DNA of 63,655 bases, filler included. It is 7 parts of 7 records of this genome, joined end to end, with 100 filler letters (N's around TTAATTAATTAA, not from the genome) between each part and the next. Parts side by side here need not be neighbours in the genome. Positions count along the whole stretch, not along the records: positions 1 to 12,409 come from DRR723986_17561; 6 more parts are not named here. The stretch is one strand, 5' to 3'. This document shows positions 1 to 63,655 of this stretch, piece after piece. Under the pieces are notes generated by a model. The model worked only from the letters and a program-made list of their open reading frames with translations. It did not search any database and had not been told where the DNA came from. Position 1 is the stretch's first letter; every line of letters begins with the position of its first letter. The translations under genes and the position numbers were made by a program.

Positions 1-180
1 TGCATTGGCGTTTGCGTTTTTGAACGTGCTTCGCGAGATTCCACCTTGCATTGAAGCAGCAGAGGTCCATGAGATGGTTTACACCATACTCATTGTCTCA
101 GATTACCTATGGAGTTCGTCTCACGTAGCATTCACCAATTCGCGTGGACGTAGATTCATACAGTTGAGAAGGCCTACGCC

Positions 181-309
181 AAATTAAGTGCTGTGCGCGG
201 AAAATTAAGTACTTTGTGTGGTCGTAATTTTAAGGGTGCCTAATTGAGGGTTTTGTGTGGAAATTGAGTATTTTGTGTTGAGCAATTTAGTACTTTGTGT
301 GGGCATCCA
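181..309 (-). mobile_element. Putative Tn7-like transposon end with five TnsB-type binding repeats; element would extend left beyond the window
   Basis: Five ~20-bp imperfect direct repeats at 181, 202, 241, 261 and 283 (plus-strand consensus about AATTNAGTANTTTGTGTGG). Read on the minus strand from 309 the end is TGGATGCC-CACACAAAGTACTAAATTG..., i.e. a TG terminus plus 8-bp cap followed by tandem sites, as in Tn7/Tn6677 ends. No transposase is visible. Confidence 0.6.
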
Positions 310-339
310 GTAAAATCCGCCCCGCCCTTGATCCTGATC

Positions 340-367
340 ACTGCGCATAATGTATATTATGTTAAAT
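340..367 (+). other. dif: dif site (XerC/XerD chromosome dimer resolution site)
   Basis: ACTGCGCATAA-TGTATA-TTATGTTAAAT; matches E. coli dif GGTGCGCATAATGTATATTATGTTAAAT at 26 of 28 positions; intergenic. Confidence 0.93.
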
Positions 368-465
368 ACAGCGTTCGGATGCATAGGGTACGCACTTTAT
401 GGAAGCTGTCACTCCAACCTCTTCGGTACAGACGTTGTGCGCATCCCTGCGTACGCCAGCCAAAC

Positions 466-621
466 CTAAAAAACATAAATGAAGCCAACGCCTATTTCCG
501 CCTCATAATCATTTCGAGTGATTGGGCTGTCGGATACATCACTCCCGAACGCTTCGTACAGAGCTTCTCCGAAGATCTGCCAGTTCTCGCCCAGGTAATT
601 GCGGTAGCTGACATTGAAGAA
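466..621 (-). pseudogene. C-terminal remnant of a MipA/OmpV-like outer membrane protein
   Basis: Start-less frame FFNVSYRNYLGENWQIFGEALYEAFGSDVSDSPITRNDYEAEIGVGFIYVF*, with the DSPI motif and a terminal aromatic beta-signal; absent from the ORF track. Confidence 0.6.
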
Positions 622-646
622 GGCCCGGTTTGATTGGTTTTCGGCG

Positions 647-1174
647 TTACTGGTTTCCTTGGCGCTGATTCTGAAGCATTTGTTCCATCATCAACTGCAT
701 CTGGTCCATGCGTTGTTCCATGCGCTGCAGCCGCTGATCTTCGCTCATGGCCGGGTTGCCTTGCCGCATTCCCTGTCCGCTGTTGCCAGGCCCCTGATTC
801 TTCATCTGGCCCTGACCGGGATTTCGGTTGCCCATGCCGAGGCCCTGGCCGTTCATTCCCATGCCTTGCCCCATCATTCCCGCGCCCTGGCCCATCATGC
901 CTGGCCCCATTCCGGACTCTCGCATTATCTGCAGGTGTTCCTGCATGTGCTCCATATGTTCCTGCCGCAGGCGTTGGCGTTCTTCTCTGGTCGTCGCATT
1001 CTGCATCTGCTGCATGGTCTGGTTCATTCGATCCATGTTCTGCTGCATTTGCTGAATCCGTTCCTGGTTCATCATTCCTGCCTGACTGCCCTGTCCGGGC
1101 CCACCCTGGGCAAAGGTGGCGAGCGGTAGCGAAATCAGGCTGGCGCAGACCAGCGTTCTCAAACTGTGTTTCAT
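647..1174 (-). CDS. Secreted Met/Gln/Gly-rich helical protein (possible periplasmic metal-binding protein)
   Basis: ATG 1174 with GGGGAGAG RBS; signal peptide ending ATFA-Q; MMGQG repeats; EHMEHMQEH. Confidence 0.75.
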   Translation of the reverse strand: MKHSLRTLVCASLISLPLATFAQGGPGQGSQAGMMNQERIQQMQQNMDRMNQTMQQMQNATTREERQRLRQEHMEHMQEHLQIMRESGMGPGMMGQGAGMMGQGMGMNGQGLGMGNRNPGQGQMKNQGPGNSGQGMRQGNPAMSEDQRLQRMEQRMDQMQLMMEQMLQNQRQGNQ

Positions 1175-1345
1175 GACTTTCTCTCCCCGTTGTGACTTTT
1201 CCATCAATAACAGAAAGAGCGAATGCCCTTTTGATGTACGTCAGATTCAAGTATAGGCAGTGTTCCGTAGTTTACTAACCTTGGAGGCTCCCGCTAATGG
1301 GTTTAGAATCGCTGCCTAATCTTCCCCGGGGTTCAGGATTCCAAA

Positions 1346-2599
1346 ATGCCGATTCTTGAAGCTGTTCTGATTGCTGTTGCCATTTTGGCGCTGCTCGGCG
1401 TCATCTTTGAAGAAGTCATTCACGTCAACAAGGCGAAAACCACACTGTTCTTTGGTACGTTCAGCTGGGTTCTCCTGTTTCTGTTCAGTTCCGGTGTAGA
1501 CGAAACCGCTGCAGTTTCCTCTGGCCTTTCGGAGAGCATTGCCGAGATCGCCGGGTTATGGCTGTTTCTGGTGGCGGCGATGACATTTGTGGCCTACCTG
1601 AACAAGAAAGGTATGATCGAAAACATGATCTACCTGATCATGCCTCGTCAGGTCACCGAGCGGCGATTACTGTTTCTGACCGGTCTGTTCTGCTTCGTAT
1701 TTTCTTCCCTGGCCGATAACATCACAGCAACGCTGGTTTCGTGCTCTCTGATTCTCTCTTTAAACCTGGATCTTAAGAAGCGTTTGCAATTCATTGTTTT
1801 GGTTGTGTTTGCAGTGAACTCCGGCGGCGTTTCACTGATCACCGGCGATGTCACCACGCTGATGATCTTCCTGGCAGACAAAGTGGAAATCCTGACGCTG
1901 CTGACACTGGCCATTCCCGCTTCAATCACGGTGTTTTTGCTGGCTGTGCTTCTTTCTGGCGGTCTGTCCGGCACCATTACCCTGAAAGCCAGTTCCAATG
2001 AAGTCCGAGCCGTGGACGCGGTAATCGCGGGCCTGTTTCTGGTTACAATCATTGCCACCATTACTGGCAACGCGTTATTCAGTATTCCTCCGGTGCTGAC
2101 CTTCCTTTTTGGTCTTTCCATCATGTTCCTGGTGTCCCGCTTCATGAGCGACGACTCGGATCTGGACCCGATTCTCGAATACATCCGGGTTATCGAGTTT
2201 GAAACCCTGCTGTTCTTCCTGGGGATCCTGCTTCTGGTGGGTATGCTAAAGGAAATTCATGCTCTGGATTCACTGGTGGCAATCTATGATGTCATGCCGC
2301 CGGTTTACGCCAACTATCTGATGGGCATTTTCTCCGCGGTCATCGATAACGTGCCTTTAACGGCCGCACTGCTGAAGTCCGGTATCGACATGAGCCCCGG
2401 GGAATGGATGGGGCTAACCTATGCCGTTGGCGTCGGCGGTTCGTTGCTGGTAATCGGTTCTGCGGCGGGAATTGTAGCCATGAGCAAAATTGAGGGGCTT
2501 ACTTTCGCGGCGTACCTGAAGTACGCGTTACACCTTCTGGCCGCGTACACAGTGGGCTATGCCGGGGTCATTCTACTTGGCTCTGTGATGAACGGCTAA
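1346..2599 (+). CDS. nhaD: Na+/H+ antiporter, NhaD family
   Basis: 417-aa polytopic membrane protein with LADNITAT, GDVTTLM, IDNVPL and GGSLLVIGSAAG motifs. Confidence 0.88.
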   Translation: MPILEAVLIAVAILALLGVIFEEVIHVNKAKTTLFFGTFSWVLLFLFSSGVDETAAVSSGLSESIAEIAGLWLFLVAAMTFVAYLNKKGMIENMIYLIMPRQVTERRLLFLTGLFCFVFSSLADNITATLVSCSLILSLNLDLKKRLQFIVLVVFAVNSGGVSLITGDVTTLMIFLADKVEILTLLTLAIPASITVFLLAVLLSGGLSGTITLKASSNEVRAVDAVIAGLFLVTIIATITGNALFSIPPVLTFLFGLSIMFLVSRFMSDDSDLDPILEYIRVIEFETLLFFLGILLLVGMLKEIHALDSLVAIYDVMPPVYANYLMGIFSAVIDNVPLTAALLKSGIDMSPGEWMGLTYAVGVGGSLLVIGSAAGIVAMSKIEGLTFAAYLKYALHLLAAYTVGYAGVILLGSVMNG

Positions 2600-2607
2600 C
2601 GTCGAAA

Positions 2608-2632
2608 GCCTGCGAGGTCCCGCCCCGCAGGC
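2608..2632. terminator. Hairpin between convergent genes
   Basis: GCCTGCG...CGCAGGC stem. Confidence 0.5.
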
Positions 2633-2648
2633 ATTGGTTATCTCATCG

Positions 2649-3188
2649 TCAGAAGTTGACCTGAACGCCCAGGCCGATGCCATCTACGGTAATATCATCG
2701 TCATCGTAGTAACGCATGTATTCGAGGTTGCCTGACAGGTTCTTGGCGAACTTAACATTCAGGCCAGCACCGTACGAAAAATCGGAATCATCGTCTTCCA
2801 CTGAGCCTGCCTCAGCTTCAATACGAGTGAAACCGACAACAGCGTAGGGTGTTACCGGGCTCTCGTTCACCACGTTCACCGTGCCGTAACCACCGAAGAA
2901 GTTGTCGATTTTAACGTCAACGCCGGCAATCCGATCGTCATCCACACCAAAGCCCGCTCGGGCCTCAACACCGAAATAGTCCGTGGCCATAACGCCGACC
3001 TTGCCAGACAAGGTGCCAGTGTCGGCTTCCGCCAGGCCATCGAAATCGGTTTCCATGAAGGTGTAATTCAGGCCGGCGTAGAGCCCGCCAACACCGGATT
3101 TATACATATCCTGGGCAGAAGCAAGCCCAGCCAGGACCAGCCCGGCGAAGGCAGTTGATGCAACAAGAACCTTTCTTGTGGTCTTCAT
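2649..3188 (-). CDS. Outer-membrane beta-barrel protein (OmpA-like transmembrane/porin family)
   Basis: Signal peptide, amphipathic strands, SYGAG motif, C-terminal Phe. Confidence 0.85.
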   Translation of the reverse strand: MKTTRKVLVASTAFAGLVLAGLASAQDMYKSGVGGLYAGLNYTFMETDFDGLAEADTGTLSGKVGVMATDYFGVEARAGFGVDDDRIAGVDVKIDNFFGGYGTVNVVNESPVTPYAVVGFTRIEAEAGSVEDDDSDFSYGAGLNVKFAKNLSGNLEYMRYYDDDDITVDGIGLGVQVNF

Positions 3189-3400
3189 AGTCTTTCTCCC
3201 TGTTCATACAGGCCTTCACGGCCTGACAGTAAACGTGCATCAGTCCGACGATTCCCGCCATAGGTGCGTTCCGTATTTACCCATTTTTTACGTCGATTTA
3301 ATTCCAGGTTAATACTTCTGTCCGGGGCCTGTTTCCTTGCGGTTGAGCAAGCCCGCGGGTATGCTGACGCCGTCTTTTTGTCAGCTGGCTTGAGCGTGCC

Positions 3401-4858
3401 TTGAGAAACCTAGCCCCTGTCGTCTTCATTGTCAGCGTCATGTTTATACTTCTGAGTGTTTTCATGACGTTACCGGTACTGCTGTTGGCTGCCACCCCTT
3501 CCGGTGCACCCAATGCCATCGCGTTTGCCGAATCGGCGGCTATTGTTTGCGTGCTTGGTGTTCTGGGGCTGTTGCTGACCTACCGTGAACCCCGCGAACT
3601 GAAACCTCGCTATATGTTCGTGCTCACCGTCTCCAGCTGGTTTGTCATTGCCCTTCTCTCTGCCCTTCCCTTTTACCTGAGCGATAACGACATCTCGGCG
3701 GCAGATGCGTTTTTTGAGGGCACCTCCGGCATCACCACCACGGGAGCTACGGTGTTCACCGGTCTGGACACGATGGACATGGATCTGCTGCTCTGGCGCT
3801 CGATCCTTCAGTGGCTGGGCGGTATCGGGATTATCGGCATGTTCGTTGCCGTACTGCCTTTCCTGCGAGTGGGCGGGATGCGCCTGTTCGCTACCGAATC
3901 GTCTGAGTGGACGGAAAAGGCTCTGCCACGCATGAAGACTCTCAGCCGGGGCCTGCTGTTGGTGTATCTGGTGTTTTCCGTGGTTGCGGTTGTCACCTAC
4001 TGGCTGTCCGGGATGTCTCTGTTTGACGCGTTCAACCATGGCCTGACCAGCATTGCTACAGGCGGCTTTTCAACCTCAGACCTGTCCATGGGTAAGTTCA
4101 GCGACCTTATCCTGCTGGAAGCCACCTTTTTCATGATCATCGGCAGCCTGCCGTTTTTCCTGTTTGTGCGGGAAATGCACGGCCAGCATGGGGTTCTGTT
4201 CCGTGATCAGCAGGTTCGTCTGTTCCTGGGGATTCTGTTCGCGGTGCCGGCCATGCTCACGCTCTATCGCTGGTGGGTATCCCCGGTACCCTTCGACCCG
4301 ATTCACAATTACGCAGCCACACTTTTTAATGTGACTTCCGTTGTTACGACCACGGGCTACGCGTCTGAAGATTACTCCGCCTGGGGGCCTCTGGCCTTTG
4401 TGGTGTTCTTCTTCCTCATGTTTGTGGGCGGCTGCTCAGGCTCAACCGCCGGTGGCATGAAAATCTTCCGGTTCCAGCTATCGCTGATCATTCTGCGAGA
4501 GCAGTTAATGCGGCTGTTGCACCCACGGGCCGTATTTACCCGTAACTACAACGGCCGTGCCGTCAGCGACGAAATCATCTCCTCGATGATTGCCTATACC
4601 TTTATCTTCCTGTTGTGTCTGCTGGTGATCACCGTGTTGCTGGCATCCCTTCAGCTCGACTTTGTCACTGCCCTTTCTGGCGCCCTCACCTCACTGACCA
4701 ACGTTGGTCCCGGCCTTGGCGATATCATTGGCCCCGCCGGGAACTTCTCGCCTCTGCCCGACGCCGCCAAGTGGATTCTGTCAGTGGGCATGCTGATGGG
4801 GCGTCTGGAAATCCTGAGCGTGGTGATCGTGCTCTCACCGGGCTTCTGGCGCGGCTGA
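3401..4858 (+). CDS. trkH: Trk potassium uptake membrane protein
   Basis: Pore-loop motifs TTTGAT, ATGGFS, TTTGY, TNVGPG; GGCSGSTAGGMK. Confidence 0.95.
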   Translation: MRNLAPVVFIVSVMFILLSVFMTLPVLLLAATPSGAPNAIAFAESAAIVCVLGVLGLLLTYREPRELKPRYMFVLTVSSWFVIALLSALPFYLSDNDISAADAFFEGTSGITTTGATVFTGLDTMDMDLLLWRSILQWLGGIGIIGMFVAVLPFLRVGGMRLFATESSEWTEKALPRMKTLSRGLLLVYLVFSVVAVVTYWLSGMSLFDAFNHGLTSIATGGFSTSDLSMGKFSDLILLEATFFMIIGSLPFFLFVREMHGQHGVLFRDQQVRLFLGILFAVPAMLTLYRWWVSPVPFDPIHNYAATLFNVTSVVTTTGYASEDYSAWGPLAFVVFFFLMFVGGCSGSTAGGMKIFRFQLSLIILREQLMRLLHPRAVFTRNYNGRAVSDEIISSMIAYTFIFLLCLLVITVLLASLQLDFVTALSGALTSLTNVGPGLGDIIGPAGNFSPLPDAAKWILSVGMLMGRLEILSVVIVLSPGFWRG

Positions 4859-7363
4859 TCAGCGTAGCCAGAGAATGTGAGCGTCTTCCAGGGGCAGGTT
4901 TAGCCTGGGTTCATGAATGCGGATGCGTGGAGTGAAATGCTCTAGCGGGCGTGGTGGCACCGTGCAGTAATATCGGTACGTCTGTTCGGCTTCCTGTAGT
5001 GGCCCGCTGAACGCCATAGACTGTACCAGGCGTGGGCCGGAGTTTGAGGATTCTGCCACCAACTCTACGGCGACCAGTTCCGGGCTCAGGCCATCCAGAT
5101 ACACATCCAGATCGAAACGCAGTTTTTGGCCTTCCTCCCGGGCGTCCATTGCGCCAAACCTCAGGCGTGGCCAGTGTCGGGCTATGGTTTCTTTCACAGA
5201 AACAAGTTCGTCAGCACCTACAGCGGTGCGCTCCGCGCCCTGGGCCACCATGGGCAGATAGAAATCCGTGACATATTCCCGAACCATGCGGTTGGCCGAG
5301 TATCGTGCAGTTAATTCGTTCATGCTGGCCCGAATTCTCGCCAGCCAGTTGGCCGGTAAACCCTGTTCATTACGCAGGTAGAATTCCGGTACAACCTGAT
5401 TCTCCAGCAACTGATAGAGTTCTTCGGCATCAGCCTCATCGTGTTTATCCGTCTGGCTCAACTCCTCGAAGGTGGCTCCCGGCCGAATGGCCCAGCCCAG
5501 CTCCGGCTGCCAGGCTTCCGCCCACCAGCCATCATACTGCGACAGGTTCAGACCGCCATTTACCAGCACCTTCATGCCGCTGGTACCACAGGCTTCCCAG
5601 GGGTGGCGCGGGCAATTCAGCCAAACATCCACGCCCTGAATCAGTTCGCTGGCCACCGCCATGTCGTAGTCTTCAATGAATACCACGCGCCCCTCTACTT
5701 CCGGCAGGCGGGTGAACTGCTTCCAGCGTTTGATGATGTCCTTGCCTTCGTTGTCGTGGGGGTGGGCCTTCCCCGCCAATACAATCTGCAGGGGCCGGTC
5801 CCGATTGCTGAGGAGTCGGATCAGTCGTTCCGGATCTGTCAGCAGCAAATCCGGGCGCTTGTAATCGGTAAAGCGGCGGGCAAAACCTAGCGTCAGAGAC
5901 TCAGTATCCAGAAGCAGACCACACGCCGCTTCCTCGCTGTTGCCGTAGTTGTGCTCACAATGCTGGCTCTGCAGTCGCGCTCGCAGGTAATACACCAATC
6001 GATGTCGCTGGTTTCTGCGCATCTGCCAGAGATCATGGTCAGTAGTCTCTTTCAGCGGGCAAAGGTCCGTCATAGGCTGTCGCCAGCGGTCCTGGCCACA
6101 GGCCGACGTCCATAATTCGTCCGCCTCCGGAGAATCCCAGCTTGGGGTATGCACGCCGTTGGTAACGTATTCTGCTGGCACATCGGCCGCCGGCCAGCGC
6201 CCGAACCAGGGCTGGAAAATGGATTGGGTGACCTGTTTGTGAATCTGGCTGACACCGTTAAAACGCCCGCTCATACCCAGCGCAAGCCCCGACATGTTCA
6301 AATCGCTTGAACCACCATTGGCAACGGTCAGTATGGTCTCCAGCGGCTGGCCGATTTCCTGCAACCAGGGCTCCAGGTACAATCGGGCAAGTTTCGCCGG
6401 GAACCGGTCAAAACCAGCAGCTACTGAAGTGTGGGTGGTAAAAAGGTTGGTGGCTCTGGTTGCCAGCCGCGCCACTTCAAAACTGGTCTCATTCTGCTGT
6501 TGCCAGTGCACCGCGCGCTCAACCAACGCCAATGCGCTGTGGCCTTCGTTAATGTGGCACAAAGCAGGTTTGCGCCCCAATTGTGCCAACAAGCGCCAGC
6601 CGCCAATTCCAAGCACCATTTCCTGTTGCAGGCGTTTTTCCGGATCGCCGCTGTATAGCTCGCTGGTAATACCCCGGTCGCCGGGCTCATTCCGGGGGTC
6701 ATTACTGTCGAGCAGCAACAATTCACAGCGCCCCACCTGTCCTTTCCAGGCCCTCAGGCGAACCGTACGGCCGGGAAAAGGTACGTTTACCCTTGCCCAT
6801 TCTCCGTTGCTGTCCCGTAACGGAGTAACCGGGAGCATGGTCGGATCGTTATACGGGTGAAACTCCAGCTGTTCCCCCTCAGCGTTCAGGGCCTGCCGGA
6901 AATAGCCCTGCTGGTAGAGCAAGCCCACGGCTGTGACCGGCACACCGAGATCGCTGGAAGCCTTCAGGAAATCCCCGGCCAGAACGCCCAGGCCGCCGCT
7001 GTATAACGGCAGGGATTCCGACACCCCATACTCCATGCAGAACCAAGCGACGCCAGTGGCCAGCTGGTTTCCGCAGTTTTCAGAATACCAGGTCGGGCAC
7101 TGGTTGAAGGCCTCATGGCGATTCAGTTGTTGCTGGTACCGGGTCAGGAATTCCGGGTCTTCGGCCAGCTGTTGCAGCCGCTCTGCCGAAGCGCTGTTCA
7201 GCACCAGCCAGGCGTTGTGGGTTGCCTCCCAGATTTCTTCATCGAGCTGCCGCCACAACTGATCACATCCGTGGTGCCAGCTCCACTGCAGATCCAGTGC
7301 AATCGCCATCAGCCCAGACAACTGTGCTGGCAAGGCCCTCATAGTATACGCGGCCAGAGTCAT
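4859..7363 (-). CDS. glgP: Alpha-glucan (glycogen) phosphorylase
   Basis: YSGGLGVLAGD, TNGVH, ARRFTDYKR, EACGTSGMK (PLP lysine). Confidence 0.95.
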   Translation of the reverse strand: MTLAAYTMRALPAQLSGLMAIALDLQWSWHHGCDQLWRQLDEEIWEATHNAWLVLNSASAERLQQLAEDPEFLTRYQQQLNRHEAFNQCPTWYSENCGNQLATGVAWFCMEYGVSESLPLYSGGLGVLAGDFLKASSDLGVPVTAVGLLYQQGYFRQALNAEGEQLEFHPYNDPTMLPVTPLRDSNGEWARVNVPFPGRTVRLRAWKGQVGRCELLLLDSNDPRNEPGDRGITSELYSGDPEKRLQQEMVLGIGGWRLLAQLGRKPALCHINEGHSALALVERAVHWQQQNETSFEVARLATRATNLFTTHTSVAAGFDRFPAKLARLYLEPWLQEIGQPLETILTVANGGSSDLNMSGLALGMSGRFNGVSQIHKQVTQSIFQPWFGRWPAADVPAEYVTNGVHTPSWDSPEADELWTSACGQDRWRQPMTDLCPLKETTDHDLWQMRRNQRHRLVYYLRARLQSQHCEHNYGNSEEAACGLLLDTESLTLGFARRFTDYKRPDLLLTDPERLIRLLSNRDRPLQIVLAGKAHPHDNEGKDIIKRWKQFTRLPEVEGRVVFIEDYDMAVASELIQGVDVWLNCPRHPWEACGTSGMKVLVNGGLNLSQYDGWWAEAWQPELGWAIRPGATFEELSQTDKHDEADAEELYQLLENQVVPEFYLRNEQGLPANWLARIRASMNELTARYSANRMVREYVTDFYLPMVAQGAERTAVGADELVSVKETIARHWPRLRFGAMDAREEGQKLRFDLDVYLDGLSPELVAVELVAESSNSGPRLVQSMAFSGPLQEAEQTYRYYCTVPPRPLEHFTPRIRIHEPRLNLPLEDAHILWLR

Positions 7364-7376
7364 GGGGCTTCAGCCG

Positions 7377-7562
7377 TTAATGCGCGGTATAGCCGCCGTC
7401 GATAACCAGTTCGCTCCCGGTCATGAATTTGGACTCATCAGAGGCGAGGAAAACAATGCCCCAGGCAATGTCGTCCGGCTCGCCCATCCTTTCAACCGTT
7501 GCTTTGCCAATGCCCAGTGCGCCGCCGGTTACCGCAGCTACTTTGCCTTCAAGTCGTGCCAT
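7377..7562 (-). pseudogene. Short-chain dehydrogenase with a large in-frame internal deletion
   Basis: 61 aa: SDR N-terminus (VTGGALGIG) joined directly to SDR C-terminus (GEPDDIA...FMTGSELVIDGG); catalytic YxxxK core missing. Confidence 0.85.
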
Positions 7563-7604
7563 GTCAGTCGTCCCTTACAGAGTCAGTTCTTGTCTTTATT
7601 GAAG

Positions 7605-7967
7605 TCAATGCATTTGCTTACGAAGTCGCCCGGCAAGAAGGTCTGTAGAAGCCTGTTCCTGCAGGCAGGCAATCAGTTCAGAAATCGTCAGCGCATCGTT
7701 CTCAACGCCATCAAAATCAACCCCCAGTCCGCCATCATCAGTCCGAACCACATGGGCGCTCAGTGTGCAGTGCCCCCGCTCCGAACGTTCCGGAAACCGG
7801 AAGGACAGCTCGATCGTCTGGTTCAGCCTCACATCCGAATAATCGGTCGCAATAAACAGACCACGCCGGGATGCATCCCGGATCATACCAGTCGCTACTG
7901 GCATGCCACGTTTGTAGACCAGAATGGGCAACCCGCCTTCTACCCGTTGGCTTAGCCGGTGTTCCAT
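7605..7967 (-). CDS. Single-domain PilZ protein (c-di-GMP receptor)
   Basis: RxxxR (RLSQR) and DxSxxG (DASRRG) motifs, VVRT..GLGVDF; ATG 7967 with AGGAGG RBS. Confidence 0.85.
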   Translation of the reverse strand: MEHRLSQRVEGGLPILVYKRGMPVATGMIRDASRRGLFIATDYSDVRLNQTIELSFRFPERSERGHCTLSAHVVRTDDGGLGVDFDGVENDALTISELIACLQEQASTDLLAGRLRKQMH

Positions 7968-8013
7968 GCCGTTTCCTCCTGTCAGCTTGCCGAGTGGATA
8001 CCGCAACTCCTCC

Positions 8014-8056
8014 ACTTTACACCTGATTAAATATTAACCATCTTGATTCTGATCAA
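8014..8056 (-). promoter_or_regulatory. FNR/Anr/Dnr-type box with class II promoter upstream of pilZ
   Basis: Perfect TTGAT-N4-ATCAA at 8043-8056; -10-like TAAAGT at 8019-8014 puts the box centre near -42. Confidence 0.75.
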
Positions 8057-8072
8057 GAGGGTGATCACTCGG

Positions 8073-9545
8073 CTATCGACCGTATAGGTTCACAATATTT
8101 CTCAGCCCTGGCAGGTCGATCCTCGCTCGATAATCCTCGGGTAAGGTCCATTTCCAGTTACCCTGGATCGTGCCGGGCGTGTTGAAGCGTGCCTCGGATC
8201 CAAGAGCCAGAAGATCCTGTATCGGGACGATCACCAGTCGTGATACCGAGCCCATCGCAGCCTGTATCACGGGCCATGGCATATCCGGGCCGTTAATTCT
8301 CAGATACCGGTTAACATGCTCCCGGGTTCGCTCATCCAGGCTCTGGTACCAGCCCAGTGTGGTGTCATTGTCGTGGGTGCCGGTATACACCAGATCCCAT
8401 TCCTTGTGGTTATGCAATAGATGGGGGTTGGCGGCGCTGCCATCAAAACCGAATTGTATGACGGTCATACCCGGTAACCGGAAACGGTGTCGAAGGGCTT
8501 CCACATCTTCCCCGATGATGCCCAGGTTCTCGGCAACCAGCGGCAAACGGGGTAACTCCCGGAAGCAGGTTTCCAGAAAATCATCGGCCGGGCCCGGCAC
8601 CCAGTAGCCATCGACCGGGCGCGGATTCTCCGCCGGAATCTCCCAGTAAGCCTGCAGCCCCCGGAAATGATCAATTCTAAGGAGATCGAACCGTTCCTGC
8701 TGGCTGGCCAGGCGCTGCACCCACCAGTGGTATCGGTCCTCCGCCATTCGCTGCCAGTCGAATAGTGGGTTCCCCCAGTGCTGACCCTCCGGCGAGAAAT
8801 AATCCGGTGGCACTCCGGCAATCACCCTTGGCTTGCCCTCACTATCCAGCTTGTAGAGATGGGGCGCCGCCCAGACATCGGCGCTGTCGTGGGCCACAAA
8901 AATGGGAATGTCGCCAAACAGCCAGATTCCCCGCTCGGCCGCATAATGGCGCAATGCTGTCCATTGTTCGAAAAACAGGTACTGCTCCAGGCATACCCGT
9001 TCCAGTGTACTTTGGTGGGATTCTCTCAGGGCTTCCAGGGCGGCCGGCTTGTGATCCCGCAGGTCGTCGGGCCAGTCCAGCCAGTTCACGCCCGGAAACG
9101 CCTCTCTGGCTGTCATGAACAGCGCAAAATCATCCAGCCACTGATGATGCTCCAGAAAATTCTGGTAAGCCTGTGCGTTGAGGGCTTCTGACTCACGATA
9201 GCAACCGGCATGGAATCGCTGGCTGGCATGTTCCAGGGCTTCGGTACGGGTAAAGGCGGTAAGTTCCTGGCTGTCGAGAAGACCGGGCGCCACCAGTTCC
9301 TCAAGGTCGATCAGAACGGGGTTCCCGGCATGGGCCGAGAGCGACTGGTACGGCGAAAGGTCTGCATGAGTGGGCCCCAATGGCAGTGTCTGCCACACCG
9401 TGATGCCTGCCTCGGCCAGAACATCCACAAACTGCCGGGCAGCGGCGCCCAGCTTGCCGGAAACGCCAGGTAATGCGGTCGGGTGCAACAGCACACCGGC
9501 ACGCCGCCTTGCCAGAACCGGATTGGATGGCATTTCTACAGTCAT
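8073..9545 (-). CDS. malQ: 4-alpha-glucanotransferase (GH77)
   Basis: GVLLHPT, GVPPDYFS, WGNP, RIDHFRG, YTGTHDNDT. Confidence 0.95.
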   Translation of the reverse strand: MTVEMPSNPVLARRRAGVLLHPTALPGVSGKLGAAARQFVDVLAEAGITVWQTLPLGPTHADLSPYQSLSAHAGNPVLIDLEELVAPGLLDSQELTAFTRTEALEHASQRFHAGCYRESEALNAQAYQNFLEHHQWLDDFALFMTAREAFPGVNWLDWPDDLRDHKPAALEALRESHQSTLERVCLEQYLFFEQWTALRHYAAERGIWLFGDIPIFVAHDSADVWAAPHLYKLDSEGKPRVIAGVPPDYFSPEGQHWGNPLFDWQRMAEDRYHWWVQRLASQQERFDLLRIDHFRGLQAYWEIPAENPRPVDGYWVPGPADDFLETCFRELPRLPLVAENLGIIGEDVEALRHRFRLPGMTVIQFGFDGSAANPHLLHNHKEWDLVYTGTHDNDTTLGWYQSLDERTREHVNRYLRINGPDMPWPVIQAAMGSVSRLVIVPIQDLLALGSEARFNTPGTIQGNWKWTLPEDYRARIDLPGLRNIVNLYGR

Positions 9546-11254
9546 GGATCGGCCTCATGCCCCGGCCGCATGGCACCGCCCTTGGCGGGCTCCCCTCCAC
9601 CCTGGCTCAGGGGCTGGAACAGGCTGGACGGCGCCGGGTAGCCAATACGCTCATAAAGGTTGGCCAGGTGCCGGCGATACAGCTGCTCGAAATCCCGAAC
9701 CACCGCTGCCGGGTTGTAATCGCCAAACCACCAGAACCAGTCCGAGCCTTCACACAATCCGAGCTGATGTGTGGCCGCCTGCTTCTGATCTGTGTTGAGG
9801 GAGCCATTATCCAGCGCCCGGTCAAAATGCTGCTTGGCCTCGCACAGCAGGTCCCAGGCCCGGTTTTTGTCGGGGTCGCCTATCCAGGTGGAAAAGGTTC
9901 CATAAATCCAGCTTCCAGCCACCAGTTCCGGGAGTTGCACAGGCTCTGTGTAATGCTCTTCCTGAAGGGTCGAATAAGTGGTCAGCCGCAGTTTCGGGTG
10001 TTTCTCAAGCACCCGGTACAGCTCGTCAAGAAAATGGAAGCCGTTCTCCGGGTAGTACTCCCAGGCATTCTCGCCGTCCAGAATCACCGAGATCACCGGG
10101 TTCTTGTCTTCTCTGGCGATGTTTTCCATGTGATGCACCAGGTCGCCAACCGCGTCCCTGGCGTGCCAGTCGGCATAGGTAAAACCAATCAGATCCGATA
10201 ACCCATCGTCACGAAAAAAAGCCGTTACATTGGCATCAGTAAACCGGTACGGCTGATGGATGCTGGCACCTTCAGGCAAGGATTTATTCGCCCTGGCCTT
10301 GTTGATGCTGTTATTGATGACTGAATCGCCGGAAGCGGTCCATCGAAAGCCTTGCTCGCCAAGCAACAGCAGCGTGGCCTGGCTCAACCCACCTTCAGAG
10401 GCCCAACAACCCGCAGGTTCGGTGCCGAAAAAGCGTTTGAAGGCTCGCCTGCCCTCGGCCAGATGCCAGATGGCCCGCTCTTTCCCCCCTGGATAGTGGT
10501 CATGCTCCGGAAGCGCGATGTCTGGCATCGCTTCTCGGGCGGCACTGAAATCCAGCAACAGGGGCACGATGGGATGGGCCCAGGGGCTCATGGCCAGTTC
10601 CACCTGGCCGGTATGCGCCAGGTGGCGGTAGCGCGGACCTATGCTGGCCATCAATTCTGCGATCACGTCCAGCAATGCCTTGCGATCGTCCAGTGTGTAC
10701 TGATGGGCCTTTTCCTGAAGGCTTTGTACCACTCCATGTTTGCGGCGCACGGTTTCCGCCATCCAGCCCAAGTGGTACCACACCAGCAGATCGGCAAGAA
10801 ACTGGGTAGAAAGATAGCGCTGAATGTCGGGCCGGGTTCGGTATAGTTCGGCCACTTCCGCCAACCGGGCATAGGCGGGAAAACGCTTGATAATCCGCTC
10901 GGCGTTTGCCCTCAGGCACTTTTCCATCAAATCCAGAAATGCCGGTGAGCCAGGTTCCGGCAGCGCCGGATCAACCAGAGCCGCAAGCAGAGGATCGCCG
11001 ATGGTTTGCCCTCCATGGCGCCATCGCTCAATGTGGTACAGATAGGTCTCAATCTGTTCCAGCAGCACCGGCGCGAAGTTCACCACCGCACGGGCATCCG
11101 GGTGGGCTTCCAGGTGCGCAGCCATGTCCACATAATCCTTGATGCAGTGCAGATAGACCCAGGGGAACAGGAACTGCCCATTGCTGTGATCCTGATAATC
11201 CGGCTGGTGCATATGCCAGCAAAGTACCACTGGCGTGCGGGGGTCAGAGGCCAT
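9542..11254 (-). CDS. Glycoside hydrolase family 57 protein
   Basis: [35 protein letters not shown]. Confidence 0.92.
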
Positions 11255-12409
11255 GGGGATAATCCTGCCCGAGCATCTCGGGAGTGATCAGCACAACACC
11301 TTTAGACGACACGTGGAAGCGTTTTTCATCTGCTGTCCGATCAAAACCAACCCGGGTGCCTTCCGGAATCCGGCAGCCGCGGTCAATCACCGCTTTGCGA
11401 ATGTGGCAATCGCGTCCAATGTCCACGTCCGGGAAGATTACAGAGTCCTCCACCTCACTGAAGGAATGCACCCGAACCTGGGAGAACAACAGCGAGTGTC
11501 GAACGTGAGCGCCAGAAACGATGCAGCCGCCGGCCACCATGGAATCGACGGCCGTGCCCCGACGGTTGTCATCATCGAACACGAACTTGGCCGGCGGTAA
11601 CTGTTCCTGGTAAGTCCAGATCGGCCAGTCCGAATCGTACAGATTCAGTTCCGGGCTGATACCGATCAGTTCCAGGTTGGCCTGCCACAGGGAATCGATG
11701 GTTCCGACATCGCGCCAGTATGCCACCTTGTTGTTGACTGGATCCCGGAACGGGAAAGCCGTAACCCGAAGGCGCTTGATCACCGAGGGAATAATATCCT
11801 TGCCGAAATCATGGGAAGAGTTACCGTCCATCTTGTGATCCCGCAGCAGTTCATTAAACAGAACTTTCGTGCTGAACACGTAAATACCCATCGACACCAG
11901 CGCTGTCCCCGGTTTACCCGGCATGGCCTTGGGGTGGGCCGGCTTTTCCTCGAATTCGGTAATGCGTAAATCTTCATCCACCGACATCACCCCGAACGCC
12001 GAAGCTTCTTCGACGAGCACCTCAATACAGCCCACGGTAATATCCGCCTCCTGTTCCACGTGAGCAGCCAGCATGGTGCCGTAATCCATTTTGTAGACAT
12101 GGTCACCTGCCAGAATCAACACGTACTCCGGCTGGTGGCTGCGAATGATGTCCAGGTTCTGCAGCACGGCGTCTGCTGTGCCCTCGTACCAGGAGGTCTC
12201 AATGCGCTGCTGGGCCGGCAACAGTTCCACAAATTCATCCAGCTCCCCCCGCAGGAACCCCCAGCCGCGCTGAATGTGACGGATCAATGAGTGGGATTTG
12301 TACTGGGTGATAACGCCTACCTGACCAATGCCGGAGTTGATGCAGTTGGACAACGGGAAATCGATAATCCTGAACTTACCCCCGAAGGGAACGGCGGGCT
12401 TGGCTCGCC
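11244..12409 (-). CDS. glgC: Glucose-1-phosphate adenylyltransferase, 5'-truncated by contig end
   Basis: [17 protein letters not shown] at the contig edge; [28 protein letters not shown]. Confidence 0.95.
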
Positions 12410-12509
12410 NNNNNNNNNNNNNNNNNNNNNNNNNNNNNNNNNNNNNNNNNNNNTTAATTAATTAANNNNNNNNNNNNNNNNNNNNNNNNNNNNNNNNNNN
12501 NNNNNNNNN
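12410..12509. other. Artificial contig spacer
   Basis: 44 N + TTAATTAATTAA + 44 N. Confidence 0.99.
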
Positions 12510-12700
12510 AAATTCAGGTATAGAATTGTGAACAGCGACCAGATTTTCAATCCGGGCCTGAGTTATGTTGACAGAAGCACACAAGTCTCAATCCCCCATC
12601 TGCTAGACAAAATAGAAGGTTCCAAATTACATTTTTTTTGATTCAATCCTGAATAGACATGCCCAGAATGCAGGGTAAAACATCCAGTCCTTTAACCACC

Positions 12701-12732
12701 AAAATGCCGCGCCCCCAAAGAGAGACGCGGCA
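12701..12732 (-). terminator. Intrinsic terminator after the T9SS cargo gene
   Basis: TGCCGCG/CGCGGCA stem followed by a T-run on the minus strand. Confidence 0.6.
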
Positions 12733-12767
12733 AATTGAACTGTTCTAGTTTCTGTGAATTGTAATTA

Positions 12768-15545
12768 TCAGCGCACTATGGTAAACGGCAGAGACTGACT
12801 CCAGCCATTGACTGAACGCGCACGTACAAAGTAGACACCCTGCCCCAATGTTTGCAAATCAAATGCCTGGGTGTGCTGCCCCGCCTTAAAGTCCTGCGCA
12901 GCGATATTGATGAGAACTTGTCCCGTCATGTTAACAACTTCAAACTCGAGCGTTTTAACACGGTCCAGACTAAACTCAAAGTTTAAGCTGTTGTTCGCTG
13001 GATTGGGAGTCAGAAGCGTCGCGGAAAGTGCAAAGTCTTCGTCCACAGGTGTTGGCAGTTCCGGCGGAAGAGGTGGACAGCAGTATTGCACCGTCAGCTC
13101 AACCCAGTCGATGCTGGTGTCATCCTGAATGAAAAAGTCAAACGTTCCATCCATTAGTGCAGGTAAAGCGCTGGGTGTGCGGTTCCCTCCCAGATTAGCC
13201 AGATCGATCACGACCGTTGTTGGCCCAACATTGCGCCAAATGAGCCCAGTCAGATCTTCTATGCGACGGCTGTAAATGACCTTCCCATCCTGCACAAAAT
13301 TAATATCGTCATTGCGACTCTCCGGATTCGGCAGCGTTTGCATGCGGATGGTCAAGGTTGCACCTACGATGCAACAGCCGGCATCCTGCAAGGCCTCAAA
13401 GTCACTGAAACTATGCGCAAAATGCCTGTTAATCTGGGTATTGTCAAAGCCGCGTAGCGGACTTCTGCCCGCCAAAAAGTTCATCAGATCAAGTGAAGGC
13501 GTAACTGGTGGGAAATCAGTATTTGTAATCTGAAAATTGTCTTTTTCACCGTACAAATAGGTTTCAGACTCCGGCATCGCGCATTTGAGTGCGTTGCCAA
13601 AGTCGAGGTTTTCAACCGGTGTGCCGGACTCCAGAATTACTTCGTAATAGCCGGTAGCGGGATAGGTTTGAACATATGACGGTGATTGAGTTTCGTACAC
13701 GTGCCAGCTTGCGTATTGCAGGCCCAAGAATTTGTAGTTGCCATCTGCGTCAGTAACTGTGCTGACGACATCACCTGTTTGCGGGTTAACTGCGTTAATA
13801 GTGGTACCGGCCAAACCTGGTTCGCCGGGGTCGCGAACACCATTACAATTCAGGTCTTCAAATTTTTGGCCACACATTATGCCATCATCAATTGTGCAAT
13901 AGACCACAACTTCTTCGTTGCAGGATATCCAGTCACCCAACTGATCGTCATAATATTCAAAGAGAATCGTGAATTGACTTGAAAAGGCATCAAAACAGTA
14001 ACTTCCCAAATCAACTGTACCAGGAGTGAGGGGGCGGTTAACAATTATGCGATTCCCGATAATATCGTACAGATGCAGACCGTTGCCTGTGTAATTGATA
14101 CTTAAGATTTCGTCGTAAACGGTCATTCGAACCGCGCTGTAATTACACGGATGCCCTTCATCAACTATCACACCAAATTCAAAACAACAATCATCCGGTG
14201 AAACGCTGTTGACACCAAAGGGCTGGAGATATTCACAACAGGTGCTTTGACAGCAATACTCCACTTTGAGTTCGACCCAGTCAACCTGGGTATCGTCCTC
14301 TATATAGAAGTCAAATGTCCCATCGCGCAAACTCGGCAAAACACTGGTGCCTATATTGCCTGGTAAATCGGCCAGGTCCAACTCCATTGTGACAGTATTA
14401 GGTGCCGACCAAGCCATAATTCCGAGCAGGTTTTTGATGCGCGCAGAATAGATGTTCACGCCGTTTTGGGCAATTATGAGCGCATCATTGCCCGCCATGG
14501 ACGTGTTGTGTGGTTGCATCCTGATTGTTAAGGTAGCACCTACCAGGCAGCAATTGTCACGGCCAAGATCTGTGAAGCTGTGCGCAAAAAAGCGATCAGT
14601 ATGTATATCGTCAAATCCGGCCAACGATTTACCGGCGAGCAATGTTTGCAGCTCGCTGCTCAACTGGGCCGGCGGATCATCTACAGCAGGACCAAAATCG
14701 TCCTTGGAACCAGCGAGGAATATAGCCTCCTCGGGATCGGCGCAGGCCAGGAAATTCCCAAAATCCAGATTTTGGACTTTTTGGCCTGTCTCAAGAACCA
14801 TGCTGTAGCGCCCGGTGGCAGGAGCTGTCTGGACCCAGCCGGCCTGTTGTTCTTCGAATATATGCCAGGGAGCCAATTCGAGTCCGGTGAACTCATAGTT
14901 ACCATCAGCATCAGTAATCTGTGTGATAGTTGTATTGTTTGCGGTATTGATGGCTTTGATTGTCCAGCCTGGAATTCCGGGTTCATGTGGATCACGCACG
15001 CCATTACAATTGAGATCGTTAAATTTTGTGCCGCAGAATGCCGCATTTTGAATATCACAGTACAGAATATATTCGTTAGGGCAGCTTATCCAGCCTTGAT
15101 ATTGCGTCGTGAAAAAGCTGAATGACACAGTATAGTAGGGTTGGTTGCCGCTGATGCACACGGCACCGAGGTAGTTTGAGCCTTCCTTAAAACACCCCGT
15201 CCAGTCCACACTGTTTGTTCCTAAGCCGGCAATAAAATCACCGTACTCGACAATTGATAAGATAACGGGGTCACCCTGTATGTGCATTGTGAGCCCGACG
15301 GTTTCACATCCCGACCCAGGTTCCAGATCGGCATAGATTCTAAAACAACAGTTGCCGAGGTCCGATGCATTTTCGTAGCGCAATGTTATTGCTTCGCAGC
15401 ATTCAAACTGAGCATGACTGTTTGGAGCAGCCGTACACAAAAAGACAAAACACAAGGCAGATAACAGAAGCCCACCAGAATGCCACCACTTTGTGCATCG
15501 GGGTTCCAAAACACAGGCTTGAAATGTTAAATTGGATGTAATCAT
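12768..15545 (-). CDS. T9SS type A sorting protein with two SdrD-B/Cna-like domains and a duplicated Cys-rich module
   Basis: Signal peptide; twice G.KF.DLNCNGVRDP.EPG...TDADGNY.F..L; C-terminal PNPAN...GVYFVR CTD. Start ATG 15545 chosen over the upstream TTG. Confidence 0.85.
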   Translation of the reverse strand: MITSNLTFQACVLEPRCTKWWHSGGLLLSALCFVFLCTAAPNSHAQFECCEAITLRYENASDLGNCCFRIYADLEPGSGCETVGLTMHIQGDPVILSIVEYGDFIAGLGTNSVDWTGCFKEGSNYLGAVCISGNQPYYTVSFSFFTTQYQGWISCPNEYILYCDIQNAAFCGTKFNDLNCNGVRDPHEPGIPGWTIKAINTANNTTITQITDADGNYEFTGLELAPWHIFEEQQAGWVQTAPATGRYSMVLETGQKVQNLDFGNFLACADPEEAIFLAGSKDDFGPAVDDPPAQLSSELQTLLAGKSLAGFDDIHTDRFFAHSFTDLGRDNCCLVGATLTIRMQPHNTSMAGNDALIIAQNGVNIYSARIKNLLGIMAWSAPNTVTMELDLADLPGNIGTSVLPSLRDGTFDFYIEDDTQVDWVELKVEYCCQSTCCEYLQPFGVNSVSPDDCCFEFGVIVDEGHPCNYSAVRMTVYDEILSINYTGNGLHLYDIIGNRIIVNRPLTPGTVDLGSYCFDAFSSQFTILFEYYDDQLGDWISCNEEVVVYCTIDDGIMCGQKFEDLNCNGVRDPGEPGLAGTTINAVNPQTGDVVSTVTDADGNYKFLGLQYASWHVYETQSPSYVQTYPATGYYEVILESGTPVENLDFGNALKCAMPESETYLYGEKDNFQITNTDFPPVTPSLDLMNFLAGRSPLRGFDNTQINRHFAHSFSDFEALQDAGCCIVGATLTIRMQTLPNPESRNDDINFVQDGKVIYSRRIEDLTGLIWRNVGPTTVVIDLANLGGNRTPSALPALMDGTFDFFIQDDTSIDWVELTVQYCCPPLPPELPTPVDEDFALSATLLTPNPANNSLNFEFSLDRVKTLEFEVVNMTGQVLINIAAQDFKAGQHTQAFDLQTLGQGVYFVRARSVNGWSQSLPFTIVR

Positions 15546-16209
15546 TGTAAATCGAATGTTAATAGTGTGTAATAGAAAATACAATCCCGCTCGGCACCGA
15601 GCGGGTGACGACTACATTTCTATCTCACAAGAGCTTATCGGGGCAAATCCTGGCGCAAGATGTTAACATCTTTGCTATGTTTAGGCACTCACAGGCGGCC
15701 AGTTGCAGGATGCGATTTTGCCTATGGAACGTGTTATTTATCCCATAGTCAGTTGCAGCATTCCGTTTAACTGAAGTACAGCCATCGCCGGCGAGCCAGC
15801 ATATCGGAGCCTATTCCAGAGTGAATTGCAGGAGCTAACCGGCCAGGACAGCACACGCCCTGACTAGAGCGACTGTCCGGCTGGGCAGCTGTGAAGCACA
15901 CTCCGAAGCTTGGTGCTCCATCTGGAACACAAGCCAGGCAAGATGTTAACAAAGGACATTGGAGAGACCAGTGTACCTTGTTCGAGCATCATGTTTTAAC
16001 ATGGACAAAGGGTTATGCGAGAAAAGCCGCAGATATCTGTCTGTGTAGATAGAAATGACAGAGGTGTTTTGGGAGTAATCAGAACAGTAAATACAATACC
16101 AAAGTCTATGCAAGGAATTAGCAGAGAAGGAGACTGGTGGACTAGTCGGCGACCATTGGTACTACAGTTAATATCTCCTCTAAATTGTTTGTAACTTCAT
16201 CAGACTTCC

Positions 16210-16239
16210 CAAAGATATACATTTAATTGAGACTTCAAA
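16210..16239 (-). promoter_or_regulatory. Bacteroidota housekeeping sigma promoter
   Basis: Minus strand TTTG-N18-TATCTTTG fits the -33/-7 consensus TTTG...TAnnTTTG. Confidence 0.55.
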
Positions 16240-16404
16240 ACAAGTTTTTTGACAAAAAATATCCAGTTTCATTTGACTGTAGCTTTTCTGTATTTTGTAG
16301 AATGGCCAAGCTTCCCCAGCAGTAAAAAATATTTGGCACAAGTACATTTACGATATTGAGGCGGTAGATTGGGCCAGATTGAAGGCCGGCCGTTGGAGTT
16401 TTAT

Positions 16405-17307
16405 ATGCAACATGTTAACATCAAATGTGCGAGCCTCTTAGTCCTGTTGTGCACGGCTCTGTGTACACAGGCGCTGACTGCAAAAGAAGAATTGAATGCG
16501 GCGCTGGAACTGGACGGCGGCACTACACTCCATAAACAACTGCTGCCGATGGGTGATCACGATATGCAGGTCTGGATATACCTGCCGGCAGAAAGCAGTG
16601 TGAATCCCCTGCCTTTAGTACTGATAGCGCCGGCGGGCTCCAACATGGTAACAGGTATGCCACTGGCCGATGGTGACAGCCAGGAACATATTCCCTATGC
16701 GCAGGCCGGTTATGCCGTTGTGGCCTATTCGATTTCCTATGACCTGGCCGACGATGCAGAAGGCAGTGCGCAGGCTGCTGCGCTGGACGGCTTCAGGCAG
16801 TTTGAGGGCGGCGTCAAAAATGCCGGAGCCGCGTTGGATTATATGCTACGTGTATTGGGCCACAGGATTGACACAGACAAAATTTATGCAGCGGGACACA
16901 GCAGCGCGGCAACGCTGGCCCTGCAGCTGACAGCCAAGGAAGCACGAATTAAGGCCTGCGCGGCTTATGCACCATCCGTCGATTTTGCAGCCTGGTTTGG
17001 CAGCGACCTGGAAACAGTTAACAAAGTGTTCCCCGGTTACACGGACTGGTTGATGGCGATGTCACCCGACCGTCTGATGGATCAACTCTCGGTACCGATA
17101 TTTCTGTTTGTGGCTGAAGATGACAGTGTGACGTCAGCGACGAGTGTCAAGACTTTTGCCAAACAGCTGGAGATGCGTGATGTTAACACGACACTGGAGA
17201 CGGTGCCGACGGGTGACCACTATTACCCAATGTTGGAGACGGGCATACCACTGGCGATTAAGTGGCTGGGGCAGTTCAGTGGAATTGAGGCTGAGTCTGG
17301 AGACTGA
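16405..17307 (+). CDS. Secreted alpha/beta hydrolase (S9 peptidase-like)
   Basis: Signal peptide; nucleophile elbow AGHSSA; Asp in AEDD and His in GDHY. Confidence 0.8.
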   Translation: MQHVNIKCASLLVLLCTALCTQALTAKEELNAALELDGGTTLHKQLLPMGDHDMQVWIYLPAESSVNPLPLVLIAPAGSNMVTGMPLADGDSQEHIPYAQAGYAVVAYSISYDLADDAEGSAQAAALDGFRQFEGGVKNAGAALDYMLRVLGHRIDTDKIYAAGHSSAATLALQLTAKEARIKACAAYAPSVDFAAWFGSDLETVNKVFPGYTDWLMAMSPDRLMDQLSVPIFLFVAEDDSVTSATSVKTFAKQLEMRDVNTTLETVPTGDHYYPMLETGIPLAIKWLGQFSGIEAESGD

Positions 17308-17386
17308 GAGGCTTGAGAATTGAGGTTGGAGGCTGGAGCTTTGGGGCTCAAGGGCAGACTTGGGGCTGGAGGTTTGGGGCTCAGGG
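17304..17386 (+). repeat. Degenerate heptamer tandem repeat
   Basis: About 7-nt units such as CTGAGAG, TTGGAGG, CTGGAGC, TTTGGGG, CTCAAGG directly after a stop codon. Confidence 0.55.
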
Positions 17387-17575
17387 ACAAACATAATCAT
17401 CCTCAAAAAGCAAGCCGCCCTGCCCCTGCGGACGGTGTTGGGGCGGCGCTGCAATCTGGACCTTGCACATCCTTAGCCGGCAATTAGACTTACGTAGATC
17501 AACTTTTTTTGTTAGTGAGCACTTACAAGTTGTAAATTTCGGCCAATAAATATTTGGAGCTGCAATTGTGAGACG

Positions 17576-19273
17576 GTGATCTTGTTGATCAAGCTTACAG
17601 AATTCGAAAAGGCCGTGCAACCCGAAGTCTACATTCGCGGTGCGGAATACTTCCATGCCGGCAATGTGATTAGCTGCGAAATTTTCGGACCTTTAAGCTA
17701 CGTAGCTCGGGTTGCGGGTACGCGCGTGTATACCGTCAGATTAATGATTGAGCATGGCAGTCTGCACAATCTGGAATGCAGTTGCCCATACGACAACGAA
17801 GCAGTCTGTAAACACATCGTAGCAGTTGTTTTTCATGTTCAGGCACAAGAATTCGGCAGCCACCCAATGAAAACTTCCAACAAGCCGGCAAAAATGAACA
17901 AGCAGCACGACGCAGCTATTGAAATTGATGCTATTCTCAAAAAGGTTTCGGCCAAAGAACTTAAACAATGGGTTCGGGAGGTCTGTTTAACAGATGCGAA
18001 CATGCGCAATCAACTTTTAGAGAATTTTCAGCCCCAGCCCCAAATCATAGATAAGGCATTTTATCGCCAAATGATCGAAGGAATCGTCGATGCTCTAACT
18101 GACTCAAGCGGCTTTATCGGCCGGCGCAGGGCGAGCGACATAGGTTTTGCTGTTGATGATATCGTCAAGCAGGCCCGAGTGAATGTACAGACGCAAAACT
18201 ACCCTGCCGCCTTTCCAATTATTTGCGCGATTATGGAAGAGTTGGTTCCGCTGTTCCACTACGCAGACGACAGTTCGGGAGTACTCTCCGGCTGTGTTTT
18301 TGAGGCTGCTGAGCTTCTGCACGAGATTGCAATTCAAAACTTAGACCCGGGCTTACGCCAAAACATGCTGGACTATGCACTTGATGCTTATCGCCGTAAA
18401 ATCTATGAAGGCTGGGATTGGCATTTTGAGATGATCGAACTCGCAGTTAAACTACAACCTACTGAAGCCGAAGCCAGGATGATTCACGGGATGTTAACAA
18501 CTGTTGCGGGCCACGACTTTGAAGTTGAAACGGCACAAAGCCTTGCACTACGTGTGCTGGAGTTGTACGCAGACCGGACTGAGATTGATGCGTATATCAA
18601 AGGCCACCTTAAAAATCCGGAGATTCGCAAACGAGCAATTGAAACGGCAATTGAAAACCGTGAACTTGATAAAGCCGAAAAACTTGCTAAAGCCGGAATA
18701 AAACGGAATGAAAAAAGGTATCCCGGACTGTTAAAGGACTGGTATACCTACCTGCAGTCAATTGCCAAAATTCGCGGTGACAAAGCCCAGCTGATAGAAA
18801 TCAACAAGGTTCTGTTTCTGGGCTCTTACGAGGACTTAAACAAAGCGTATACTGCATTAAAGCGCAGCGTACCCAAATCTGAATGGAGTAGTTTTGTTCA
18901 AATCATGCTGACGGCGCTGCGTGGAAAAACAGAATTTGGCGATTCGCCGCATCTGCTGCATGTTTATGTGGCTGAAAAGATGTGGCCTGAACTCTTTCAA
19001 CACATCAGCAAATTTCCGCACCTGCGCACTATCGAGCAGTATGCTCCCAAGCTCAAGGCTGACTTTCAGGCTGAAGTCGCAACATTGTATTCAGATGCAA
19101 TTATAGAGGATGCACAACATTCTCTGGGCCGGGCGGCATACAAAAAGACGTGCACATATATCCGACGCCTGCGCAAGTTTGGCAGTCAAGAGGATGTAGA
19201 TCAGGTGATTGCCGTGCTGCGTGCAATGTTTCCCCAACGTCCCGCCTTGCAGGACGAACTTAACAAACTCTAG
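17576..19273 (+). CDS. SWIM zinc-finger domain protein with long helical C-terminal region
   Basis: IYxRG-like start (VYIRGAEYF), ARVAGTRVYTV, CSCPY...CKHIVAV. Confidence 0.85.
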   Translation: MILLIKLTEFEKAVQPEVYIRGAEYFHAGNVISCEIFGPLSYVARVAGTRVYTVRLMIEHGSLHNLECSCPYDNEAVCKHIVAVVFHVQAQEFGSHPMKTSNKPAKMNKQHDAAIEIDAILKKVSAKELKQWVREVCLTDANMRNQLLENFQPQPQIIDKAFYRQMIEGIVDALTDSSGFIGRRRASDIGFAVDDIVKQARVNVQTQNYPAAFPIICAIMEELVPLFHYADDSSGVLSGCVFEAAELLHEIAIQNLDPGLRQNMLDYALDAYRRKIYEGWDWHFEMIELAVKLQPTEAEARMIHGMLTTVAGHDFEVETAQSLALRVLELYADRTEIDAYIKGHLKNPEIRKRAIETAIENRELDKAEKLAKAGIKRNEKRYPGLLKDWYTYLQSIAKIRGDKAQLIEINKVLFLGSYEDLNKAYTALKRSVPKSEWSSFVQIMLTALRGKTEFGDSPHLLHVYVAEKMWPELFQHISKFPHLRTIEQYAPKLKADFQAEVATLYSDAIIEDAQHSLGRAAYKKTCTYIRRLRKFGSQEDVDQVIAVLRAMFPQRPALQDELNKL

Positions 19274-19361
19274 TTTAGTGCGCTTCTGTTCGAGTAATAT
19301 GCCTTGTAAGCATTGCAGAGTTAATTCACTATCCAGTATAGATTAACACGAGAAATTCAAT

Positions 19362-20717
19362 ATGTCTATGCAACTTGAGTTAGAAAGCGAATTTGAAAAA
19401 CAACACGCGTTCCTGAGCTACGACGAGTATGCAGAGCTTGCGGCTGAGAGTCTGGGAATCACCTTTAATCGCTACATCGAGGAGGGTGCCCTGGATGATG
19501 CGACACATGCCATGATAGATGCGGAATTGGAACTCCAAAAACACAAAGGCGACCTGGAGGATGTAGAGCAGCTAATGCATCTGGCGAATACACTGGCGCT
19601 GTACGATGAATATACGCAGGCCCTCACAATTCTGCGTGCCATTCTTGACAGAATGCTTGACAATCCATTTATGCCGGAAGATGCGCGCTACACGTTTGAA
19701 GAGCTTTACAACTCAACAGTTAGAAGTTTGTTGATCATTTTCTCCAATTTTGATGACACCGACAGCGAGTACAGCGAGCTGAGCGACTATCTCATCAGCA
19801 TATTCCCGGTCATGACGATGGGCCGGGAAGCTCTAAACAGACGCATAGTTAGCGCACTTACCAAACACGGCCCGAACCCGGAAATTTTGTCAAAACTGCA
19901 GACGGCACTGGAGCTGCAGCACGATATACCAAATTGGGAACTAAGAGATATTCGTGAAGTTTTGGCTGAGGTAACGGCAGCCGGCGACACGGAGAGGCGG
20001 CCAATAAAAAAACGCACAATGCCCAGTTCAGTTAATGCCGGGAAGTTGATTAAACAAATCCAACAGGCGCACGAAGCCAAAGACTACGAAGAATTGATTG
20101 AGCTGTGCCGCGAAGTAATTAAACATGGTGAAAAACACTTTGCTCACGAAAACATCGAACTGGCCTATAGGCGTTTGCAGGAAGCGGCACAGAATACCGA
20201 TAACGATGAATTAACAATTTTTGCAGCACGCTGGGTTTACATACACCTTGGCAGCAACAGCAGCAAACGTTATGACCTGTTGCGTCGATTGCTACGTGAG
20301 GAGCAGTGGCCGGAATTTGTGCAGGGCATGATTGAGGAACTTAAACAACTGGATATGCACCACGCAGTTATGCGCCAGGCTGAGATTTGTATCCAGGAAG
20401 AAGATTGGAAGCAGCTAGCTGAAATTCTCAAGCATAATGTTTCGGAACAAATGATAAAGTTGGCTCGCCAGTACTTAGTTCCCGACCACATCTCCGAAAT
20501 CCGCGCCATGGAGACCACGCTGCTGCTGGAAGTGTTCAGCAACAGATATGGGCGCATAAACTACCGGCACATGTGTACCGGAATTGAAGAATTCAGTAAT
20601 CGTTATGGTCTCTCACAAGCGCGAATCCTGGTTGAAGAAGTGAGAAACAGATACCCAAAACGCAGGATCATGATGGAAGAACTTGACAAGTTCTCCGCCG
20701 AAAAGTTAAGTATTTGA
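19362..20717 (+). CDS. Hypothetical helical protein, SWIM-less paralog of the upstream gene
   Basis: 451 aa; C-terminus ...R..YPKRRIMMEELDK resembles ...R..FPQRPALQDELNK upstream. Confidence 0.7.
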   Translation: MSMQLELESEFEKQHAFLSYDEYAELAAESLGITFNRYIEEGALDDATHAMIDAELELQKHKGDLEDVEQLMHLANTLALYDEYTQALTILRAILDRMLDNPFMPEDARYTFEELYNSTVRSLLIIFSNFDDTDSEYSELSDYLISIFPVMTMGREALNRRIVSALTKHGPNPEILSKLQTALELQHDIPNWELRDIREVLAEVTAAGDTERRPIKKRTMPSSVNAGKLIKQIQQAHEAKDYEELIELCREVIKHGEKHFAHENIELAYRRLQEAAQNTDNDELTIFAARWVYIHLGSNSSKRYDLLRRLLREEQWPEFVQGMIEELKQLDMHHAVMRQAEICIQEEDWKQLAEILKHNVSEQMIKLARQYLVPDHISEIRAMETTLLLEVFSNRYGRINYRHMCTGIEEFSNRYGLSQARILVEEVRNRYPKRRIMMEELDKFSAEKLSI

Positions 20718-20798
20718 TTGCTGAAATATTTCACAGTTCATGTGGCGGGCGGTTTGGCGCCTCCGGCCGTTGCGCAATTCCACTGCGCAGCACCTAAC

Positions 20799-21659
20799 TC
20801 ATTCCTTGGCTTTGTTGCGATGCGGGTAACGGCAAATCCCAATAGTCTTTTCCTCCACCTCAAAACCAAGCGAATTGTAGATGCGGTAGGCCGCGCCCTT
20901 GGGGTCGGCTACGAGGATGACAACATCGGTTTGCGCGCGCTGCAGAGCCTCAGACGTGACGTGATGCATTAAGGTCGAGCAGACGCCGCGTTTGCGGTAT
21001 TCCGGATGTGTACTCACCGACTGAAAACGACCGAGTTCTTCACTAAAGAACAAGCCACAATTGCCGATTAACTTTTCGGCCTCAAATGCCCCCCACCAGT
21101 CTCCCAGTCCTGCCTGTGCCATACGACGTGCGGCGGCCATACGGCGCTTGACAAACTCGTGGAACTCTTGCTGTGGGAATCCTTCGTCATTACTGGCGGC
21201 TCCAAGCTCAACGGCGGCTGACCAATCGGCATCACTCATTAAGGGGCGGCAAGTCAATTCGGTGTTAAGGTGTACAGGTTGTTTTACTGTGCGGCATGTC
21301 ATGACGACGGTAGAGTCAACGTGGAAACCATCTTTAAGAAATGGCTCTACGGCACCGCCGGCAGCTTCGATGCTGTCCCAGGCAAAGGTGCGGTGGCGCA
21401 CGCCAGGCATATGCCCAAACTCTTGCTTAAACAACGTTTCCCAGCGTTCAAAGTCTCCTTCAGCGGGCGGGTTCTGGAAGTAGAGCAGGTTGCCCCAGTA
21501 GTATCCCGGCTGTGAGGGCGTGCGAATTGTTAAGTATTCACCACGGTCAAGGACTTCACCATCAAAACGATGAAAAATCAGGTCGGTCCTGAATCCGAGC
21601 GAGCGGATACGGTCTATAAACTTCTGATTTGCAGCCTGCATCTGAATTTCTCCGCGCAT
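20799..21659 (-). CDS. GNAT family N-acetyltransferase
   Basis: VSTHPEYRKRGV acetyl-CoA motif; AYRIYNSLGF. Confidence 0.88.
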   Translation of the reverse strand: MRGEIQMQAANQKFIDRIRSLGFRTDLIFHRFDGEVLDRGEYLTIRTPSQPGYYWGNLLYFQNPPAEGDFERWETLFKQEFGHMPGVRHRTFAWDSIEAAGGAVEPFLKDGFHVDSTVVMTCRTVKQPVHLNTELTCRPLMSDADWSAAVELGAASNDEGFPQQEFHEFVKRRMAAARRMAQAGLGDWWGAFEAEKLIGNCGLFFSEELGRFQSVSTHPEYRKRGVCSTLMHHVTSEALQRAQTDVVILVADPKGAAYRIYNSLGFEVEEKTIGICRYPHRNKAKE

Positions 21660-21764
21660 TGTTCTTGCGCCTGCAAGTTAGCAAATTTGGGGATAGGGTT
21701 GGTGGTGGCTTGCGGCGAGTCAAATGACTTACTGTTTTTGTGCTGTGGGTTTTGCGGCTTAGAC

Positions 21765-22358
21765 TCAATGACTTGGTGATGGTTGGATTAGGGGTTTGGA
21801 GGGCCAACCTGTTCCGGAAAACAGACTGTCAATCACACGAGACTCGTCCAAATCTACAATGTATGTAACTATATCACCACATTTAAGTTTAACCAGGTTT
21901 TCTTCGTGTTTACACTCGCAGAACGGCAGGTAATCAAACTTTAGACTCTTTCGCCGGGCAAGGCCATCCGGCCTTATATCATATAGAGTCAGGTTGGTAG
22001 ACCAGGGCATGCTGCCATCTATCATAGTGGCTAGTTGCGGCAATGACAGATATTGCACGAACGTGCTATCATGTGCAAAGTTTTTAGAGCCCTCTCCCAT
22101 CATTAGAAGTCTCGGGAACGAATCAATCACAACTTCTTTTCCCTTCACTTTCGTCAGTACAAACTGCATAACTGCCGAATCTATGGGGCTTAACTCTTTG
22201 CAAAGTGTCATTCGTGCCTCGGTCCAATAAACTGGTTCACTTGTACCTGTGCCGGCAAGCAGACAGAATGAGTAAGACACAAACACTAGAAACACAATAC
22301 ACAACTTGTGGAATTGTTGAAATCGTTGTTTAACAGAAGGTTTATCCAGTTTGGCCAT
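21765..22358 (-). CDS. Hypothetical exported protein
   Basis: 197-aa ORF with an N-terminal hydrophobic segment. Confidence 0.55.
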   Translation of the reverse strand: MAKLDKPSVKQRFQQFHKLCIVFLVFVSYSFCLLAGTGTSEPVYWTEARMTLCKELSPIDSAVMQFVLTKVKGKEVVIDSFPRLLMMGEGSKNFAHDSTFVQYLSLPQLATMIDGSMPWSTNLTLYDIRPDGLARRKSLKFDYLPFCECKHEENLVKLKCGDIVTYIVDLDESRVIDSLFSGTGWPSKPLIQPSPSH

Positions 22359-23052
22359 AGGTCATTGCTGCGGTTTCATACTGTTCGTATGCAATATAGA
22401 AATTTCTTTGATGTTTCGGCCGCACTGCCTGCATGATTCTAGCGCCGTCTTGGGGTCGGGCCTGCCTTTTGAGCTTCTTGTTTGTTTTTGAATTTAATAT
22501 TCACAGTAGTTCAGTCTGGCTGAAGTTTGTCGGTCAATCAACTTGAGCTTGACGCACAATAGGTCTATTGCGCAATGAGAGAATAATTGATGTTTTCTCT
22601 TGTGGCAAGCAATTTTGTGAACATTGGATAAGGAGAACAACTGCGCCTTGTTAATGTCCCGACCTAAGGTAGCTGAGGGTTCAGCACTACACCCAAGAAT
22701 AGGGCTGCCGACCGCCAGGAACAGCAGTTCGTATATTATCCGGCAATAATTATTAACTCTCACCTTCTTGCCTCCGCTCTAAACTTTTTTTCGCTTACAG
22801 TCTTAACACCGACACCTGAACTCATTGTCGAAGGCCTTTTGTTCAGATTGTATCGTACTTTTTGCTATGTCCTTAACATCGACTGGATGGCTCATCTCAC
22901 GACTGTGAAAGATGCTGTCACATTGATGTTCAAGTGGGGTGCACGATATTGGCGCGCCACTAATCATTACCTTGGATTGCATATGCCACTTCCCAATTGT
23001 ACATTATACGTTCGCTCACTTCCAACTTCAGCACACAATCCATATACGCCTT

Positions 23053-23956
23053 ATGAAACTGCTCCGTTTGTTTTTTCTCCTGCTCCTGCCGATGAACGCA
23101 CTGTCACAAGCGGTGCAAACTGTTGAAGACCGGCCGTCGATTCTGCCTTATTCGCACAACGCGCTACAAGTCTGTTCACAATACTATTTAGCGGAGACTC
23201 CTTTCCAACCCGCATCGCGAGTGTATGCGGATTCGACCTGGATGTCGCAGCTGACACCCTTTTGGACGGGCCTGGAATCTATGACCCTGCATCGACTTGG
23301 CGAATGGGCGCGAATGTATATTATAACCAACAACCATCCATTCATGTTCCGGCACTACGGGCGCCAGGATCTGATAAACATGACCGGCCAGGATCACGAC
23401 TGGCGTGCGTATAATCAAAACCCTCTGCGCCTGGTTCTTGAAACCGAATTTAAACGTCTTGGCCCTGAACACGCCATGGTCCTGATCCCCGACTGTATCT
23501 TCCGTGCCAGAGTTCTGGACATCGTTACTATTGCCGACACCTCTTTGCCTGCCTCGGCTGCGCACAACTTTGCCTGACGGTTTGCGTGACACGGCAGAGT
23601 GTAACATGGAGAATCGCCAATCGAACACGACAAATATCTTTGGTGGCCTGGCCTACGACGGTCCCTTGGATACAATGTCAATGTATCCGGATAGTCAGCG
23701 ATTCATTCGTTTAACACAACACTCGCCAGACTTGCAGCCAGGTGACGCGGTTTTCCTGTTTGTTAACCTGCACTACATTGATGATGAACTTCACACTTTT
23801 GTTCCAGCCAAGTTGTATGGACATGAGCAAGGAGTTTTCCGAATCGAAGATGGCGAAGTAGTTAACAAGCAGAATTTCTTCAATCTTGGCATTCGAGCTT
23901 CCGAATTTGAATTTGGGCAGTCAATCCAGATTTTGATCGATACATTGTCGCGTTAA
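23053..23956 (+). pseudogene. Frameshifted secreted hypothetical protein
   Basis: Signal-peptide ORF MKLLRLFF... stops at 23577; an overlapping frame (open from 23504) continues to 23956 with protein-like sequence. Confidence 0.55.
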
Positions 23957-24320
23957 AATTTCTGAGCGCTTTATGCCTTCCTCATACTTCGGGGCATAGC
24001 TTTTCTGAGTTTTTTTGTTTATCACCGATTTTGCAGCCCAGCAGTCAGCTTTCTCAAAAGCTGACTAGCGCACTTTAGACCATCCCAAATATTTGAGGCA
24101 AACACTAAACAGCTGCAGTCTGAATTTCAGGAGGCTGAAATTCCGGAGTCTGAGAACAACGCTTCCGCAGGAGGGTCCGCATGCGCAAGACGTAGTCTCA
24201 AGAGAATTGAGGCACTCAGTCAGAAGGCTCAGAGTTGCGTAGTTTTGATCTCAGGAAACGAGAATTCTGGCTGGATTGTTATGCGATAATTGCCAATTTC
24301 GGGTCTCAATGACACCCGGG

Positions 24321-24420
24321 NNNNNNNNNNNNNNNNNNNNNNNNNNNNNNNNNNNNNNNNNNNNTTAATTAATTAANNNNNNNNNNNNNNNNNNNNNNNN
24401 NNNNNNNNNNNNNNNNNNNN
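24321..24420. other. Artificial contig spacer
   Basis: 44 N + TTAATTAATTAA + 44 N. Confidence 0.99.
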
Positions 24421-24646
24421 ATCTGTCCCAAAGGCGTTGACGTCAGACACTCCGTTTTCAACCACTTTGACCAGGATCGCAGCCGCTCCAAACGAGATCA
24501 CTTCAAGCAAACCCACAGTGTGCCAGAACAAGCAGAGATGGGTGCCTTGTCTTGGACTGATACAAAGAAGCATGTAGTGCTCAAGGTATCGCAGTAACCT
24601 AATATAGACTGCCAGATTGAGACCACCTCGTCCCCCGGAGAACACC

Positions 24647-25063
24647 ATGAAGCTAGAGTTTCATCATATTAACTACGTGTCAGAGGACATCGACCGGCTT
24701 CATCAGTTCTATACCTCTGTCCTTGGTTTGGACGACATCCCCATCCAGACCTTCCCTCGAACTGAGGCGACAGACGGCAAGGGCTTTAGCGGGAAGATCA
24801 GGTTTGCGACCGATGGTCAGATGCAGATGCACTTGGCCGAGAAGGACCTGTCAGTTGCGTTCAGAAATGGTGAAGTCATCAACCCGGTTGAACGGGGCCA
24901 TATCGCGTTCAGAACGGATGACATTGAGGCGTTCAAGGCAAAGCTGGACTCACAGAATATTCCCTACTCTGACTACGGGACAGCATTTGCGAAGGAGTGG
25001 CATCAGGTCTTCTTTCATGACCCCGAAGGCAACGTGATCGAAGTGCATCAGGCAGTGGGTTAG
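24647..25063 (+). CDS. VOC/glyoxalase family protein
   Basis: HHINY...FYTSVLGL, GHIAF, FFHDPEGNVIEV; GGAG RBS. Confidence 0.92.
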   Translation: MKLEFHHINYVSEDIDRLHQFYTSVLGLDDIPIQTFPRTEATDGKGFSGKIRFATDGQMQMHLAEKDLSVAFRNGEVINPVERGHIAFRTDDIEAFKAKLDSQNIPYSDYGTAFAKEWHQVFFHDPEGNVIEVHQAVG

Positions 25064-25305
25064 GAGATCTCAGCAAAGAGCCGTTGAATGCCTACGATTG
25101 CTGACGGGATGTCCTCCTCAGCTTTGACTATGGTCTCTCAAAGCTTCTTTTGAGGAATGCCCTGCACCGGGTTCCCGTTCCCCAAGTCTTCCCTGTGGCG
25201 CCCTATCCGCGCCTTCGTTCTCGCCGAGTGGGGCGGCCTCTGCACTGGATAACAGACAGCTTCGCTGTCCTTGCGCTGGCCAGTTCGCATTCGTCTGCCC
25301 CCCCC

Positions 25306-25513
25306 CACGAGAGCTCTGGCAACCTTACGCCCGCTGACGTCTGTTTCGGGCGCGCAAAGCAGATTCTGAAACAGCGAGAGGAAATCAAATGAAAAACCAT
25401 GATCAAGCGGCGCTTGCGCCACGAAACTGAAAACGAATATTAACACTCAAGGGTGAGCCAGAGCCTCCAAATGGAAATCACCTTAGATGTCCCGAATTGT
25501 CCAACGGCAGACA
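25306..25513 (+). mobile_element. Degenerate 3' end of an IS3/IS481-type insertion sequence
   Basis: HESSGNLTPADVCFGRAKQILKQREEIK*KTMIKRRLRH resembles the alphaproteobacterial transposase tail HESLxNLTPADVYFGR with a premature stop; IR-like end ...GGCAGACA at 25513. Confidence 0.7.
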
Positions 25514-25527
25514 GGAAACGAACGTCA

Positions 25528-26091
25528 ATGCAGGATCGACGGTCAATCGACGCGATAACGCGGTTTATCTTCTGTGCTGACGAACCGTGCCAGGTGGATC
25601 TGGCTCTTGTATTGGGTGCACCATCAATCTCGAACGTGGAGCCTGCGATTGCGCTGTACCACGAGGGTTTGACAACCCGCATCCTGATCACCGGCGCTGG
25701 GCCTGCTGGTACACAAGAGCCGGAATGGCGCGTTTACCGTGACTACGCGATATCCTGCGAGGTGCCGGAAAAGGACATCCTGATTGAGCCTGACGCTACC
25801 AACACACGTGAGAACCTGTTGTTTTCAGAACGGATTATAGCGCGCGAACTGGGTTGGGACATAATCAATAAAATCGCAATTTGCTGCAAGCCGCTGCACA
25901 CACGCCGCGCTTACATGACAGCTCGGCAATTCCTGCCGAAACCGGTTGATCTGGTGGTTCTGCCGCCACGCCACCCCTCGGATATTCAGGCCGACAACTG
26001 GTGGCTCAAACCACATGGAAAGGAACGGGTCCTGGGCGAGATCGGTCGGATTGCACAGTACACCTCAAAGGGTGATATTTCGATTGAATGA
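25528..26091 (+). CDS. DUF218 (YdcF/ElyC/SanA-like) protein
   Basis: ALVLG, ILITGA, ILIEPDATNTRENL, HTRRA motifs. Confidence 0.88.
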   Translation: MQDRRSIDAITRFIFCADEPCQVDLALVLGAPSISNVEPAIALYHEGLTTRILITGAGPAGTQEPEWRVYRDYAISCEVPEKDILIEPDATNTRENLLFSERIIARELGWDIINKIAICCKPLHTRRAYMTARQFLPKPVDLVVLPPRHPSDIQADNWWLKPHGKERVLGEIGRIAQYTSKGDISIE

Positions 26092-29000
26092 CCACTTTCC
26101 TGCCCTGAATGTTCCAGCACACGCATCGAAAGCGGTACACCTGATCGGCATTCTCGGCGCTGGGATGAGCGCACTTGCCAAATTGTTCCTTGAACGCGGA
26201 TGGCTGGTTTCGGGTGGCGACAGCACAGTCAATGACCGGCTCGGTCCGTTGCGCGATGCGGGCGCGGATGTCTGGATCGGCAACGCACCCTCGGATTTGG
26301 CGAATTTAGACCTACTCGTCTATAGCCCTGCGATTGCCTGGGATCACCCCGACCTCGTGCAGGCGCGAAGCTTGGGGGTCCCATTGATGACGCGGGCTCG
26401 AGCACTGGCTGGGCTGATTGAGGGGCGTCCTGTTATCAGCGTGGCGGGCAGCCATGGCAAAACGACGACGACCGCAATGCTCGCCGTCTTACTCGAACGT
26501 GCCGGGTTGCGACCGGGCTACATGGTGGGCGAAGCGTGTCAGACGCTGGAAGCAGGCAACGCCCGTTGGTCCGACATCGGACCCTTTGTCAACGAATCCT
26601 GCGAAGCGTTCAGGGCTCTTGATTTCTGGATGCCCGTCAATTGCATCGTGACCGGCATCGACGACGAACACAGCGATCACTATGGCTCATTCGAGGATCT
26701 CGAGGCCGCGTTCGGCGACTTTATGCACCGGCTGCCCGAGGGTGGGCGCATCCTGGTGTGTTCTGACGATGAGAAGCTGTGCGAAGTTTCCCGAGGTCAG
26801 CGAAGGCATGTCGAGGACTTTGGTACGTCCGAAGGTGCCCTCTGGCGCGCGCGCATTCGCGAGTTGAATGCTTCCGAAACCAGGTTCGATTTGTATCATC
26901 GCGGGCAATTTGAGTGCAGCGTTTATCTACCGCTTCCAGGTAGGCACAACGCGCTCAACGCCTTGGCTGCAATTGCCATGGCCACGGGATATGGTTGCGC
27001 ACCTTCCTGGTCGGCAAAGATCCTTGCTGAATTCACCTCGGTCCCGCGCCGCTGGCAACGGATCGGATGCTGGGCGGGGGTGAGCATCTATGATGATATT
27101 GCCCATCATCCTTCTGAAGTGGCTGTCACACTGAACAATGCCCGCCGAGTGGCCGGTCCGCTTGGTCGTCTGGTCGCAGTTCTCCAACCCCAGCTGATAA
27201 GCCGGTTGAGACGGTTGGAAGGCGCGTTCCTCAAGGCACTTTCGATCGCCGATCAGGTTGTTTTGCTGCCCGTTGATACAGCGGGGGAACATGGCTCGGG
27301 CGACGATACCGGAGCAAGCTTGTGCGACAGGCTGCAAGAGGCCGGAGTCCAAGCATGCAGGGCACGAACGATCGACGAGGCTCTGCCGATGGTTGCCGGG
27401 ATTGTAAAATCCGGTGATTGCGTCGTCGCGATGGGCCCTGCTCTGGCGCATAATTTTGCAACTGCGCTGCCCGATTTCCTAGGCAGCCGCTCCGCCATGC
27501 CACCCAAGGCTGAACCTTCGCCCGAAGAGGCGGCTTCGCCCCCGCGTCTCCTGCATAGCTGGTTCGAAGAACAGGTAAGCAAACGCCCGGATGCACTATG
27601 CCTAGTGGAACGCGAACGCGCTTGGACCTATGGCGAAATCGATGCGGAAGCCGAGAAAGTCGCAGCCAGTCTGATTGCACGCGCGTTGCCGCGTGACGCG
27701 CTGGTTGTTCTCGCGATTGAAAAATCAGGGTGGTTTCTTGCATTGGTGTTGGGAGTTCTGAAAGCTGGCTGCGCCTTCGTCCCGATCGATCCCGCCATGC
27801 GGCGTGCGGCCCTGAACGACGTGTTGCATCTCGTCGGAGCCGCGCTGGTCATCGAAGGCACGACGGCCACAGCTGCACCGGCCACGGCATTGCCGACAAT
27901 TGATCTGGACACGTTCCTCAAAGAGGTCAAACAGGTAACAGCACCTGTAGCCCGCCTCAGCCTCCGCCCCAGCCATCTTGCGTATGGCATCTTTACCTCA
28001 GGTTCGACCGGCGCCCCGCGTTTGGTCGGGGTGTCGCATGAAAATGTCTCGAACTTGATTGAGTATTCGATCGGACAGCTTTTCTCGCCCGAGGATCTGA
28101 AGCTTACTCCATTCATTGACTCGATCAGTTTCGATGCGTGCGTGCACCAGATGTTTGCCACCCTTAGCTGCGGCGGATGCCTGTTGCTGGAAAAAGACCT
28201 TGCGTCGCTTGTACAATCAGACCGGTTTCAGCAGATTACCAATCTGGGCGGCACACCCTCGGTCCTTGGCAGTCTGGCGACTAGCGGCCGTTTGCCAAGC
28301 GGAATACGCGTGATCTCTTTGGGTGGGGAGGTCATTCCGCAGGGGCTAATCGCGATGCTGCGCAAGCATCAGGGCTTGAAAAAGATCTATAATTTCTACG
28401 GCCCGACCGAGACAACCATATTCTCGACTGTGGCAGAACTCCTGGGAGGCGCGGCCGACAGTCCCCGGACAAGGGCCGGGACCAACATCGGGTATCCGGT
28501 CGCCGGTACGACGATCCGCATCCTCGACCCGGAAGGAAACGAGTTGCCTGACGGGAAAGCCGGAGAGATCACGGTTGCAGGCAAAGGGGTCGCACGTGGT
28601 TACCTCGGCGACCCGGTGCAGACTGCGGCACGGTTCGGCGCAGCCGCTGACGGAAGGCAGTTCCTTACGAAAGATCTCGGCCAGCGATTGGCAGATGGAT
28701 CCATCGATTTTCTCGGGCGCATGGATGATCAGATCAAGTTCAAAGGGGTGCGCCTTGACCCAGTCGAGATCGAGATCCAAATCGAAGCTTGCGACGGCAT
28801 AGAGCGCGCAGCCGTTGTTCACGGGCAAGCCGACGGTGGCGATTCTATTCTTGCAGCCTTTGTCGTTGCTGCACCGGGAACTGATATGACGCGGTTGCGC
28901 CAGCATCTGGCCGGTCAGTTGCCCAAGGTCATGGTTCCGGGCCTCATAACCCGGGTCGACAGTTTGCCGATGACTGCAACCGGCAAGGTATTGCGCAGAG

Positions 29001-29944
29001 AGCTGGCCCAGCTCGTGCCTGCATCACTCCGATCCTCGGAGGAGCCCGCCTTGCTTGACGGGGTGGAGCGACGAGTCCTGCAGATCTGGCAATCTGTGCT
29101 GGGGCGCCCCGATCTGTTGAAAGACCACGATTTCTTTGACGCTGGTGGCGACTCACTGGCGTCAATGCAGATGGTCCTGACTGTGGAAAAGGCTTTTGGC
29201 ATTCGGTTGTCAGCCCAGACTATGGAAAGCTTGGGCACCGTGGCGGCAATGTCCGCTGACATCCGCCGACAGGTTTCGGATCCCTCGTCTGTCAAGAAGG
29301 CCCGGCGAGATCTCGGGGTACGGCTTCTTGATCAGCAACGCGCCTATCTTGCGGGGTGGGGCGATGGCAAGATCCGGCAAAGCGGTTTTGTCCGCAGCCT
29401 TGACGGCATGCGCGGACCCGCAGGACTTGTATGGTGCTGTCAGGGTTTCAACGAGTACCGCGCACTTGCCGAAGAGTTGCAAGGAGATTTGCCGGTTTAC
29501 GGGATGCGGTCGGGACACTTGATCATGGAATACAGTCCTGACACGATTCAGAGCCTTGCAATGCTGTACCGTGACGAATTGCTGAAGTGGCAGCCCGAAG
29601 GTCCGTTCTTGCTGGGCGGTAACTGCCAAGGGGCGACCATCGCACGCGCTACGGCACTGGCCCTGCGAGCCCTCGGACGCGAGGTCAGTGGATTGATCCT
29701 GATGGAACAGTTCAGCATTTGGCCTTACGATCAGCGGGTCGGGCTTATTTTCGGGCGAGACAGCCTGCACAACCCGTTCTCGCGCCAAGCGGACCCAGTG
29801 CCAATGCTTGATAGCGCATATCCCTCGGGCTTTGGCTTGCGCATTGTCGAAGGCGGGCACGGGCAGTTCTTTTCCCCCGAAAACATTGGCTCTCTGGCTG
29901 ACGGGATCCGGACACTTTTGCCTTGGAACGATTCCCCAGTTTAG
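26084..29944 (+). CDS. MurC-like Mur ligase fused to an NRPS adenylation-thiolation-thioesterase module
   Basis: MurC motifs GILGAGMS, GSHGKTTT, PGRHNALNA, DDIAHHP; A-domain FTSGSTG, YGPTE, GRMDDQIK, TGK; PCP FFDAGGDSL; TE GGNCQG...GGHG. One continuous frame; TTG start overlaps the DUF218 stop. Confidence 0.9.
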   Translation: MNDHFPALNVPAHASKAVHLIGILGAGMSALAKLFLERGWLVSGGDSTVNDRLGPLRDAGADVWIGNAPSDLANLDLLVYSPAIAWDHPDLVQARSLGVPLMTRARALAGLIEGRPVISVAGSHGKTTTTAMLAVLLERAGLRPGYMVGEACQTLEAGNARWSDIGPFVNESCEAFRALDFWMPVNCIVTGIDDEHSDHYGSFEDLEAAFGDFMHRLPEGGRILVCSDDEKLCEVSRGQRRHVEDFGTSEGALWRARIRELNASETRFDLYHRGQFECSVYLPLPGRHNALNALAAIAMATGYGCAPSWSAKILAEFTSVPRRWQRIGCWAGVSIYDDIAHHPSEVAVTLNNARRVAGPLGRLVAVLQPQLISRLRRLEGAFLKALSIADQVVLLPVDTAGEHGSGDDTGASLCDRLQEAGVQACRARTIDEALPMVAGIVKSGDCVVAMGPALAHNFATALPDFLGSRSAMPPKAEPSPEEAASPPRLLHSWFEEQVSKRPDALCLVERERAWTYGEIDAEAEKVAASLIARALPRDALVVLAIEKSGWFLALVLGVLKAGCAFVPIDPAMRRAALNDVLHLVGAALVIEGTTATAAPATALPTIDLDTFLKEVKQVTAPVARLSLRPSHLAYGIFTSGSTGAPRLVGVSHENVSNLIEYSIGQLFSPEDLKLTPFIDSISFDACVHQMFATLSCGGCLLLEKDLASLVQSDRFQQITNLGGTPSVLGSLATSGRLPSGIRVISLGGEVIPQGLIAMLRKHQGLKKIYNFYGPTETTIFSTVAELLGGAADSPRTRAGTNIGYPVAGTTIRILDPEGNELPDGKAGEITVAGKGVARGYLGDPVQTAARFGAAADGRQFLTKDLGQRLADGSIDFLGRMDDQIKFKGVRLDPVEIEIQIEACDGIERAAVVHGQADGGDSILAAFVVAAPGTDMTRLRQHLAGQLPKVMVPGLITRVDSLPMTATGKVLRRELAQLVPASLRSSEEPALLDGVERRVLQIWQSVLGRPDLLKDHDFFDAGGDSLASMQMVLTVEKAFGIRLSAQTMESLGTVAAMSADIRRQVSDPSSVKKARRDLGVRLLDQQRAYLAGWGDGKIRQSGFVRSLDGMRGPAGLVWCCQGFNEYRALAEELQGDLPVYGMRSGHLIMEYSPDTIQSLAMLYRDELLKWQPEGPFLLGGNCQGATIARATALALRALGREVSGLILMEQFSIWPYDQRVGLIFGRDSLHNPFSRQADPVPMLDSAYPSGFGLRIVEGGHGQFFSPENIGSLADGIRTLLPWNDSPV

Positions 29945-30789
29945 GCCGGGATTGCGATCAACCGATGGCGAGTGCAGGCAAGACCGCTGTAGTCCACAAC
30001 GTGGCTGACGTGTGCCGGGATCACCTTGAACCCAGCTTGCTGAAGCAAGTGGTCCATTTCCCTACTCGGGATAAAGTACTCGAACTGACACGTGGGCGAA
30101 GTTACCTGAACCAGGTGGCCTGTTTCTTCATCGATCAGTGTTCGTCCCAAAAAATGGGTCGCCATTTGCGTATACTCTTCAGGGCTGCGCGCCAGATCCG
30201 AAACAGACCAGACGGAGCCTGACCACCTGTCCGGCCAGCGTGACATGGCTTTCGCGACCGGTTGGGCCGGTGCTGCAATGGGTTTCGCATCGGTCGATAG
30301 GCTGATCAGGGACAGACCGTTGGGCTTCAGTAGCGCTCTCGTTGATTGAAGCAGTGCAGGCGCATGTGCTGGTGGCATACAGTTCAGAACGAAATCCTGA
30401 ACGATCAGATCAAAGCTGTCAGCTTCGAGAGCATCCCCCAAATTGCATGCATCCAGTTGCAGAAAATCGATCTCGGGCATTTCAATGCCCATTTCCGTGT
30501 AGATTTCCGGAATGGGGAGACGGTCAATGACAAGAATGCTTGGATCCGTCACCGCGTGCTCCCCAAGCACCTGCCGCAGCGCTCGCGCATTGGACGGCGT
30601 GGAATAACCTATCACCAGACAGCGTGCCTTGGGCGACAAACCCGCCAGTGCCGAGTTGAATTCTGGGGCGCTGGAAAACGCGGCAAGGCTGCTGGCCAAC
30701 GTAGGAGCGTCAGGTTTGAAATGCGGGCTACCTGGAACATAGCGCGCGACCGAGTGCAGGGGGGTGGCCAGCGTGTTTGCGGTGTTCAT
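29941..30789 (-). CDS. Class I SAM-dependent methyltransferase-like protein
   Basis: DFLQLDA, DSFDLIV, LLKPNG, LLQQAGF; motif I glycine loop is degenerate. Confidence 0.7.
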   Translation of the reverse strand: MNTANTLATPLHSVARYVPGSPHFKPDAPTLASSLAAFSSAPEFNSALAGLSPKARCLVIGYSTPSNARALRQVLGEHAVTDPSILVIDRLPIPEIYTEMGIEMPEIDFLQLDACNLGDALEADSFDLIVQDFVLNCMPPAHAPALLQSTRALLKPNGLSLISLSTDAKPIAAPAQPVAKAMSRWPDRWSGSVWSVSDLARSPEEYTQMATHFLGRTLIDEETGHLVQVTSPTCQFEYFIPSREMDHLLQQAGFKVIPAHVSHVVDYSGLACTRHRLIAIPA

Positions 30790-31043
30790 TCTTGCCCCCA
30801 GAGAAAGATCACCTGACGATAATTCAATGGGTTGTGGATGGAAAGCAAGTCTCTCTTTATGCGGGGAATGCCAGGAAACGGGTTCGTTTCCTCGCGTCTG
30901 AGGTCAGTGCCAACGGGATCGTCTGGACGGGATTGGAGAGCGAGGACAGCATTGCGGAACTGTGCCGCCGCAAGTGTATTGCCCAGAGCCTGTTTTTCAG
31001 CGGGTCGAAGGCTAACCGCGCCGCCGCTCTCGCCGAGTGGCGC
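30786..31043 (-). CDS. Partial hypothetical protein (C-terminus only)
   Basis: Open frame from the contig edge ending ...PRIKRDLLSIHNPLNYRQVIFLWGQE*, with ATGA overlap onto the methyltransferase. Confidence 0.6.
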   Translation of the reverse strand, partial: APLGESGGAVSLRPAEKQALGNTLAAAQFRNAVLALQSRPDDPVGTDLRREETNPFPGIPRIKRDLLSIHNPLNYRQVIFLWGQE

Positions 31044-31143
31044 NNNNNNNNNNNNNNNNNNNNNNNNNNNNNNNNNNNNNNNNNNNNTTAATTAATTAAN
31101 NNNNNNNNNNNNNNNNNNNNNNNNNNNNNNNNNNNNNNNNNNN
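31044..31143. other. Artificial contig spacer
   Basis: 44 N + TTAATTAATTAA + 44 N. Confidence 0.99.
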
Positions 31144-31144
31144 T

Positions 31145-33487
31145 AGTTTAGATTTTGGATTTTATCCAGATTCAGTTTATGATGCATTAAATGCTGATAT
31201 AGTTGGTAGTTGGGCAGCATGTAATCAAACCTCAATTTATTGGATACAATTTCAAAACATAGGTACAACAGTACCTTCAGGGGTAGTTCACCTTAAACTA
31301 GATGACAGCATAACCTTTGTGAACGCATTTGTGCCTCCGGATTCAATATCAGGTCAAAATATCTATTGGAGTTATGATAGTCTAAATTATTTTGGAACTG
31401 ACGGAATGAAATTGCGCGTACTCATGCCTAATTTCATGAGTATCAACGACACAGTCACAAGTTATTTATCGGTGACGGCTGATTCATTATCCGGAACTGT
31501 TTTCACCGCATATGACACGTTATCCCAATTTATTGTATGCGCTTATGACCCAAATGATAAAATAGCAGAACCAGCTGGTATAGATAGCCTGGGATTCATC
31601 CCGCTATCTACGAATGAAATAGAATATACAATAAGATTTCAAAATACAGGCACCGACACTGCTCATTCAATTGTTATAGAAGATTACCTAGACCAAAATT
31701 TAAATTGGTCAACTCTACAGCCAATATCATCAAGCCATTCTATGGATTTGGAAGTTTATCCAAATGGTCTAATTAAATTCGTTTTTGATGATATCAAACT
31801 CCTCGACAGTAACGCCAATGAACCTGAAAGTCATGGTTATGTAAAGTATAAAATTAACCTTTTACCGAGCTTAAACTCAGGCACTCAAATCAAAAATACT
31901 GCACATATATTTTTTGATTCGAACCCAGCTGTAATCACAAACACAAAACTTCATACCCTTTTTGACTGTGATAGTAGTCTCAAAAATGCAATTATTCCAA
32001 CCGTAGGTTGCGAAAATGACGTGGTAATAGGATCGATTGTGGACGCAACTTCGGCTAGCGACTATAATTGGGAGCTTGACTCATTTTATATTTATTCTGG
32101 TCAAAATTGGAATTGGATTGCAGATACTGCTGGTACATTTAACCTTAAAGTAACAATTTCCAATCAGTTTTGCACAACAGACACTATTCTGTCTTTAAAC
32201 ATTGAAGAAGATAATCCACCCGAAATAATAGATTCAATTTATATATGCCAGGGTGAAAGTACCTCTATCTTTGGAAATTTAGAGAGTATCCCAGGAATTT
32301 ATTCTAACACCTTGATGTCTATTAACGGTTGTGATTCAACAATTCAAATTGTTCTGTTGGAGAATCCCACATTTGTTACTGATCTACCAGATGTATACGT
32401 TTGTCCAGGTGAGAGTGCGATAATATTTGGAGGGTCTAAGACAATTGAGGGGATTTATCACGACACCTTAACCTCTATGAACGGTTGTGATTCAATATTG
32501 CAGAAAGAGCTCATTTTTTATCCTATTCTGACAACAACTTTACCTATAATGTATAATTGCCAGGGTGATAGTACAATGGTCTTTGGTAATTTCGAGAATA
32601 TACCCGGTTTTTATTATGACACTTTGAATTCAATTAACGGCTGTGATTCAATTTTAGAAGTTGAACTAGACGAATTGGCCCCACAATATTCTTTGCTAAA
32701 TGATGCCGTTATTTGTCCTGGTGACAGCACAATTATATTTGGTAATTATCAAGTGCTTCCGGGTATTTATGTTGATACTTTGAGCTCATCTCTTGGCTGT
32801 GACTCAATTTTAATGATGAGCCTTGTCCATTTACCTACTCAAAGTAGCCAAATACAATATGAAATATGCCAGGGCGACAGTATCTTAATCTATGGTAACT
32901 TTGTTTCATCTTCTGGAATATACACAGACTCATTATCCAATTCATACGGTTGTGATTCAATAATTAATACTGAATTAATTGTTAATTCCTTACCCAACAT
33001 ACAAATTCAAAATTTAAATCTAGATACGTCATGTATTTATCATGACCAAATACTTTTGACAGGATCTCCTTTAGGGGGTAATTTTTCAGGAACAGGTGTC
33101 ACCGGAAGTTATTTCAATCCAACTATAGCAGGGGTAGGTAACCATTGGGTTTACTATACATTTACTGACAATAACCTCTGTAGTTCAATTGATTCAATAG
33201 ACATTTATATTAACGACTGTTTAGGACTGACGACCTCAGAACTAGAAAAAATTAAAGTTTATCCTAATCCAGCTACATCTGAGATAATAATAGATTTAAC
33301 GAATACATCAATGAATACGGTCCAGGTAGAATTATATGATGGAATTGGTAAAAAACTTAAAGAAGTATCTGATATTACCGCGAAACAATTCTTATTTGAA
33401 ACAGCACAATTATCACGTGGAGTTTACTATCTGAAATTATCATATTTAGATGAACATCATCTTGTTAAACTGGTAATTCAACAATAA
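31145..33487 (+). CDS. T9SS type A sorting protein with GCDS repeats, 5'-truncated
   Basis: Frame open from the contig start; YDPNDK...YTIRFQNTG domain; five GCDS repeats; VYPNPA...GVYYLK CTD. Confidence 0.88.
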   Translation, partial: SLDFGFYPDSVYDALNADIVGSWAACNQTSIYWIQFQNIGTTVPSGVVHLKLDDSITFVNAFVPPDSISGQNIYWSYDSLNYFGTDGMKLRVLMPNFMSINDTVTSYLSVTADSLSGTVFTAYDTLSQFIVCAYDPNDKIAEPAGIDSLGFIPLSTNEIEYTIRFQNTGTDTAHSIVIEDYLDQNLNWSTLQPISSSHSMDLEVYPNGLIKFVFDDIKLLDSNANEPESHGYVKYKINLLPSLNSGTQIKNTAHIFFDSNPAVITNTKLHTLFDCDSSLKNAIIPTVGCENDVVIGSIVDATSASDYNWELDSFYIYSGQNWNWIADTAGTFNLKVTISNQFCTTDTILSLNIEEDNPPEIIDSIYICQGESTSIFGNLESIPGIYSNTLMSINGCDSTIQIVLLENPTFVTDLPDVYVCPGESAIIFGGSKTIEGIYHDTLTSMNGCDSILQKELIFYPILTTTLPIMYNCQGDSTMVFGNFENIPGFYYDTLNSINGCDSILEVELDELAPQYSLLNDAVICPGDSTIIFGNYQVLPGIYVDTLSSSLGCDSILMMSLVHLPTQSSQIQYEICQGDSILIYGNFVSSSGIYTDSLSNSYGCDSIINTELIVNSLPNIQIQNLNLDTSCIYHDQILLTGSPLGGNFSGTGVTGSYFNPTIAGVGNHWVYYTFTDNNLCSSIDSIDIYINDCLGLTTSELEKIKVYPNPATSEIIIDLTNTSMNTVQVELYDGIGKKLKEVSDITAKQFLFETAQLSRGVYYLKLSYLDEHHLVKLVIQQ

Positions 33488-33638
33488 ACCGAAAAGTCAA
33501 TTGTATCCAAAAAATTTAATATTTTACAATCAGCAGGGGTTACCTTTTGTTTTATCTGACATATAGAGGTATAAAAACATGCTTATCGCCGAATTATCCT
33601 TAGAGATAATGAGCTATTAAGGATGAAAAATCAAGCTG

Positions 33639-34193
33639 ATGACGGACCAAGAAATCATAAAAGCCATCAAAAATGGCAAGCGAGAGAAGGCGCTTAAAGA
33701 GCTCTATGCTGAGTTTCCGAAAATTAAGGTAAACATCTTATCATCTGGAGGAGATGAAATGATTGCAAGGCAATTGTTTCATGACAGCCTCATTCTTTTA
33801 GTAGAAAAAGTCTCAAAGCCAGATTTTGAATTGACTGCTAAACTTTCCACCTTTTTATACGGGATAAATCGATTTCTATGGAAAAATGAATTGCGTAAGC
33901 GTCAAAAAAACCCTGAGCTTGAATGGAAAGACACTTTGATTTTATCAGCTGAAGACATTGGATATAATGAAGAAAAGGAAGAGAAAATTAAGTTGTTAGA
34001 ACGCATACTCACGCAGGTTACTGAAAAATGTAAAAAGATATTTGAACTGTTTTATTTCAAAAAAGAAAGCATGGCGGATATTGCCAAAAAACTCGAATTT
34101 TCAAGTATCAATTCTGCCAAAACGCAGAAATATAAATGCATGGAAAAAGCCATTCAATTAGCCAAACAAACACAAACCAACGCAACAGCATGA
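33639..34193 (+). CDS. ECF-type sigma-70 factor
   Basis: 184 aa; region 2 KLSTFLYGINR, region 4 SMADIAKKL...AKTQKYKC. Confidence 0.9.
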   Translation: MTDQEIIKAIKNGKREKALKELYAEFPKIKVNILSSGGDEMIARQLFHDSLILLVEKVSKPDFELTAKLSTFLYGINRFLWKNELRKRQKNPELEWKDTLILSAEDIGYNEEKEEKIKLLERILTQVTEKCKKIFELFYFKKESMADIAKKLEFSSINSAKTQKYKCMEKAIQLAKQTQTNATA

Positions 34194-35497
34194 GAGCAGA
34201 TTTAGAACTTTTAGAACAAATTGACTTATATCTTGGAGGCAAAATGTCGGCTAGTGAAGCCAGTGCGTTTAAGGCAAAAATGGCTGCTAACCCTGAACTT
34301 CAAAGCTTGGTGAGCGATCAGGAACTCCTAATTCAGACCGTGAACCGACAAGCCATGATGGCCGAGTTGAATTCCATTGCAGGTGCGGCGGGAGCTGCTG
34401 GTGCAGGAGCAGCGAGTTGGGGAATTACTCAATGGGCGCTAACTGCAATTATTAGCATCAGCACAGTTGTTGGTGGTTATTTTATTTATGATCATTTCAG
34501 TACAGAAGAGACAGTTGAAATTACGCCGCAAGACGAATTCCCTCAACATGATCTGTTGGTTGAAAACAATGTGGATACCGGTGATTTTATTTCGTTTGAG
34601 CTTGCTGAAGCAACAGATGAATATGAAAATGAATTGAACGCTTATGAAGTAGAAAAAGAGGAAGATGAAATCGAGGACAAAGTATATAATTTCGATAAAC
34701 CTGAATTCGTTGAAGCCGAGAAAATCAAGAAAGAAGATCCGATTAAAGTCAATACCGAAAAGCCGCTTAAGTTGGTGAAGGATCCGGTAAAAAATAAAAC
34801 CGTTATTAGCAATGCGAATCGAAAAGCAACTTATCCAGGGGGATTAATTGAAATGAAAACATTCATTTCTAAAAACCTTATGTATCCACGAACTCCTAAA
34901 GACAAAGGTTTACAAGGAACGGTCAAAGTATATTTTTTAATCTCTGCTGAGGGTAAAATCTCGCATGTTGAATCTGATTGTTTTATCATGAAAGACAAGT
35001 CAGGTAAACCGCTTTCGTCTGGTAAGATGATTGCAAATGTCAAATCACAAAAGTACTTTGAGAAAAATGCAGAGCGCTTGTTTAGAACATCATCTCCATG
35101 GGAACCTGCTACCGATTCAGATGGTAATCCTATTGTATCGGGACAAACTTGGTACGTTAATTTTGATTATTACGGGCAAAGTTCGGCTTATCAACTAGAA
35201 AATGAGGCTCCTAAAAAATCTGCCTGTAACATCCAATCTGAATCTGATTGGGAAAAAGTTGATGTCCAAACTATGAAAGTAAAAAGTCAATCTAAAAAGT
35301 TCAAACTCATTGGCGAATCAATGCTGAAGACCAATAAGGATATCAAAGAAGTAGCTGATTTATCTGACAATCAATACAAAGAGATTTGTCAGTTAGCCGC
35401 AAAATATAAGGCATGTACCGTCTTTATTGACGTAAATAACTTTTGGGGCGCAGGAGATGGTACTTTGTATTACTATTTTGGGAGTTTTAATGACTAA
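34190..35497 (+). CDS. Putative anti-sigma membrane protein with TonB C-terminal-like domain
   Basis: ATGA overlap with the sigma gene; IDLYL.GKMS..E...F N-terminus; one TM; YPGG...NLMYP...GTVKVYFLI. Confidence 0.7.
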   Translation: MRADLELLEQIDLYLGGKMSASEASAFKAKMAANPELQSLVSDQELLIQTVNRQAMMAELNSIAGAAGAAGAGAASWGITQWALTAIISISTVVGGYFIYDHFSTEETVEITPQDEFPQHDLLVENNVDTGDFISFELAEATDEYENELNAYEVEKEEDEIEDKVYNFDKPEFVEAEKIKKEDPIKVNTEKPLKLVKDPVKNKTVISNANRKATYPGGLIEMKTFISKNLMYPRTPKDKGLQGTVKVYFLISAEGKISHVESDCFIMKDKSGKPLSSGKMIANVKSQKYFEKNAERLFRTSSPWEPATDSDGNPIVSGQTWYVNFDYYGQSSAYQLENEAPKKSACNIQSESDWEKVDVQTMKVKSQSKKFKLIGESMLKTNKDIKEVADLSDNQYKEICQLAAKYKACTVFIDVNNFWGAGDGTLYYYFGSFND

Positions 35498-36715
35498 TCA
35501 ACGATACAACCAATACGTTGGGTTGATGTTGTTAATTTGACCATCAGACGTAATTTGACGAATCTCAAAATGCACTTCAGAATTCCCAGATGAATTGACA
35601 AGTAGCGCACCAATTTCTTGTTTAGCAACAATTTTATCACCCGATTTTACATAGGTTTCTTGCAAGTTTGAATAGATGGTTCTGTAAGATCCATGCTTAA
35701 CAATTATCGCTTTTCCAGCACCTGGAATCACAATCACCGAAGTGACTTCACCATCATATACTGCCCTTACTGTAGATTGTTTTACTGTCGTGATATCCAC
35801 TCCATTGTTATAAGTGTACACATTGATGTGAACAGGATGAGGTTGTTTCCCAAACCCTTTGGTGATTTCACCTTTCTTCACGGGCCATGGTAATTTACCC
35901 TTATTCGCTTCGAAACCTTTGTTGCTCAAAGTAACTTCTTTGGTATCCTCTAGGGTTGGAGGTTTGTTATTGTTCTTCTTTTTCTCAGCTAAAATTTCTT
36001 TGTTAATTGCCGCATTAATTGCATTTTGAATCTCTCTCGATTTTTTCTTCTGTGCGGCTAATTCATCTTGCAATTGTTGTTGTTTACCTTTCAAAACTTC
36101 AATGCTCGATTTCTGTTTCTCACGGTCTTTTACATATTTCTTTTGCTCGTCAACTTTACTTGAAGCCAGGTTTTGTTTCTCTGCTTTTTTAGATTCCAAC
36201 AAGGCCAGTTTTGCATTCAATTCTTCTATGCTTAACTCAATTTTTTTGATTTGATCTTCCCGATATTTTTTCAATTGATTGAGGTACTCTGCTCTTTTAT
36301 TCGCTTGATTGAAAGATTCTGAAGACAGTATAAAAACGAGTGAGGCCTGCGAACTCCGCATCTTATACGCTTGCCGTATCATTCTTCGATACTGCTCCTT
36401 TTGGTGCTCAATCTCGGCTTTTAAAATTTCAATTTCTTTGGATGTTGTGGTTATCTCCGCATCCAGCTGACTCAGCTGAATTTGAATGTTATTCAATAAA
36501 TCTTTTCGGTACTCAATTTTTCGTTCCAATAAACTCAAGTTATTGGTCAAATTAGACTCGTCAGTTTTGGTAGATTCTAAAAGCTTTTCTGTGAAGTTGA
36601 TCTTCTCTTCAAGCTCCTTTTGCTTCTTTCTCAGACGGTCACTCTCCTTCCCTTGCCCCATTGCTGAGACTGTAAAAAACATCAAAAAAATCAATATGAA
36701 TTTATTCACATTCAT
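35498..36715 (-). CDS. envC: EnvC-like murein hydrolase activator (coiled coil + M23 domain)
   Basis: Long coiled coil; KGKLPWPV, NNGVDI, VHFEI. Confidence 0.85.
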   Translation of the reverse strand: MNVNKFILIFLMFFTVSAMGQGKESDRLRKKQKELEEKINFTEKLLESTKTDESNLTNNLSLLERKIEYRKDLLNNIQIQLSQLDAEITTTSKEIEILKAEIEHQKEQYRRMIRQAYKMRSSQASLVFILSSESFNQANKRAEYLNQLKKYREDQIKKIELSIEELNAKLALLESKKAEKQNLASSKVDEQKKYVKDREKQKSSIEVLKGKQQQLQDELAAQKKKSREIQNAINAAINKEILAEKKKNNNKPPTLEDTKEVTLSNKGFEANKGKLPWPVKKGEITKGFGKQPHPVHINVYTYNNGVDITTVKQSTVRAVYDGEVTSVIVIPGAGKAIIVKHGSYRTIYSNLQETYVKSGDKIVAKQEIGALLVNSSGNSEVHFEIRQITSDGQINNINPTYWLYR

Positions 36716-37520
36716 TGTAACTATCTGGAATACTGATGCTGATTTTTTTATAATCGTTGAGTGTTGTTGTTCCGTAATCTAAACTGATAAATGTTGAATC
36801 TTTGGGAGATACTACTTTAATTTCAGTTTCTTGCGGCAAACTATAACCATCCACTTCTTGTCGCTTCACAAAGTCGATTTGAATGGAAGTAAGCATTGAA
36901 GGTGCATTGATCAAAATTTGACCCAATTCCATAGTGCCACAATCAATCTTATACCTGAAGAAAAAATCTTCAACCTCATCTTCTTCTAAGGCACCAGTCG
37001 TCAAACGATCAATTGCCTTTTTATCGTGCGAAGCCAGCACATAATAATGGTCATCCTTTAAAGGATATAATTCTTGAATCGTATTCAACCCAAAAGGCTG
37101 ACCAAGGAGTAACTCTTGCATCAATCCATAATTCAAATCCATTCCAAATTTTTCAACTAAAAAACCGAAGTCTTTCTTGAAGTAACAACGCTTAATCTTA
37201 TTTGTAAAAGCAATGGTGTCAGTATCCGCTAAATAAGCTGCGCCAACAATGCCCGCAACTTTTAAAATGCCGGCAAAAGCTGAATCCGTTTTTAATTTCA
37301 AGGATGTTTTAAAGGAATTTGATGATTCACTATCCTTAACCGTAACTCCGAGCTTTGCATAATAAAATTCAAACGGAGTTTTTGACTTTGAACGCAGCAA
37401 TTCAATAGTTTCTTCAGTATCCTTTTTAGGACAATCTGCCGTACCTCCAATTTTTCCAGTTTTACATGAGTAAACCAGAAACACAAATCCTAGTAAGTAA
37501 ATCCAATTTCTATTCTGCAT
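36702..37520 (-). CDS. DUF4292-like lipoprotein
   Basis: Lipobox VYSC; conserved position between TPR and envC in Bacteroidota; C-terminal IPDSY. Confidence 0.75.
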   Translation of the reverse strand: MQNRNWIYLLGFVFLVYSCKTGKIGGTADCPKKDTEETIELLRSKSKTPFEFYYAKLGVTVKDSESSNSFKTSLKLKTDSAFAGILKVAGIVGAAYLADTDTIAFTNKIKRCYFKKDFGFLVEKFGMDLNYGLMQELLLGQPFGLNTIQELYPLKDDHYYVLASHDKKAIDRLTTGALEEDEVEDFFFRYKIDCGTMELGQILINAPSMLTSIQIDFVKRQEVDGYSLPQETEIKVVSPKDSTFISLDYGTTTLNDYKKISISIPDSYNECE

Positions 37521-39246
37521 AATACTTCTGATCTGCTATTTTTTTGTTTAGAATTGATGTCGCCCGACCCAACTCAGCCGCCTTTTTCCAATTCTCTAAG
37601 GCCTTATCTTTTTGACCCAACTGGCTAAAAGCATCACCTAAATGTTCGTAGATTTCTGGATCTCTTTTTTCATAAACCAAGGCATTTTCAAACTTTTTCT
37701 TTGCTTTTTCAAAAGCACCTGTTTTAAGATAAACCAACCCCAAGGCATCTAAAAAGAACGGATTTGTCGGTGCTTGTTTCAAGGCTGCTTCTAGTTCAGC
37801 AATGGCCTGTTGATCTTTATCTTGTTCTACAAGTAAAATGGCCCGCGTTTTTACCACATTCCCATTAAACTCATCCATAGATTTTGCCTGATCTAAATAA
37901 TTATAAGCCTCTTCGTAATCTTTTTGCATCCCATAAAGTTTACCTATTTGATGTAAGAATTCAGCCTCTAATTGTGGATCATTCAGCACCAGTCCTTTTC
38001 CTAAAAACAACCATTCTTCTGATTCGCTAAATTGCTTTTGTTCATAGGCCGCTATCCCAGATAATAAGTAAACAACAGGCTGAGCAGGAAATAAATCGAG
38101 CGCTTCTTTTCCGTCTTTATACATGCCCTCATAGGCATCTGCATCATACTGCAAATACAATAATTGAAGCCAAGTATTATAAGAATTAGGATTAATAGAA
38201 ACCACTTTTTTAAATTGATCAATCGCTTTATTCGTTGAACCTTGATCTCTCAAGAAATAAGCATAGGCCAAGTGCAGCGTGTCATTTTTAATTTGCTCAT
38301 CATATATCAATTCAAACAAGGTTTCTAGTCCTTTTTCAATTTTAGGAGCATCTTGTGTTGCCTCAAAAGCATAAGGTTGCAGGCCTCTGATTAATTCTAT
38401 TTTTCGTGCAATGCTTACATCATCAAATTGAAATCCTTTTTCAAGATGAACGAAAGAGGCATCCAAATCTCCTTTTCGCAAGTCAATATCAGCCAGCATT
38501 AAATAAGCTTCTCCACTATTCGGGTTTTGTTTGAGAGACTCTTCCAATATTTTGTTGGCCGCATCTACTTGATTGGTTCTTAGAAAATAGTCTGCTATAA
38601 TCAACTTGTTTTCAACATTTGAAGGATTATCATCTATCAGTGTTTGCAATTCATTTTGAGCTGCCTCTTTATCTCCTAATTCTTGATACAAATCATGTTT
38701 GGTCAAACTTAAGTTGGGGGATTTTCCTGTTTCAACTTCAATTTCATCCAACATCTCAATGGCTCGCTTATAGTCATTTGAATGGATTAAGGATTCTGCA
38801 TACTTGAACTTAACGTCTATGTTTTTTTCCTCTTCAATTGCTTTTCCAAAAAACTCGGCGCTTTTGTGATAATTGCCGGTTTGATAATACAAATCAGCTA
38901 AGCGCAACACATACCAACGATTTTCTTCATCCAATTTAAATGCACTCTCTGCATGACTGATTGATTGCTCCGTATTTCCTAAAGCTTGATAGACATCTGA
39001 TAAGGCAAAATGTGTCGCGTCACTTTCTTGGTTGATACTTAAACATTTTTGAAACAGTTCTAACGAGAGGTCAAAATTGCCCCGCATCTTTTCACGAATA
39101 GCTTCATGAAAATTCTTTTTAAACTCATCTTCTACAGGCGTTTTCACGCGTTGTTCTTGAATCTCTTTGCTGCCCCCACAAGAAGTCAACATCAATCCAC
39201 CTAACAAGATCAATGCACCAAGAAAATATGATCGTCTTTTTTTCAA
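37510..39246 (-). CDS. TPR-repeat lipoprotein
   Basis: Lipobox LTSC; many TPRs; EHLGDA...WKKA. Confidence 0.9.
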   Translation of the reverse strand: MKKRRSYFLGALILLGGLMLTSCGGSKEIQEQRVKTPVEDEFKKNFHEAIREKMRGNFDLSLELFQKCLSINQESDATHFALSDVYQALGNTEQSISHAESAFKLDEENRWYVLRLADLYYQTGNYHKSAEFFGKAIEEEKNIDVKFKYAESLIHSNDYKRAIEMLDEIEVETGKSPNLSLTKHDLYQELGDKEAAQNELQTLIDDNPSNVENKLIIADYFLRTNQVDAANKILEESLKQNPNSGEAYLMLADIDLRKGDLDASFVHLEKGFQFDDVSIARKIELIRGLQPYAFEATQDAPKIEKGLETLFELIYDEQIKNDTLHLAYAYFLRDQGSTNKAIDQFKKVVSINPNSYNTWLQLLYLQYDADAYEGMYKDGKEALDLFPAQPVVYLLSGIAAYEQKQFSESEEWLFLGKGLVLNDPQLEAEFLHQIGKLYGMQKDYEEAYNYLDQAKSMDEFNGNVVKTRAILLVEQDKDQQAIAELEAALKQAPTNPFFLDALGLVYLKTGAFEKAKKKFENALVYEKRDPEIYEHLGDAFSQLGQKDKALENWKKAAELGRATSILNKKIADQKYYAE

Positions 39247-40248
39247 TTAATCAATTGTTGTATAATCCCCAATACTGATATCTCTTGCAGCACTTAACAC
39301 GTTTGCATGATTACCAATCATTGAATCTTTAATGTTTGCATTTTCAATTGTTGAGTGTTTCTGTATGTTAGAATTCACAATTACTGAATTGGTTACCGAA
39401 GTATTTGCACCAACTGAAACATGCGGTCCTATCACTGAGTTCGCAATTACCGCGCCATCCCCAATATAACATGGCGGAATAACAACAGAATTTTCAATGC
39501 TTGCAGTGTCAGAAACTAATTTAGTATCCTTATCAAATTCTAAAACACGTTGGTTCGTATGTACTGTAACAACTTTGTTTCCGCAGTCTAACCATTCTGT
39601 AACTTCACCTGGTTTGAATTTGGTTCCTTTTTCTGTCAATCTTCTAAATCCATCAGGCAATTGGTATTCTCCTCCTTTCATGACGTTATTGTCAATCAGG
39701 TATTGTAATTCGGTTCTTAAGCCTGCGCCATCTTTGATGTAGTAAATTCCGATCATAGCTAAATCAGAAACGAATTCTTTTGGCTTCTCAACAAAGTCGG
39801 TGATTGTTCCTTCAGCATCTAATTTTACCACTCCAAAAGCAGACGGGTCTTCAATTTGTTTCACCCATAAAACACCATCTACATTCGGGTCCATGGTAAA
39901 ATCTGCTCTGAACAAGGTGTCTGCAAAAGCAACAACAACTGGTCCGTCTAGCATTTCTTGAGCACATAAAACTGCATGAGCCGTTCCTAAAGCTTCATCT
40001 TGATAATAGATATTTCCTTTCGCCCCAAGAGACTCTGCAACGGCTATAAGTTCTGCTTCAACTTCTTTTCCAAAATCACCAATAATAAACCCTATTTCGG
40101 TTACTTTTTCGGTAGATGTTTTTGCGATATCTTCTACCAAACGGTGAACAATCGGCTTTCCTCCAACGGGAACAAGTGGCTTAGGAACTGTTAATGTGTG
40201 AGGACGTAAACGTGATCCTCTTCCTGCCATTGGTACTATTATTTTCAT
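39247..40248 (-). CDS. Sugar-phosphate nucleotidyltransferase
   Basis: MAGRGSRLRP...PKPL, VEKP, C-terminal hexapeptide repeats. Confidence 0.92.
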   Translation of the reverse strand: MKIIVPMAGRGSRLRPHTLTVPKPLVPVGGKPIVHRLVEDIAKTSTEKVTEIGFIIGDFGKEVEAELIAVAESLGAKGNIYYQDEALGTAHAVLCAQEMLDGPVVVAFADTLFRADFTMDPNVDGVLWVKQIEDPSAFGVVKLDAEGTITDFVEKPKEFVSDLAMIGIYYIKDGAGLRTELQYLIDNNVMKGGEYQLPDGFRRLTEKGTKFKPGEVTEWLDCGNKVVTVHTNQRVLEFDKDTKLVSDTASIENSVVIPPCYIGDGAVIANSVIGPHVSVGANTSVTNSVIVNSNIQKHSTIENANIKDSMIGNHANVLSAARDISIGDYTTID

Positions 40249-40252
40249 GTTT

Positions 40253-40352
40253 NNNNNNNNNNNNNNNNNNNNNNNNNNNNNNNNNNNNNNNNNNNNTTAA
40301 TTAATTAANNNNNNNNNNNNNNNNNNNNNNNNNNNNNNNNNNNNNNNNNNNN
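40253..40352. other. Artificial contig spacer
   Basis: 44 N + TTAATTAATTAA + 44 N. Confidence 0.99.
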
Positions 40353-40389
40353 GCACCTCTGGCGTGCGCGTCCTACCGAAAGGCCGTTC

Positions 40390-43300
40390 GTGACGATGAC
40401 TTCCGCTGACGCGTGCGAGCTGTGTTCCGCGCATGCTTTCGACCGTCTTGCCCGCGATTCCCATGCCATGGTGCTGGAGGTGGACGGACGGCGGTTCATT
40501 GCGCCGCGCCGCCACCTGGCCCGCTGGCGAGACCTCTCCGACGCTGAGCGCGCCGGGTTGGTGCGCTTCATCGCAGATACGCAGGCGGAGCTCGAAACCG
40601 GAGGTGGCGTTGCCGAGGTACGCTTCGTCGAGACGACCGGCCACATGCATCTCGTCGTCAGCCCGCCGATGGCCCATGTCGCCGGCGCGGAGCATGGACG
40701 GAGGGGCCCTTTACCCGCTGTGTCGGACGCGCCGCATGACCTGCCGCTGATCTCGGGCGGGGAGGATGCGCTGCATGGCCACCTGCTGCCGCTGATCGAC
40801 CGGGCAGTCGAGGTCGAGCTGGCGGTCTCCTTCCTGATGAAGTCCGGCGCGCGCATGGTGTTGCCGCAGTTGCGTGACCTGCTGGAGCGCGGCGGGCGGT
40901 TGCGTTTGCTCACAGGCGATTACCTCGGCGTGACGGAGCCCGACGCGCTGCGGATGGTGGCGGACCTCGAAGGCGACCGCGCCTTGCACGTCTTCCAGGC
41001 GGCGGCGATGCCGTTCCATCCCAAAGCGTGGATGTTCCGGTTCGGCGACGGGACCGGGGCGCTGATCGTGGGGTCGTCGAACCTGTCGCAGACGGCGCTG
41101 ACGCGGGGCGTCGAATGGAACCTCCGTCAATTCGACCAGGCGGATGCCCTGACGCTGGCCACGGCGCGCGCCGCCTTCGAGGCGTTGCTGGCCCGGCCCG
41201 AGGTGACGGCGCTGACCCCCGAATGGATCGACGCCTACGAGGCGCGGCGCATCACGGCGCCGCCTGCGGTGACGGCCATCGCCCCCGAGCCGGAGGGGCC
41301 GACGCCCGAACCGCACGGCATCCAGCGCGACGCTCTGGCCGCGCTGGAGGCGACGCGGGCCAAGGGCTACGGTGCGGGTTTGGTGGTGCTGGCGACCGGC
41401 CTCGGCAAGACCTATCTCGCCGCCTTCGACAGCCGCGCCTTCGGGCGGGTGCTTTTCGTCGCACACCGGGACGAGATCCTGACCCAGGCCATGGCGACCT
41501 TCCGCGCGGTCCGGCCCAAGGCGCGGCTGGGAAAATACACCCGGCAGGAGAAGGACGCGGGCGCAGAGATCCTCTTTGCCTCCGTGCAGACGCTGTCCCG
41601 GCTGGCGCATCTTGGGCAATTCACGCCAGACGCCTTCGATTACATCGTGGTGGACGAGTTCCACCATGCCGCTGCATCGACCTACCGGCGGATCATCGAG
41701 TATTTCTCGCCGCGGTTCCTGTTGGGCCTAACGGCGACCCCGGACCGGTCGGATGGTGGCGATCTGCTCGGGCTGTGCGAGGAAAACCTCGTCTACCAAT
41801 GCGACCTCTGGGAGGGGATCGGGCAGGAGTTGCTGTGCCCGTTCAAGTATTACGGCGTGCCAGATCTGGTGGAATACGCGCAGGTGCCCTGGCGCAACGG
41901 GCGGTTCGACGAGGCGGCGCTGACCGAGGCCGTCGCCACGCAGGCGCGGGCGGAGAACGCTCTCGAACAGCTGGCCACGCGCGGGGGCAAGAAGGCGATC
42001 GGCTTTTGCGTCTCTCGCAGGCATGCCGACTTCATGGCGGAGTTCTCGAATGCCCGCGGGTTGCGCACCGTAGCCGTCCATTCCGGCGAGACCTCGGCCC
42101 CCCGTGCCTCGGCGTTGCAAGCCTTGGAGGAGGGCGCGCTCGACGTGGTCTACGCGGTGGACATGTTCAACGAGGGCGTCGACGTGCCCTCTATCGATAC
42201 CGTGCTGATGTTGCGCCCGACAGAGAGCATCGTGATCTGGTTGCAGCAACTCGGGCGGGGTCTGAGGCGCTCGGCCGAAAAGACCCACCTTTCGGTGATC
42301 GACTACATCGGGAACCACCGGATCTTCCTGACGAAGGCGCGGGCGCTGCTGCAAGCCGGGGCAGGCGAGCGCGCGCTGAAGATGGCGCTGGATGCCTTCA
42401 CGGCAGGGACGCTGGAATTCCCTGCGGGCTGCGAGGTGACCTACGACCTCGAAACGCTGGACCTGCTGAAATCGCTGATCCGGCTGCCGCGCAACGGCGA
42501 GGAGTTGGACGCCTTCTATCAGGATTTCCGCGACCGGCAGGGGGTGCGGCCGACCGCCTCCGAAATGCAGCACGCGGGCTTCGATCCGCGGCGTACGGGG
42601 CACGGCGGGTGGCTGACATACGTGCGCGACATGGGCGACCTGACCGAACCGGAAACCAGGGTGCTGGACCGCGAGGGCGTGCTCTTGGAGATGGTCGAGA
42701 CCGTGGCGCTGAAGAACGCAGGGCGCATGGTGGCCCTGAAGGCGATGGTCGAGGCCGGGCAGATGCCGGGTCGCATGGAGGTCGCGGCGTTGACGCAGGG
42801 GGTCGCGCGGATGGCCGCGCGCAACCCGGACCTGGCGGCGGACCTGCAAGTCGATCCCGCACGCGTGGACGCCATCACGGAGCAGTTGCGCTCTGGGGCG
42901 CTGGCGGAGTGGGCAGGGACGCGCTGGTTCTCCCTGGATGGGGATCGCTTTGCGACCGAGGGTCTGACCGATGGTGCCATTTCGGGTCTTCTCGGGGAGT
43001 TGGTCGACTGGCGAATCCAGAAGCACCTCGCCCGGCGCGGACTGATCTACGAGCAGCCCGAGGTCACCTACGGCGGTGGCGCCGAAGACCCGACGCCATA
43101 CGCGCCGGCGGGGCCAAAACTCTGGGCCGAATATATGCGCGATGAGATCGCGCCGCTCTTCGGAGACACCTTCAAGTCCGGGTCCTGGAACCAGGGCATC
43201 GTCCCCATCAAGGGCGCGCAGGTGCTTGTCCTGCTGGTGACGCTGGACAAGAAGGCCCTCGCCACGGGGGATCACTACAAGGATCATTTCGAGACGGAAA

Positions 43301-43557
43301 CACGCTTCTCCTGGCAGTCGCAGACCAGCACTCGCAAGGATGGCAAGCACGGCCTGATCCTGAGCGGCAAAGAACCAGGATGGAGCGTTCACCTGTTCAT
43401 CCGCGGCGCAAAGCTGCGGGACGGCAAGGCCGCGCCCTTTCGTTATGCCGGGCCGGTGACATTCGCCGGATGGGAGGGCGAAGCGCCGATCACCGTGCAA
43501 TGGGACCTCTCGGAGCCCCTGCCTGCTGCACTGCACACGGTGTTCGGTCTGCGGTAG
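40390..43557 (+). CDS. SauUSI-like type IV restriction endonuclease (degenerate HIT + PLD nuclease + SF2 helicase + DUF3427)
   Basis: HPK...GSSN PLD motif; ATGLGKT, DEFHH, TAT, QQLGRGLR; C-terminal YKDHF...FSWQSQ...HLFIR. Confidence 0.85.
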   Translation: MTMTSADACELCSAHAFDRLARDSHAMVLEVDGRRFIAPRRHLARWRDLSDAERAGLVRFIADTQAELETGGGVAEVRFVETTGHMHLVVSPPMAHVAGAEHGRRGPLPAVSDAPHDLPLISGGEDALHGHLLPLIDRAVEVELAVSFLMKSGARMVLPQLRDLLERGGRLRLLTGDYLGVTEPDALRMVADLEGDRALHVFQAAAMPFHPKAWMFRFGDGTGALIVGSSNLSQTALTRGVEWNLRQFDQADALTLATARAAFEALLARPEVTALTPEWIDAYEARRITAPPAVTAIAPEPEGPTPEPHGIQRDALAALEATRAKGYGAGLVVLATGLGKTYLAAFDSRAFGRVLFVAHRDEILTQAMATFRAVRPKARLGKYTRQEKDAGAEILFASVQTLSRLAHLGQFTPDAFDYIVVDEFHHAAASTYRRIIEYFSPRFLLGLTATPDRSDGGDLLGLCEENLVYQCDLWEGIGQELLCPFKYYGVPDLVEYAQVPWRNGRFDEAALTEAVATQARAENALEQLATRGGKKAIGFCVSRRHADFMAEFSNARGLRTVAVHSGETSAPRASALQALEEGALDVVYAVDMFNEGVDVPSIDTVLMLRPTESIVIWLQQLGRGLRRSAEKTHLSVIDYIGNHRIFLTKARALLQAGAGERALKMALDAFTAGTLEFPAGCEVTYDLETLDLLKSLIRLPRNGEELDAFYQDFRDRQGVRPTASEMQHAGFDPRRTGHGGWLTYVRDMGDLTEPETRVLDREGVLLEMVETVALKNAGRMVALKAMVEAGQMPGRMEVAALTQGVARMAARNPDLAADLQVDPARVDAITEQLRSGALAEWAGTRWFSLDGDRFATEGLTDGAISGLLGELVDWRIQKHLARRGLIYEQPEVTYGGGAEDPTPYAPAGPKLWAEYMRDEIAPLFGDTFKSGSWNQGIVPIKGAQVLVLLVTLDKKALATGDHYKDHFETETRFSWQSQTSTRKDGKHGLILSGKEPGWSVHLFIRGAKLRDGKAAPFRYAGPVTFAGWEGEAPITVQWDLSEPLPAALHTVFGLR

Positions 43558-44559
43558 CAGGGTCGAGACGGTCCGCGCCTATACGCCCGGAGACATCCGT
43601 AGACGTCACATCGGACGTCCGGGTGCTCCGGGCCGACCGGCCACAAGATGCTCGACCACCCTACGGTACTTGCTACCGGGGTCATCCATGTCGCCGGAGC
43701 TCTTCGGTAAGCTTCGAAGTCTGCCACCACCCACAGTGGCGGAACATGCTGCCGCGCGAGGTGAGAACTGGCGGATGGTGCGGGGGCGTGAAGGGGCAGC
43801 TTGAACCCAACGTGGGCGCAATCGGGCTATGCAAACCGGGACATGCCCTCTGACATAAGACGTAACCAGAATGGTCTTCGGGTCATTGAATAACGAAACA
43901 GTGTTGCGGACATGGCTAAAGCGTTGACTTGCAACGCAAGTCCCTACTGCTCTGGCCAATACTTCCAAAAATCCATGACGGTTCACACGCTCGGTCTTCT
44001 CTGCAGAGAAATCTCGCGGCGTAGGTCACACAGGCGGTTACAGATGAGGTAGCACAGGCCTCGCAGGGTGACTCAGACGCTGTCCGAGGCGATGACCGAC
44101 TTGAGACGGTCGTTATTGGCTCCCACCTACCTCGGCCCGAATCCCGGATGTTTCCATTTGCCGCCGCCGGGGTCTGGAGGTTCTCCGGACCTCATGTGGC
44201 CGTATGGTCTCCTCAAGGACGACGGATCGCGGGGCTTGGTCCTTGGCGACAGCCTGCATCCCCACCGCGCCGCCGGCCGCAAAGCTTGCGGATATCCGCA
44301 GGGTTTCCTGCGTTCATGCGAACAGGGTGCTGCGATTCCAACATAGGAGGCGGCGGGGCCAGAGGGTATAACGCGGGACAAGCGGGCGAGACAGGTCCTC
44401 GCCGCTTGCATAGACTGGCAGCGCGATCCTTGGGAGGGGATGTGCCGGAACGGCGCCGCTGTACCCACAGTCTGCATCAGGGAGGAGACCACATTGCGAG
44501 CCATCGATCGTGTCGCCCCGGCGGCATTCGCCCTCGGCATGCCGGCAGGGTGACGAAGG

Positions 44560-45513
44560 ATGACACCCACGGACAACAGCCCGGGCGCGCTGCGCCCGGC
44601 GGCTGAACGGCCCTCGAAGGCCCCCGCCGCCCGGCTTTACGGCGCCATGGCGAACCAGCCCTGGCTGTTTCTGGCGCCGATGCTGACGATCTACGTCGTC
44701 TTCGCGATCTGGCCGATGATCGACGTCACGCTCATGAGCTTCCAGCGCTGGAACGGGCTGACCCCGGACCGGCCCTTCGTGGGGCTCAGGAATTACCGGT
44801 ACATCCTGACGCAGGATCCCGTGTTCTGGACCGCTTTCGTCAACACGCTGATCTGGACGGTGCTGTCACTCGTCTTTCCGCCGCTCATCGGCCTGCTGCT
44901 GGCGATCGGCCTCAACCGTCCGCTGATCGGGCGGGCGAGCATGAGGGCGATCTACTACCTGCCGGTGATCATCGCGCCCATCGCGGTCGCGACCATGTGG
45001 CGCTGGATGTACGACCCGTTCTTCGGCCTCTTCGCGCAGATCCTGACGGATCTCGGGCTGAGCGTCCCCGACTTCCTCGGCGACAGCGACCTCGCGCTCT
45101 ATTCGGTGTTCATCGCCTATGTCTGGCAGCAGGTCGGCTTTTCGATGGTGCTGTTCCTCGCCGGCCTGCAAAGCGTCGACAAATCGCTGGTCGAGGCGGC
45201 GCAGATCGACGGGGCGGGGCGGTGGAACAGCTTCAAGCACGTCACCCTGCCGGCCATCGCGCCCACGATCACCATCGTGCTGGTGCTCTCGCTGATCCAG
45301 TCGCTCAAGGCCTTCGACATCGTCTACGGGCTGACCGGGGGCGGGCCCTCGCAATCGACGCAGATGCTGGCGCTCTGGGCCTTCACGCAGGCCATGCAGA
45401 TCTTCGATTTCGGTCGCGGCGGGGCCACCTCGGTCATCCTGCTGGTGATCACCGTCGCCATCGTCATCCCCTACCTGCGCTGGTCGCAGAAGCGGCAGGA
45501 GAGAAGCCAGTGA
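44560..45513 (+). CDS. Carbohydrate ABC transporter permease
   Basis: FVGLRNY, EAAQIDGA (EAA loop). Confidence 0.92.
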   Translation: MTPTDNSPGALRPAAERPSKAPAARLYGAMANQPWLFLAPMLTIYVVFAIWPMIDVTLMSFQRWNGLTPDRPFVGLRNYRYILTQDPVFWTAFVNTLIWTVLSLVFPPLIGLLLAIGLNRPLIGRASMRAIYYLPVIIAPIAVATMWRWMYDPFFGLFAQILTDLGLSVPDFLGDSDLALYSVFIAYVWQQVGFSMVLFLAGLQSVDKSLVEAAQIDGAGRWNSFKHVTLPAIAPTITIVLVLSLIQSLKAFDIVYGLTGGGPSQSTQMLALWAFTQAMQIFDFGRGGATSVILLVITVAIVIPYLRWSQKRQERSQ

Positions 45514-46358
45514 AAGAGATGCTGAACGCCATGCGCCGGGACCCGGTGCTGCTGGGGCTCTGGATCAGCCTCGTGCTCTTCGCGGCGATCTGGCTGGCGC
45601 CCTTCGTCTTCATCGTCTTCACCTCGCTGAAATCCACGGCCGAGGTGCTGACCTCGGGCGCCTTTTCCCCGCCGCGCGACCCGGCCCCGGGCAACTATGT
45701 CTTCGCGTGGAACCGGGGCGGGTTCGACCGGTCCTTCTTCAACTCGGCGCTGGTCACACTGGTGAAGGTGCCGCTGGGGCTGGCGATCGCCGCCACCGCC
45801 GCCTACGCGCTGGCCCGGATGAGGAACCGCTGGAACAAGGCGCTGCTGCTGTTCGTCGTCTTCGGCACGATGATCCCCTTTCAGGTGATGCTGGCGCCGC
45901 TCTTCACGCTGGTGAACAGGATGGGGCTGATCGACACCTATGTCGGCCTGATCCTGCCCTACCTCGCCTTCGGCATCCCCTATCAGGTCTTCATCCTGCA
46001 CAGCTTCTTCCGCGGCGTCCCGCGCGAGCTGAGCGAGGCGGCGCTGATCGACGGGGCCAGCCATTTCACCACCTTCCGGCGCATCTTCCTGCCCATCACT
46101 CTGCCGGTGCTGGCCGCGCTGCTGATCCTCGATTTCGTCGCGACGTGGAACGAGTTCGCGATGGCGCTGGTGATCCTGCAGGACAAGGAGATGTGGACGC
46201 TGCCGCTTGGGCTGATGTCCTTCCAGGGCCAGTTCTCGAGCGACTACGGCCAGCTCAACGCCGCCATCGTCATCACGGTGCTGCCTGCGGTGCTCGTGTA
46301 CCTCATCTTCCAACGATACTTCGTGTCCGGCCTGACCTCCGGCGCGGTCAAGGGCTGA
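45510..46358 (+). CDS. Carbohydrate ABC transporter permease
   Basis: GTG start overlapping the upstream stop; EAALIDGA, GLTSGAVKG. Confidence 0.92.
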   Translation: MKEMLNAMRRDPVLLGLWISLVLFAAIWLAPFVFIVFTSLKSTAEVLTSGAFSPPRDPAPGNYVFAWNRGGFDRSFFNSALVTLVKVPLGLAIAATAAYALARMRNRWNKALLLFVVFGTMIPFQVMLAPLFTLVNRMGLIDTYVGLILPYLAFGIPYQVFILHSFFRGVPRELSEAALIDGASHFTTFRRIFLPITLPVLAALLILDFVATWNEFAMALVILQDKEMWTLPLGLMSFQGQFSSDYGQLNAAIVITVLPAVLVYLIFQRYFVSGLTSGAVKG

Positions 46359-46371
46359 CAAGGAGACTTCC

Positions 46372-47883
46372 ATGCCTTCCACCACTGTCGAAAAATGGGA
46401 CATCTTCGAGGCGTCGTTCGACGGGCCGTCCGAGGGGAATCCGTACCTCGACGTCTCCTTCGACGCGCTGTTCCGCCACAAGGGCCGCGAGATCCGGGTG
46501 CCCGGCTTCTACGATGGCGACGGCACCTATCGGCTTCGGTTCATGCCCGAGACGGAGGGCGAATGGACCTTCACCACCCGGTCGAAGACCCCGGCGCTGG
46601 ACGGGCAGACCGGCGGCTTCGTCGCCACGGCGCCCTCGGAGGGCAACCACGGTCCGGTCCGGGTGCGCAACCAGTTCCACTTTGCCTATGCGGACGAGAC
46701 GCCGTTCCTGTCCTTCGGCACCACCTGCTACGCCTGGACGCATCAGCCTTTGGCAGAGCAGGAGAAGACCCTGAAGACCCTCGCCGGGACGCGGTTCAAC
46801 AAGATCCGCATGGGGGTCTTTCCGAAGGACTACCCCTACAACGTCAACGAGCCGCTGCATGACGTCTACGAGGTGGTCGACGGCGCGCGCGACTTCGACC
46901 GGCCGAACTTCGAGGCCTTCCGCCACTTCGAGACCCAGATCGGGCGGCTGCGCGATCTGGGCATCGAGGCGGATGTCATCATGTTCCACCCCTATGACCG
47001 CTGGGGCTACAGCGCGATGAGCGAGGCGCAGGATTACCGCTATGTCGCCTATATCGCCGCGCGTTTCGCCGCCTACCGCAACCTGTGGTGGGCGCTGGCG
47101 AACGAATACGACTTCCTGCTCGACACGAAACCGATGGCGTGGTGGGACCGCTATTTCCAGATCCTCGAGGAAGAGGATCCCTATCGGCATCTGAAATCCA
47201 TCCACAACGGTTTCGTCGATGCCAATTACGATCACCGCAAGCCATGGGTCACGCATACCTGCATCCAGAACTGGGATGTGAAGCGTACGCCGGAATGGCG
47301 CGACACATGGGGCAAGCCGGTGGTCAACGACGAGCCGGAATACGAGGGCGATCTGATCCAGTGCTGGGGCAACATCACCGCGCAGGAGCTGACGCACCGC
47401 TTCTGGACCACCATGCTGCGCGGCGGCTATGCCGGCCACGGAGAGACCTACAGCCACCCCGATGACCTGATCTGGTGGGCCAAGGGCGGAGAGCTGCACG
47501 GCGAGGCATGGAAGCGCATCGGCTTCCTGCGCGATCTGCTCGAAGAGGACGTGACCAACGGGCTCGAGCCGATCGACCCCAAGGGCGGCTTCCCGTGGAG
47601 CCGGATCTCGGGCGCGCGGGACGGCGATGTCCGCTACATTTATTTCGGAGAGCATCAGCCCGCGATCTGGGCGGCGGGGCTGCCGCAGGACGATGGCGAC
47701 TACGCGCTCGACCTGATCGACACATGGGAGATGACGGTGACGCCGATAGAGCCGGTGCCCGCGCCCGAGAACCATCCGATCCGGCACGGCGAGGTCATCA
47801 AGCCGCGCAAGCCCGACGCGGCCTTCGCCGTCAAGCTGCCGCGCAAGCCGGGTCTTGCGCTGCGCTGCCGGAAGAAGGGCTGA
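46372..47883 (+). CDS. DUF5060/DUF4038/DUF5605 putative glycoside hydrolase (GH140 apiosidase-like fold)
   Basis: GNPY..V.F.A.F N-domain; GTTCYAW, LANEYD, SIHNG, DEPEYEG, GHGETY. Confidence 0.8.
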   Translation: MPSTTVEKWDIFEASFDGPSEGNPYLDVSFDALFRHKGREIRVPGFYDGDGTYRLRFMPETEGEWTFTTRSKTPALDGQTGGFVATAPSEGNHGPVRVRNQFHFAYADETPFLSFGTTCYAWTHQPLAEQEKTLKTLAGTRFNKIRMGVFPKDYPYNVNEPLHDVYEVVDGARDFDRPNFEAFRHFETQIGRLRDLGIEADVIMFHPYDRWGYSAMSEAQDYRYVAYIAARFAAYRNLWWALANEYDFLLDTKPMAWWDRYFQILEEEDPYRHLKSIHNGFVDANYDHRKPWVTHTCIQNWDVKRTPEWRDTWGKPVVNDEPEYEGDLIQCWGNITAQELTHRFWTTMLRGGYAGHGETYSHPDDLIWWAKGGELHGEAWKRIGFLRDLLEEDVTNGLEPIDPKGGFPWSRISGARDGDVRYIYFGEHQPAIWAAGLPQDDGDYALDLIDTWEMTVTPIEPVPAPENHPIRHGEVIKPRKPDAAFAVKLPRKPGLALRCRKKG

Positions 47884-47886
47884 GCC

Positions 47887-48458
47887 ATGGCGCAGGTCTC
47901 GATCCGCGACATCCGCAAGAGCTACGGCGCGCTCGAAGTGATCCACGGCATCGACGTGGAGATCGAGTCGGGCGAGTTCACCATCCTCGTCGGCCCGTCC
48001 GGTTGCGGCAAATCCACCCTGTTGCGGATGGTCGCCGGGCTGGAGGACATCAGCGGCGGCACCATCTCGATCGGGGGCCGCGTGGTCAACGATGTGGCGC
48101 CCAAGGACCGCGACATCGCGATGGTTTTCCAGAACTACGCCCTCTACCCGCAGATGACGGTGGCGCAGAACATGGGCTTCGCGCTGGAGATGCAGGGCGA
48201 AAGGAAGGACGCGATCGCCGCCAAGGTGAAGGCGGCGGCGGAAATCCTCGGGCTGCAACCCTTGCTGGATCGCAAGCCCGCGCATCTGTCGGGCGGGCAG
48301 CGGCAGCGCGTGGCCATGGGCCGCGCCATCGTGCGCGACCCGCAGGTGTTCCTGTTCGACGAGCCCCTGTCGAACCTCGATGCCAAGCTTCGGGTGCAGA
48401 TGCGCGCCGAGATCAAGGCGCTGCACGCGCGTCTGGGCAACACGATCCTCTACGTCAC
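47887..48458 (+). CDS. Sugar ABC transporter ATP-binding protein, 3'-truncated
   Basis: [25 protein letters not shown]. Confidence 0.95.
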
Positions 48459-48558
48459 NNNNNNNNNNNNNNNNNNNNNNNNNNNNNNNNNNNNNNNNNN
48501 NNTTAATTAATTAANNNNNNNNNNNNNNNNNNNNNNNNNNNNNNNNNNNNNNNNNNNN
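48459..48558. other. Artificial contig spacer
   Basis: 44 N + TTAATTAATTAA + 44 N. Confidence 0.99.
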
Positions 48559-49911
48559 TTCTACAGCGCGCGTTTCCCCGCGCCAATGGTTTTCGTCCTT
48601 AACCCACCCGCGACGTTGCGCGACATATGTCCACGTCCGAATATAGGCCAATCTCTTGCTCAGTGCATCAATATCGCCATCTGTGCGGTCAATGCGCTTG
48701 ATTTGGCGTGCCAGCCAGTCGTCTGGCAGTGCGCCGCTCTGGTGCAGGTAGTTAAAAATAACCTCAAGCAGGTTGGCATGCTCCGAGTGGCTAATACCAC
48801 GAAAATCGGGGATTCGGCACACATCCCACAACAGACGCACCGACTCACCACCGCTTGCACGCGCCATCACCTCAGGTACTTGCGACAAGGTTTTGAGCGT
48901 ATTCAGATCATCCGCAGGCCGCGCCTTTAGCAGATTTTCGTCATCTGGGCTTTCCTCAAGCGCATGGATCAACGCATCCACAGTGCCAAATCGCAATGCC
49001 GCGTTCCGCCAGTTGAGCTTTTTCAGCGGCGTAAACCGATGCTCCATGATCGCCTGCGCCATACCTTCGTCAAGTGGCGGTGCCTCACCCGTCACCCCAA
49101 ACGATCCATGCGACATCCCGCGCCCCGCGCGACCCGCAATCTGCGCCAACTCATTGGGGGCCAAAGCCCGCATCCGTCGACCATCGAATTTGGTCAGCGA
49201 CGAAAAGGCGACATGATCGATATCCAGGTTTAGGCCCATGCCGATGGCATCCGTTGCCACCAGATAATCGACCTCACCGTTTTGATACAATTCAACCTGT
49301 GCGTTCCGTGTTCTTGGGCTGAGCGCGCCCATAACCACAGCAGCGCCGCCTTTTTGACGACGCAACAGCTCAGCAATCGCATACACATTCTCAACAGAAA
49401 ACCCGACTATCGCACTGCGAGGTGGCATTCTGCTTATCTTTTTCGAACCACCATAGACCAACTCAGACATTCGCTCGCGACGCACGAACTGCGCCTCGGG
49501 AACCAGCGCTTGAATGGGACCCCGCATGGTATCTGCGCCCATAAATATGGTTTCGATCAGCCCACGCGAGCGTAACAATCGGTCCGTAAACACATGCCCC
49601 CGCTCAGGATCGGCACAGAGCTGAATTTCATCGACAGCCACAAAATCTGCGCCCATCCCCTCGGGCATCGCCTCAACGGTGCACACCCAATATTTGGTTC
49701 GGGGCGGCACAATCCGCTCCTCTCCGGTGACCAGCGCCACAACAGAAGGGCCGCGGATTGCAACAATTTTGTCGTAGACTTCGCGCGCGAGCAATCGCAA
49801 CGGCAGGCCGATGATGCCGGTCCGATGACCCAACATCCGATCAATCGCATAATGCGTTTTGCCTGTATTGGTCGGGCCTAACACAGCCACGATTCGGGAT
49901 GGTGCGCTCAT
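48559..49911 (-). CDS. SUV3-like SF2 helicase, 3'-truncated
   Basis: GPTNTGKT, DEIQ, ATDAIGMGLN, QIAGRAGR. Confidence 0.92.
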
Positions 49912-49939
49912 CTTTGCCTCTGCCCCTTACGTTAGGACC

Positions 49940-50509
49940 TTAGAGTGACTGTCCCCGGACACCGGACTTCAGTCGTTTCACCGCCGTGGTTACTTGCTCA
50001 TGATGAGGATGTATAGACAGAGCGCGTTGATAGATTTCATAGGCGCGTTCAGGTCGATCCAATGCTTCGAATATCTGACCCAAACCAAAAATGGCGTTAT
50101 AATTATACGCATTCAAAGCCAAAGATCGCTCCAGATCCTCAAGCGCCACCCCTAATAGGTCAGACGCATAAAAGGCCGAAGCTCGGGCATGCCATCCTTC
50201 GGCAAATTCAGGGGCGTGGTCGGTCAAAGCGGTAAAATGTTCAATCGCAACGAGCATATTCCCCGCGTCCAACGCATCTCGTCCCCGTTTCAGCAACAAA
50301 TCCGCCGACACGGACCCAGATTTGGCCCATAACGCCTGCAATTGCCGATCCAAGTGCCGCGCCTCATCGGGTCCGGCCTGAGACAGCGCCGATAACAACC
50401 CTGTTTCATCTGTCGAATCAGCCTGTTGGGCATGTCCAGTTGCGGAAAACATGACTATCGCGGTGATTGCCGCGACGATACCTTTGAGATTGGGGTTTGC
50501 AATGCTCAT
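49940..50509 (-). CDS. Exported TPR protein
   Basis: Signal peptide; APEFAEGW TPR pattern. Confidence 0.85.
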   Translation of the reverse strand: MSIANPNLKGIVAAITAIVMFSATGHAQQADSTDETGLLSALSQAGPDEARHLDRQLQALWAKSGSVSADLLLKRGRDALDAGNMLVAIEHFTALTDHAPEFAEGWHARASAFYASDLLGVALEDLERSLALNAYNYNAIFGLGQIFEALDRPERAYEIYQRALSIHPHHEQVTTAVKRLKSGVRGQSL

Positions 50510-50578
50510 AACAAGAGTCAGTGTAGCGCAGGGTCCGGTATTGTCCAATGCCACGCCCACAGAAACATGAGGGAAACC

Positions 50579-50869
50579 ATGAGCGATATTCTTGAACAGG
50601 CCGCGGCCGAAATGAATGACAAACTGTCCGGCGGTGGATTTGACGGGTCAGCCAAATTTGCAATCGCAGATCTGGGCGCCATCGTTCTGGATGCCGACGG
50701 TGCGCGCGTCAGCGACGACGAAACCGACGTCACCCTGAGCGCAGATGCAGAAACATTCCAAAGCATCATTTCCGGCGAACTCAACCCCACCAGCGCCTTT
50801 ATGACAGGCAAGCTGGCTGTGGATGGCGATATGGGTATCGCGATGAAACTGGCGTCGGTGCTGGCCTGA
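50579..50869 (+). CDS. SCP2 sterol-binding domain protein
   Basis: LNPTSAFMTGKLAVDGDM. Confidence 0.92.
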   Translation: MSDILEQAAAEMNDKLSGGGFDGSAKFAIADLGAIVLDADGARVSDDETDVTLSADAETFQSIISGELNPTSAFMTGKLAVDGDMGIAMKLASVLA

Positions 50870-51849
50870 TGACGATTTCGCCGGCCCCCCTTTTCGAAGA
50901 CGTGGCCGGCGGTCCCGCCGGTGGAACCGCCCGTTGGGTAACCACTTCGGACAATGTTCGTATTCGCGTGGGGGCTTGGGCCCCTGCCTCTGACGCTAAG
51001 GGAACTGTTTTGCTTTTCCCGGGGCGCACTGAATACATTGAAAAATATGGCTCCACAGCTCAAGAGTTCGTGGATCGCGGCTATGCAATGCTGGCCATTG
51101 ATTGGCGCGGTCAAGGGTTGGCTGACCGTTTGCTCGACGACCCCCGCGTTGGGCATGTGGCCCATTTCACCGATTTTCAGAAAGATGTGTCAGCGGCGTT
51201 GCGTGTCGCACGCGATCTAGACTTGCCCAAACCTTGGCACGTGGTGGGTCATTCTATGGGGGGGGCAATTGCGCTGCGTTCTGTCATCGAAGGACTGTCT
51301 GTCCAAAGTTGCGCCTTTACCGGACCGATGTGGGGAATCTATTTCAACCCGGTTATGAAGCAGCTCAGCCGTCTCACCACCTATTGGGGACCGAAATTCG
51401 GACTGGGCCATAAAAACCCGCCTACCACCACGCTCGAAAGCTATGTATTAACGCAAGAATTCGAAGGCAACGTTCTGACCCGCGATCCCGACATGTACGA
51501 GATGATGCAACAGCAGCTAGAAGCCCACCCAGAGCTTTCCTTGGGCGCCCCATCTACCTTGTGGTTGGGCAATGCGCTGGACGAATGTGCGCATTTGGCG
51601 ACACGGCCCTCGCCCGATCTGCCCTGCCTGACCTTTCTTGGCACACACGAACAGATCGTTGACCGAGATGCCGTCCGCACCCGTATGCAAAACTGGCCGC
51701 GCGGCCAACTTGTCGAAATCCCCGATGGCGAACACGAAGTTCTGATGGAAGCCTCAGAGGTGCGAAACCCGGTATTCGACCAGCTAACATCGCTATTTGC
51801 GGGCAATGACCCCAAATCCGGCACCGCGCCTTTTCAACGTAGCGCCTGA
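50869..51849 (+). CDS. Lysophospholipase L2-like alpha/beta hydrolase
   Basis: PGRTEYIEKY, DWRGQG, GHSMGG, HEVLME. Confidence 0.9.
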   Translation: MTISPAPLFEDVAGGPAGGTARWVTTSDNVRIRVGAWAPASDAKGTVLLFPGRTEYIEKYGSTAQEFVDRGYAMLAIDWRGQGLADRLLDDPRVGHVAHFTDFQKDVSAALRVARDLDLPKPWHVVGHSMGGAIALRSVIEGLSVQSCAFTGPMWGIYFNPVMKQLSRLTTYWGPKFGLGHKNPPTTTLESYVLTQEFEGNVLTRDPDMYEMMQQQLEAHPELSLGAPSTLWLGNALDECAHLATRPSPDLPCLTFLGTHEQIVDRDAVRTRMQNWPRGQLVEIPDGEHEVLMEASEVRNPVFDQLTSLFAGNDPKSGTAPFQRSA

Positions 51850-51954
51850 TTTTCCGCTCTGATTAGAAACTCTGGCAATCAGGGCCCGCATCGCTTGTGG
51901 TGCCCTGTCGAGATGCCTAGATGTAGCGCAACAAAGATCAGAGATGAGGCTCAC

Positions 51955-53775
51955 ATGTTCCAACTTCCCTTTCCTGTCCGCGATGCAAATGCAGGTGGCG
52001 GCGCTGATGCTCTGGGTAATTTGCCGGAATGGGACCTGAGCGACCTCTACGCCAGCGAAAGCGCACCTGAACTCAAGAGGGATCTGGATTGGCTGGAACA
52101 GGCCTGTGCATCCTTTGCGGCTGATTTCGAGGGCAATTTGGCCGATCTGGACTCTGCCGGTTTGCTCGATTGTGTTCTGCGCAACGAACGGATCAACGCC
52201 ATCGCCGGACGGATTATGTCGTTCGCCGGTCTGCGCTATTATCAGCTGACCACGGATGCAGAGCGGGCAAAATTCATGTCCGACATGCAGGAAAAGATCA
52301 CGATCTTCACCACTCCGCTGGTGTTTTTCACCCTGGAGCTGAACCGGATCGACGATGCGGTTCTGGATGCTCATTTCGTAGCCAATGCTGATCTTGCCCG
52401 GTACAAACCCGTGTTTGACCGCATTCGTGCGATGAAACCCTATCAGCTCAGCGATGAGCTGGAAAAGTTCCTGCACGATCTGGGAGTTGTGGGCGATGCA
52501 TGGGAGCGTCTGTTTGACGAAACCATTGCCGGTCTTGGGTTTGAGGTCGACGGAGAGCCGCTCAACATCGAAGGTACGTTAAACCTTCTGACTGACCCTG
52601 TTCGCAGCAAACGCGAAGCCGCCGCACGCGAGCTTGCCAGCGTTTTCAGCATGAATATCAAAACCTTCGCGCGCGTTCATAACACACAAGCCAAGGAAAA
52701 AGAGATCGTCGATCGCTGGCGCGGCATGCCCACCCCGCAAACCGGGCGCCATCTGTCCAATGATGTCGAACCCGAGGTCGTGGAGGCGCTGCGATCAGCC
52801 GTAGTGGCCGCGTACCCCAAACTCAGCCACCGGTATTATGAGCTGAAACGCAAATGGCTGGGCCTGGATGTGATGCAAGTCTGGGACCGCAACGCCCCCC
52901 TCCCGCTGGAAGACACTCGCACTGTTGATTGGGCCACCGCCGAAGACACCGTAATGGAGGCTTATAACGCTTTTGATCCGCGCATGGGCGAAATCGCGGC
53001 TCCCTTCTTTGCCAAAGGTTGGATTGACGCGGCTGTGAAACCTGGCAAAGCCCCCGGCGCCTTTGCCCACCCCACGGTCACCGAGGTTCATCCTTATGTG
53101 ATGTTGAACTATCTCGGCAAACCACGCGACGTGATGACATTGGCACATGAGCTGGGCCATGGTGTGCACCAAGTGCTGGCCGCTGGTCAGGGCGAAATGC
53201 TGTCTTCGACTCCACTGACCCTTGCAGAAACTGCCAGTGTTTTTGGCGAGATGCTGACCTTCCGCAAGATGTTGGACAAGGCAGAAACGCAGGAACAGCG
53301 CAAGGTGCTGCTGGCCGGTAAAGTCGAAGACATGATCAACACGGTTGTCCGTCAGATCGCGTTTTACGACTTTGAGTGCAAACTACACGAAGCCCGCAGC
53401 CACGGTGAGTTGACTCCAGATGATATCAACCAAATCTGGATGAGCGTTCAAGGCGAAAGCCTCGGCCCTGCATTTGAATTCATGGATGGGTACGAAACCT
53501 TCTGGGCCTACATCCCGCACTTCGTCCACTCACCATTTTACGTCTATGCCTATGCCTTTGGCGACGGGCTCGTGAACGCGCTCTATTCGGTTTACGCCGA
53601 GGGAGGAGAAGGCTTCGAAGACAAATACTTCGAAATGCTCAAGGCTGGCGGCTCCAAGCACCACTCAGAACTTCTGGCTCCATTTGGCCTAGACGCCTCG
53701 GATCCCAAGTTCTGGGACAAGGGCCTATCAATGATCTCTGGCTTCATCGACGAACTGGAAGCGATGGAAGACTAA
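51955..53775 (+). CDS. pepF: M3 family oligoendopeptidase F
   Basis: PEWDLSDLY, HELGH, AETAS, PFYVYAY. Confidence 0.93.
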   Translation: MFQLPFPVRDANAGGGADALGNLPEWDLSDLYASESAPELKRDLDWLEQACASFAADFEGNLADLDSAGLLDCVLRNERINAIAGRIMSFAGLRYYQLTTDAERAKFMSDMQEKITIFTTPLVFFTLELNRIDDAVLDAHFVANADLARYKPVFDRIRAMKPYQLSDELEKFLHDLGVVGDAWERLFDETIAGLGFEVDGEPLNIEGTLNLLTDPVRSKREAAARELASVFSMNIKTFARVHNTQAKEKEIVDRWRGMPTPQTGRHLSNDVEPEVVEALRSAVVAAYPKLSHRYYELKRKWLGLDVMQVWDRNAPLPLEDTRTVDWATAEDTVMEAYNAFDPRMGEIAAPFFAKGWIDAAVKPGKAPGAFAHPTVTEVHPYVMLNYLGKPRDVMTLAHELGHGVHQVLAAGQGEMLSSTPLTLAETASVFGEMLTFRKMLDKAETQEQRKVLLAGKVEDMINTVVRQIAFYDFECKLHEARSHGELTPDDINQIWMSVQGESLGPAFEFMDGYETFWAYIPHFVHSPFYVYAYAFGDGLVNALYSVYAEGGEGFEDKYFEMLKAGGSKHHSELLAPFGLDASDPKFWDKGLSMISGFIDELEAMED

Positions 53776-53785
53776 AAGACAGAAC

Positions 53786-53818
53786 AAAGCAGCGCAGGAT
53801 TAAACCTGCGCTGCTTTT
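53786..53818. terminator. Bidirectional intrinsic terminator
   Basis: AAAGCAGCGCAGG-attaaa-CCTGCGCTGCTTTT between convergent genes. Confidence 0.9.
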
Positions 53819-53822
53819 GTGT

Positions 53823-54869
53823 TTAATATGGCATTGGATGGACGCGATGGGTCGCGTTGATCTCGTCCAGCACCTCTTGCGACAGCTCAACATCAACCGA
53901 TTTCAGAACATGTTCCAGCTGCGGCAGGGTCGTTGCGCCAAAGATCGCCGATGCCATGAACGGTCGTGTTCGGCACCACGATAGCGCCATGTGTATCGGG
54001 TCCAACCCATGTCGCGCCGCAATCTCAAGGTAAGCCGCAACCGCGTCATACACGCGATCGGAATGACGCCCACCCAGTTCAGGATTGATCGCTTTGCGTG
54101 ATCCGTCGGGAATGGCCCCCCCTTGATATTTACCAGTTAACAAGCCAGTCCCCAACGGCGAAAACGCCATCAATCCAACATCTTCGTTCACGCTCAACTC
54201 GGCCAAGTCGGTGTCATACATCCGACACAGCAACGAATACTCGTTTTGAATCGTGGCCACGCGCGGCCCTTTTCCCGCCTCGGCCAACCGCAGCCATTGG
54301 GCCGTGCCCCACGCGCTCTCGTTGGACAGACCAAAGGTGCGAATGTTGCCCTTGTCGACCTGTTCCTGCAACGCGCCCAAACACTCTTCCATATTGGCGA
54401 GCGTTTCGTCACGGTTCTGCCCGGATGGGTCAAAGGTCCAATTCTGGCGGAACATATAACTGCCCCGGTTGGGCCAATGAAACTGATAGAGATCGATGTA
54501 ATCTGTCTTAAGCCGTTTCAACGACCCTTCGATCGCTTCGGGTATGGTCTGCGCCGAGATTGGCGCCCCGCCCCGCGCATGGGCAAACCCAGCACCCGAA
54601 TGCTTAGTCGCAAGGATATAGTCGCCCCGCTGTGCCGCATTAGCGGCATTCCAGTTGCCAATAATCGCCTCGGTATTGCCAACCGTTTCCGCAGAAATCG
54701 GGTTCACCGGGTACATCTCAGCAGCATCAACAAAGTTAATCCCCGCAGACAGCGCCAGATCCATTTGCGCATGGGCCCTTGTTTCGTCTGTCTGGGTGCC
54801 AAAGGTCATTGTACCCAGACACAGTTCAGAGACCTCTAGGCCAGTTCGACCCAACGGGTTCATCTTCAT
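53823..54869 (-). CDS. Aldo/keto reductase (Tas-like)
   Basis: LGTMTFG, DAAEMY, DYIDLYQFHWP, GLSNE, QNEYSLL. Confidence 0.93.
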   Translation of the reverse strand: MKMNPLGRTGLEVSELCLGTMTFGTQTDETRAHAQMDLALSAGINFVDAAEMYPVNPISAETVGNTEAIIGNWNAANAAQRGDYILATKHSGAGFAHARGGAPISAQTIPEAIEGSLKRLKTDYIDLYQFHWPNRGSYMFRQNWTFDPSGQNRDETLANMEECLGALQEQVDKGNIRTFGLSNESAWGTAQWLRLAEAGKGPRVATIQNEYSLLCRMYDTDLAELSVNEDVGLMAFSPLGTGLLTGKYQGGAIPDGSRKAINPELGGRHSDRVYDAVAAYLEIAARHGLDPIHMALSWCRTRPFMASAIFGATTLPQLEHVLKSVDVELSQEVLDEINATHRVHPMPY

Positions 54870-54986
54870 GAGAAATCCTTTCGCTCGCGTTGCGGCAAAC
54901 CTAGCGAGCCTGTGTCCAAGAGCAAGTCCCCCTTGAGGCCGCGCCCTATTTCCGGCAGCGTCTCCTCATAGTCAGAGGAGAGAGAC

Positions 54987-55388
54987 ATGCCGCAAACCAT
55001 CACCAAAGGAATCAAGGCGTTGCTGGACGAAGCCAATGCTGTGGTCGACACTCTGCCCGTGGCAGGGGCCAAAGACCTGATCGAAGATCCGGCCTATCAA
55101 TTCATTGACCTGCGCGACATTCGGGAATTGCAACGCAGCGGCATGATCCCCGGCGCGTTCTCTTGCCCGCGTGGCATGCTGGAGTTCTGGATCGATCCCG
55201 ACAGCCCCTACCACAAAGAGATCTTTAATCAGGACAAAACATACGTGTTCTACTGCGCCAGTGCATGGCGATCAGCCCTCAGCGCCAAGATAGCCCAAGA
55301 AATGGGCCTGTCCCCGGTGATGCACCTCGAAGGGGGATTTGGCGAATGGACAAAACAGAACGGCCCTGTGGTAGAGAAGTCCAAATAG
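54987..55388 (+). CDS. Rhodanese domain protein
   Basis: IDLRD, YCASAWRS, LEGGFGEW. Confidence 0.92.
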   Translation: MPQTITKGIKALLDEANAVVDTLPVAGAKDLIEDPAYQFIDLRDIRELQRSGMIPGAFSCPRGMLEFWIDPDSPYHKEIFNQDKTYVFYCASAWRSALSAKIAQEMGLSPVMHLEGGFGEWTKQNGPVVEKSK

Positions 55389-55476
55389 GTCACGTGGATT
55401 GACAACCCGGTGAACAGAGCAAACTCCGCTCCCCATTTGTAAAAACATGGATACTCTGTTGGGCAAGGAGACTTCG

Positions 55477-56073
55477 ATGCCCAACTTATCCCGCCGCTCG
55501 GTTCTGCTATCTGTCCTCAGCGTGCCCTTTGCACATCCACTGTTCGCTGCCATGCGGCCTTACCAACTGGATGCGCGTAAATCGTCTGTCGGCTTTTATT
55601 TTAACCTCTCTGGGACCAACCAAAAGGGCACGATGCCTGTCCCCAGTGCCCAGATTAGGATTGATCCAACGGATTTGGCGCGCAGCACGGTTGATGTGTC
55701 CGTTGATGTCACGCGCGCCAAAACAAATTTCGTTTTTGCCCGCAATGCCATGCTGGGCGCTGAGGTGTTGGATGCCAAACAGTTTCCGACAATCCGCTTT
55801 GTCTCGACCCGTGTGCAATTGGGAAAAAGTGGCCGCATTTCCGATGGCGCGCGTATAACGGGTGATTTGACAGTGCGCGGTGTAACGCGCCCGATCACGT
55901 TAGACGCAGACCTTTATCGTCGCAGAGGCAGTGCATCCGCAGACCTGAGCACCCTCGACATTCGGCTTCGCGGACATATCAGCCGCAAGGCCTTTGGGGC
56001 CAGCGGATACAAAGAACTGGTCAAAGACACCATTGCACTGGATATACGCGCGAAAATCCAGCAGGGTAAATAA
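55477..56073 (+). CDS. YceI family protein with Tat-like leader
   Basis: SRRSVL leader; FPTIRFVS, GDLTVRGVTRP. Confidence 0.9.
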   Translation: MPNLSRRSVLLSVLSVPFAHPLFAAMRPYQLDARKSSVGFYFNLSGTNQKGTMPVPSAQIRIDPTDLARSTVDVSVDVTRAKTNFVFARNAMLGAEVLDAKQFPTIRFVSTRVQLGKSGRISDGARITGDLTVRGVTRPITLDADLYRRRGSASADLSTLDIRLRGHISRKAFGASGYKELVKDTIALDIRAKIQQGK

Positions 56074-56155
56074 AACTGCGAAACAGGTCAAAATCGACAT
56101 CACACGTCGAAAAACGGCTTGCCTCTTCTTGCAAGAGGCTCATCTTGAGACACTT

Positions 56156-57379
56156 ATGCGCCTGATCATCTCGTTTGCCGCCCTGTTCCTATCTGTCATC
56201 CTGCTCCAGCTCTCGACCGGCGGGGTTGGCCCCTTGGATGCCCTGTCAGGTATCACGCTTGATTTCAGCAACGAACAGATCGGTTTGCTTGGATCTGCAC
56301 ACTTTTTCGGCTTTTTCATCGGATGTTGGTGGGCCCCCCGTTTGATGGGAACTGTTGGCCACTCACGCGCCTTTGCGGTTTGTACGGCTTTGGGAGCAAT
56401 GGGGTTGATCGGGCACACGCTGACCGAAAACCCCTATGCGTGGGCGGCGATGCGGATTGCGTCCGGTCTCTGTGTGGCTGGCTGTTACACCGTGATCGAA
56501 GCCTGGTTGAATGCCAAGGTCACCAATGAAAACCGGGGCCGCGCCATGGGCACCTACCGGATTGTGGACATGGGCGCATCATTGGCTGCCCAGTTGATTA
56601 TCGCGGTCCTGCCTCCGGCAAACTATGTTTCGTACAATTTGCTGGCAATTTTGTGCTGTGCGGCCTTGTTGCCCCTGACATTAACGCGGGCAAGCCAGCC
56701 TGAAACACCATCGGCACCGCGCCTGCGCCCGAAACTGGCTTGGCGCTGCTCTCCCTTGGCTGTTGTTGGAGTGATCGTGGCCGCCCTCAGCTCTGCATCG
56801 TTCCGGATGGTTGGGCCTATTTACGGGCAAGAAGTTGGATTACAAATCGACCAAATCGCCTTTTTTCTAGCGGCTTTTGTCTTTGGTGGCGCTGCGGCGC
56901 AATATCCAATGGGATGGCTGGCAGACAAATATGACCGTCGCTGGGTGCTAATCTGGCTCTCGGTAGCGGCAATTGCAAGTTGCGGCCTTACGATGGTTGC
57001 AGGTCATGCTGGTACAATCGGCGTTATGCTGGCTGCCGGGTTCTTTGGCTTTACTTCATTTCCGATCTTCTCGGTCTCTGCTGCACACGCCAACGACTTT
57101 GCAACCTCTGAACAACGGGTGGAACTGTCTGCCGCGCTCATGTTCTTTTATGCACTGGGTGCCATTGCCAGCCCCTATGTTGCATCCAACCTGATTGATC
57201 TCTACGGCCCCTCTGCGTTGTTTGCATATGTTGCGGTTGGCCACCTGATGCTGATCATATTTGGCCTAACCCGCATGAAGGCACGCCCCTCGCCCGAGGA
57301 CCGCACCAATTATGTCTATGCACCGCGTACCTCGTTCACGATTGGTCGCCTGTTGAAACGATCCCGCGAAGGGCGCTGA
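56156..57379 (+). CDS. MFS transporter (YcaD-like)
   Basis: About 12 TMs; VGHSRAF, EAWLN, GWLADKYDRR. Confidence 0.9.
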   Translation: MRLIISFAALFLSVILLQLSTGGVGPLDALSGITLDFSNEQIGLLGSAHFFGFFIGCWWAPRLMGTVGHSRAFAVCTALGAMGLIGHTLTENPYAWAAMRIASGLCVAGCYTVIEAWLNAKVTNENRGRAMGTYRIVDMGASLAAQLIIAVLPPANYVSYNLLAILCCAALLPLTLTRASQPETPSAPRLRPKLAWRCSPLAVVGVIVAALSSASFRMVGPIYGQEVGLQIDQIAFFLAAFVFGGAAAQYPMGWLADKYDRRWVLIWLSVAAIASCGLTMVAGHAGTIGVMLAAGFFGFTSFPIFSVSAAHANDFATSEQRVELSAALMFFYALGAIASPYVASNLIDLYGPSALFAYVAVGHLMLIIFGLTRMKARPSPEDRTNYVYAPRTSFTIGRLLKRSREGR

Positions 57380-57472
57380 ACCAGCGCCTTTATTTCCACG
57401 TGATGGCTCTTTTGCTGGCCCCTCACATACGATAGACGGGCAAAAAGACAGATACGCGGGTACGGTACGGAT

Positions 57473-57514
57473 ATGGCACGGATTCTCATCACCTCGGCGA
57501 TCCCCTACATCAAC
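57473..57514 (+). CDS. metG: Methionyl-tRNA synthetase, first 14 codons only
   Basis: MARILITSAIPYIN at the contig edge. Confidence 0.8.
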
Positions 57515-57614
57515 NNNNNNNNNNNNNNNNNNNNNNNNNNNNNNNNNNNNNNNNNNNNTTAATTAATTAANNNNNNNNNNNNNNNNNNNNNNNNNNNNNN
57601 NNNNNNNNNNNNNN
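57515..57614. other. Artificial contig spacer
   Basis: 44 N + TTAATTAATTAA + 44 N. Confidence 0.99.
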
Positions 57615-57615
57615 T

Positions 57616-58392
57616 ATCGAGGTGATCTACAATCACGTGATCCTCGTGCTGAAAGGCGTCAGCCTGAATGTGCCCAAGGGTGGGATCACTGCCTTGTTGG
57701 GCGGCAATGGCGCAGGCAAAACGACCACACTCAAAGCCGTGTCCAACCTGCTGCGTTCCGAACGCGGCGAGGTGACCAAAGGCTCGATCAAATACCGCGG
57801 CTCTCATGTTCATGAGGCAGACCCCGCTGAACTGGTGCGCAAGGGCGTGATCCAGGTGATGGAGGGACGCCACTGTTTCGAACACCTGACTGTCGAAGAA
57901 AACCTGATGACCGGCGCCTATACGCGCGGTGATGGTAAGGCCAAGGTGCAGCAAGATTTGGAAATGGTGTACAACTATTTCCCCCGTCTCAAGGAACGCC
58001 GCCGCTCGCAGGCTGGCTATACCTCGGGTGGGGAACAGCAGATGGTCGCCATGGGCCGCGCCTTGATGAGCCGCCCTGAAACCATCCTGCTTGACGAGCC
58101 GTCCATGGGTCTGGCCCCACAGCTGGTCGAAGAAATCTTTGGCATCGTTAAGGACCTGAACGAAAAAGAGGGCGTGTCCTTCTTGCTGGCGGAACAGAAC
58201 ACCAACGTGGCCCTGCGGTTTGCGCATTACGGCTACATTCTGGAATCTGGCCGCGTCGTGATGGATGGCCCCGCCGCTGAACTGCGCGAAAACCCGGACG
58301 TCAAGGAATTCTATCTTGGCATGTCCGATGATGGCCGCAAAAGCTTCCGGGATGTCCGGTCCTATCGCCGCCGTAAGCGGTGGCTGAGCTAA
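57616..58392 (+). CDS. LivF-like ABC ATP-binding protein, 5'-truncated
   Basis: GGNGAGKTT, SGGEQQM, LDEPSMGLAP. Confidence 0.92.
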   Translation: MEVIYNHVILVLKGVSLNVPKGGITALLGGNGAGKTTTLKAVSNLLRSERGEVTKGSIKYRGSHVHEADPAELVRKGVIQVMEGRHCFEHLTVEENLMTGAYTRGDGKAKVQQDLEMVYNYFPRLKERRRSQAGYTSGGEQQMVAMGRALMSRPETILLDEPSMGLAPQLVEEIFGIVKDLNEKEGVSFLLAEQNTNVALRFAHYGYILESGRVVMDGPAAELRENPDVKEFYLGMSDDGRKSFRDVRSYRRRKRWLS

Positions 58393-58406
58393 TGAGGGAT
58401 CAGGCA

Positions 58407-59624
58407 ATGACACCATATGATACCCTAGAACTCCGCAGTGATGACGAACGCGCCGCTGATCTGGCCCGGGCTTTGCCGGAACAGATCGCCCGCGCCCAAA
58501 GCGCGCCGGGCTATGCCGGATCGCTGGCCGGTGTGGACGCCTCCGCGATCACCAGTGCCGCTGATCTGGTCAGCTTGCCCGTGCTGCGCAAATCTGAACT
58601 GAGCCGCGCACAGGCCGAAAACGCACCCTTTGGCGGGTTCACGGTCAAACCGGCCACTGGATTTGCCCATATCTTTCAATCTCCCGGCCCGATCTATGAA
58701 CCGGGTGGGGTGGATCACGACTGGTGGCGCATGGGGCGGTTCCTGCACGCTGCTGGAATTGGTCAGGGTGATATCGTCCAGAACTGTTTTGGCTACCACC
58801 TGACACCGGCTGGCATGATCTTTGAAAACGGCGCCCGCGCTGTTGGCGCGGCTGTTCTGCCCGCCGGAACAGGTCAGACCGAGTTGCAGGTAAACGCCGC
58901 GCGCGATGTGGGCTGTACTGCCTACGCCGGCACGCCGGATTACCTCAAGGTGATCCTGGATAAAGCCGACGCGATGGGCGTGAAGCTCAACTTCACCAAA
59001 GCCGCTGTTGGCGGTGGCGCACTGTTCCCATCCCTGCGTCAGGAATACGCGGACCGGGGCATCTCGTGTTTGCAAAGCTATGCCACAGCGGACCTGGGCA
59101 ATATCGCCTATGAATCCGCCGCGATGGAGGGGATGATCGTCGACGAACATGTGATCGTTGAAATCGTCACTCCGGGCACAGGAACGCCGGTGGCACCGGG
59201 CGAGGTGGGCGAGGTGGTTGTGACCTCCCTGAATCCCGACTACCCCCTGATCCGGTTTGCCACTGGCGATCTGTCTGCGGTCCTGCCGGGCCAGTCGCCC
59301 TGTGGCCGCACCAACATGCGGATCAAAGGCTGGATGGGTCGCGCTGACCAAACCACCAAGATCAAAGGCATGTTTGTGCGCCCTGAACAGGTCGCCGCCT
59401 TGGTTGAAAAGCACGACGACATTGTCAAAGCGCGTGTGATCGCCAAGCGGGACGGTGAAATGGACACCATGACCGTTCAGATCGAAAGCGCCGCCAGCGA
59501 TGAAATGGCCTATGCCAAGTCGGTGATCGAAGTGCTGAAACTCAAGGCCGCAATCGAAGTTGTCGCCCCCGGTAGCCTGCCCAAAGACGGCTTGGTGATC
59601 GAGGATCAGCGCAAATACGACTGA
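58407..59624 (+). CDS. Phenylacetate-CoA ligase family protein
   Basis: SPGPIYEP, YATADLG, RFATGD, IKGMFV. Confidence 0.88.
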   Translation: MTPYDTLELRSDDERAADLARALPEQIARAQSAPGYAGSLAGVDASAITSAADLVSLPVLRKSELSRAQAENAPFGGFTVKPATGFAHIFQSPGPIYEPGGVDHDWWRMGRFLHAAGIGQGDIVQNCFGYHLTPAGMIFENGARAVGAAVLPAGTGQTELQVNAARDVGCTAYAGTPDYLKVILDKADAMGVKLNFTKAAVGGGALFPSLRQEYADRGISCLQSYATADLGNIAYESAAMEGMIVDEHVIVEIVTPGTGTPVAPGEVGEVVVTSLNPDYPLIRFATGDLSAVLPGQSPCGRTNMRIKGWMGRADQTTKIKGMFVRPEQVAALVEKHDDIVKARVIAKRDGEMDTMTVQIESAASDEMAYAKSVIEVLKLKAAIEVVAPGSLPKDGLVIEDQRKYD

Positions 59625-59653
59625 CGCGGTACAGCCTTTGCGGAACGTGATAT

Positions 59654-59690
59654 AAAAAGGGCCCCGGCGCATATCGCCGGGGCCCTTTTT
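59654..59690. terminator. Bidirectional intrinsic terminator
   Basis: AAAAAGGGCCCCGGCG-catat-CGCCGGGGCCCTTTTT. Confidence 0.93.
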
Positions 59691-59702
59691 CGTTCGAAAA
59701 AT

Positions 59703-60944
59703 TTACGTACCGGGTCGCTGTAACCCCGTCTCTGTTCGCGCGCTCAGCAACGCGTGCGTCGCCGCTTGGATGAATGCCAAATACCGCTCATGGCCGTCTT
59801 CAACCGACAGCTCCAGATTGGTGTCACCCATCCGCCCCAACAGCGAAAGCTGCTCGCAGAACCAGTTCAATACCGCCCCCCTTGGCAACTCACTGGCGGG
59901 TGGGAAACCCCGTTCAACTGCAGGGGCCATATCAGACGCCCCAGACAACAGCTTGGTTGGGAATTCGGGGTCGATGATAAAGGGTCGGCCCATGCCAATC
60001 AGGTCCGTTTCCGCGCGCCCCAGCGCGCCATTCATCACCTCCACGGATCGAAATCCGCCCGTCACCATCAGGGGAATAGTGATCGCGGCCTTGATCGCCT
60101 TGGCATATTCCAGAAAATACCCTTCGCGCGCCTTTGTACTCTCTTTTTGCGAGGCGTGTTGATACGCGGTCGGGGTTTCAAACGTCCCACCCGAAATTTC
60201 GATGAAATCGACGCCTTCGGCTTCCAGCATTTGCGCCACCAGCACACTCTCTTCGTGGCTAAAGCCGCCCTTCTGGAAATCCGACGAATTCAGCTTTACC
60301 GCGACGATGAATTCAGGGTCCACAGCCGCGCGCACAGCCCGCACCACCGACAACAACAATCGCGCCCGGTTTTCCAGCGGGCCGCCCCATTGATCGTCCC
60401 GCGTGTTGATCCGGGGCGACAGGGCCGAGCTGAGCAGATACCCATGCGCCCCGTGAATCTGCACCCCGTCAAACCCGGCCTCCTGCGCCAGTTGGGCCGA
60501 GCGGGAAAATTTCTCGATGACGGCCTCTAGATCCGCATCCGTCGCCTGCTGCGGCGTGCCATACCCCGGCAAATCCATCTCTTCGGTCGAGATCGAGATG
60601 GGCGCAGGGTTCACCGCCTGCGGTGTCTGCCGCCCGGCATGGGCCAGTTGTGCCAGCACAACCGCACCCCCGCTTTTTGCGGCCTCGGTCAGACGCGCCA
60701 CCTGATCCAGATCTGACAGGGGATCCAGCACAAAGTTCCCCGCATGTTCCAGATGCCAACGATCCACAGGCGTGTTGCCAGTGATCAGCATCGCCGCCCC
60801 GCCCGCACTCCACCGCCGAAACAGATCAATCTGCCCCTGCGATGGGTTGTTATGCACGTCTGCCAGCGCCTCTGACATCGCAGATTTCACAATCCGGTTC
60901 TTCAGGGTGCGCCCATTGGGCAGTGTCAGCGTCTGATCAATCAT
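59703..60944 (-). CDS. NADH:flavin oxidoreductase (old yellow enzyme family)
   Basis: KNRIVKSAMSE, QLAHAGR, GFDGVQIHGAHGYL, NTRDDQWGG. Confidence 0.93.
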   Translation of the reverse strand: MIDQTLTLPNGRTLKNRIVKSAMSEALADVHNNPSQGQIDLFRRWSAGGAAMLITGNTPVDRWHLEHAGNFVLDPLSDLDQVARLTEAAKSGGAVVLAQLAHAGRQTPQAVNPAPISISTEEMDLPGYGTPQQATDADLEAVIEKFSRSAQLAQEAGFDGVQIHGAHGYLLSSALSPRINTRDDQWGGPLENRARLLLSVVRAVRAAVDPEFIVAVKLNSSDFQKGGFSHEESVLVAQMLEAEGVDFIEISGGTFETPTAYQHASQKESTKAREGYFLEYAKAIKAAITIPLMVTGGFRSVEVMNGALGRAETDLIGMGRPFIIDPEFPTKLLSGASDMAPAVERGFPPASELPRGAVLNWFCEQLSLLGRMGDTNLELSVEDGHERYLAFIQAATHALLSARTETGLQRPGT

Positions 60945-61246
60945 TTCAGAATCTCCTGTGCAAAGGCATCCATCATGGCCTGTATCGCCTCTTCGTTCCG
61001 GCGGTAAAAAGTCCACTGACCGTGACGGTCTGATTTCACCAACCCGGCATCCTTTAGAATGCCCATGTAGTTCGAAATCGTGGATTGCGAGAGCGCCGCC
61101 TTGTCTCGGATATAGGCCACGCAAACGCCATCCAGATCGGCGTGTTCCTCCAACGCAGGGGGGAAATTTGATCGGTCCTTAAGCCAGACAAGGATCTGTC
61201 GGCGCACCGGGTTGTTCAGGGCCGCAAGGGCTTTTTCAATGTCCAT
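60941..61246 (-). CDS. ArsR/SmtB family regulator
   Basis: ALNNPVR, LSQSTIS.....L..AGLV; ATGA overlap with the oxidoreductase. Confidence 0.92.
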   Translation of the reverse strand: MDIEKALAALNNPVRRQILVWLKDRSNFPPALEEHADLDGVCVAYIRDKAALSQSTISNYMGILKDAGLVKSDRHGQWTFYRRNEEAIQAMMDAFAQEILK

Positions 61247-61266
61247 ATATCGAGATATCTCGATAT
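61247..61266. promoter_or_regulatory. Palindromic operator of the ArsR-oxidoreductase operon
   Basis: Perfect 20-bp palindrome ATATCGAGATATCTCGATAT abutting the ATG; TTGACT -35 at 61281-61276. Confidence 0.75.
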
Positions 61267-61413
61267 TCAGGTAAAAGTCAACCCAACCCTACAGAACTGC
61301 CCGCCGGGGCGGGTGCTGCCTTGCGATCATACCACCACAGTCAGACCGGCGAACGGCCCCGACATCTATCGGACCCATCCTGCACACCGGCGCGGCTCAC
61401 CTTAGTCGCTGAT

Positions 61414-62541
61414 CTAGAGAACCGGCACCAGGTAGTTGAGAATGCTCTGCATCCTGATCATCACCCGCCGGATCACATGGGTGGCCTGAACCGACTCCGT
61501 ATAGATCGTTGCCGTTCCAACAGCACCCGGGCGCATCGCCTTTAGCATCTCAGGCGCATCCAGTTTGATCCGCACCACAAAGGGTTCGGCTTGGATCTGC
61601 CCACTGGCAAAAACCGTGCCTGACATCATTGCCTGTCCCTGTGATGAGATATCGATCAGCGAATCAATCGTTCCGGTCACGATCGTTCCGGGCTTGGTCT
61701 TGATCGCCAGCTCGACAGGTTGCCCCACCTTCAAATGCCGCACATAGATCTGCTGAATGTTGGCGATCAGCGTCTTTTCCGAGGTGTCGACAAACACCAT
61801 CGCGGGTGCAAACGGGAAATTGGTCACCCGTTGACCCACAGCCAGCGCCAGATTGGTCACAAACCCATCGCTGGGCGCACGCACCTCGGTCTGCGCCAAA
61901 TTCCACGTGGCCTGATCCACATTGGCCTGAGCTTCGGCAACTTTGGCAACGACGCCATCCGCGGTCATAGCCCCCAGTTCGGTTTCCGCGCGCGACACTG
62001 CGGCCCGGCCCTGATCCACCGCCGCCGCCGCGGTTTCAAGGTTCCGCTTGCGCCGTTCCAACCGGTTTTCCGAAATCGCGCCGCTTTCCACCAGCTTGAC
62101 ATCATCATCATACAGGCTCTGCGCGAGGGTCTCCGCAACCTCGGCCTGCCGCAACTGGGCCTCTGCATTCTTCAGCGAATCAAAATCCTGTTTTGCCTGC
62201 GCTTTGGTGCGCACCAATCCGGCACTGGCGGAGCTCAGGGCGATCTCAAATGGCTCAGGATCGATCTTGAACAACAAATCCCCCTTGTTCAGCGATGTAT
62301 TGGCTTCCACCGGAACCGCGATCACTTGGCCGCTGACATTGGGAATGACCTGTATCGCGCGGGTTAACACTCGTGCAGACCCTTGGGGCGCGCCCCACTG
62401 CATTGGGATGAACAGGAATATGAACAGAACCACCATCCAGATCAGCGTCGTCGCCCACACAAGTCCGGTGTTTGGCAGCACCTTCATCCGGATCAACACA
62501 AACAGAACCGCGGCATAGATCAGCGTCAGGAATACAATCAT
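61414..62541 (-). CDS. HlyD family membrane fusion protein
   Basis: IPNVSGQV, KGDLLFKIDP, VRAPSDGFV. Confidence 0.92.
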   Translation of the reverse strand: MIVFLTLIYAAVLFVLIRMKVLPNTGLVWATTLIWMVVLFIFLFIPMQWGAPQGSARVLTRAIQVIPNVSGQVIAVPVEANTSLNKGDLLFKIDPEPFEIALSSASAGLVRTKAQAKQDFDSLKNAEAQLRQAEVAETLAQSLYDDDVKLVESGAISENRLERRKRNLETAAAAVDQGRAAVSRAETELGAMTADGVVAKVAEAQANVDQATWNLAQTEVRAPSDGFVTNLALAVGQRVTNFPFAPAMVFVDTSEKTLIANIQQIYVRHLKVGQPVELAIKTKPGTIVTGTIDSLIDISSQGQAMMSGTVFASGQIQAEPFVVRIKLDAPEMLKAMRPGAVGTATIYTESVQATHVIRRVMIRMQSILNYLVPVL

Positions 62542-62545
62542 CTGA

Positions 62546-62785
62546 TTATCCCTCCGACCGGGTGCGCGCGGCGGGCACCGTAAAGGCCCAGATCAAGGCA
62601 AGCGGCCAAAAGATCCCAAACATCAGCGCCCCCAGCCATCCCGCCACGGTGATCGCTTCAGCTTGGGGATGATTGCGCTGCTTGGCGATTTGACCGGGCA
62701 GCCGGGCCAGAACAAAAAAGCCAATCAGAACGGTTGCGATCAAAACGATCAGAACCACCCATGCGAAATAGTCCAATCCAGTCAT
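62546..62785 (-). CDS. DUF3302 small membrane protein
   Basis: LPGQIAKQRNHPQAEAI...WPLALIWAF. Confidence 0.88.
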   Translation of the reverse strand: MTGLDYFAWVVLIVLIATVLIGFFVLARLPGQIAKQRNHPQAEAITVAGWLGALMFGIFWPLALIWAFTVPAARTRSEG

Positions 62786-62890
62786 GTCAAACTCACTCCC
62801 GCGAAATACGCTCGATCCAAACCTAGTCTCAATGAGAGCTTACCGGAAAGGAAATGTAAGGCCACCTTGAAGCGATTGGTGCTGGAGTCT

Positions 62891-62907
62891 CCGACAGAAA
62901 TGGTCGA
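62891..62907. promoter_or_regulatory. Possible Iron-Rhodo-box-like site
   Basis: CCGAC-N7-GTCGA dyad 35 bp upstream of an iron ABC permease. Confidence 0.35.
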
Positions 62908-62941
62908 ATAAGAACAAACCGCATTGATTTCCGTGACAGTG

Positions 62942-63655
62942 ATGGCCGAAACCGAATACGCAGAACAAGGCTCGCGCCACCGGAATGCCCTAGGCACCCG
63001 CATCTTGGGGGCAGGGGCCTATGTCATCGCGGCGATCTGCCTGTTGCCCATGTTGGCTGTGGCGCTTGCGGCGATGACCGGCGGCACGGATACAATCGCG
63101 CACCTGTTCCTGACGGTGATGCCCGATTACATTTTTACCACGGTTTTGCTGGTGTTGATGGTCTCGTGCGGCACCTTTGGTCTGGGGGTCGGCGCGGCGT
63201 GGTTGGTCACAATGACCCGCTTCCCCGGCGTGCGTATGATGGAGGTGGCCCTCGTCCTCCCTCTGGCTTTTCCCGCCTATGTGCTTGCCTATGCCTACAC
63301 CTTTGTTCTGGATCATCCCGGCATCGTGCAAACCACGCTGCGACAGGTGACCGGCTGGGGCCCGCGCGATTATTGGTTCCCCGAGGTGCGCTCGACCGAA
63401 GGCGCGGCGGTGATGCTGATCCTTGTGCTCTACCCCTATGTGTACCTGCTCGCCCGCGCCGCTTTTTTGCAGCAAAGCTCGACCGCGTTTCTGGCCGCCC
63501 GCGCCTTGGGGTCTAGCCCGTGGCGCGCATTCTGGCGCGTCTCCCTGCCCATGGCTCGTCCGGCAATCGCCGGCGGTGTGCTGCTGGCGGTGATGGAAAC
63601 CATCGCCGATTTCGGAACCGTCTCGTATTTCGGGGTGCAGACCTTTGCCACCGGC
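62942..63655 (+). CDS. Fe(III) ABC transporter permease (FbpB/FutB-like), 3'-truncated
   Basis: Frame absent from the ORF track: MAETEY...LPLAFPAYVLAYAY...YPYVYLLARAAF...METIADFGTVSYFGV. Confidence 0.9.
   Translation, partial: MAETEYAEQGSRHRNALGTRILGAGAYVIAAICLLPMLAVALAAMTGGTDTIAHLFLTVMPDYIFTTVLLVLMVSCGTFGLGVGAAWLVTMTRFPGVRMMEVALVLPLAFPAYVLAYAYTFVLDHPGIVQTTLRQVTGWGPRDYWFPEVRSTEGAAVMLILVLYPYVYLLARAAFLQQSSTAFLAARALGSSPWRAFWRVSLPMARPAIAGGVLLAVMETIADFGTVSYFGVQTFATG

What the first reader, a model, noticed from the sequence alone, without database searches (positions are those of the whole stretch)
181..367. Tn7-like transposon end 30 bp from the chromosomal dif site: a possible dif-targeting Tn7 family
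Seen: five ~20-bp repeats (three tandem, a 19-bp gap, two tandem), capped by an 8-bp terminus ending in CA at 309, then 30 bp, then a near-canonical dif. Known: Tn7 and Tn6677 ends have a TG terminus, an 8-bp cap and tandem TnsB sites of similar pattern, and Tn7 TnsD binds roughly 25-55 bp from the insertion point. Elements known to use dif (CTXphi, TLC, GGI) integrate into it by Xer recombination, not beside it. Inference: dif lies about +28 to +55 from the predicted target centre (5-bp duplication GTAAA, 310-314). This fits a TnsD/TniQ selector that reads dif or bound XerCD, giving a universal safe site that leaves dif intact. Caveats: the terminus is TGG rather than the usual TGT, and no tns gene is in view.
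Basis: partly seen in the sequence, partly recalled or inferred. Interest (0 to 1): 0.85.

Follow-up and report, generated by a model that had tools for sequence, protein, structure and literature searches.

The report
Tn7-like transposon end beside dif
The repeats are the end of a Tn7-type jumping gene whose family nearly always sits about 35 bases outside dif, the site where bacteria untangle joined chromosomes; I found no paper naming dif as a Tn7-type landing site.

Summary
Observation confirmed. Five ~19-nt repeats lie at 182-302. A 7-nt cap ends in CCA at 309. Then come 30 nt and a dif site at 340-367.

Interpretation supported. The window starts inside the element, so its own tns genes are unseen. 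Marinobacter sp. SBS5 has a homologous end beside dif, and it bounds a 47,161-bp element. That element has inverted repeats at its far end and tnsA, tnsB, tnsC and a TniQ-like gene. M. litoralis Sw-45 has the matching site empty.

- Two relatives carry clean 5-bp target duplications (ATCCT, ATTAG) around TGG...CCA termini. Each abuts an older element's end, so the same 5 bp were hit twice.
- The packed-repeat end faces dif in all 27 ends measured. On the XerC side 15 of 23 lie 35-37 nt from dif. On the XerD side 4 of 4 lie 33-35 nt from dif.
- Marker gene and dif lie within 40 kb in 14 of 15 genomes where both share a contig.

The family also carries two small tyrosine recombinases that look active. 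They stay 85-97% identical in elements whose TnsABC are only 30-40% identical. What reads dif is not shown.

Nine answered paper searches found no dif-homing Tn7-like element. IS1202-family insertion sequences do insert beside dif. This scan noted the family twice before on other DNA.

The parts
2..187 (+). 3' part of an open frame (61 aa) running off the window start, inside the element; no family match
   Evidence: 0 Pfam families. tblastn against all fetched loci gave nothing below E 0.5. It may not be a gene.
143..228 (+). Inner right end (copy A): interior flank, two TnsB-type repeats (182-200, 203-221) and a cap-like TCGTAAT (222-228)
   Evidence: Window 143-219 aligns to the whole right end of the G174 element (L118 8419-8345, 78%), and 181-226 aligns to it again. 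TCGTAAT matches the caps TCGTATA, TCGTACA and TCGTCTA of other ends. That this is a separate nested end is an inference.
242..302 (+). Outer right end (copy B): three tandem TnsB-type repeats (242-260, 262-280, 284-302), packed as in the right ends of relatives
   Evidence: 84% identical over window 243-310 to the dif-proximal end of the 47-kb element in L008/G001.
303..309 (+). 7-nt terminal cap GCATCCA; the last base of the transposon is 309 (5'-TGG...CCA-3' terminus)
   Evidence: Cap consensus NCGTCYA directly after ...GTGG at 23 XerC-side ends. The terminus position is fixed by the 5-bp duplications of the G014 and G046 elements.
310..314 (.). Predicted 5-bp target duplication GTAAA (right copy)
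   Evidence: Inference from 5-bp duplications in relatives. The left copy is outside the window.
310..339 (.). 30-nt spacer between the transposon terminus and dif; not conserved between genomes
340..367 (+). Chromosomal dif: XerC arm 340-350, central region 351-356, XerD arm 357-367. The arm assignment follows E. coli dif and is recalled.
   Evidence: One copy per genome in relatives. dif lies next to the CitMHS gene neighbourhood in L006, L007, L011 and L044 too.

Best explanation
Window 143-309 is the dif-proximal ("right") end of a Tn7-like cut-and-paste transposon. It is probably two nested right ends: an inner one ending at 228 and an outer remnant at 242-309. The ~19-nt repeats are the binding sites of the family's TnsB-type DDE transposase. 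The element ends ...GTGG-GCATCCA at 309.

The family has this layout: spaced-repeat end, cargo, tniQ-like, tnsC, tnsB and tnsA (all transcribed toward that end), then Yrec1 transcribed the other way, variable cargo, Yrec2, and the packed-repeat end. It inserts with a 5-bp duplication and in one orientation. The insertion point is about 35 nt outside the 28-bp dif site, so dif stays intact.

Inferred steps:
- The TniQ-like protein is the most likely reader. Its N-terminal TniQ zinc domain would dock on TnsC. Its unique 380-residue C-terminal part would read dif DNA or the XerC/XerD-dif complex.
- A TnsC assembly of fixed size would then place TnsAB about 35 nt away, as TnsD does at attTn7.
- Repeated hits on the same 5 bp push older copies outward. 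This builds arrays of whole, gutted and recombined elements beside dif.
- The two conserved small tyrosine recombinases, which look catalytically intact, are part of the family. Their role is open: co-selectors, or recombinases that reshuffle and lock the arrays.

Shown here: the ends, the gene set, the duplications, the empty site, and the position and orientation relative to dif. Not shown: any binding, any activity, and the tns genes of this window's own copy.
For: 1. Homologous end beside dif. L008 (Marinobacter sp. SBS5) has three tandem repeats plus a cap, then dif. The same genome holds four spaced, inverted copies about 47 kb away on the same contig. The element is 47,161 bp.

2. Gene set.
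- TnsB: Pfam Mu-transpos_C at 22.5 bits against a cut-off of 21.7. A 19-member profile hits the Pseudoalteromonas CAST TnsB at E 4.1e-8 over 370 residues, then retroviral integrases.
- TnsC: AAA_22 at E 3.3e-14.
- TnsA: weak family hits at E 1.3e-6 and 0.0011. E61, D94 and E107 are invariant and K109 nearly so, in ...PD...ExK.
- TniQ-like: all 8 PDB profile hits are TnsD or TniQ, best E 0.048. The top 5 of 48,161 chains by VIA are TniQ or TnsD, with Z 5.5-4.0 over residues 1-136. The nearest Atlas cluster is named TniQ, score 0.98.

3. Duplications. ATCCT flanks the G014 element and ATTAG flanks the G046 element. Each left copy abuts the cap of an older right end.

4. Empty site. G001's left flank aligns to L012 1-122 (89%) and its right flank to L012 131-204 (97%), which includes dif.

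5. Position on the XerC side (n = 23):
- 30 nt: the window
- 32 nt: one end
- 35 nt: five ends
- 36 nt: six ends
- 37 nt: four ends
- 41, 42, 46, 46, 53 and 59 nt: one end each (46 twice)
On the XerD side the four ends lie at 33, 33, 34 and 35 nt. Sources; script; G003, G004, G373 and the right-hand G061 end counted by hand.

6. Linkage. Where the marker gene and dif share a contig they are 0.8-40 kb apart in 14 of 15 genomes, in a consistent orientation. The exception is G273 at 148 kb, and it still has a right end 35 nt from dif.

7. The flanks between terminus and dif are unrelated across genomes. dif is the only shared feature.
Against: - The window's own element is unseen. Its interior (bases 1-142) matches no relative, and the outer end may be a dead remnant.
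- Spacing is not constant: 8 of 23 XerC-side ends fall outside 35-37 nt.
- Six elements with both ends in hand show no matching duplication: G001, G041, G131, G134, G004 and the right-hand G061 element.
- The putative selector is the least conserved core protein, at 22-75% identity and with at least two C-terminal types. dif itself is nearly invariant.
- The best conserved proteins are the two recombinases, which could be the real dif readers.
- A palindromic 13-7-13 site upstream of Yrec2 also lies directly beside dif in five genomes, partly as hybrid-looking sites. This hints at a second, recombinase-driven route.
- TnsA, TnsB and TnsC as single sequences find nothing in the PDB, and the TnsA profile finds nothing either.
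- The termini are TGG or TAG, not the TGT of Tn7.
Confidence: 0.85

Rival explanations
1. The elements reach dif mainly by site-specific recombination. Yrec2 (with Yrec1) would recombine its palindromic site (AAAATCCGTAATA-ATGTTAT-TTTAACGGATTTT, upstream of Yrec2) with a pseudo-site 5-6 nt from dif. The Tn7-like machinery would be a passenger or a second mobility mode.
For: - The site is conserved about 45-75 nt upstream of Yrec2 in 7 of 7 aligned elements.
- The same sequence lies directly beside dif in G171, G037, G084, G061 and in part G041. G171 and G061 carry a different right arm, like a hybrid att site.
- In G171 and G037, Yrec2 sits about 85 nt from dif with no transposon end between them.
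- Yrec2 occurs in 30 of 191 Marinobacter genomes, against 16 of 191 with a TnsB hit.
- Both recombinases keep the R, HxxR, H and Y residues.
Against: - Clean 5-bp duplications flank TGG...CCA termini in G014 and G046.
- In 23 genomes the transposon end lies between Yrec2 and dif.
- Most flanks next to dif have no such site: window, G001, G014, G046, L012, L016.
- The G001/L012 comparison shows a simple insertion 46-59 nt from dif.
- The fused forms are equally explained by deletion between two copies of the site.
Confidence: 0.07
2. The family has only a regional preference for the replication terminus, like the TnsE pathway of Tn7, which favours termination regions and breaks. It would not read dif.
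For: Tn7's TnsE pathway is known to favour the terminus region (recalled). The spacing to dif varies from 30 to 59 nt.
Against: - 15 of 23 XerC-side ends lie within a 3-nt window, and all 27 ends face dif.
- Two independent insertions hit the same 5 bp in G014 and in G046.
- No TnsE-like gene was noticed in the core module; only the G001 core genes were used as queries, so TnsE was not searched for.
Confidence: 0.03
3. The element is an IMEX integrated into dif by XerCD, like CTXphi, TLC or the gonococcal island. The repeats would be its own regulatory or replication sites.
For: It lies immediately next to dif, and tyrosine recombinase genes are present.
Against: - Only one dif-like site per genome at up to 3 mismatches.
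- Both flanks of the G001 element are chromosomal sequence 46-59 nt to one side of an intact dif.
- Inverted multi-site ends, 5-bp duplications and TnsABC are transposon features.
Confidence: 0.02
4. The repeats are a core chromosomal feature of the dif region, for example binding sites for a host protein.
For: They lie beside dif in many Marinobacter genomes.
Against: - They are absent beside dif in L006, L011, L012 and L016, and in the 63 nt available in L007.
- They recur inverted at the far ends of 9-47-kb insertions.
- They are present as a solo end on a Halomonas plasmid.
Confidence: 0.01

Closest known systems
Tn7 and Tn7-like transposons with TnsD/TniQ-directed attachment sites (glmS, parE, comM, guaC, ffs, rsmJ, tRNA genes; listed in PMC11014353, passages read)
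   Same: TnsA-, TnsB-, TnsC- and TniQ-type proteins. Ends with several transposase sites, spaced at one end and packed at the other. The packed end faces the landmark. 5-bp duplication. One orientation. Insertion a few tens of nt from a highly conserved sequence that stays intact. Islands form by repeated insertion.
   Different: - The landmark is dif, a non-coding recombination site, on either side depending on the subfamily.
- Termini are TGG or TAG with a 7-nt cap, not TGT.
- The tns operon sits at the spaced-repeat end and is transcribed toward it.
- The proteins are so divergent that single-sequence searches of the PDB find nothing.
- There are two conserved tyrosine recombinases.
- New copies land next to resident ends, so target immunity is weak, absent or overcome.
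Tn6022 family (TniQ plus TnsF, an inactivated tyrosine-recombinase-like selector for comM) and its XerC-like/dif-like module (PMC10293859 and PMC11014353, passages read)
   Same: A Tn7-like core that travels with tyrosine-recombinase-fold proteins. A Xer-type site on the element. Recombination proposed to diversify tandem elements.
   Different: - TnsF is about 500 aa with N-terminal zinc fingers and lacks the catalytic pocket. Yrec1 (246 aa) and Yrec2 (265 aa) are small and keep the R, HxxR, H and Y residues.
- They are not in the tns operon.
- The target is dif, not comM.
- 'dif', 'XerC' and 'XerD' occur 0 times in PMC10293859.
IS1202 family (ISAjo2 type) dif and pdif hunters (PMC10132070, abstract read)
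   Same: A TnsB-related DDE transposase, one orientation, 5-bp duplication, insertion beside rather than into XerC/XerD sites, on the XerC side.
   Different: Those are 1.5-kb insertion sequences with a single transposase. They have no TnsA, TnsC or TniQ, insert 5 bp from the XerC arm and have TGT...ACA ends. Here the elements are 5-47 kb, use a four-protein core, and insert about 35 nt away on either side.
Tn5053/Tn402 'res-site hunters' (TniA, TniB, TniQ, TniR; recalled, and named in the earlier scan note e1-1988141)
   Same: A TniQ-type system that homes to a site-specific recombination site occupied by its recombinase. One orientation.
   Different: Those lack TnsA, carry a serine resolvase and target plasmid res sites at scattered positions. 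This family has TnsA, tyrosine recombinases and a narrow position beside chromosomal dif.
IMEX elements (CTXphi, TLC, gonococcal genetic island; recalled)
   Same: They use dif as a universal chromosomal address.
   Different: They integrate into dif by XerCD and are flanked by two dif-like sites. These elements sit outside a single intact dif.

Membership tests
Tn7-like transposons | TnsB: DDE transposase of the Mu/Tn7 type | tested here: met
   In relatives, not in the window. Mu-transpos_C 22.5 bits against cut-off 21.7. Profile A2 hits a CAST TnsB at E 4.1e-8 over 370 residues and retroviral integrase cores. Invariant D206, D276 and E313.
Tn7-like transposons | TnsA: restriction-endonuclease-like second transposase subunit | tested here: inconclusive
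   Hits lie below the curated cut-offs: NCBIfam TnsA_like 28 bits against 110, E 1.3e-6; Pfam E 0.0011. E61, D94 and E107 are invariant and K109 nearly so, in a PD...ExK pattern across 19 members. The profile finds no PDB chain.
Tn7-like transposons | TnsC: AAA+ adaptor | tested here: met
   AAA_22 at E 3.3e-14, 53.7 bits against cut-off 27; 330 aa, encoded between tnsB and the tniQ-like gene. That it belongs to the TnsC/TniB branch specifically was not tested.
Tn7-like transposons | TniQ/TnsD-domain target selector | tested here: met
   The N-terminal zinc domain only. 8 of 8 PDB profile hits are TnsD or TniQ, best E 0.048. The top 5 of 48,161 chains are TniQ or TnsD, Z 5.5-4.0. Atlas cluster named TniQ, 0.98. 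Pfam TniQ matched 1 of 12 members, at E 0.42. All scores are weak taken one by one.
Tn7-like transposons | Ends with multiple transposase sites, spaced at one end and packed at the other; 5'-TGT...ACA-3' termini | tested here: inconclusive
   The site architecture is met. The termini are TGG...CCA or TAG...CTA, not TGT...ACA.
Tn7-like transposons | 5-bp target site duplication | tested here: met
   ATCCT (G014) and ATTAG (G046). Not recoverable in 6 other elements. Not testable for the window's copy.
Tn7-like transposons | Orientation-specific insertion at a set distance from a conserved attachment sequence | tested here: met
   All 27 ends face dif. 15 of 23 XerC-side ends lie at 35-37 nt and 4 of 4 XerD-side ends at 33-35 nt.
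Tn7-like transposons | tns genes belonging to this window's own element | not testable with these tools
   The window starts 309 bp inside the element. No genome is held, and the metagenome look-up was empty.
IS1202 family dif/pdif hunters | 1.5-kb insertion sequence with a single 441-457-aa transposase, inserted 5 bp from the XerC arm | tested here: not met
   The elements are 5-47 kb with a four-gene core and lie 30-59 nt from dif. Family definition from the PMC10132070 abstract.
IMEX (Xer-integrated elements) | Integration into dif, leaving the element flanked by two dif-like sites | tested here: not met
   One dif per genome at up to 3 mismatches. Both junctions of the G001 element lie to one side of dif.
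Tn6022-type TnsF selector | About 500-aa protein with N-terminal zinc fingers and a tyrosine-recombinase fold that lacks the catalytic pocket, encoded after tniQ | tested here: not met
   Yrec1 is 246 aa and Yrec2 is 265 aa. They keep the catalytic R, HxxR, H and Y residues and lie outside the tns operon. Definition from PMC10293859 passages.
Tn5053/Tn402 res hunters | tniA-tniB-tniQ with serine resolvase tniR and no tnsA; targets res sites | tested here: not met
   A TnsA-like gene is present in all 19 aligned members. No serine resolvase was seen in the core. The target is dif.

The most novel reading that the evidence does not exclude
The landmark is not a DNA sequence read by one selector. 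It is a Xer-type recombinase-DNA complex. Either host XerC/XerD on dif, or the element's own two active tyrosine recombinases, would bend the DNA and recruit TniQ and TnsC to either flank. The same recombinases and their 13-7-13 site would give the elements a second mode of movement or rearrangement: array shuffling, cargo exchange, or locking next to dif. That would be a Tn7-like system combining DDE transposition with active tyrosine recombination at the chromosome's dimer-resolution site.
Probability: 0.3. Interest if true: 0.85.

Novelty: new variant of a known kind. Interest (0 to 1): 0.72.

Why it matters
dif is nearly universal in bacteria with circular chromosomes. It is short, present in one copy and almost invariant. 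A Tn7-like system that homes to its flank without damaging it would be a natural "safe harbour" integrator with a very broad host range. It would be a protein-guided counterpart to attTn7 and to CRISPR-guided transposons.

It would also extend the idea of res-site hunting to heteromeric Tn7-type machines: Tn5053 at serine-resolvase sites, IS1202 at XerC/XerD sites. That makes a standing question testable, namely whether TniQ and TnsC can use a recombinase-bent DNA complex as a target signal. PMC10293859 raises this only as an evolutionary scenario in its discussion.

The arrays beside dif show how the terminus region can collect cargo islands. The two recombinases are conserved out of step with the transposase, and that is unexplained.

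Tried and rejected
- **The window's own genome.** No genome is held. An exact 60-mer search of metagenome contigs found 0. megablast to E. coli genomes found none, and blastn to phages found none. So the rest of this copy stays unseen.
- **Plasmids.** blastn found only one hit, a solo three-repeat end on a Halomonas plasmid. That plasmid has no TnsB homologue.
- **Single-sequence phmmer against the PDB.** Nothing for TnsB, TnsC, TnsA or Yrec2. The TnsA profile also found nothing.
- **Foldseek on the TniQ-like model.** No match at E <= 0.001. TniQ chains rank 1, 3, 4, 5, 6 and 8 at E 0.2-1.7. The C-terminal 380 residues matched nothing above Z 3.5, but that part was not folded alone.
- **Complex prediction of the TniQ-like protein with Yrec1.** The job was not folded by the tool, so there is no result.
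- **Terminus checks in the window.** KOPS count (4 on the - strand, 2 on the + strand) and GC skew are too weak to say anything.
- **Target duplications.** None recoverable for G001, G041, G131, G134, G004 and the right-hand G061 element. Nested end fragments occur in G041, G114 and G086, and 8 bp are missing in G001 relative to L012. These suggest recombination between tandem copies, but that is an inference.
- **dif in more distant hosts.** The pattern found no dif in G226, G320, G437, G353 or G115, so their elements could not be placed.
- **Side of dif against TniQ-like type.** The XerD-side proteins are the most distant (22-31% identity), but they do not form one clear group.
- **Papers.** Nine answered searches found no report of a Tn7-like element homing to dif. 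Peters et al. 2014 on heteromeric transposase elements is not in the library, and supplements were not seen. Either could list such an attachment site.
Full report
**Observation.** The window begins with a 61-codon open frame that runs off its left edge. Five copies of a 19-nt word (AATTNAGTRYTTTGTGTGG) follow, starting at 182, 203, 242, 262 and 284. These are the only 5 matches in the 63,655 bases at up to 3 mismatches. Shuffles give a mean of 0.15, and 0 of 100 reach 5. The last copy ends at 302. It is followed by GCATCCA (303-309), 30 nt, and ACTGCGCATAA-TGTATA-TTATGTTAAAT at 340-367. The cap is 7 nt rather than 8, and the internal gap is 20 nt.

**Host and limits.** The neighbouring CitMHS transporter gene (1346-2599) is 98% identical to that of a Marinobacter MAG and 96% to M. 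daepoensis. No whole genome is held for the window. An exact 60-mer from bases 100-159 is absent from the metagenome collection. Only 309 bp of the element can be read here, so everything about its genes comes from relatives.

**A complete relative.** Among the 80 loci, L008 (Marinobacter sp. SBS5) has three tandem copies of the repeat, a cap (ACGTCTA) and then dif. It is 84% identical to window 243-310.
- A search of that genome (G001) with this end found four further copies on the same contig. They are inverted, spaced 55-260 nt apart and about 47 kb away.
- Between the two ends lie a 234-aa TnsA-like protein, a 577-624-aa protein with a Mu-transposase C-terminal domain, a 330-aa AAA+ protein and a 519-aa protein without a Pfam match.
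- Profiles built from family members make the assignments firmer. The TnsB profile hits a CAST TnsB at E 4.1e-8 over 370 residues, then retroviral integrase cores.
- The 19 TnsA-like proteins share an invariant E, PD and E, and a nearly invariant K, in the PD...ExK pattern. They find no solved structure.
- For the 519-aa protein, all 8 PDB profile hits are TnsD or TniQ, best E 0.048. In the predicted model (pLDDT 67, pTM 0.71), the N-terminal 136 residues give TniQ or TnsD as the top 5 of 48,161 chains, at Z 5.5-4.0. The nearest Atlas cluster is named TniQ. Its other 380 residues match nothing.

**Empty site and termini.** The G001 element is 47,161 bp. Its left flank aligns to L012 (M. litoralis Sw-45) positions 1-122 at 89%. 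Its right flank aligns to 131-204 at 97%, and that stretch contains dif. Eight bases of L012 have no counterpart. So the element is a simple insertion to one side of an intact dif.

Two more distant elements fix the termini.
- In G014 the sequence reads ...GTGG-TCGTCCA ATCCT TGGACGA-CCAC... at the left junction and ...GTGG-TCGTCCA ATCCT at the right junction.
- G046 shows the same pattern with ATTAG.

The ends are therefore 5'-TGGACGA...TCGTCCA-3' with a 5-bp duplication. In both genomes the left duplication abuts the cap of an older right end, so two insertions used exactly the same 5 bp.

Six other elements with both ends in hand have no matching duplication. Nested end fragments in G041, G114 and G086 suggest recombination between tandem copies.

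**Association with dif.**
- The G001 TnsB found homologues in 16 of 191 Marinobacter genomes: 8 at 65-100% identity and 8 at 29-38%. It found homologues in 12 of 401 genomes sampled from the order.
- Yrec1 found 5 of 401 genomes sampled from the class. The query genome G001 is counted in each of these three tallies.
- The dif core occurs once per genome wherever it was found.
- Where the marker gene and dif share a contig they are 0.8-40 kb apart in 14 of 15 genomes, with a consistent orientation. The exception, G273 at 148 kb, still has a three-repeat end 35 nt from dif.
- In other genomes the genes and dif lie on different contigs, but the packed end sits beside dif (G131, G174, G114, G058, G249, G530).
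- Five genomes gave no dif with the pattern used.

**Distances.** I measured from the last base of the cap to the 28-bp dif.
- XerC side: 30 (window), 32, 35 five times, 36 six times, 37 four times, then 41, 42, 46, 46, 53 and 59. That is 15 of 23 at 35-37 nt.
- XerD side: four ends of other subfamilies at 33, 33, 34 and 35 nt.
- Sources; G003, G004, G373 and the right-hand G061 end were counted by hand.
- In all 27 the packed-repeat end faces dif.
- The spacers are unrelated between genomes, so dif is the only common feature.
- dif without any repeat beside it is seen in L006, L011, L012 and L016, and in the 63 nt available for L007.

**The window's array.** Window 143-219 and window 238-302 both align to the single right end of the G174 element. 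The first two repeats are followed by TCGTAAT, which is close to the caps TCGTATA, TCGTACA and TCGTCTA. I read this as two right ends in tandem: an inner one ending at 228 and an outer, truncated one at 242-309. This is an inference. A natural five-site end is not excluded.

**Two tyrosine recombinases.** All autonomous elements carry Yrec1 (246 aa; Phage_integrase at E 8.5e-17; XerD- and XerA-like catalytic domain). It is transcribed divergently from tnsA. Most also carry Yrec2 (265 aa), which starts about 570 bp inside the packed end. The variable cargo of 4-36 kb lies between them.
- Both keep the catalytic R, HxxR, H and Y residues. They are unrelated to each other by BLASTP.
- Within Marinobacter they stay 85-97% identical in elements whose TnsA, TnsB and TnsC are only 30-40% identical to those of G001. 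One Yrec2 there survives only as a fragment, and one element carries a second Yrec1 copy at 47% identity.
- At the DNA level, the only blocks shared between such elements are the two genes plus about 80-160 bp upstream of each. The blocks end at the stop codons.
- Yrec2 occurs in 30 of 191 Marinobacter genomes. These include small or gutted elements without tns genes, and arrays of several elements beside dif.
- Upstream of Yrec2 lies a conserved 13-7-13 palindrome. The same sequence lies 5-6 nt from dif in five genomes. In two of these it has a different right arm, and in two (G171 and G037) Yrec2 is fused to the dif flank with no transposon end between them.
- I cannot tell whether this reflects recombinase-driven integration, deletion between two copies of the site, or something else.

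**Mechanism.** The geometry matches TnsD-directed Tn7 insertion: the landmark begins about 33 nt from the centre of the duplication, and the packed end is proximal. I therefore think the TniQ-like protein is the adaptor that couples a dif-borne signal to TnsC and TnsAB.

It is the least conserved core protein, at 22-75% identity with at least two C-terminal types. The XerD-side versions are the most distant, which fits a role in choosing the side but does not prove it.

Whether the signal is dif DNA, XerC/XerD bound to it, or the element's own recombinases is open. My rough odds are 35, 30 and 25 in 100. A complex prediction of the TniQ-like protein with Yrec1 was not folded by the tool.

**Comparison with what is known.** The family meets the Tn7-like criteria except for the TGT termini. 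The evidence for TnsA is weak.
- It is not an IS1202-type insertion sequence. Those insert 5 bp from the XerC arm with a single transposase (PMC10132070, abstract read).
- It is not an IMEX, because there is one intact dif and both junctions lie on one side of it.
- It is not a Tn5053-type res hunter, because TnsA is present and there is no serine resolvase.
- It is not a Tn6022-type TnsF system (PMC10293859 and PMC11014353, passages read).
- Nine answered paper searches found no Tn7-like element described as homing to dif. The target-selector survey PMC10293859 does not contain the words dif, XerC or XerD. Papers outside the library and supplements could still hold such a report.
- Two earlier notes of this scan, on other DNA, reached the same reading (e1-2384970, e1-2636582). 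A third describes a TniABQ element 32 nt from a plasmid tyrosine-recombinase site (e1-1988141).

**Verdict.** This is a new variant of a known kind: a Tn7-like family whose attachment site is the flank of dif, carrying two conserved and apparently active tyrosine recombinases of unknown role.

Noticed in passing
L090:1257-2054 (+) and L091:18277-19017 (-), and their homologues in the loci: Two small tyrosine recombinases (Yrec2 265 aa, Yrec1 246 aa) flank the cargo. Within Marinobacter they are 85-97% identical in elements whose TnsABC are only 30-40% identical. The shared DNA blocks end exactly at their stop codons.
   Followed up: partly
L090, about 45-75 nt upstream of the Yrec2 start; also directly left of dif in G171 (L166), G037 (L168), G084 (L165), G061 (L135) and G041 (L114): A conserved 13-7-13 palindrome lies upstream of Yrec2. 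It recurs 5-6 nt from dif in five genomes, partly with a different right arm. In G171 and G037, Yrec2 is fused to the dif flank with no transposon end between them.
   Followed up: partly
L134+L144 (G014), L137+L145 (G046), L160-L161 (G003), L168-L170 (G037): Arrays of several elements or end remnants are stacked beside dif. Small elements have both ends and Yrec2 but no tns genes (G084 about 5 kb, G086 about 7 kb).
   Followed up: partly
L135 (G061), L142 (G058), L139 (G373), L140 (G249): Other subfamilies have their packed end 33-35 nt from the XerD side of dif. G061 and G058 have elements on both sides of the same dif.
   Followed up: partly
L001 15000-15070 (Halomonas sp. KO116 plasmid NZ_CP011054.1): A solo three-repeat end with cap TCGCCTA sits on a 205-kb plasmid that has no TnsB homologue. 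It lies about 475 bp upstream of a site-specific integrase gene and near annotated anti-phage genes.
   Followed up: partly
L143 6975-7673 (-): The XerD-side element of G058 has a second Yrec1 paralogue next to tnsA, only 47% identical. A 94% copy lies 1.6 kb away.
   Followed up: no
window 492-1250 (-): A 252-aa open frame is rich in Gly, Gln, Met and Pro repeats and has 21-nt periodic DNA repeats. It has no Pfam match. It lies between dif and the CitMHS gene and is shared with L002, L003 and L044.
   Followed up: no
window 1-620 compared with L002 and L003: The two closest relatives by the CitMHS gene (98% and 96%) have no dif and no repeats upstream of it. Homology to the window starts only at about 620-647, so the dif neighbourhood has been rearranged between close strains.
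   Followed up: no
window 30001-40000: G+C drops to 38%, against 50-62% in the other 10-kb bins. This is a possible foreign island.
   Followed up: no
L092 5297-6106 (-) and 6353-7030 (+): Between the tniQ-like gene and the spaced end, the G001 element carries a fragment with a Type ISP restriction-enzyme C-terminal domain and a metallophosphoesterase gene.
   Followed up: no

Follow-up and report, generated by a model that had tools for sequence, protein, structure and literature searches.

A MurC-like ligase fused to an NRPS A-T-TE module, its DUF218 partner and a possible muramic-acid–amino-acid product

Asp235 of the adenylation (A) domains of nonribosomal peptide synthetases (NRPS) pairs with the free alpha-amino group of the substrate. 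In butirosin biosynthesis, a carrier-tethered amine on BtrI is acylated by the ATP-dependent ligase BtrJ, and the thioesterase (TE) domains of the obafluorin (ObiF) and sulfazecin (SulM) synthetases have Cys for the Ser nucleophile and form beta-lactone or beta-lactam rings. In H. influenzae MurC, the incoming amino acid is bound by His376, Arg377, Arg380, Tyr346 and His348, as described in PMC3060825. DUF218 enzymes are reported to hydrolyse the phosphoacetal bond of C55-PP-sugars, i.e., the MurNAc- or GlcNAc-1-diphosphate bond, via a Thr-His-Arg-Glu cluster, and to function in peptidoglycan and carrier recycling; the substrates tested there are lipid-linked only (bioRxiv 10.64898/2026.10.14.759067). 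No DUF218 enzyme is reported to act on a nucleotide sugar.

The gene described here joins a MurC-like ligase to an A-T-TE module and lies next to a DUF218 gene. It is a member of a conserved, widely scattered and uncharacterised bacterial enzyme family. A full-text literature search found no published account of such a Mur/NRPS fusion, in agreement with a preliminary description of this DNA, whose author knew of no characterised one. The anatomy, the conservation, the DUF218 partnership and the paralogy to housekeeping murC are established below.

The fusion gene and its contig

The window, that is, the whole stretch of DNA analysed (63,655 nucleotides), consists of seven contigs joined by six 100-nt linkers of the form N44-TTAATTAATTAA-N44. 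The features of the relevant contig are listed below, with Pfam E-values and with residues numbered as in P0001.

24321-24420 and 31044-31143: linkers flanking the contig
24421-31043: contig bearing the fusion gene, no strand assigned, 6623 bp, G+C 0.574
24617-25063, + strand: glyoxalase/VOC-fold protein (PF00903, 1.7e-08)
25528-26091, + strand: DUF218/Upr-like protein, 187 aa from ATG 25528 (PF02698, 7.1e-20)
26084-29944, + strand: fusion gene (MurC-like ligase-linker-A-T-TE), 1286 aa from TTG 26084
26135-27436, + strand: Mur ligase part, residues 64-497, with N (UDP-binding), middle (ATPase) and C domains (Mur_ligase 64-159, 1.3e-15; Mur_ligase_M 166-346, 2.5e-20; Mur_ligase_C 368-497, 7.2e-15)
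27437-27562, + strand: Pro/Ala/Ser/Glu-rich linker, residues 498-539
27563-28987, + strand: A domain, residues 540-1014 (AMP-binding 540-887, 5.3e-61; AMP-binding_C 941-1014)
29069-29257, + strand: carrier (T/PCP) domain (PP-binding 1042-1104, 1.9e-14)
29318-29938, + strand: type-I TE domain (Thioesterase 1170-1253, 5.9e-11)
29941-30789, - strand: class-I SAM-methyltransferase-fold protein, 282 aa (Methyltransf_23, 29.7 bits)

The fusion gene occupies one uninterrupted frame of 1332 codons (25946-29944, + strand). Translation is likely to start at TTG 26084, as chosen in the preliminary description, or at GTG 26072, which gives 1290 aa; database members of a 98%-identical cluster are annotated with 1286 or 1290 aa. 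The complete Mur-ligase-linker-A-T-TE architecture without a condensation (C) domain, as first proposed, proved real, being a single ORF with the corresponding Pfam domains and no condensation domain at E ≤ 0.01 in the Pfam search. The Mur part aligns to H. influenzae MurC (1gqq) at 6.6e-65 and carries the P-loop GSHGKTTT in its middle domain. The A domain scores 297 bits with TIGR01733, and its top PDB match is LgrA (4.8e-108). The phosphopantetheine Ser is S1070 (codon 29153-29155), in GGDSL 1067-1071. The TE nucleophile is a Cys, C1227 (codon 29624-29626), in the box GGNCQG, together with E1254 and H1305; the top PDB match of this part, 4zxh, has GGWCFG at the same spot.

The Mur/NRPS junction near 27500 is genuine, since it is bridged by contigs of independent runs: a 1536-nt contig of run X6 (26285-27820, seven differences), a 6253-nt contig of run X14 (27310-30789) and a 188-nt contig of the RNA library X16 (27403-27590). 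No linker or N lies within the gene. The preliminary argument that the gene is outside a dcw cluster is void, because the window is made of contigs joined by linkers; the adjoining genes belong to other contigs, with very different G+C (0.36 to 0.66 across the seven pieces). The VOC-fold gene had no tblastn match beside the module in 39 related loci.

Distribution, partner genes and conserved residues

Homologues with the same architecture exist. Mur-ligase and AMP-binding domains occur on one chain in at least 52 protein clusters among the best 120 proteins listed (P0002-P0053; 1205-1457 aa, 30-98% identity). In a Mur-domain tree of 234 rows, 79 long proteins and five shorter rows form one clade with an SH-like support of 99, nested among canonical MurC. 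The gene is sporadic, being present in 1/401 and 3/351 genomes of two family samples. All four homologue-bearing genomes (G298, G406, G465, G692) keep a separate canonical murC that scores 512-517 bits, compared with 301-371 for the fused copy. This rules out the fusion as the housekeeping MurC, as had been suspected from the start.

Of the 35 loci with sufficient upstream sequence, 32 have a DUF218 gene immediately 5' of the fusion gene and in the same orientation; the window and loci L129 and L130 show this arrangement too. The neighbour is absent in L088 and L114, which have identical hit statistics, and in L118. Gaps between the DUF218 and fusion alignment blocks are 13-104 nt, with one of 314 nt, and in four clusters (P0019-P0021, P0124) DUF218 is fused N-terminally. 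In the window, the DUF218 ORF is open from GTG 25453, and its stop overlaps the fusion start TTG 26084 by 8 nt. Identity of the window protein to the upstream genes is 57% (L086), 43% (L001) and 72% (L130), equal to or above that of the fusion protein itself. Its Thr, His and Arg align with T132, H156 and R159 of YgjQ/UprC, and the His missing from cytoplasmic YdcF is present in it. Across 26 partner sequences there is no variation at T, H, RR and E; the Glu is left unaligned by MAFFT and is assigned from its invariance only. Since the window protein has no membrane segment, the partner is predicted to be cytoplasmic, and its coupling or fusion to a cytoplasmic ligase makes a nucleotide sugar, and not a lipid-linked glycan, its likely substrate.

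Downstream, the methyltransferase gene runs towards the fusion gene on the opposite strand, and the two share 4 nt at the 3' end of the fusion. This convergent gene is a trait of the window's subclade, with same-position genes at 35% (L086), 59% (L130), 95% (L090) and 44% (L089) identity. Its predicted model has a pLDDT of 90, and the top Foldseek matches are all SAM-dependent small-molecule methyltransferases (E about 1e-9). Beyond the fusion and DUF218 pair, the wider neighbourhood and other biosynthetic genes are not conserved.

Residue conservation was counted over 53 aligned fusion members. In the Mur part, K172, E217, E220, H242, H387 and H388 (the P-loop Lys, both Mg-binding Glu, the His198 equivalent and the HHP motif) are invariant, and conservation of the UDP-binding GxGGxGM...SD motif is 90% or higher. 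D730 and K1014 of the A domain, equivalent to Asp235 and Lys517, as well as carrier S1070 and TE C1227, are found in 53/53, E/D1254 in 52/53 and H1305 in 51/53. The invariance of D730 points to an A-domain substrate that bears a free alpha-amine. The A-domain pocket varies among subclades. This variation, the DUF218 partner, the TE Cys and the methyltransferase go beyond the preliminary description.

The MurC amino-acid site is altered. By alignment to 1gqq, the His376 position is Gln in 49/53 members; in the tree set, Gln occurs in 71/79 fused rows versus 8/155 other rows, five of which fall in the fused clade. The Arg377 position is Leu in 46/53, a change that is not diagnostic since Arg is retained in only 81/155 non-fused MurC rows. 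Tyr346 is kept in just 7/53 members, while Arg380 (50/53) and His348 (53/53) are retained, which may still let the Mur domain bind a free amino acid. Beside the catalytic Glu, the clade-specific changes D175C, S177A and D178F/H/Y are present in 53/53; 32 stand-alone MurC rows that fall outside the fused clade likewise have Cys for Asp175.

Proposed pathway and alternative readings

For the substrates, step order and product, we infer a scheme in which the Mur domain uses UDP-MurNAc to N-acylate an amino acid tethered to the carrier, release of the product is the task of the Cys-TE, and UDP is removed by DUF218; it is held tentatively, at a probability of roughly 0.45. The A domain would adenylate an alpha-amino acid and load it onto the phosphopantetheine arm of T. 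The Mur domain would then take UDP-MurNAc or a close UDP-sugar acid, ATP would phosphorylate the carboxylate, and the tethered amino acid would attack through its free amine to give UDP-MurNAc-aminoacyl-S-T, which is the job of a condensation domain. After transfer to the Cys-TE, the acyl group could be released by hydrolysis, transfer or cyclisation. DUF218 would cut the sugar-1-diphosphate bond, giving UDP and a free N-acetylmuramyl-amino-acid derivative, and in the window's subclade the SAM methyltransferase would tailor the product.

On sequence grounds, the Mur domain may stand in for the C domain, acylating the carrier-tethered amino acid. The invariant Asp235 and Lys517 equivalents, the intact UDP, ATP and Mg motifs and the change of His376 to Gln fit this idea. 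The product is probably an unknown muramic-acid–amino-acid compound and not ordinary cell wall, because a MurC-type ligase, an NRPS module and a sugar-diphosphate hydrolase travel together. It counts against the scheme that a purely hydrolytic TE would yield a product of the ordinary MurC kind, and the purpose of the NRPS part would then be puzzling.

Alternatively, the steps could follow the domain order Mur-A-T-TE. The Mur domain would act like MurC and couple UDP-MurNAc to a free amino acid. The C-terminal carboxylate of the resulting UDP-MurNAc-amino acid would be adenylated by the A domain and loaded onto T, from which the Cys-TE would transfer it to an acceptor, for example an amine, hydroxyl or polymer. 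Arg380 and His348 are available for this, a Cys-TE is suited to acyl transfer, and a C-terminal glycosyltransferase-like extension in three clusters (P0135, P0176, P0185), itself a hint of anomeric-carbon chemistry that also speaks for the preferred scheme, suggests further hand-over. However, an N-acylated substrate would not need the invariant Asp235 equivalent, and His376 and Arg377 are replaced, so this order of events is considered unlikely.

MurC fusions to Ddl, MurB and MurG are frequent among the matches listed. In these, MurC is commonly joined to cell-wall enzymes that pass it no substrate, which counts against the preferred scheme. Likewise, the chain could carry two separate precursor-supply or recycling activities, as in MurC-Ddl, MurC-MurB and MurG-MurC. 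The Mur part would be an alternative MurC or Mpl, A-T-TE would supply or edit a stem-peptide amino acid or dipeptide, and DUF218 would trim surplus precursor. The fusion just reaches the cut-off of the NCBIfam murC profile TIGR01082 (336.1 versus 335.1 bits), four loci (L097, L105, L112, L119) have NagZ-like GH3 genes close to the module, and the recycling role reported for DUF218 enzymes agrees with it. Its probability is nevertheless low: the gene is rare and additional to canonical murC, the A-domain pocket differs among subclades, unlike a housekeeping step, the Mpl score is far below its cut-off (152 versus 388.7 bits), and the wider neighbourhood is not conserved.

The Mur domain could also have been recruited to a different carboxylate, be it another UDP-sugar acid or an acid that is not a sugar, giving a nucleoside-peptide or glyco-amino-acid product unrelated to muramic acid. 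The clade-specific changes near the catalytic Glu, the variable A-domain pocket, the small-molecule methyltransferase of one subclade, and the AraC regulator and PLP enzyme adjoining the Rhodobacter capsulatus copy would agree with such a recruitment. It seems doubtful, however, as the nearest relatives by sequence and tree are genuine MurC, the UDP-binding motif is retained, the DUF218 enzymes characterised to date cut MurNAc- or GlcNAc-1-diphosphate bonds, and the pair has no further biosynthetic genes as conserved neighbours. Finally, an assembly chimera or a decaying, functionless pseudogene, suggested by the contig patchwork and by the broken pieces of the gene in related locus L097, is refuted by the junction-spanning contigs, the linker-free gene, and the frame, architecture and catalytic residues kept across 52 clusters and 79 long rows of a single clade.

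Comparison with described systems

The fusion shares with MurC (TIGR01082; H. influenzae, PDB 1gqq/1p3d) the three-domain fold, the glycine-rich UDP-binding motif, the P-loop, HHP and the equivalents of Glu173, Glu176 and His198. It differs in the attached A-T-TE, in the His376 to Gln, Arg377 to Leu, Asp175 to Cys, Ser177 to Ala and Asp178 to Phe/His/Tyr changes, and in being a sporadic second copy beside canonical murC, whereas MurC is universal. The MurC-Ddl (PRK14573), MurC-MurB and MurG-MurC fusions also join a MurC-type ligase to another enzyme, but there the ligase is the sole MurC of the cell and is paired with standard peptidoglycan enzymes, while here a divergent paralogue is joined to an NRPS module.

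The A-T-type-I TE order and all core motifs are those of NRPS termination modules such as AB3403 (C-A-T-TE, 4zxh) and EntF, with Cys in the GxCxG box of the TE as in 4zxh; unlike in these, the condensation domain is missing and a Mur ligase is in its place. The Cys nucleophile is likewise shared with ObiF and SulM, although nothing in the fusion shows ring formation, and ObiF1 appears among PDB matches as an A-domain match only. Like SanA (UprA), ElyC (UprB) and YgjQ (UprC), the partner has a DUF218 domain with Thr, His and Arg in register with YgjQ, but, unlike Upr hydrolases, it is unanchored and is coupled, or in some clusters fused, to a cytoplasmic ligase. BtrJ resembles the proposed Mur step in that an acyl-phosphate-forming ligase uses the amine of an amino acid bound as a thioester, and differs in its ATP-grasp fold, in being free-standing and in using no nucleotide sugar.

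The contig and the anatomy of the fused gene

Six identical 100-nt linkers of the form N44-TTAATTAATTAA-N44 (12410-12509, 24321-24420, 31044-31143, 40253-40352, 48459-48558 and 57515-57614) join the seven pieces of the window. Those at 24321-24420 and 31044-31143 were first spotted by a repeat scan, and a script then located all six. Since the window is a concatenation of contigs, gene neighbourhood across the linkers is meaningless. The pieces range in G+C from 0.36 to 0.66, and the bin may be mixed in origin. The contig with the fusion (24421-31043, 6623 bp, G+C 0.574) carries four genes only:

24617-25063, glyoxalase-fold gene
25528-26091, plus strand, DUF218 gene
26084-29944, plus strand, MurC-like ligase fused to an NRPS A-T-TE module
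29941-30789, convergent with the fusion, methyltransferase-like gene

The type-IX-secretion proteins and the other surrounding genes sit on other contigs and possibly derive from other organisms. A DUF7619 protein with a type-IX-secretion sorting tail (31319-33487, plus strand), containing tandem repeats of about 156 nt (52 aa) at 32236-32960, is encoded on a contig of 36% G+C with no relation to the fusion. A glycogen/alpha-glucan gene row (4859-12353, minus strand: DUF3417-phosphorylase, GH77 4-alpha-glucanotransferase, GH57 and a GlgC-like nucleotidyl transferase) occupies the first contig, and a ResIII/Helicase_C/DUF3427 protein of 1055 aa (40390-43557, plus strand) lies on a 66% G+C contig. 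For the glyoxalase, GNAT and other window ORFs, most of them on other contigs, a counterpart was found in 0 of 39 related loci. Scans of 23800-31400 for Sigma-70 promoters and terminators gave sites no more numerous than in shuffles.

The fusion lies in one uninterrupted frame (25946-29944, plus strand). The TTG at 26084, located 8 nt downstream of a AAAGGGTGA stretch and resulting in an 8-nt overlap with the stop of the upstream gene, is a plausible start; database gene calls begin at this codon or at GTG 26072, giving 1286 or 1290 aa. The domains of the window protein (P0001) are listed in the following table.

Table. Domain order in the fusion protein P0001
Residues 64-159, 166-346 and 368-497: three Mur-ligase domains (Pfam)
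Residues 498-539: linker rich in Pro, Ala, Ser and Glu
Residues 540-887: AMP-binding (Pfam, 5.3e-61), with the C-terminal subdomain at 941-1014
Residues 1042-1104: PP-binding (Pfam, 1.9e-14), with the GGDSL motif
Residues 1170-1253: Thioesterase PF00975 (Pfam, 5.9e-11)

The open frame and the ordered Pfam domains, including the GGDSL carrier motif, confirm the in-frame Mur ligase and A-T-TE module devoid of a C domain that the preliminary description had proposed. The condensation domain PF00668 was absent from the fusion at E <= 0.01 (Pfam), and no unassigned stretch is long enough to conceal one. With the TIGR01733 adenylation model (NCBIfam), the fusion scored 297.4 bits, below the cut-off of 317.4.

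Near-identical DNA is present in public sequencing runs. Of 23 listed, 19 carry the stretch in full or in part, 15 contain no less than half of the sampled words and three are flagged as possible sources. The runs carrying the stretch stem from 13 studies, mostly of aquatic or marine metagenomes. Among four runs examined, the Mur/A junction was crossed by a contig of 1536 nt from run X6 (covering 26285-27820) and by one of 6253 nt from run X14 (covering 27310-30789). An RNA-library contig of 188 nt from run X16 also spans it (27403-27590), which by itself is no proof of transcription. RNA-library contigs lie on the genes as four pieces from X16 and three from X17; these do not prove transcription, and the uncovered parts are uninformative. 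Homologues of the same architecture were found as well, with Mur-ligase and AMP-binding domains on one chain in 52 of the best 120 (P0002-P0053, 30-98% identity, 1205-1457 aa), while the remaining 68 comprise ordinary NRPSs and MurC fusions with Ddl, MurB or MurG. An assembly chimera is ruled out by the X6 and X14 contigs bridging the junction together with the 52 clusters of the same architecture, and the junction near 27500 is genuine.

Companion genes

The most constant companion is the DUF218/Upr-like gene, with PF02698 at 7.1e-20 in the window gene and 1.3e-19 in that of locus L086. It lies directly upstream of the fusion on the same strand in 32 of the 35 loci whose upstream sequence extends for 600 nt or more, a count that comprises the metagenome-scan loci, L001 and L086, three further loci being too short. 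The gap between the DUF218 and fusion alignment blocks is 13-104 nt, and once 314 nt. The neighbour is missing from L118 and from L088 and L114, which are apparently the same sequence. Partners are 43-72% identical across genomes whose fusions are 31-65% identical. No match at E <= 1 was obtained in a PDB sequence search with the partner.

According to a bioRxiv preprint of October 2026 (10.64898/2026.10.14.759067), SanA, ElyC and YgjQ, which are periplasmic DUF218 proteins, cleave the phosphoacetal bond of C55-PP-MurNAc/GlcNAc hydrolytically by means of a Thr-His-Arg-Glu cluster, with water attacking the sugar side, and cytoplasmic YdcF lacks several of the cluster residues. The partner Thr, His and Arg align with YgjQ T132, H156 and R159 and are invariant in 26 partners; a C-terminal Glu is also invariant in the 26, and MAFFT did not set it on Glu191. 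The cluster His, absent from YdcF, is kept in the partner. SanA, ElyC and YgjQ are periplasmic and membrane-anchored, whereas the partner has no membrane segment, the N-terminal hydrophobic segment of YgjQ having no counterpart in it, and in P0019-P0021 and P0124 the DUF218 domain is joined to the N terminus of the fusion and thereby to cytoplasmic enzymes.

The convergent downstream gene was found in the subclade of the window only (L086, L089, L090 and L130). Its structural model (pLDDT 90, pTM 0.89) resembles SAM-dependent small-molecule methyltransferases in all the Foldseek PDB matches listed (E ~1e-9, TM 0.4-0.6), and Pfam Methyltransf_23 scored 29.7 vs. 27. By sequence, its glycine-rich SAM-binding loop looks atypical in A3. 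Three fused proteins (P0135, P0176 and P0185) have an extra C-terminal tail of about 450 aa (residues ~1290-1800), mutually 37-39% identical, with Glyco_trans_1_2 at E 0.0027 (Pfam, below cut-off) and language-model features at 0.97 to clusters named glycosyl transferase. A Glyco_trans_1_2-like glycosyltransferase is taken as a lead only.

NagZ-like GH3 genes adjoin the DUF218-fusion pair at L097:6293-7486, L105:1049-2236, L112:1508-2530 and L119:5692-6945, hinting at a link to peptidoglycan recycling; PF00933 was confirmed in three of the four, that of L097 being assigned by clustering only. General neighbours other than DUF218 were not conserved across the loci. In the Rhodobacter capsulatus DSM 1710 locus (L001), where the fusion occupies about 8500-12484, the region upstream of the pair (5824-7833) contains an AraC-family regulator (6976-7833, plus strand) and a PLP-dependent PALP enzyme (5824-6810, minus strand), and a P-type ATPase lies downstream.

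Conservation, distribution and the adenylation pocket

In the alignment of 53 fusion members, the Mur P-loop Lys172, Glu217, Glu220, His242 and the HHP motif are invariant (53/53), as are Asp730 and Lys1014 of the A domain (equivalents of Asp235 and Lys517), the carrier Ser1070 and the thioesterase Cys1227. The thioesterase triad is Cys1227, Glu/Asp1254 (52/53) and His1305 (51/53), within a GGNCQG box, Cys replacing Ser in 53/53. The best solved relative of this part, 4zxh, has Cys at the same position.

A search with the Mur part against 1.84 billion representatives was evaluated for its 150 top matches. The motif E-[AST]-C-E-A-[FHY] occurs in 43 of them, and 29 of these 43 exceed 1000 aa. 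In a FastTree phylogeny of 234 Mur domains, 79 long proteins and five shorter rows form one clade (SH-like support 99) nested among canonical MurC, with E. coli Mpl, used as the outgroup, falling outside it. The shorter rows are of 467-824 aa, P0139 among them being visibly truncated within the A domain. Since all fused proteins fall in one clade, the tree indicates that the Mur-NRPS fusion arose once.

All 80 loci listed in a locus search with the 53-member alignment, in which the NRPS motif pattern predominated, were reported as matches to the NRPS part only (query residues 483-1326), and a local pattern scan found the fusion in L001 alone among them. A motif-based DNA scan of metagenome contigs gave 37 loci; the Mur part is present in 36 and gave no match in the other (L096). 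The fusion copy at L097:7576-11806 aligns in several pieces (the Mur part in three, the TE in two) and, judged from this alignment, is probably frameshifted or decaying. At L123:1211-1362, where a 1499-nt contig ends, two oppositely oriented motif matches separated by 70 nt are likely an inverted-repeat assembly artefact. The distribution is sporadic, with the fusion detected in 1 of 401 genomes in a sample of the family to which genome G001 belongs and in at least 3 of 351 in a sample of that of G406, the latter being a floor because a stricter filter was applied. Named holders include Synechococcus sp. CBW1006, Falsiroseomonas selenitidurans, a Chthoniobacterales MAG and Tabrizicola soli. 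The closest genomic relative is G692, in which the Mur and A parts are 65%, the TE 82%, the DUF218 protein 72% and the methyltransferase 59% identical, in the same order; on this evidence an alphaproteobacterium of that family is the probable source of the contig with the fusion.

Ten pocket positions of the A domain were located from motif anchors of the GrsA numbering, and they are approximate. The pocket reads D-A-H..S-G-F-I-F-K in the subclade of the window and D-V-G..I-A-A-V-E-K in that of R. capsulatus. Since position 278 is ambiguous, no substrate is named, and the pocket is used here only to set the two subclades apart. The amino acid employed seems to vary within the family, a pattern closer to specialised metabolism than to housekeeping. 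Mur residue 222 (F vs. H/Y) tracks the pocket class (16/16 vs. 37/37). This co-variation was rejected as evidence because it is confined to one clade and counts as a single event.

Proposed chemistry and comparison with known ligases

From the observed anatomy and associations we infer every chemical step of the following scheme. The A domain would load an alpha-amino acid onto the T domain, and the Mur domain would activate UDP-MurNAc with ATP, the tethered amine attacking. The Cys-thioesterase would off-load the product, and the Upr-like enzyme would strip UDP to give a free muramyl-amino-acid, which would be methylated in the subclade of the window. This mechanism, in which the model of the preliminary description, with the Mur domain in place of the C domain, is extended by the DUF218 partner, is the best supported, with a probability of about 0.45. 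Complex prediction for the T and Mur domains gave a score of 0.01, which carries no weight either way.

It is improbable that the domains work in colinear order, the A domain activating the MurC product. The chance is likewise small that two unrelated cell-wall activities share one chain, or that the Mur domain has been recruited to another acid. The preferred mechanism, in its fullest form, is put forward tentatively. The Mur ligase would be a condensation catalyst coupling UDP-MurNAc to a carrier-held amino acid that depends on the subclade, the Cys-thioesterase and the first cytoplasmic Upr-like (DUF218) hydrolase acting on a nucleotide sugar would free an N-acetylmuramyl-amino-acid, sometimes methylated or cyclised, and the products would represent a new class of cell-wall-precursor-derived small molecules.

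If true, such metabolites could be a signal, a Mur-enzyme inhibitor or a building block, formed by a new route to NRPS amide bonds. A Mur ligase acting on a carrier-tethered amino acid would join C domains and ATP-grasp ligases as a third kind of catalyst for amide formation in non-ribosomal synthesis, and would connect the central metabolism of peptidoglycan precursors straight to the logic of secondary metabolism. For the DUF218/Upr-like family, de-orphaned only recently, a cytoplasmic role is predicted. The finding points to muramic-acid-derived compounds in aquatic Alphaproteobacteria, cyanobacteria and Verrucomicrobia, with R. capsulatus DSM 1710 as a genetically tractable candidate host, and the mechanism is testable and potentially new.

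A full-text literature search, with subscription journals outside its scope, gave no description of a Mur-ligase/NRPS fusion, in agreement with the earlier statement that no characterised one is known, and the accessible text of the Lipocone and aaRS-like NRPS papers does not mention it. Papers on R. capsulatus NRPS were uninformative, and literature matches to DUF218 proved to concern DUF2188. In databases, the family is named 'UDP-N-acetylmuramate--L-alanine ligase' or 'amino acid adenylation domain-containing protein', and both names mask the architecture. The component parts are known, unlike their combination and the chemistry that it implies.

The fusion is not the housekeeping MurC. A separate, higher-scoring murC is found elsewhere in 4/4 homologue genomes (G298, G406, G465 and G692; G406, which holds L001, is titled Rhodobacter capsulatus DSM 1710), and in G298 it is beside further Mur-ligase matches. 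With the TIGR01082 murC model (NCBIfam, cut-off 335.1 bits), these canonical copies scored 512-517 bits vs. 301-371 for the fused copies. The window fusion scored 336.1 bits, and the fused homologues 370.8, 349, 325.3 and 301.3 bits, two above and two below the cut-off. The preliminary description had judged a housekeeping role unlikely from a location outside a dcw cluster. The conclusion stands on the separate murC genes, but the dcw argument has no basis, since the fusion is confined to a 6.6-kb contig and the flanking genes are on other contigs. Mpl is a poor match, with 152.2 bits against a cut-off of 388.7 for TIGR01081.

Compared with Haemophilus influenzae MurC (HiMurC), the fused family keeps the equivalents of Lys129, Glu173, Glu176 and His198 (53/53), whereas Asp175, Ser177 and Asp178 are replaced by Cys, Ala and Phe/His/Tyr (53/53). 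Replacement of Asp175 by Cys is not confined to the clade, being shared by 32 stand-alone or otherwise-fused MurC outside it (e.g., P0148, P0152, P0157 and P0164). The accessible text of PMC3060825 gives His376, Arg377, Arg380, Tyr346 and His348 as the HiMurC residues binding the incoming L-Ala. At this site, His376 is replaced by Gln in 49/53 and Arg377 by Leu in 46/53 of the fused proteins, and Tyr346 is kept in 7/53, while Arg380 (50/53) and His348 (53/53) are retained. Gln at position 376 is present in 71/79 fused rows vs. 8/155 others, five of those eight being inside the fused clade. Arg377 is not diagnostic, being kept in 81/155 non-fused rows. Many canonical MurC proteins among P0122-P0263 have no Arg377, the site reading HL, HT or HQ, and the alanine-site residues given in textbooks are conserved less widely in the aligned sequences than the literature implies. 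The altered nucleophile site of the fused family fits, without proving, a substrate with no free carboxylate.
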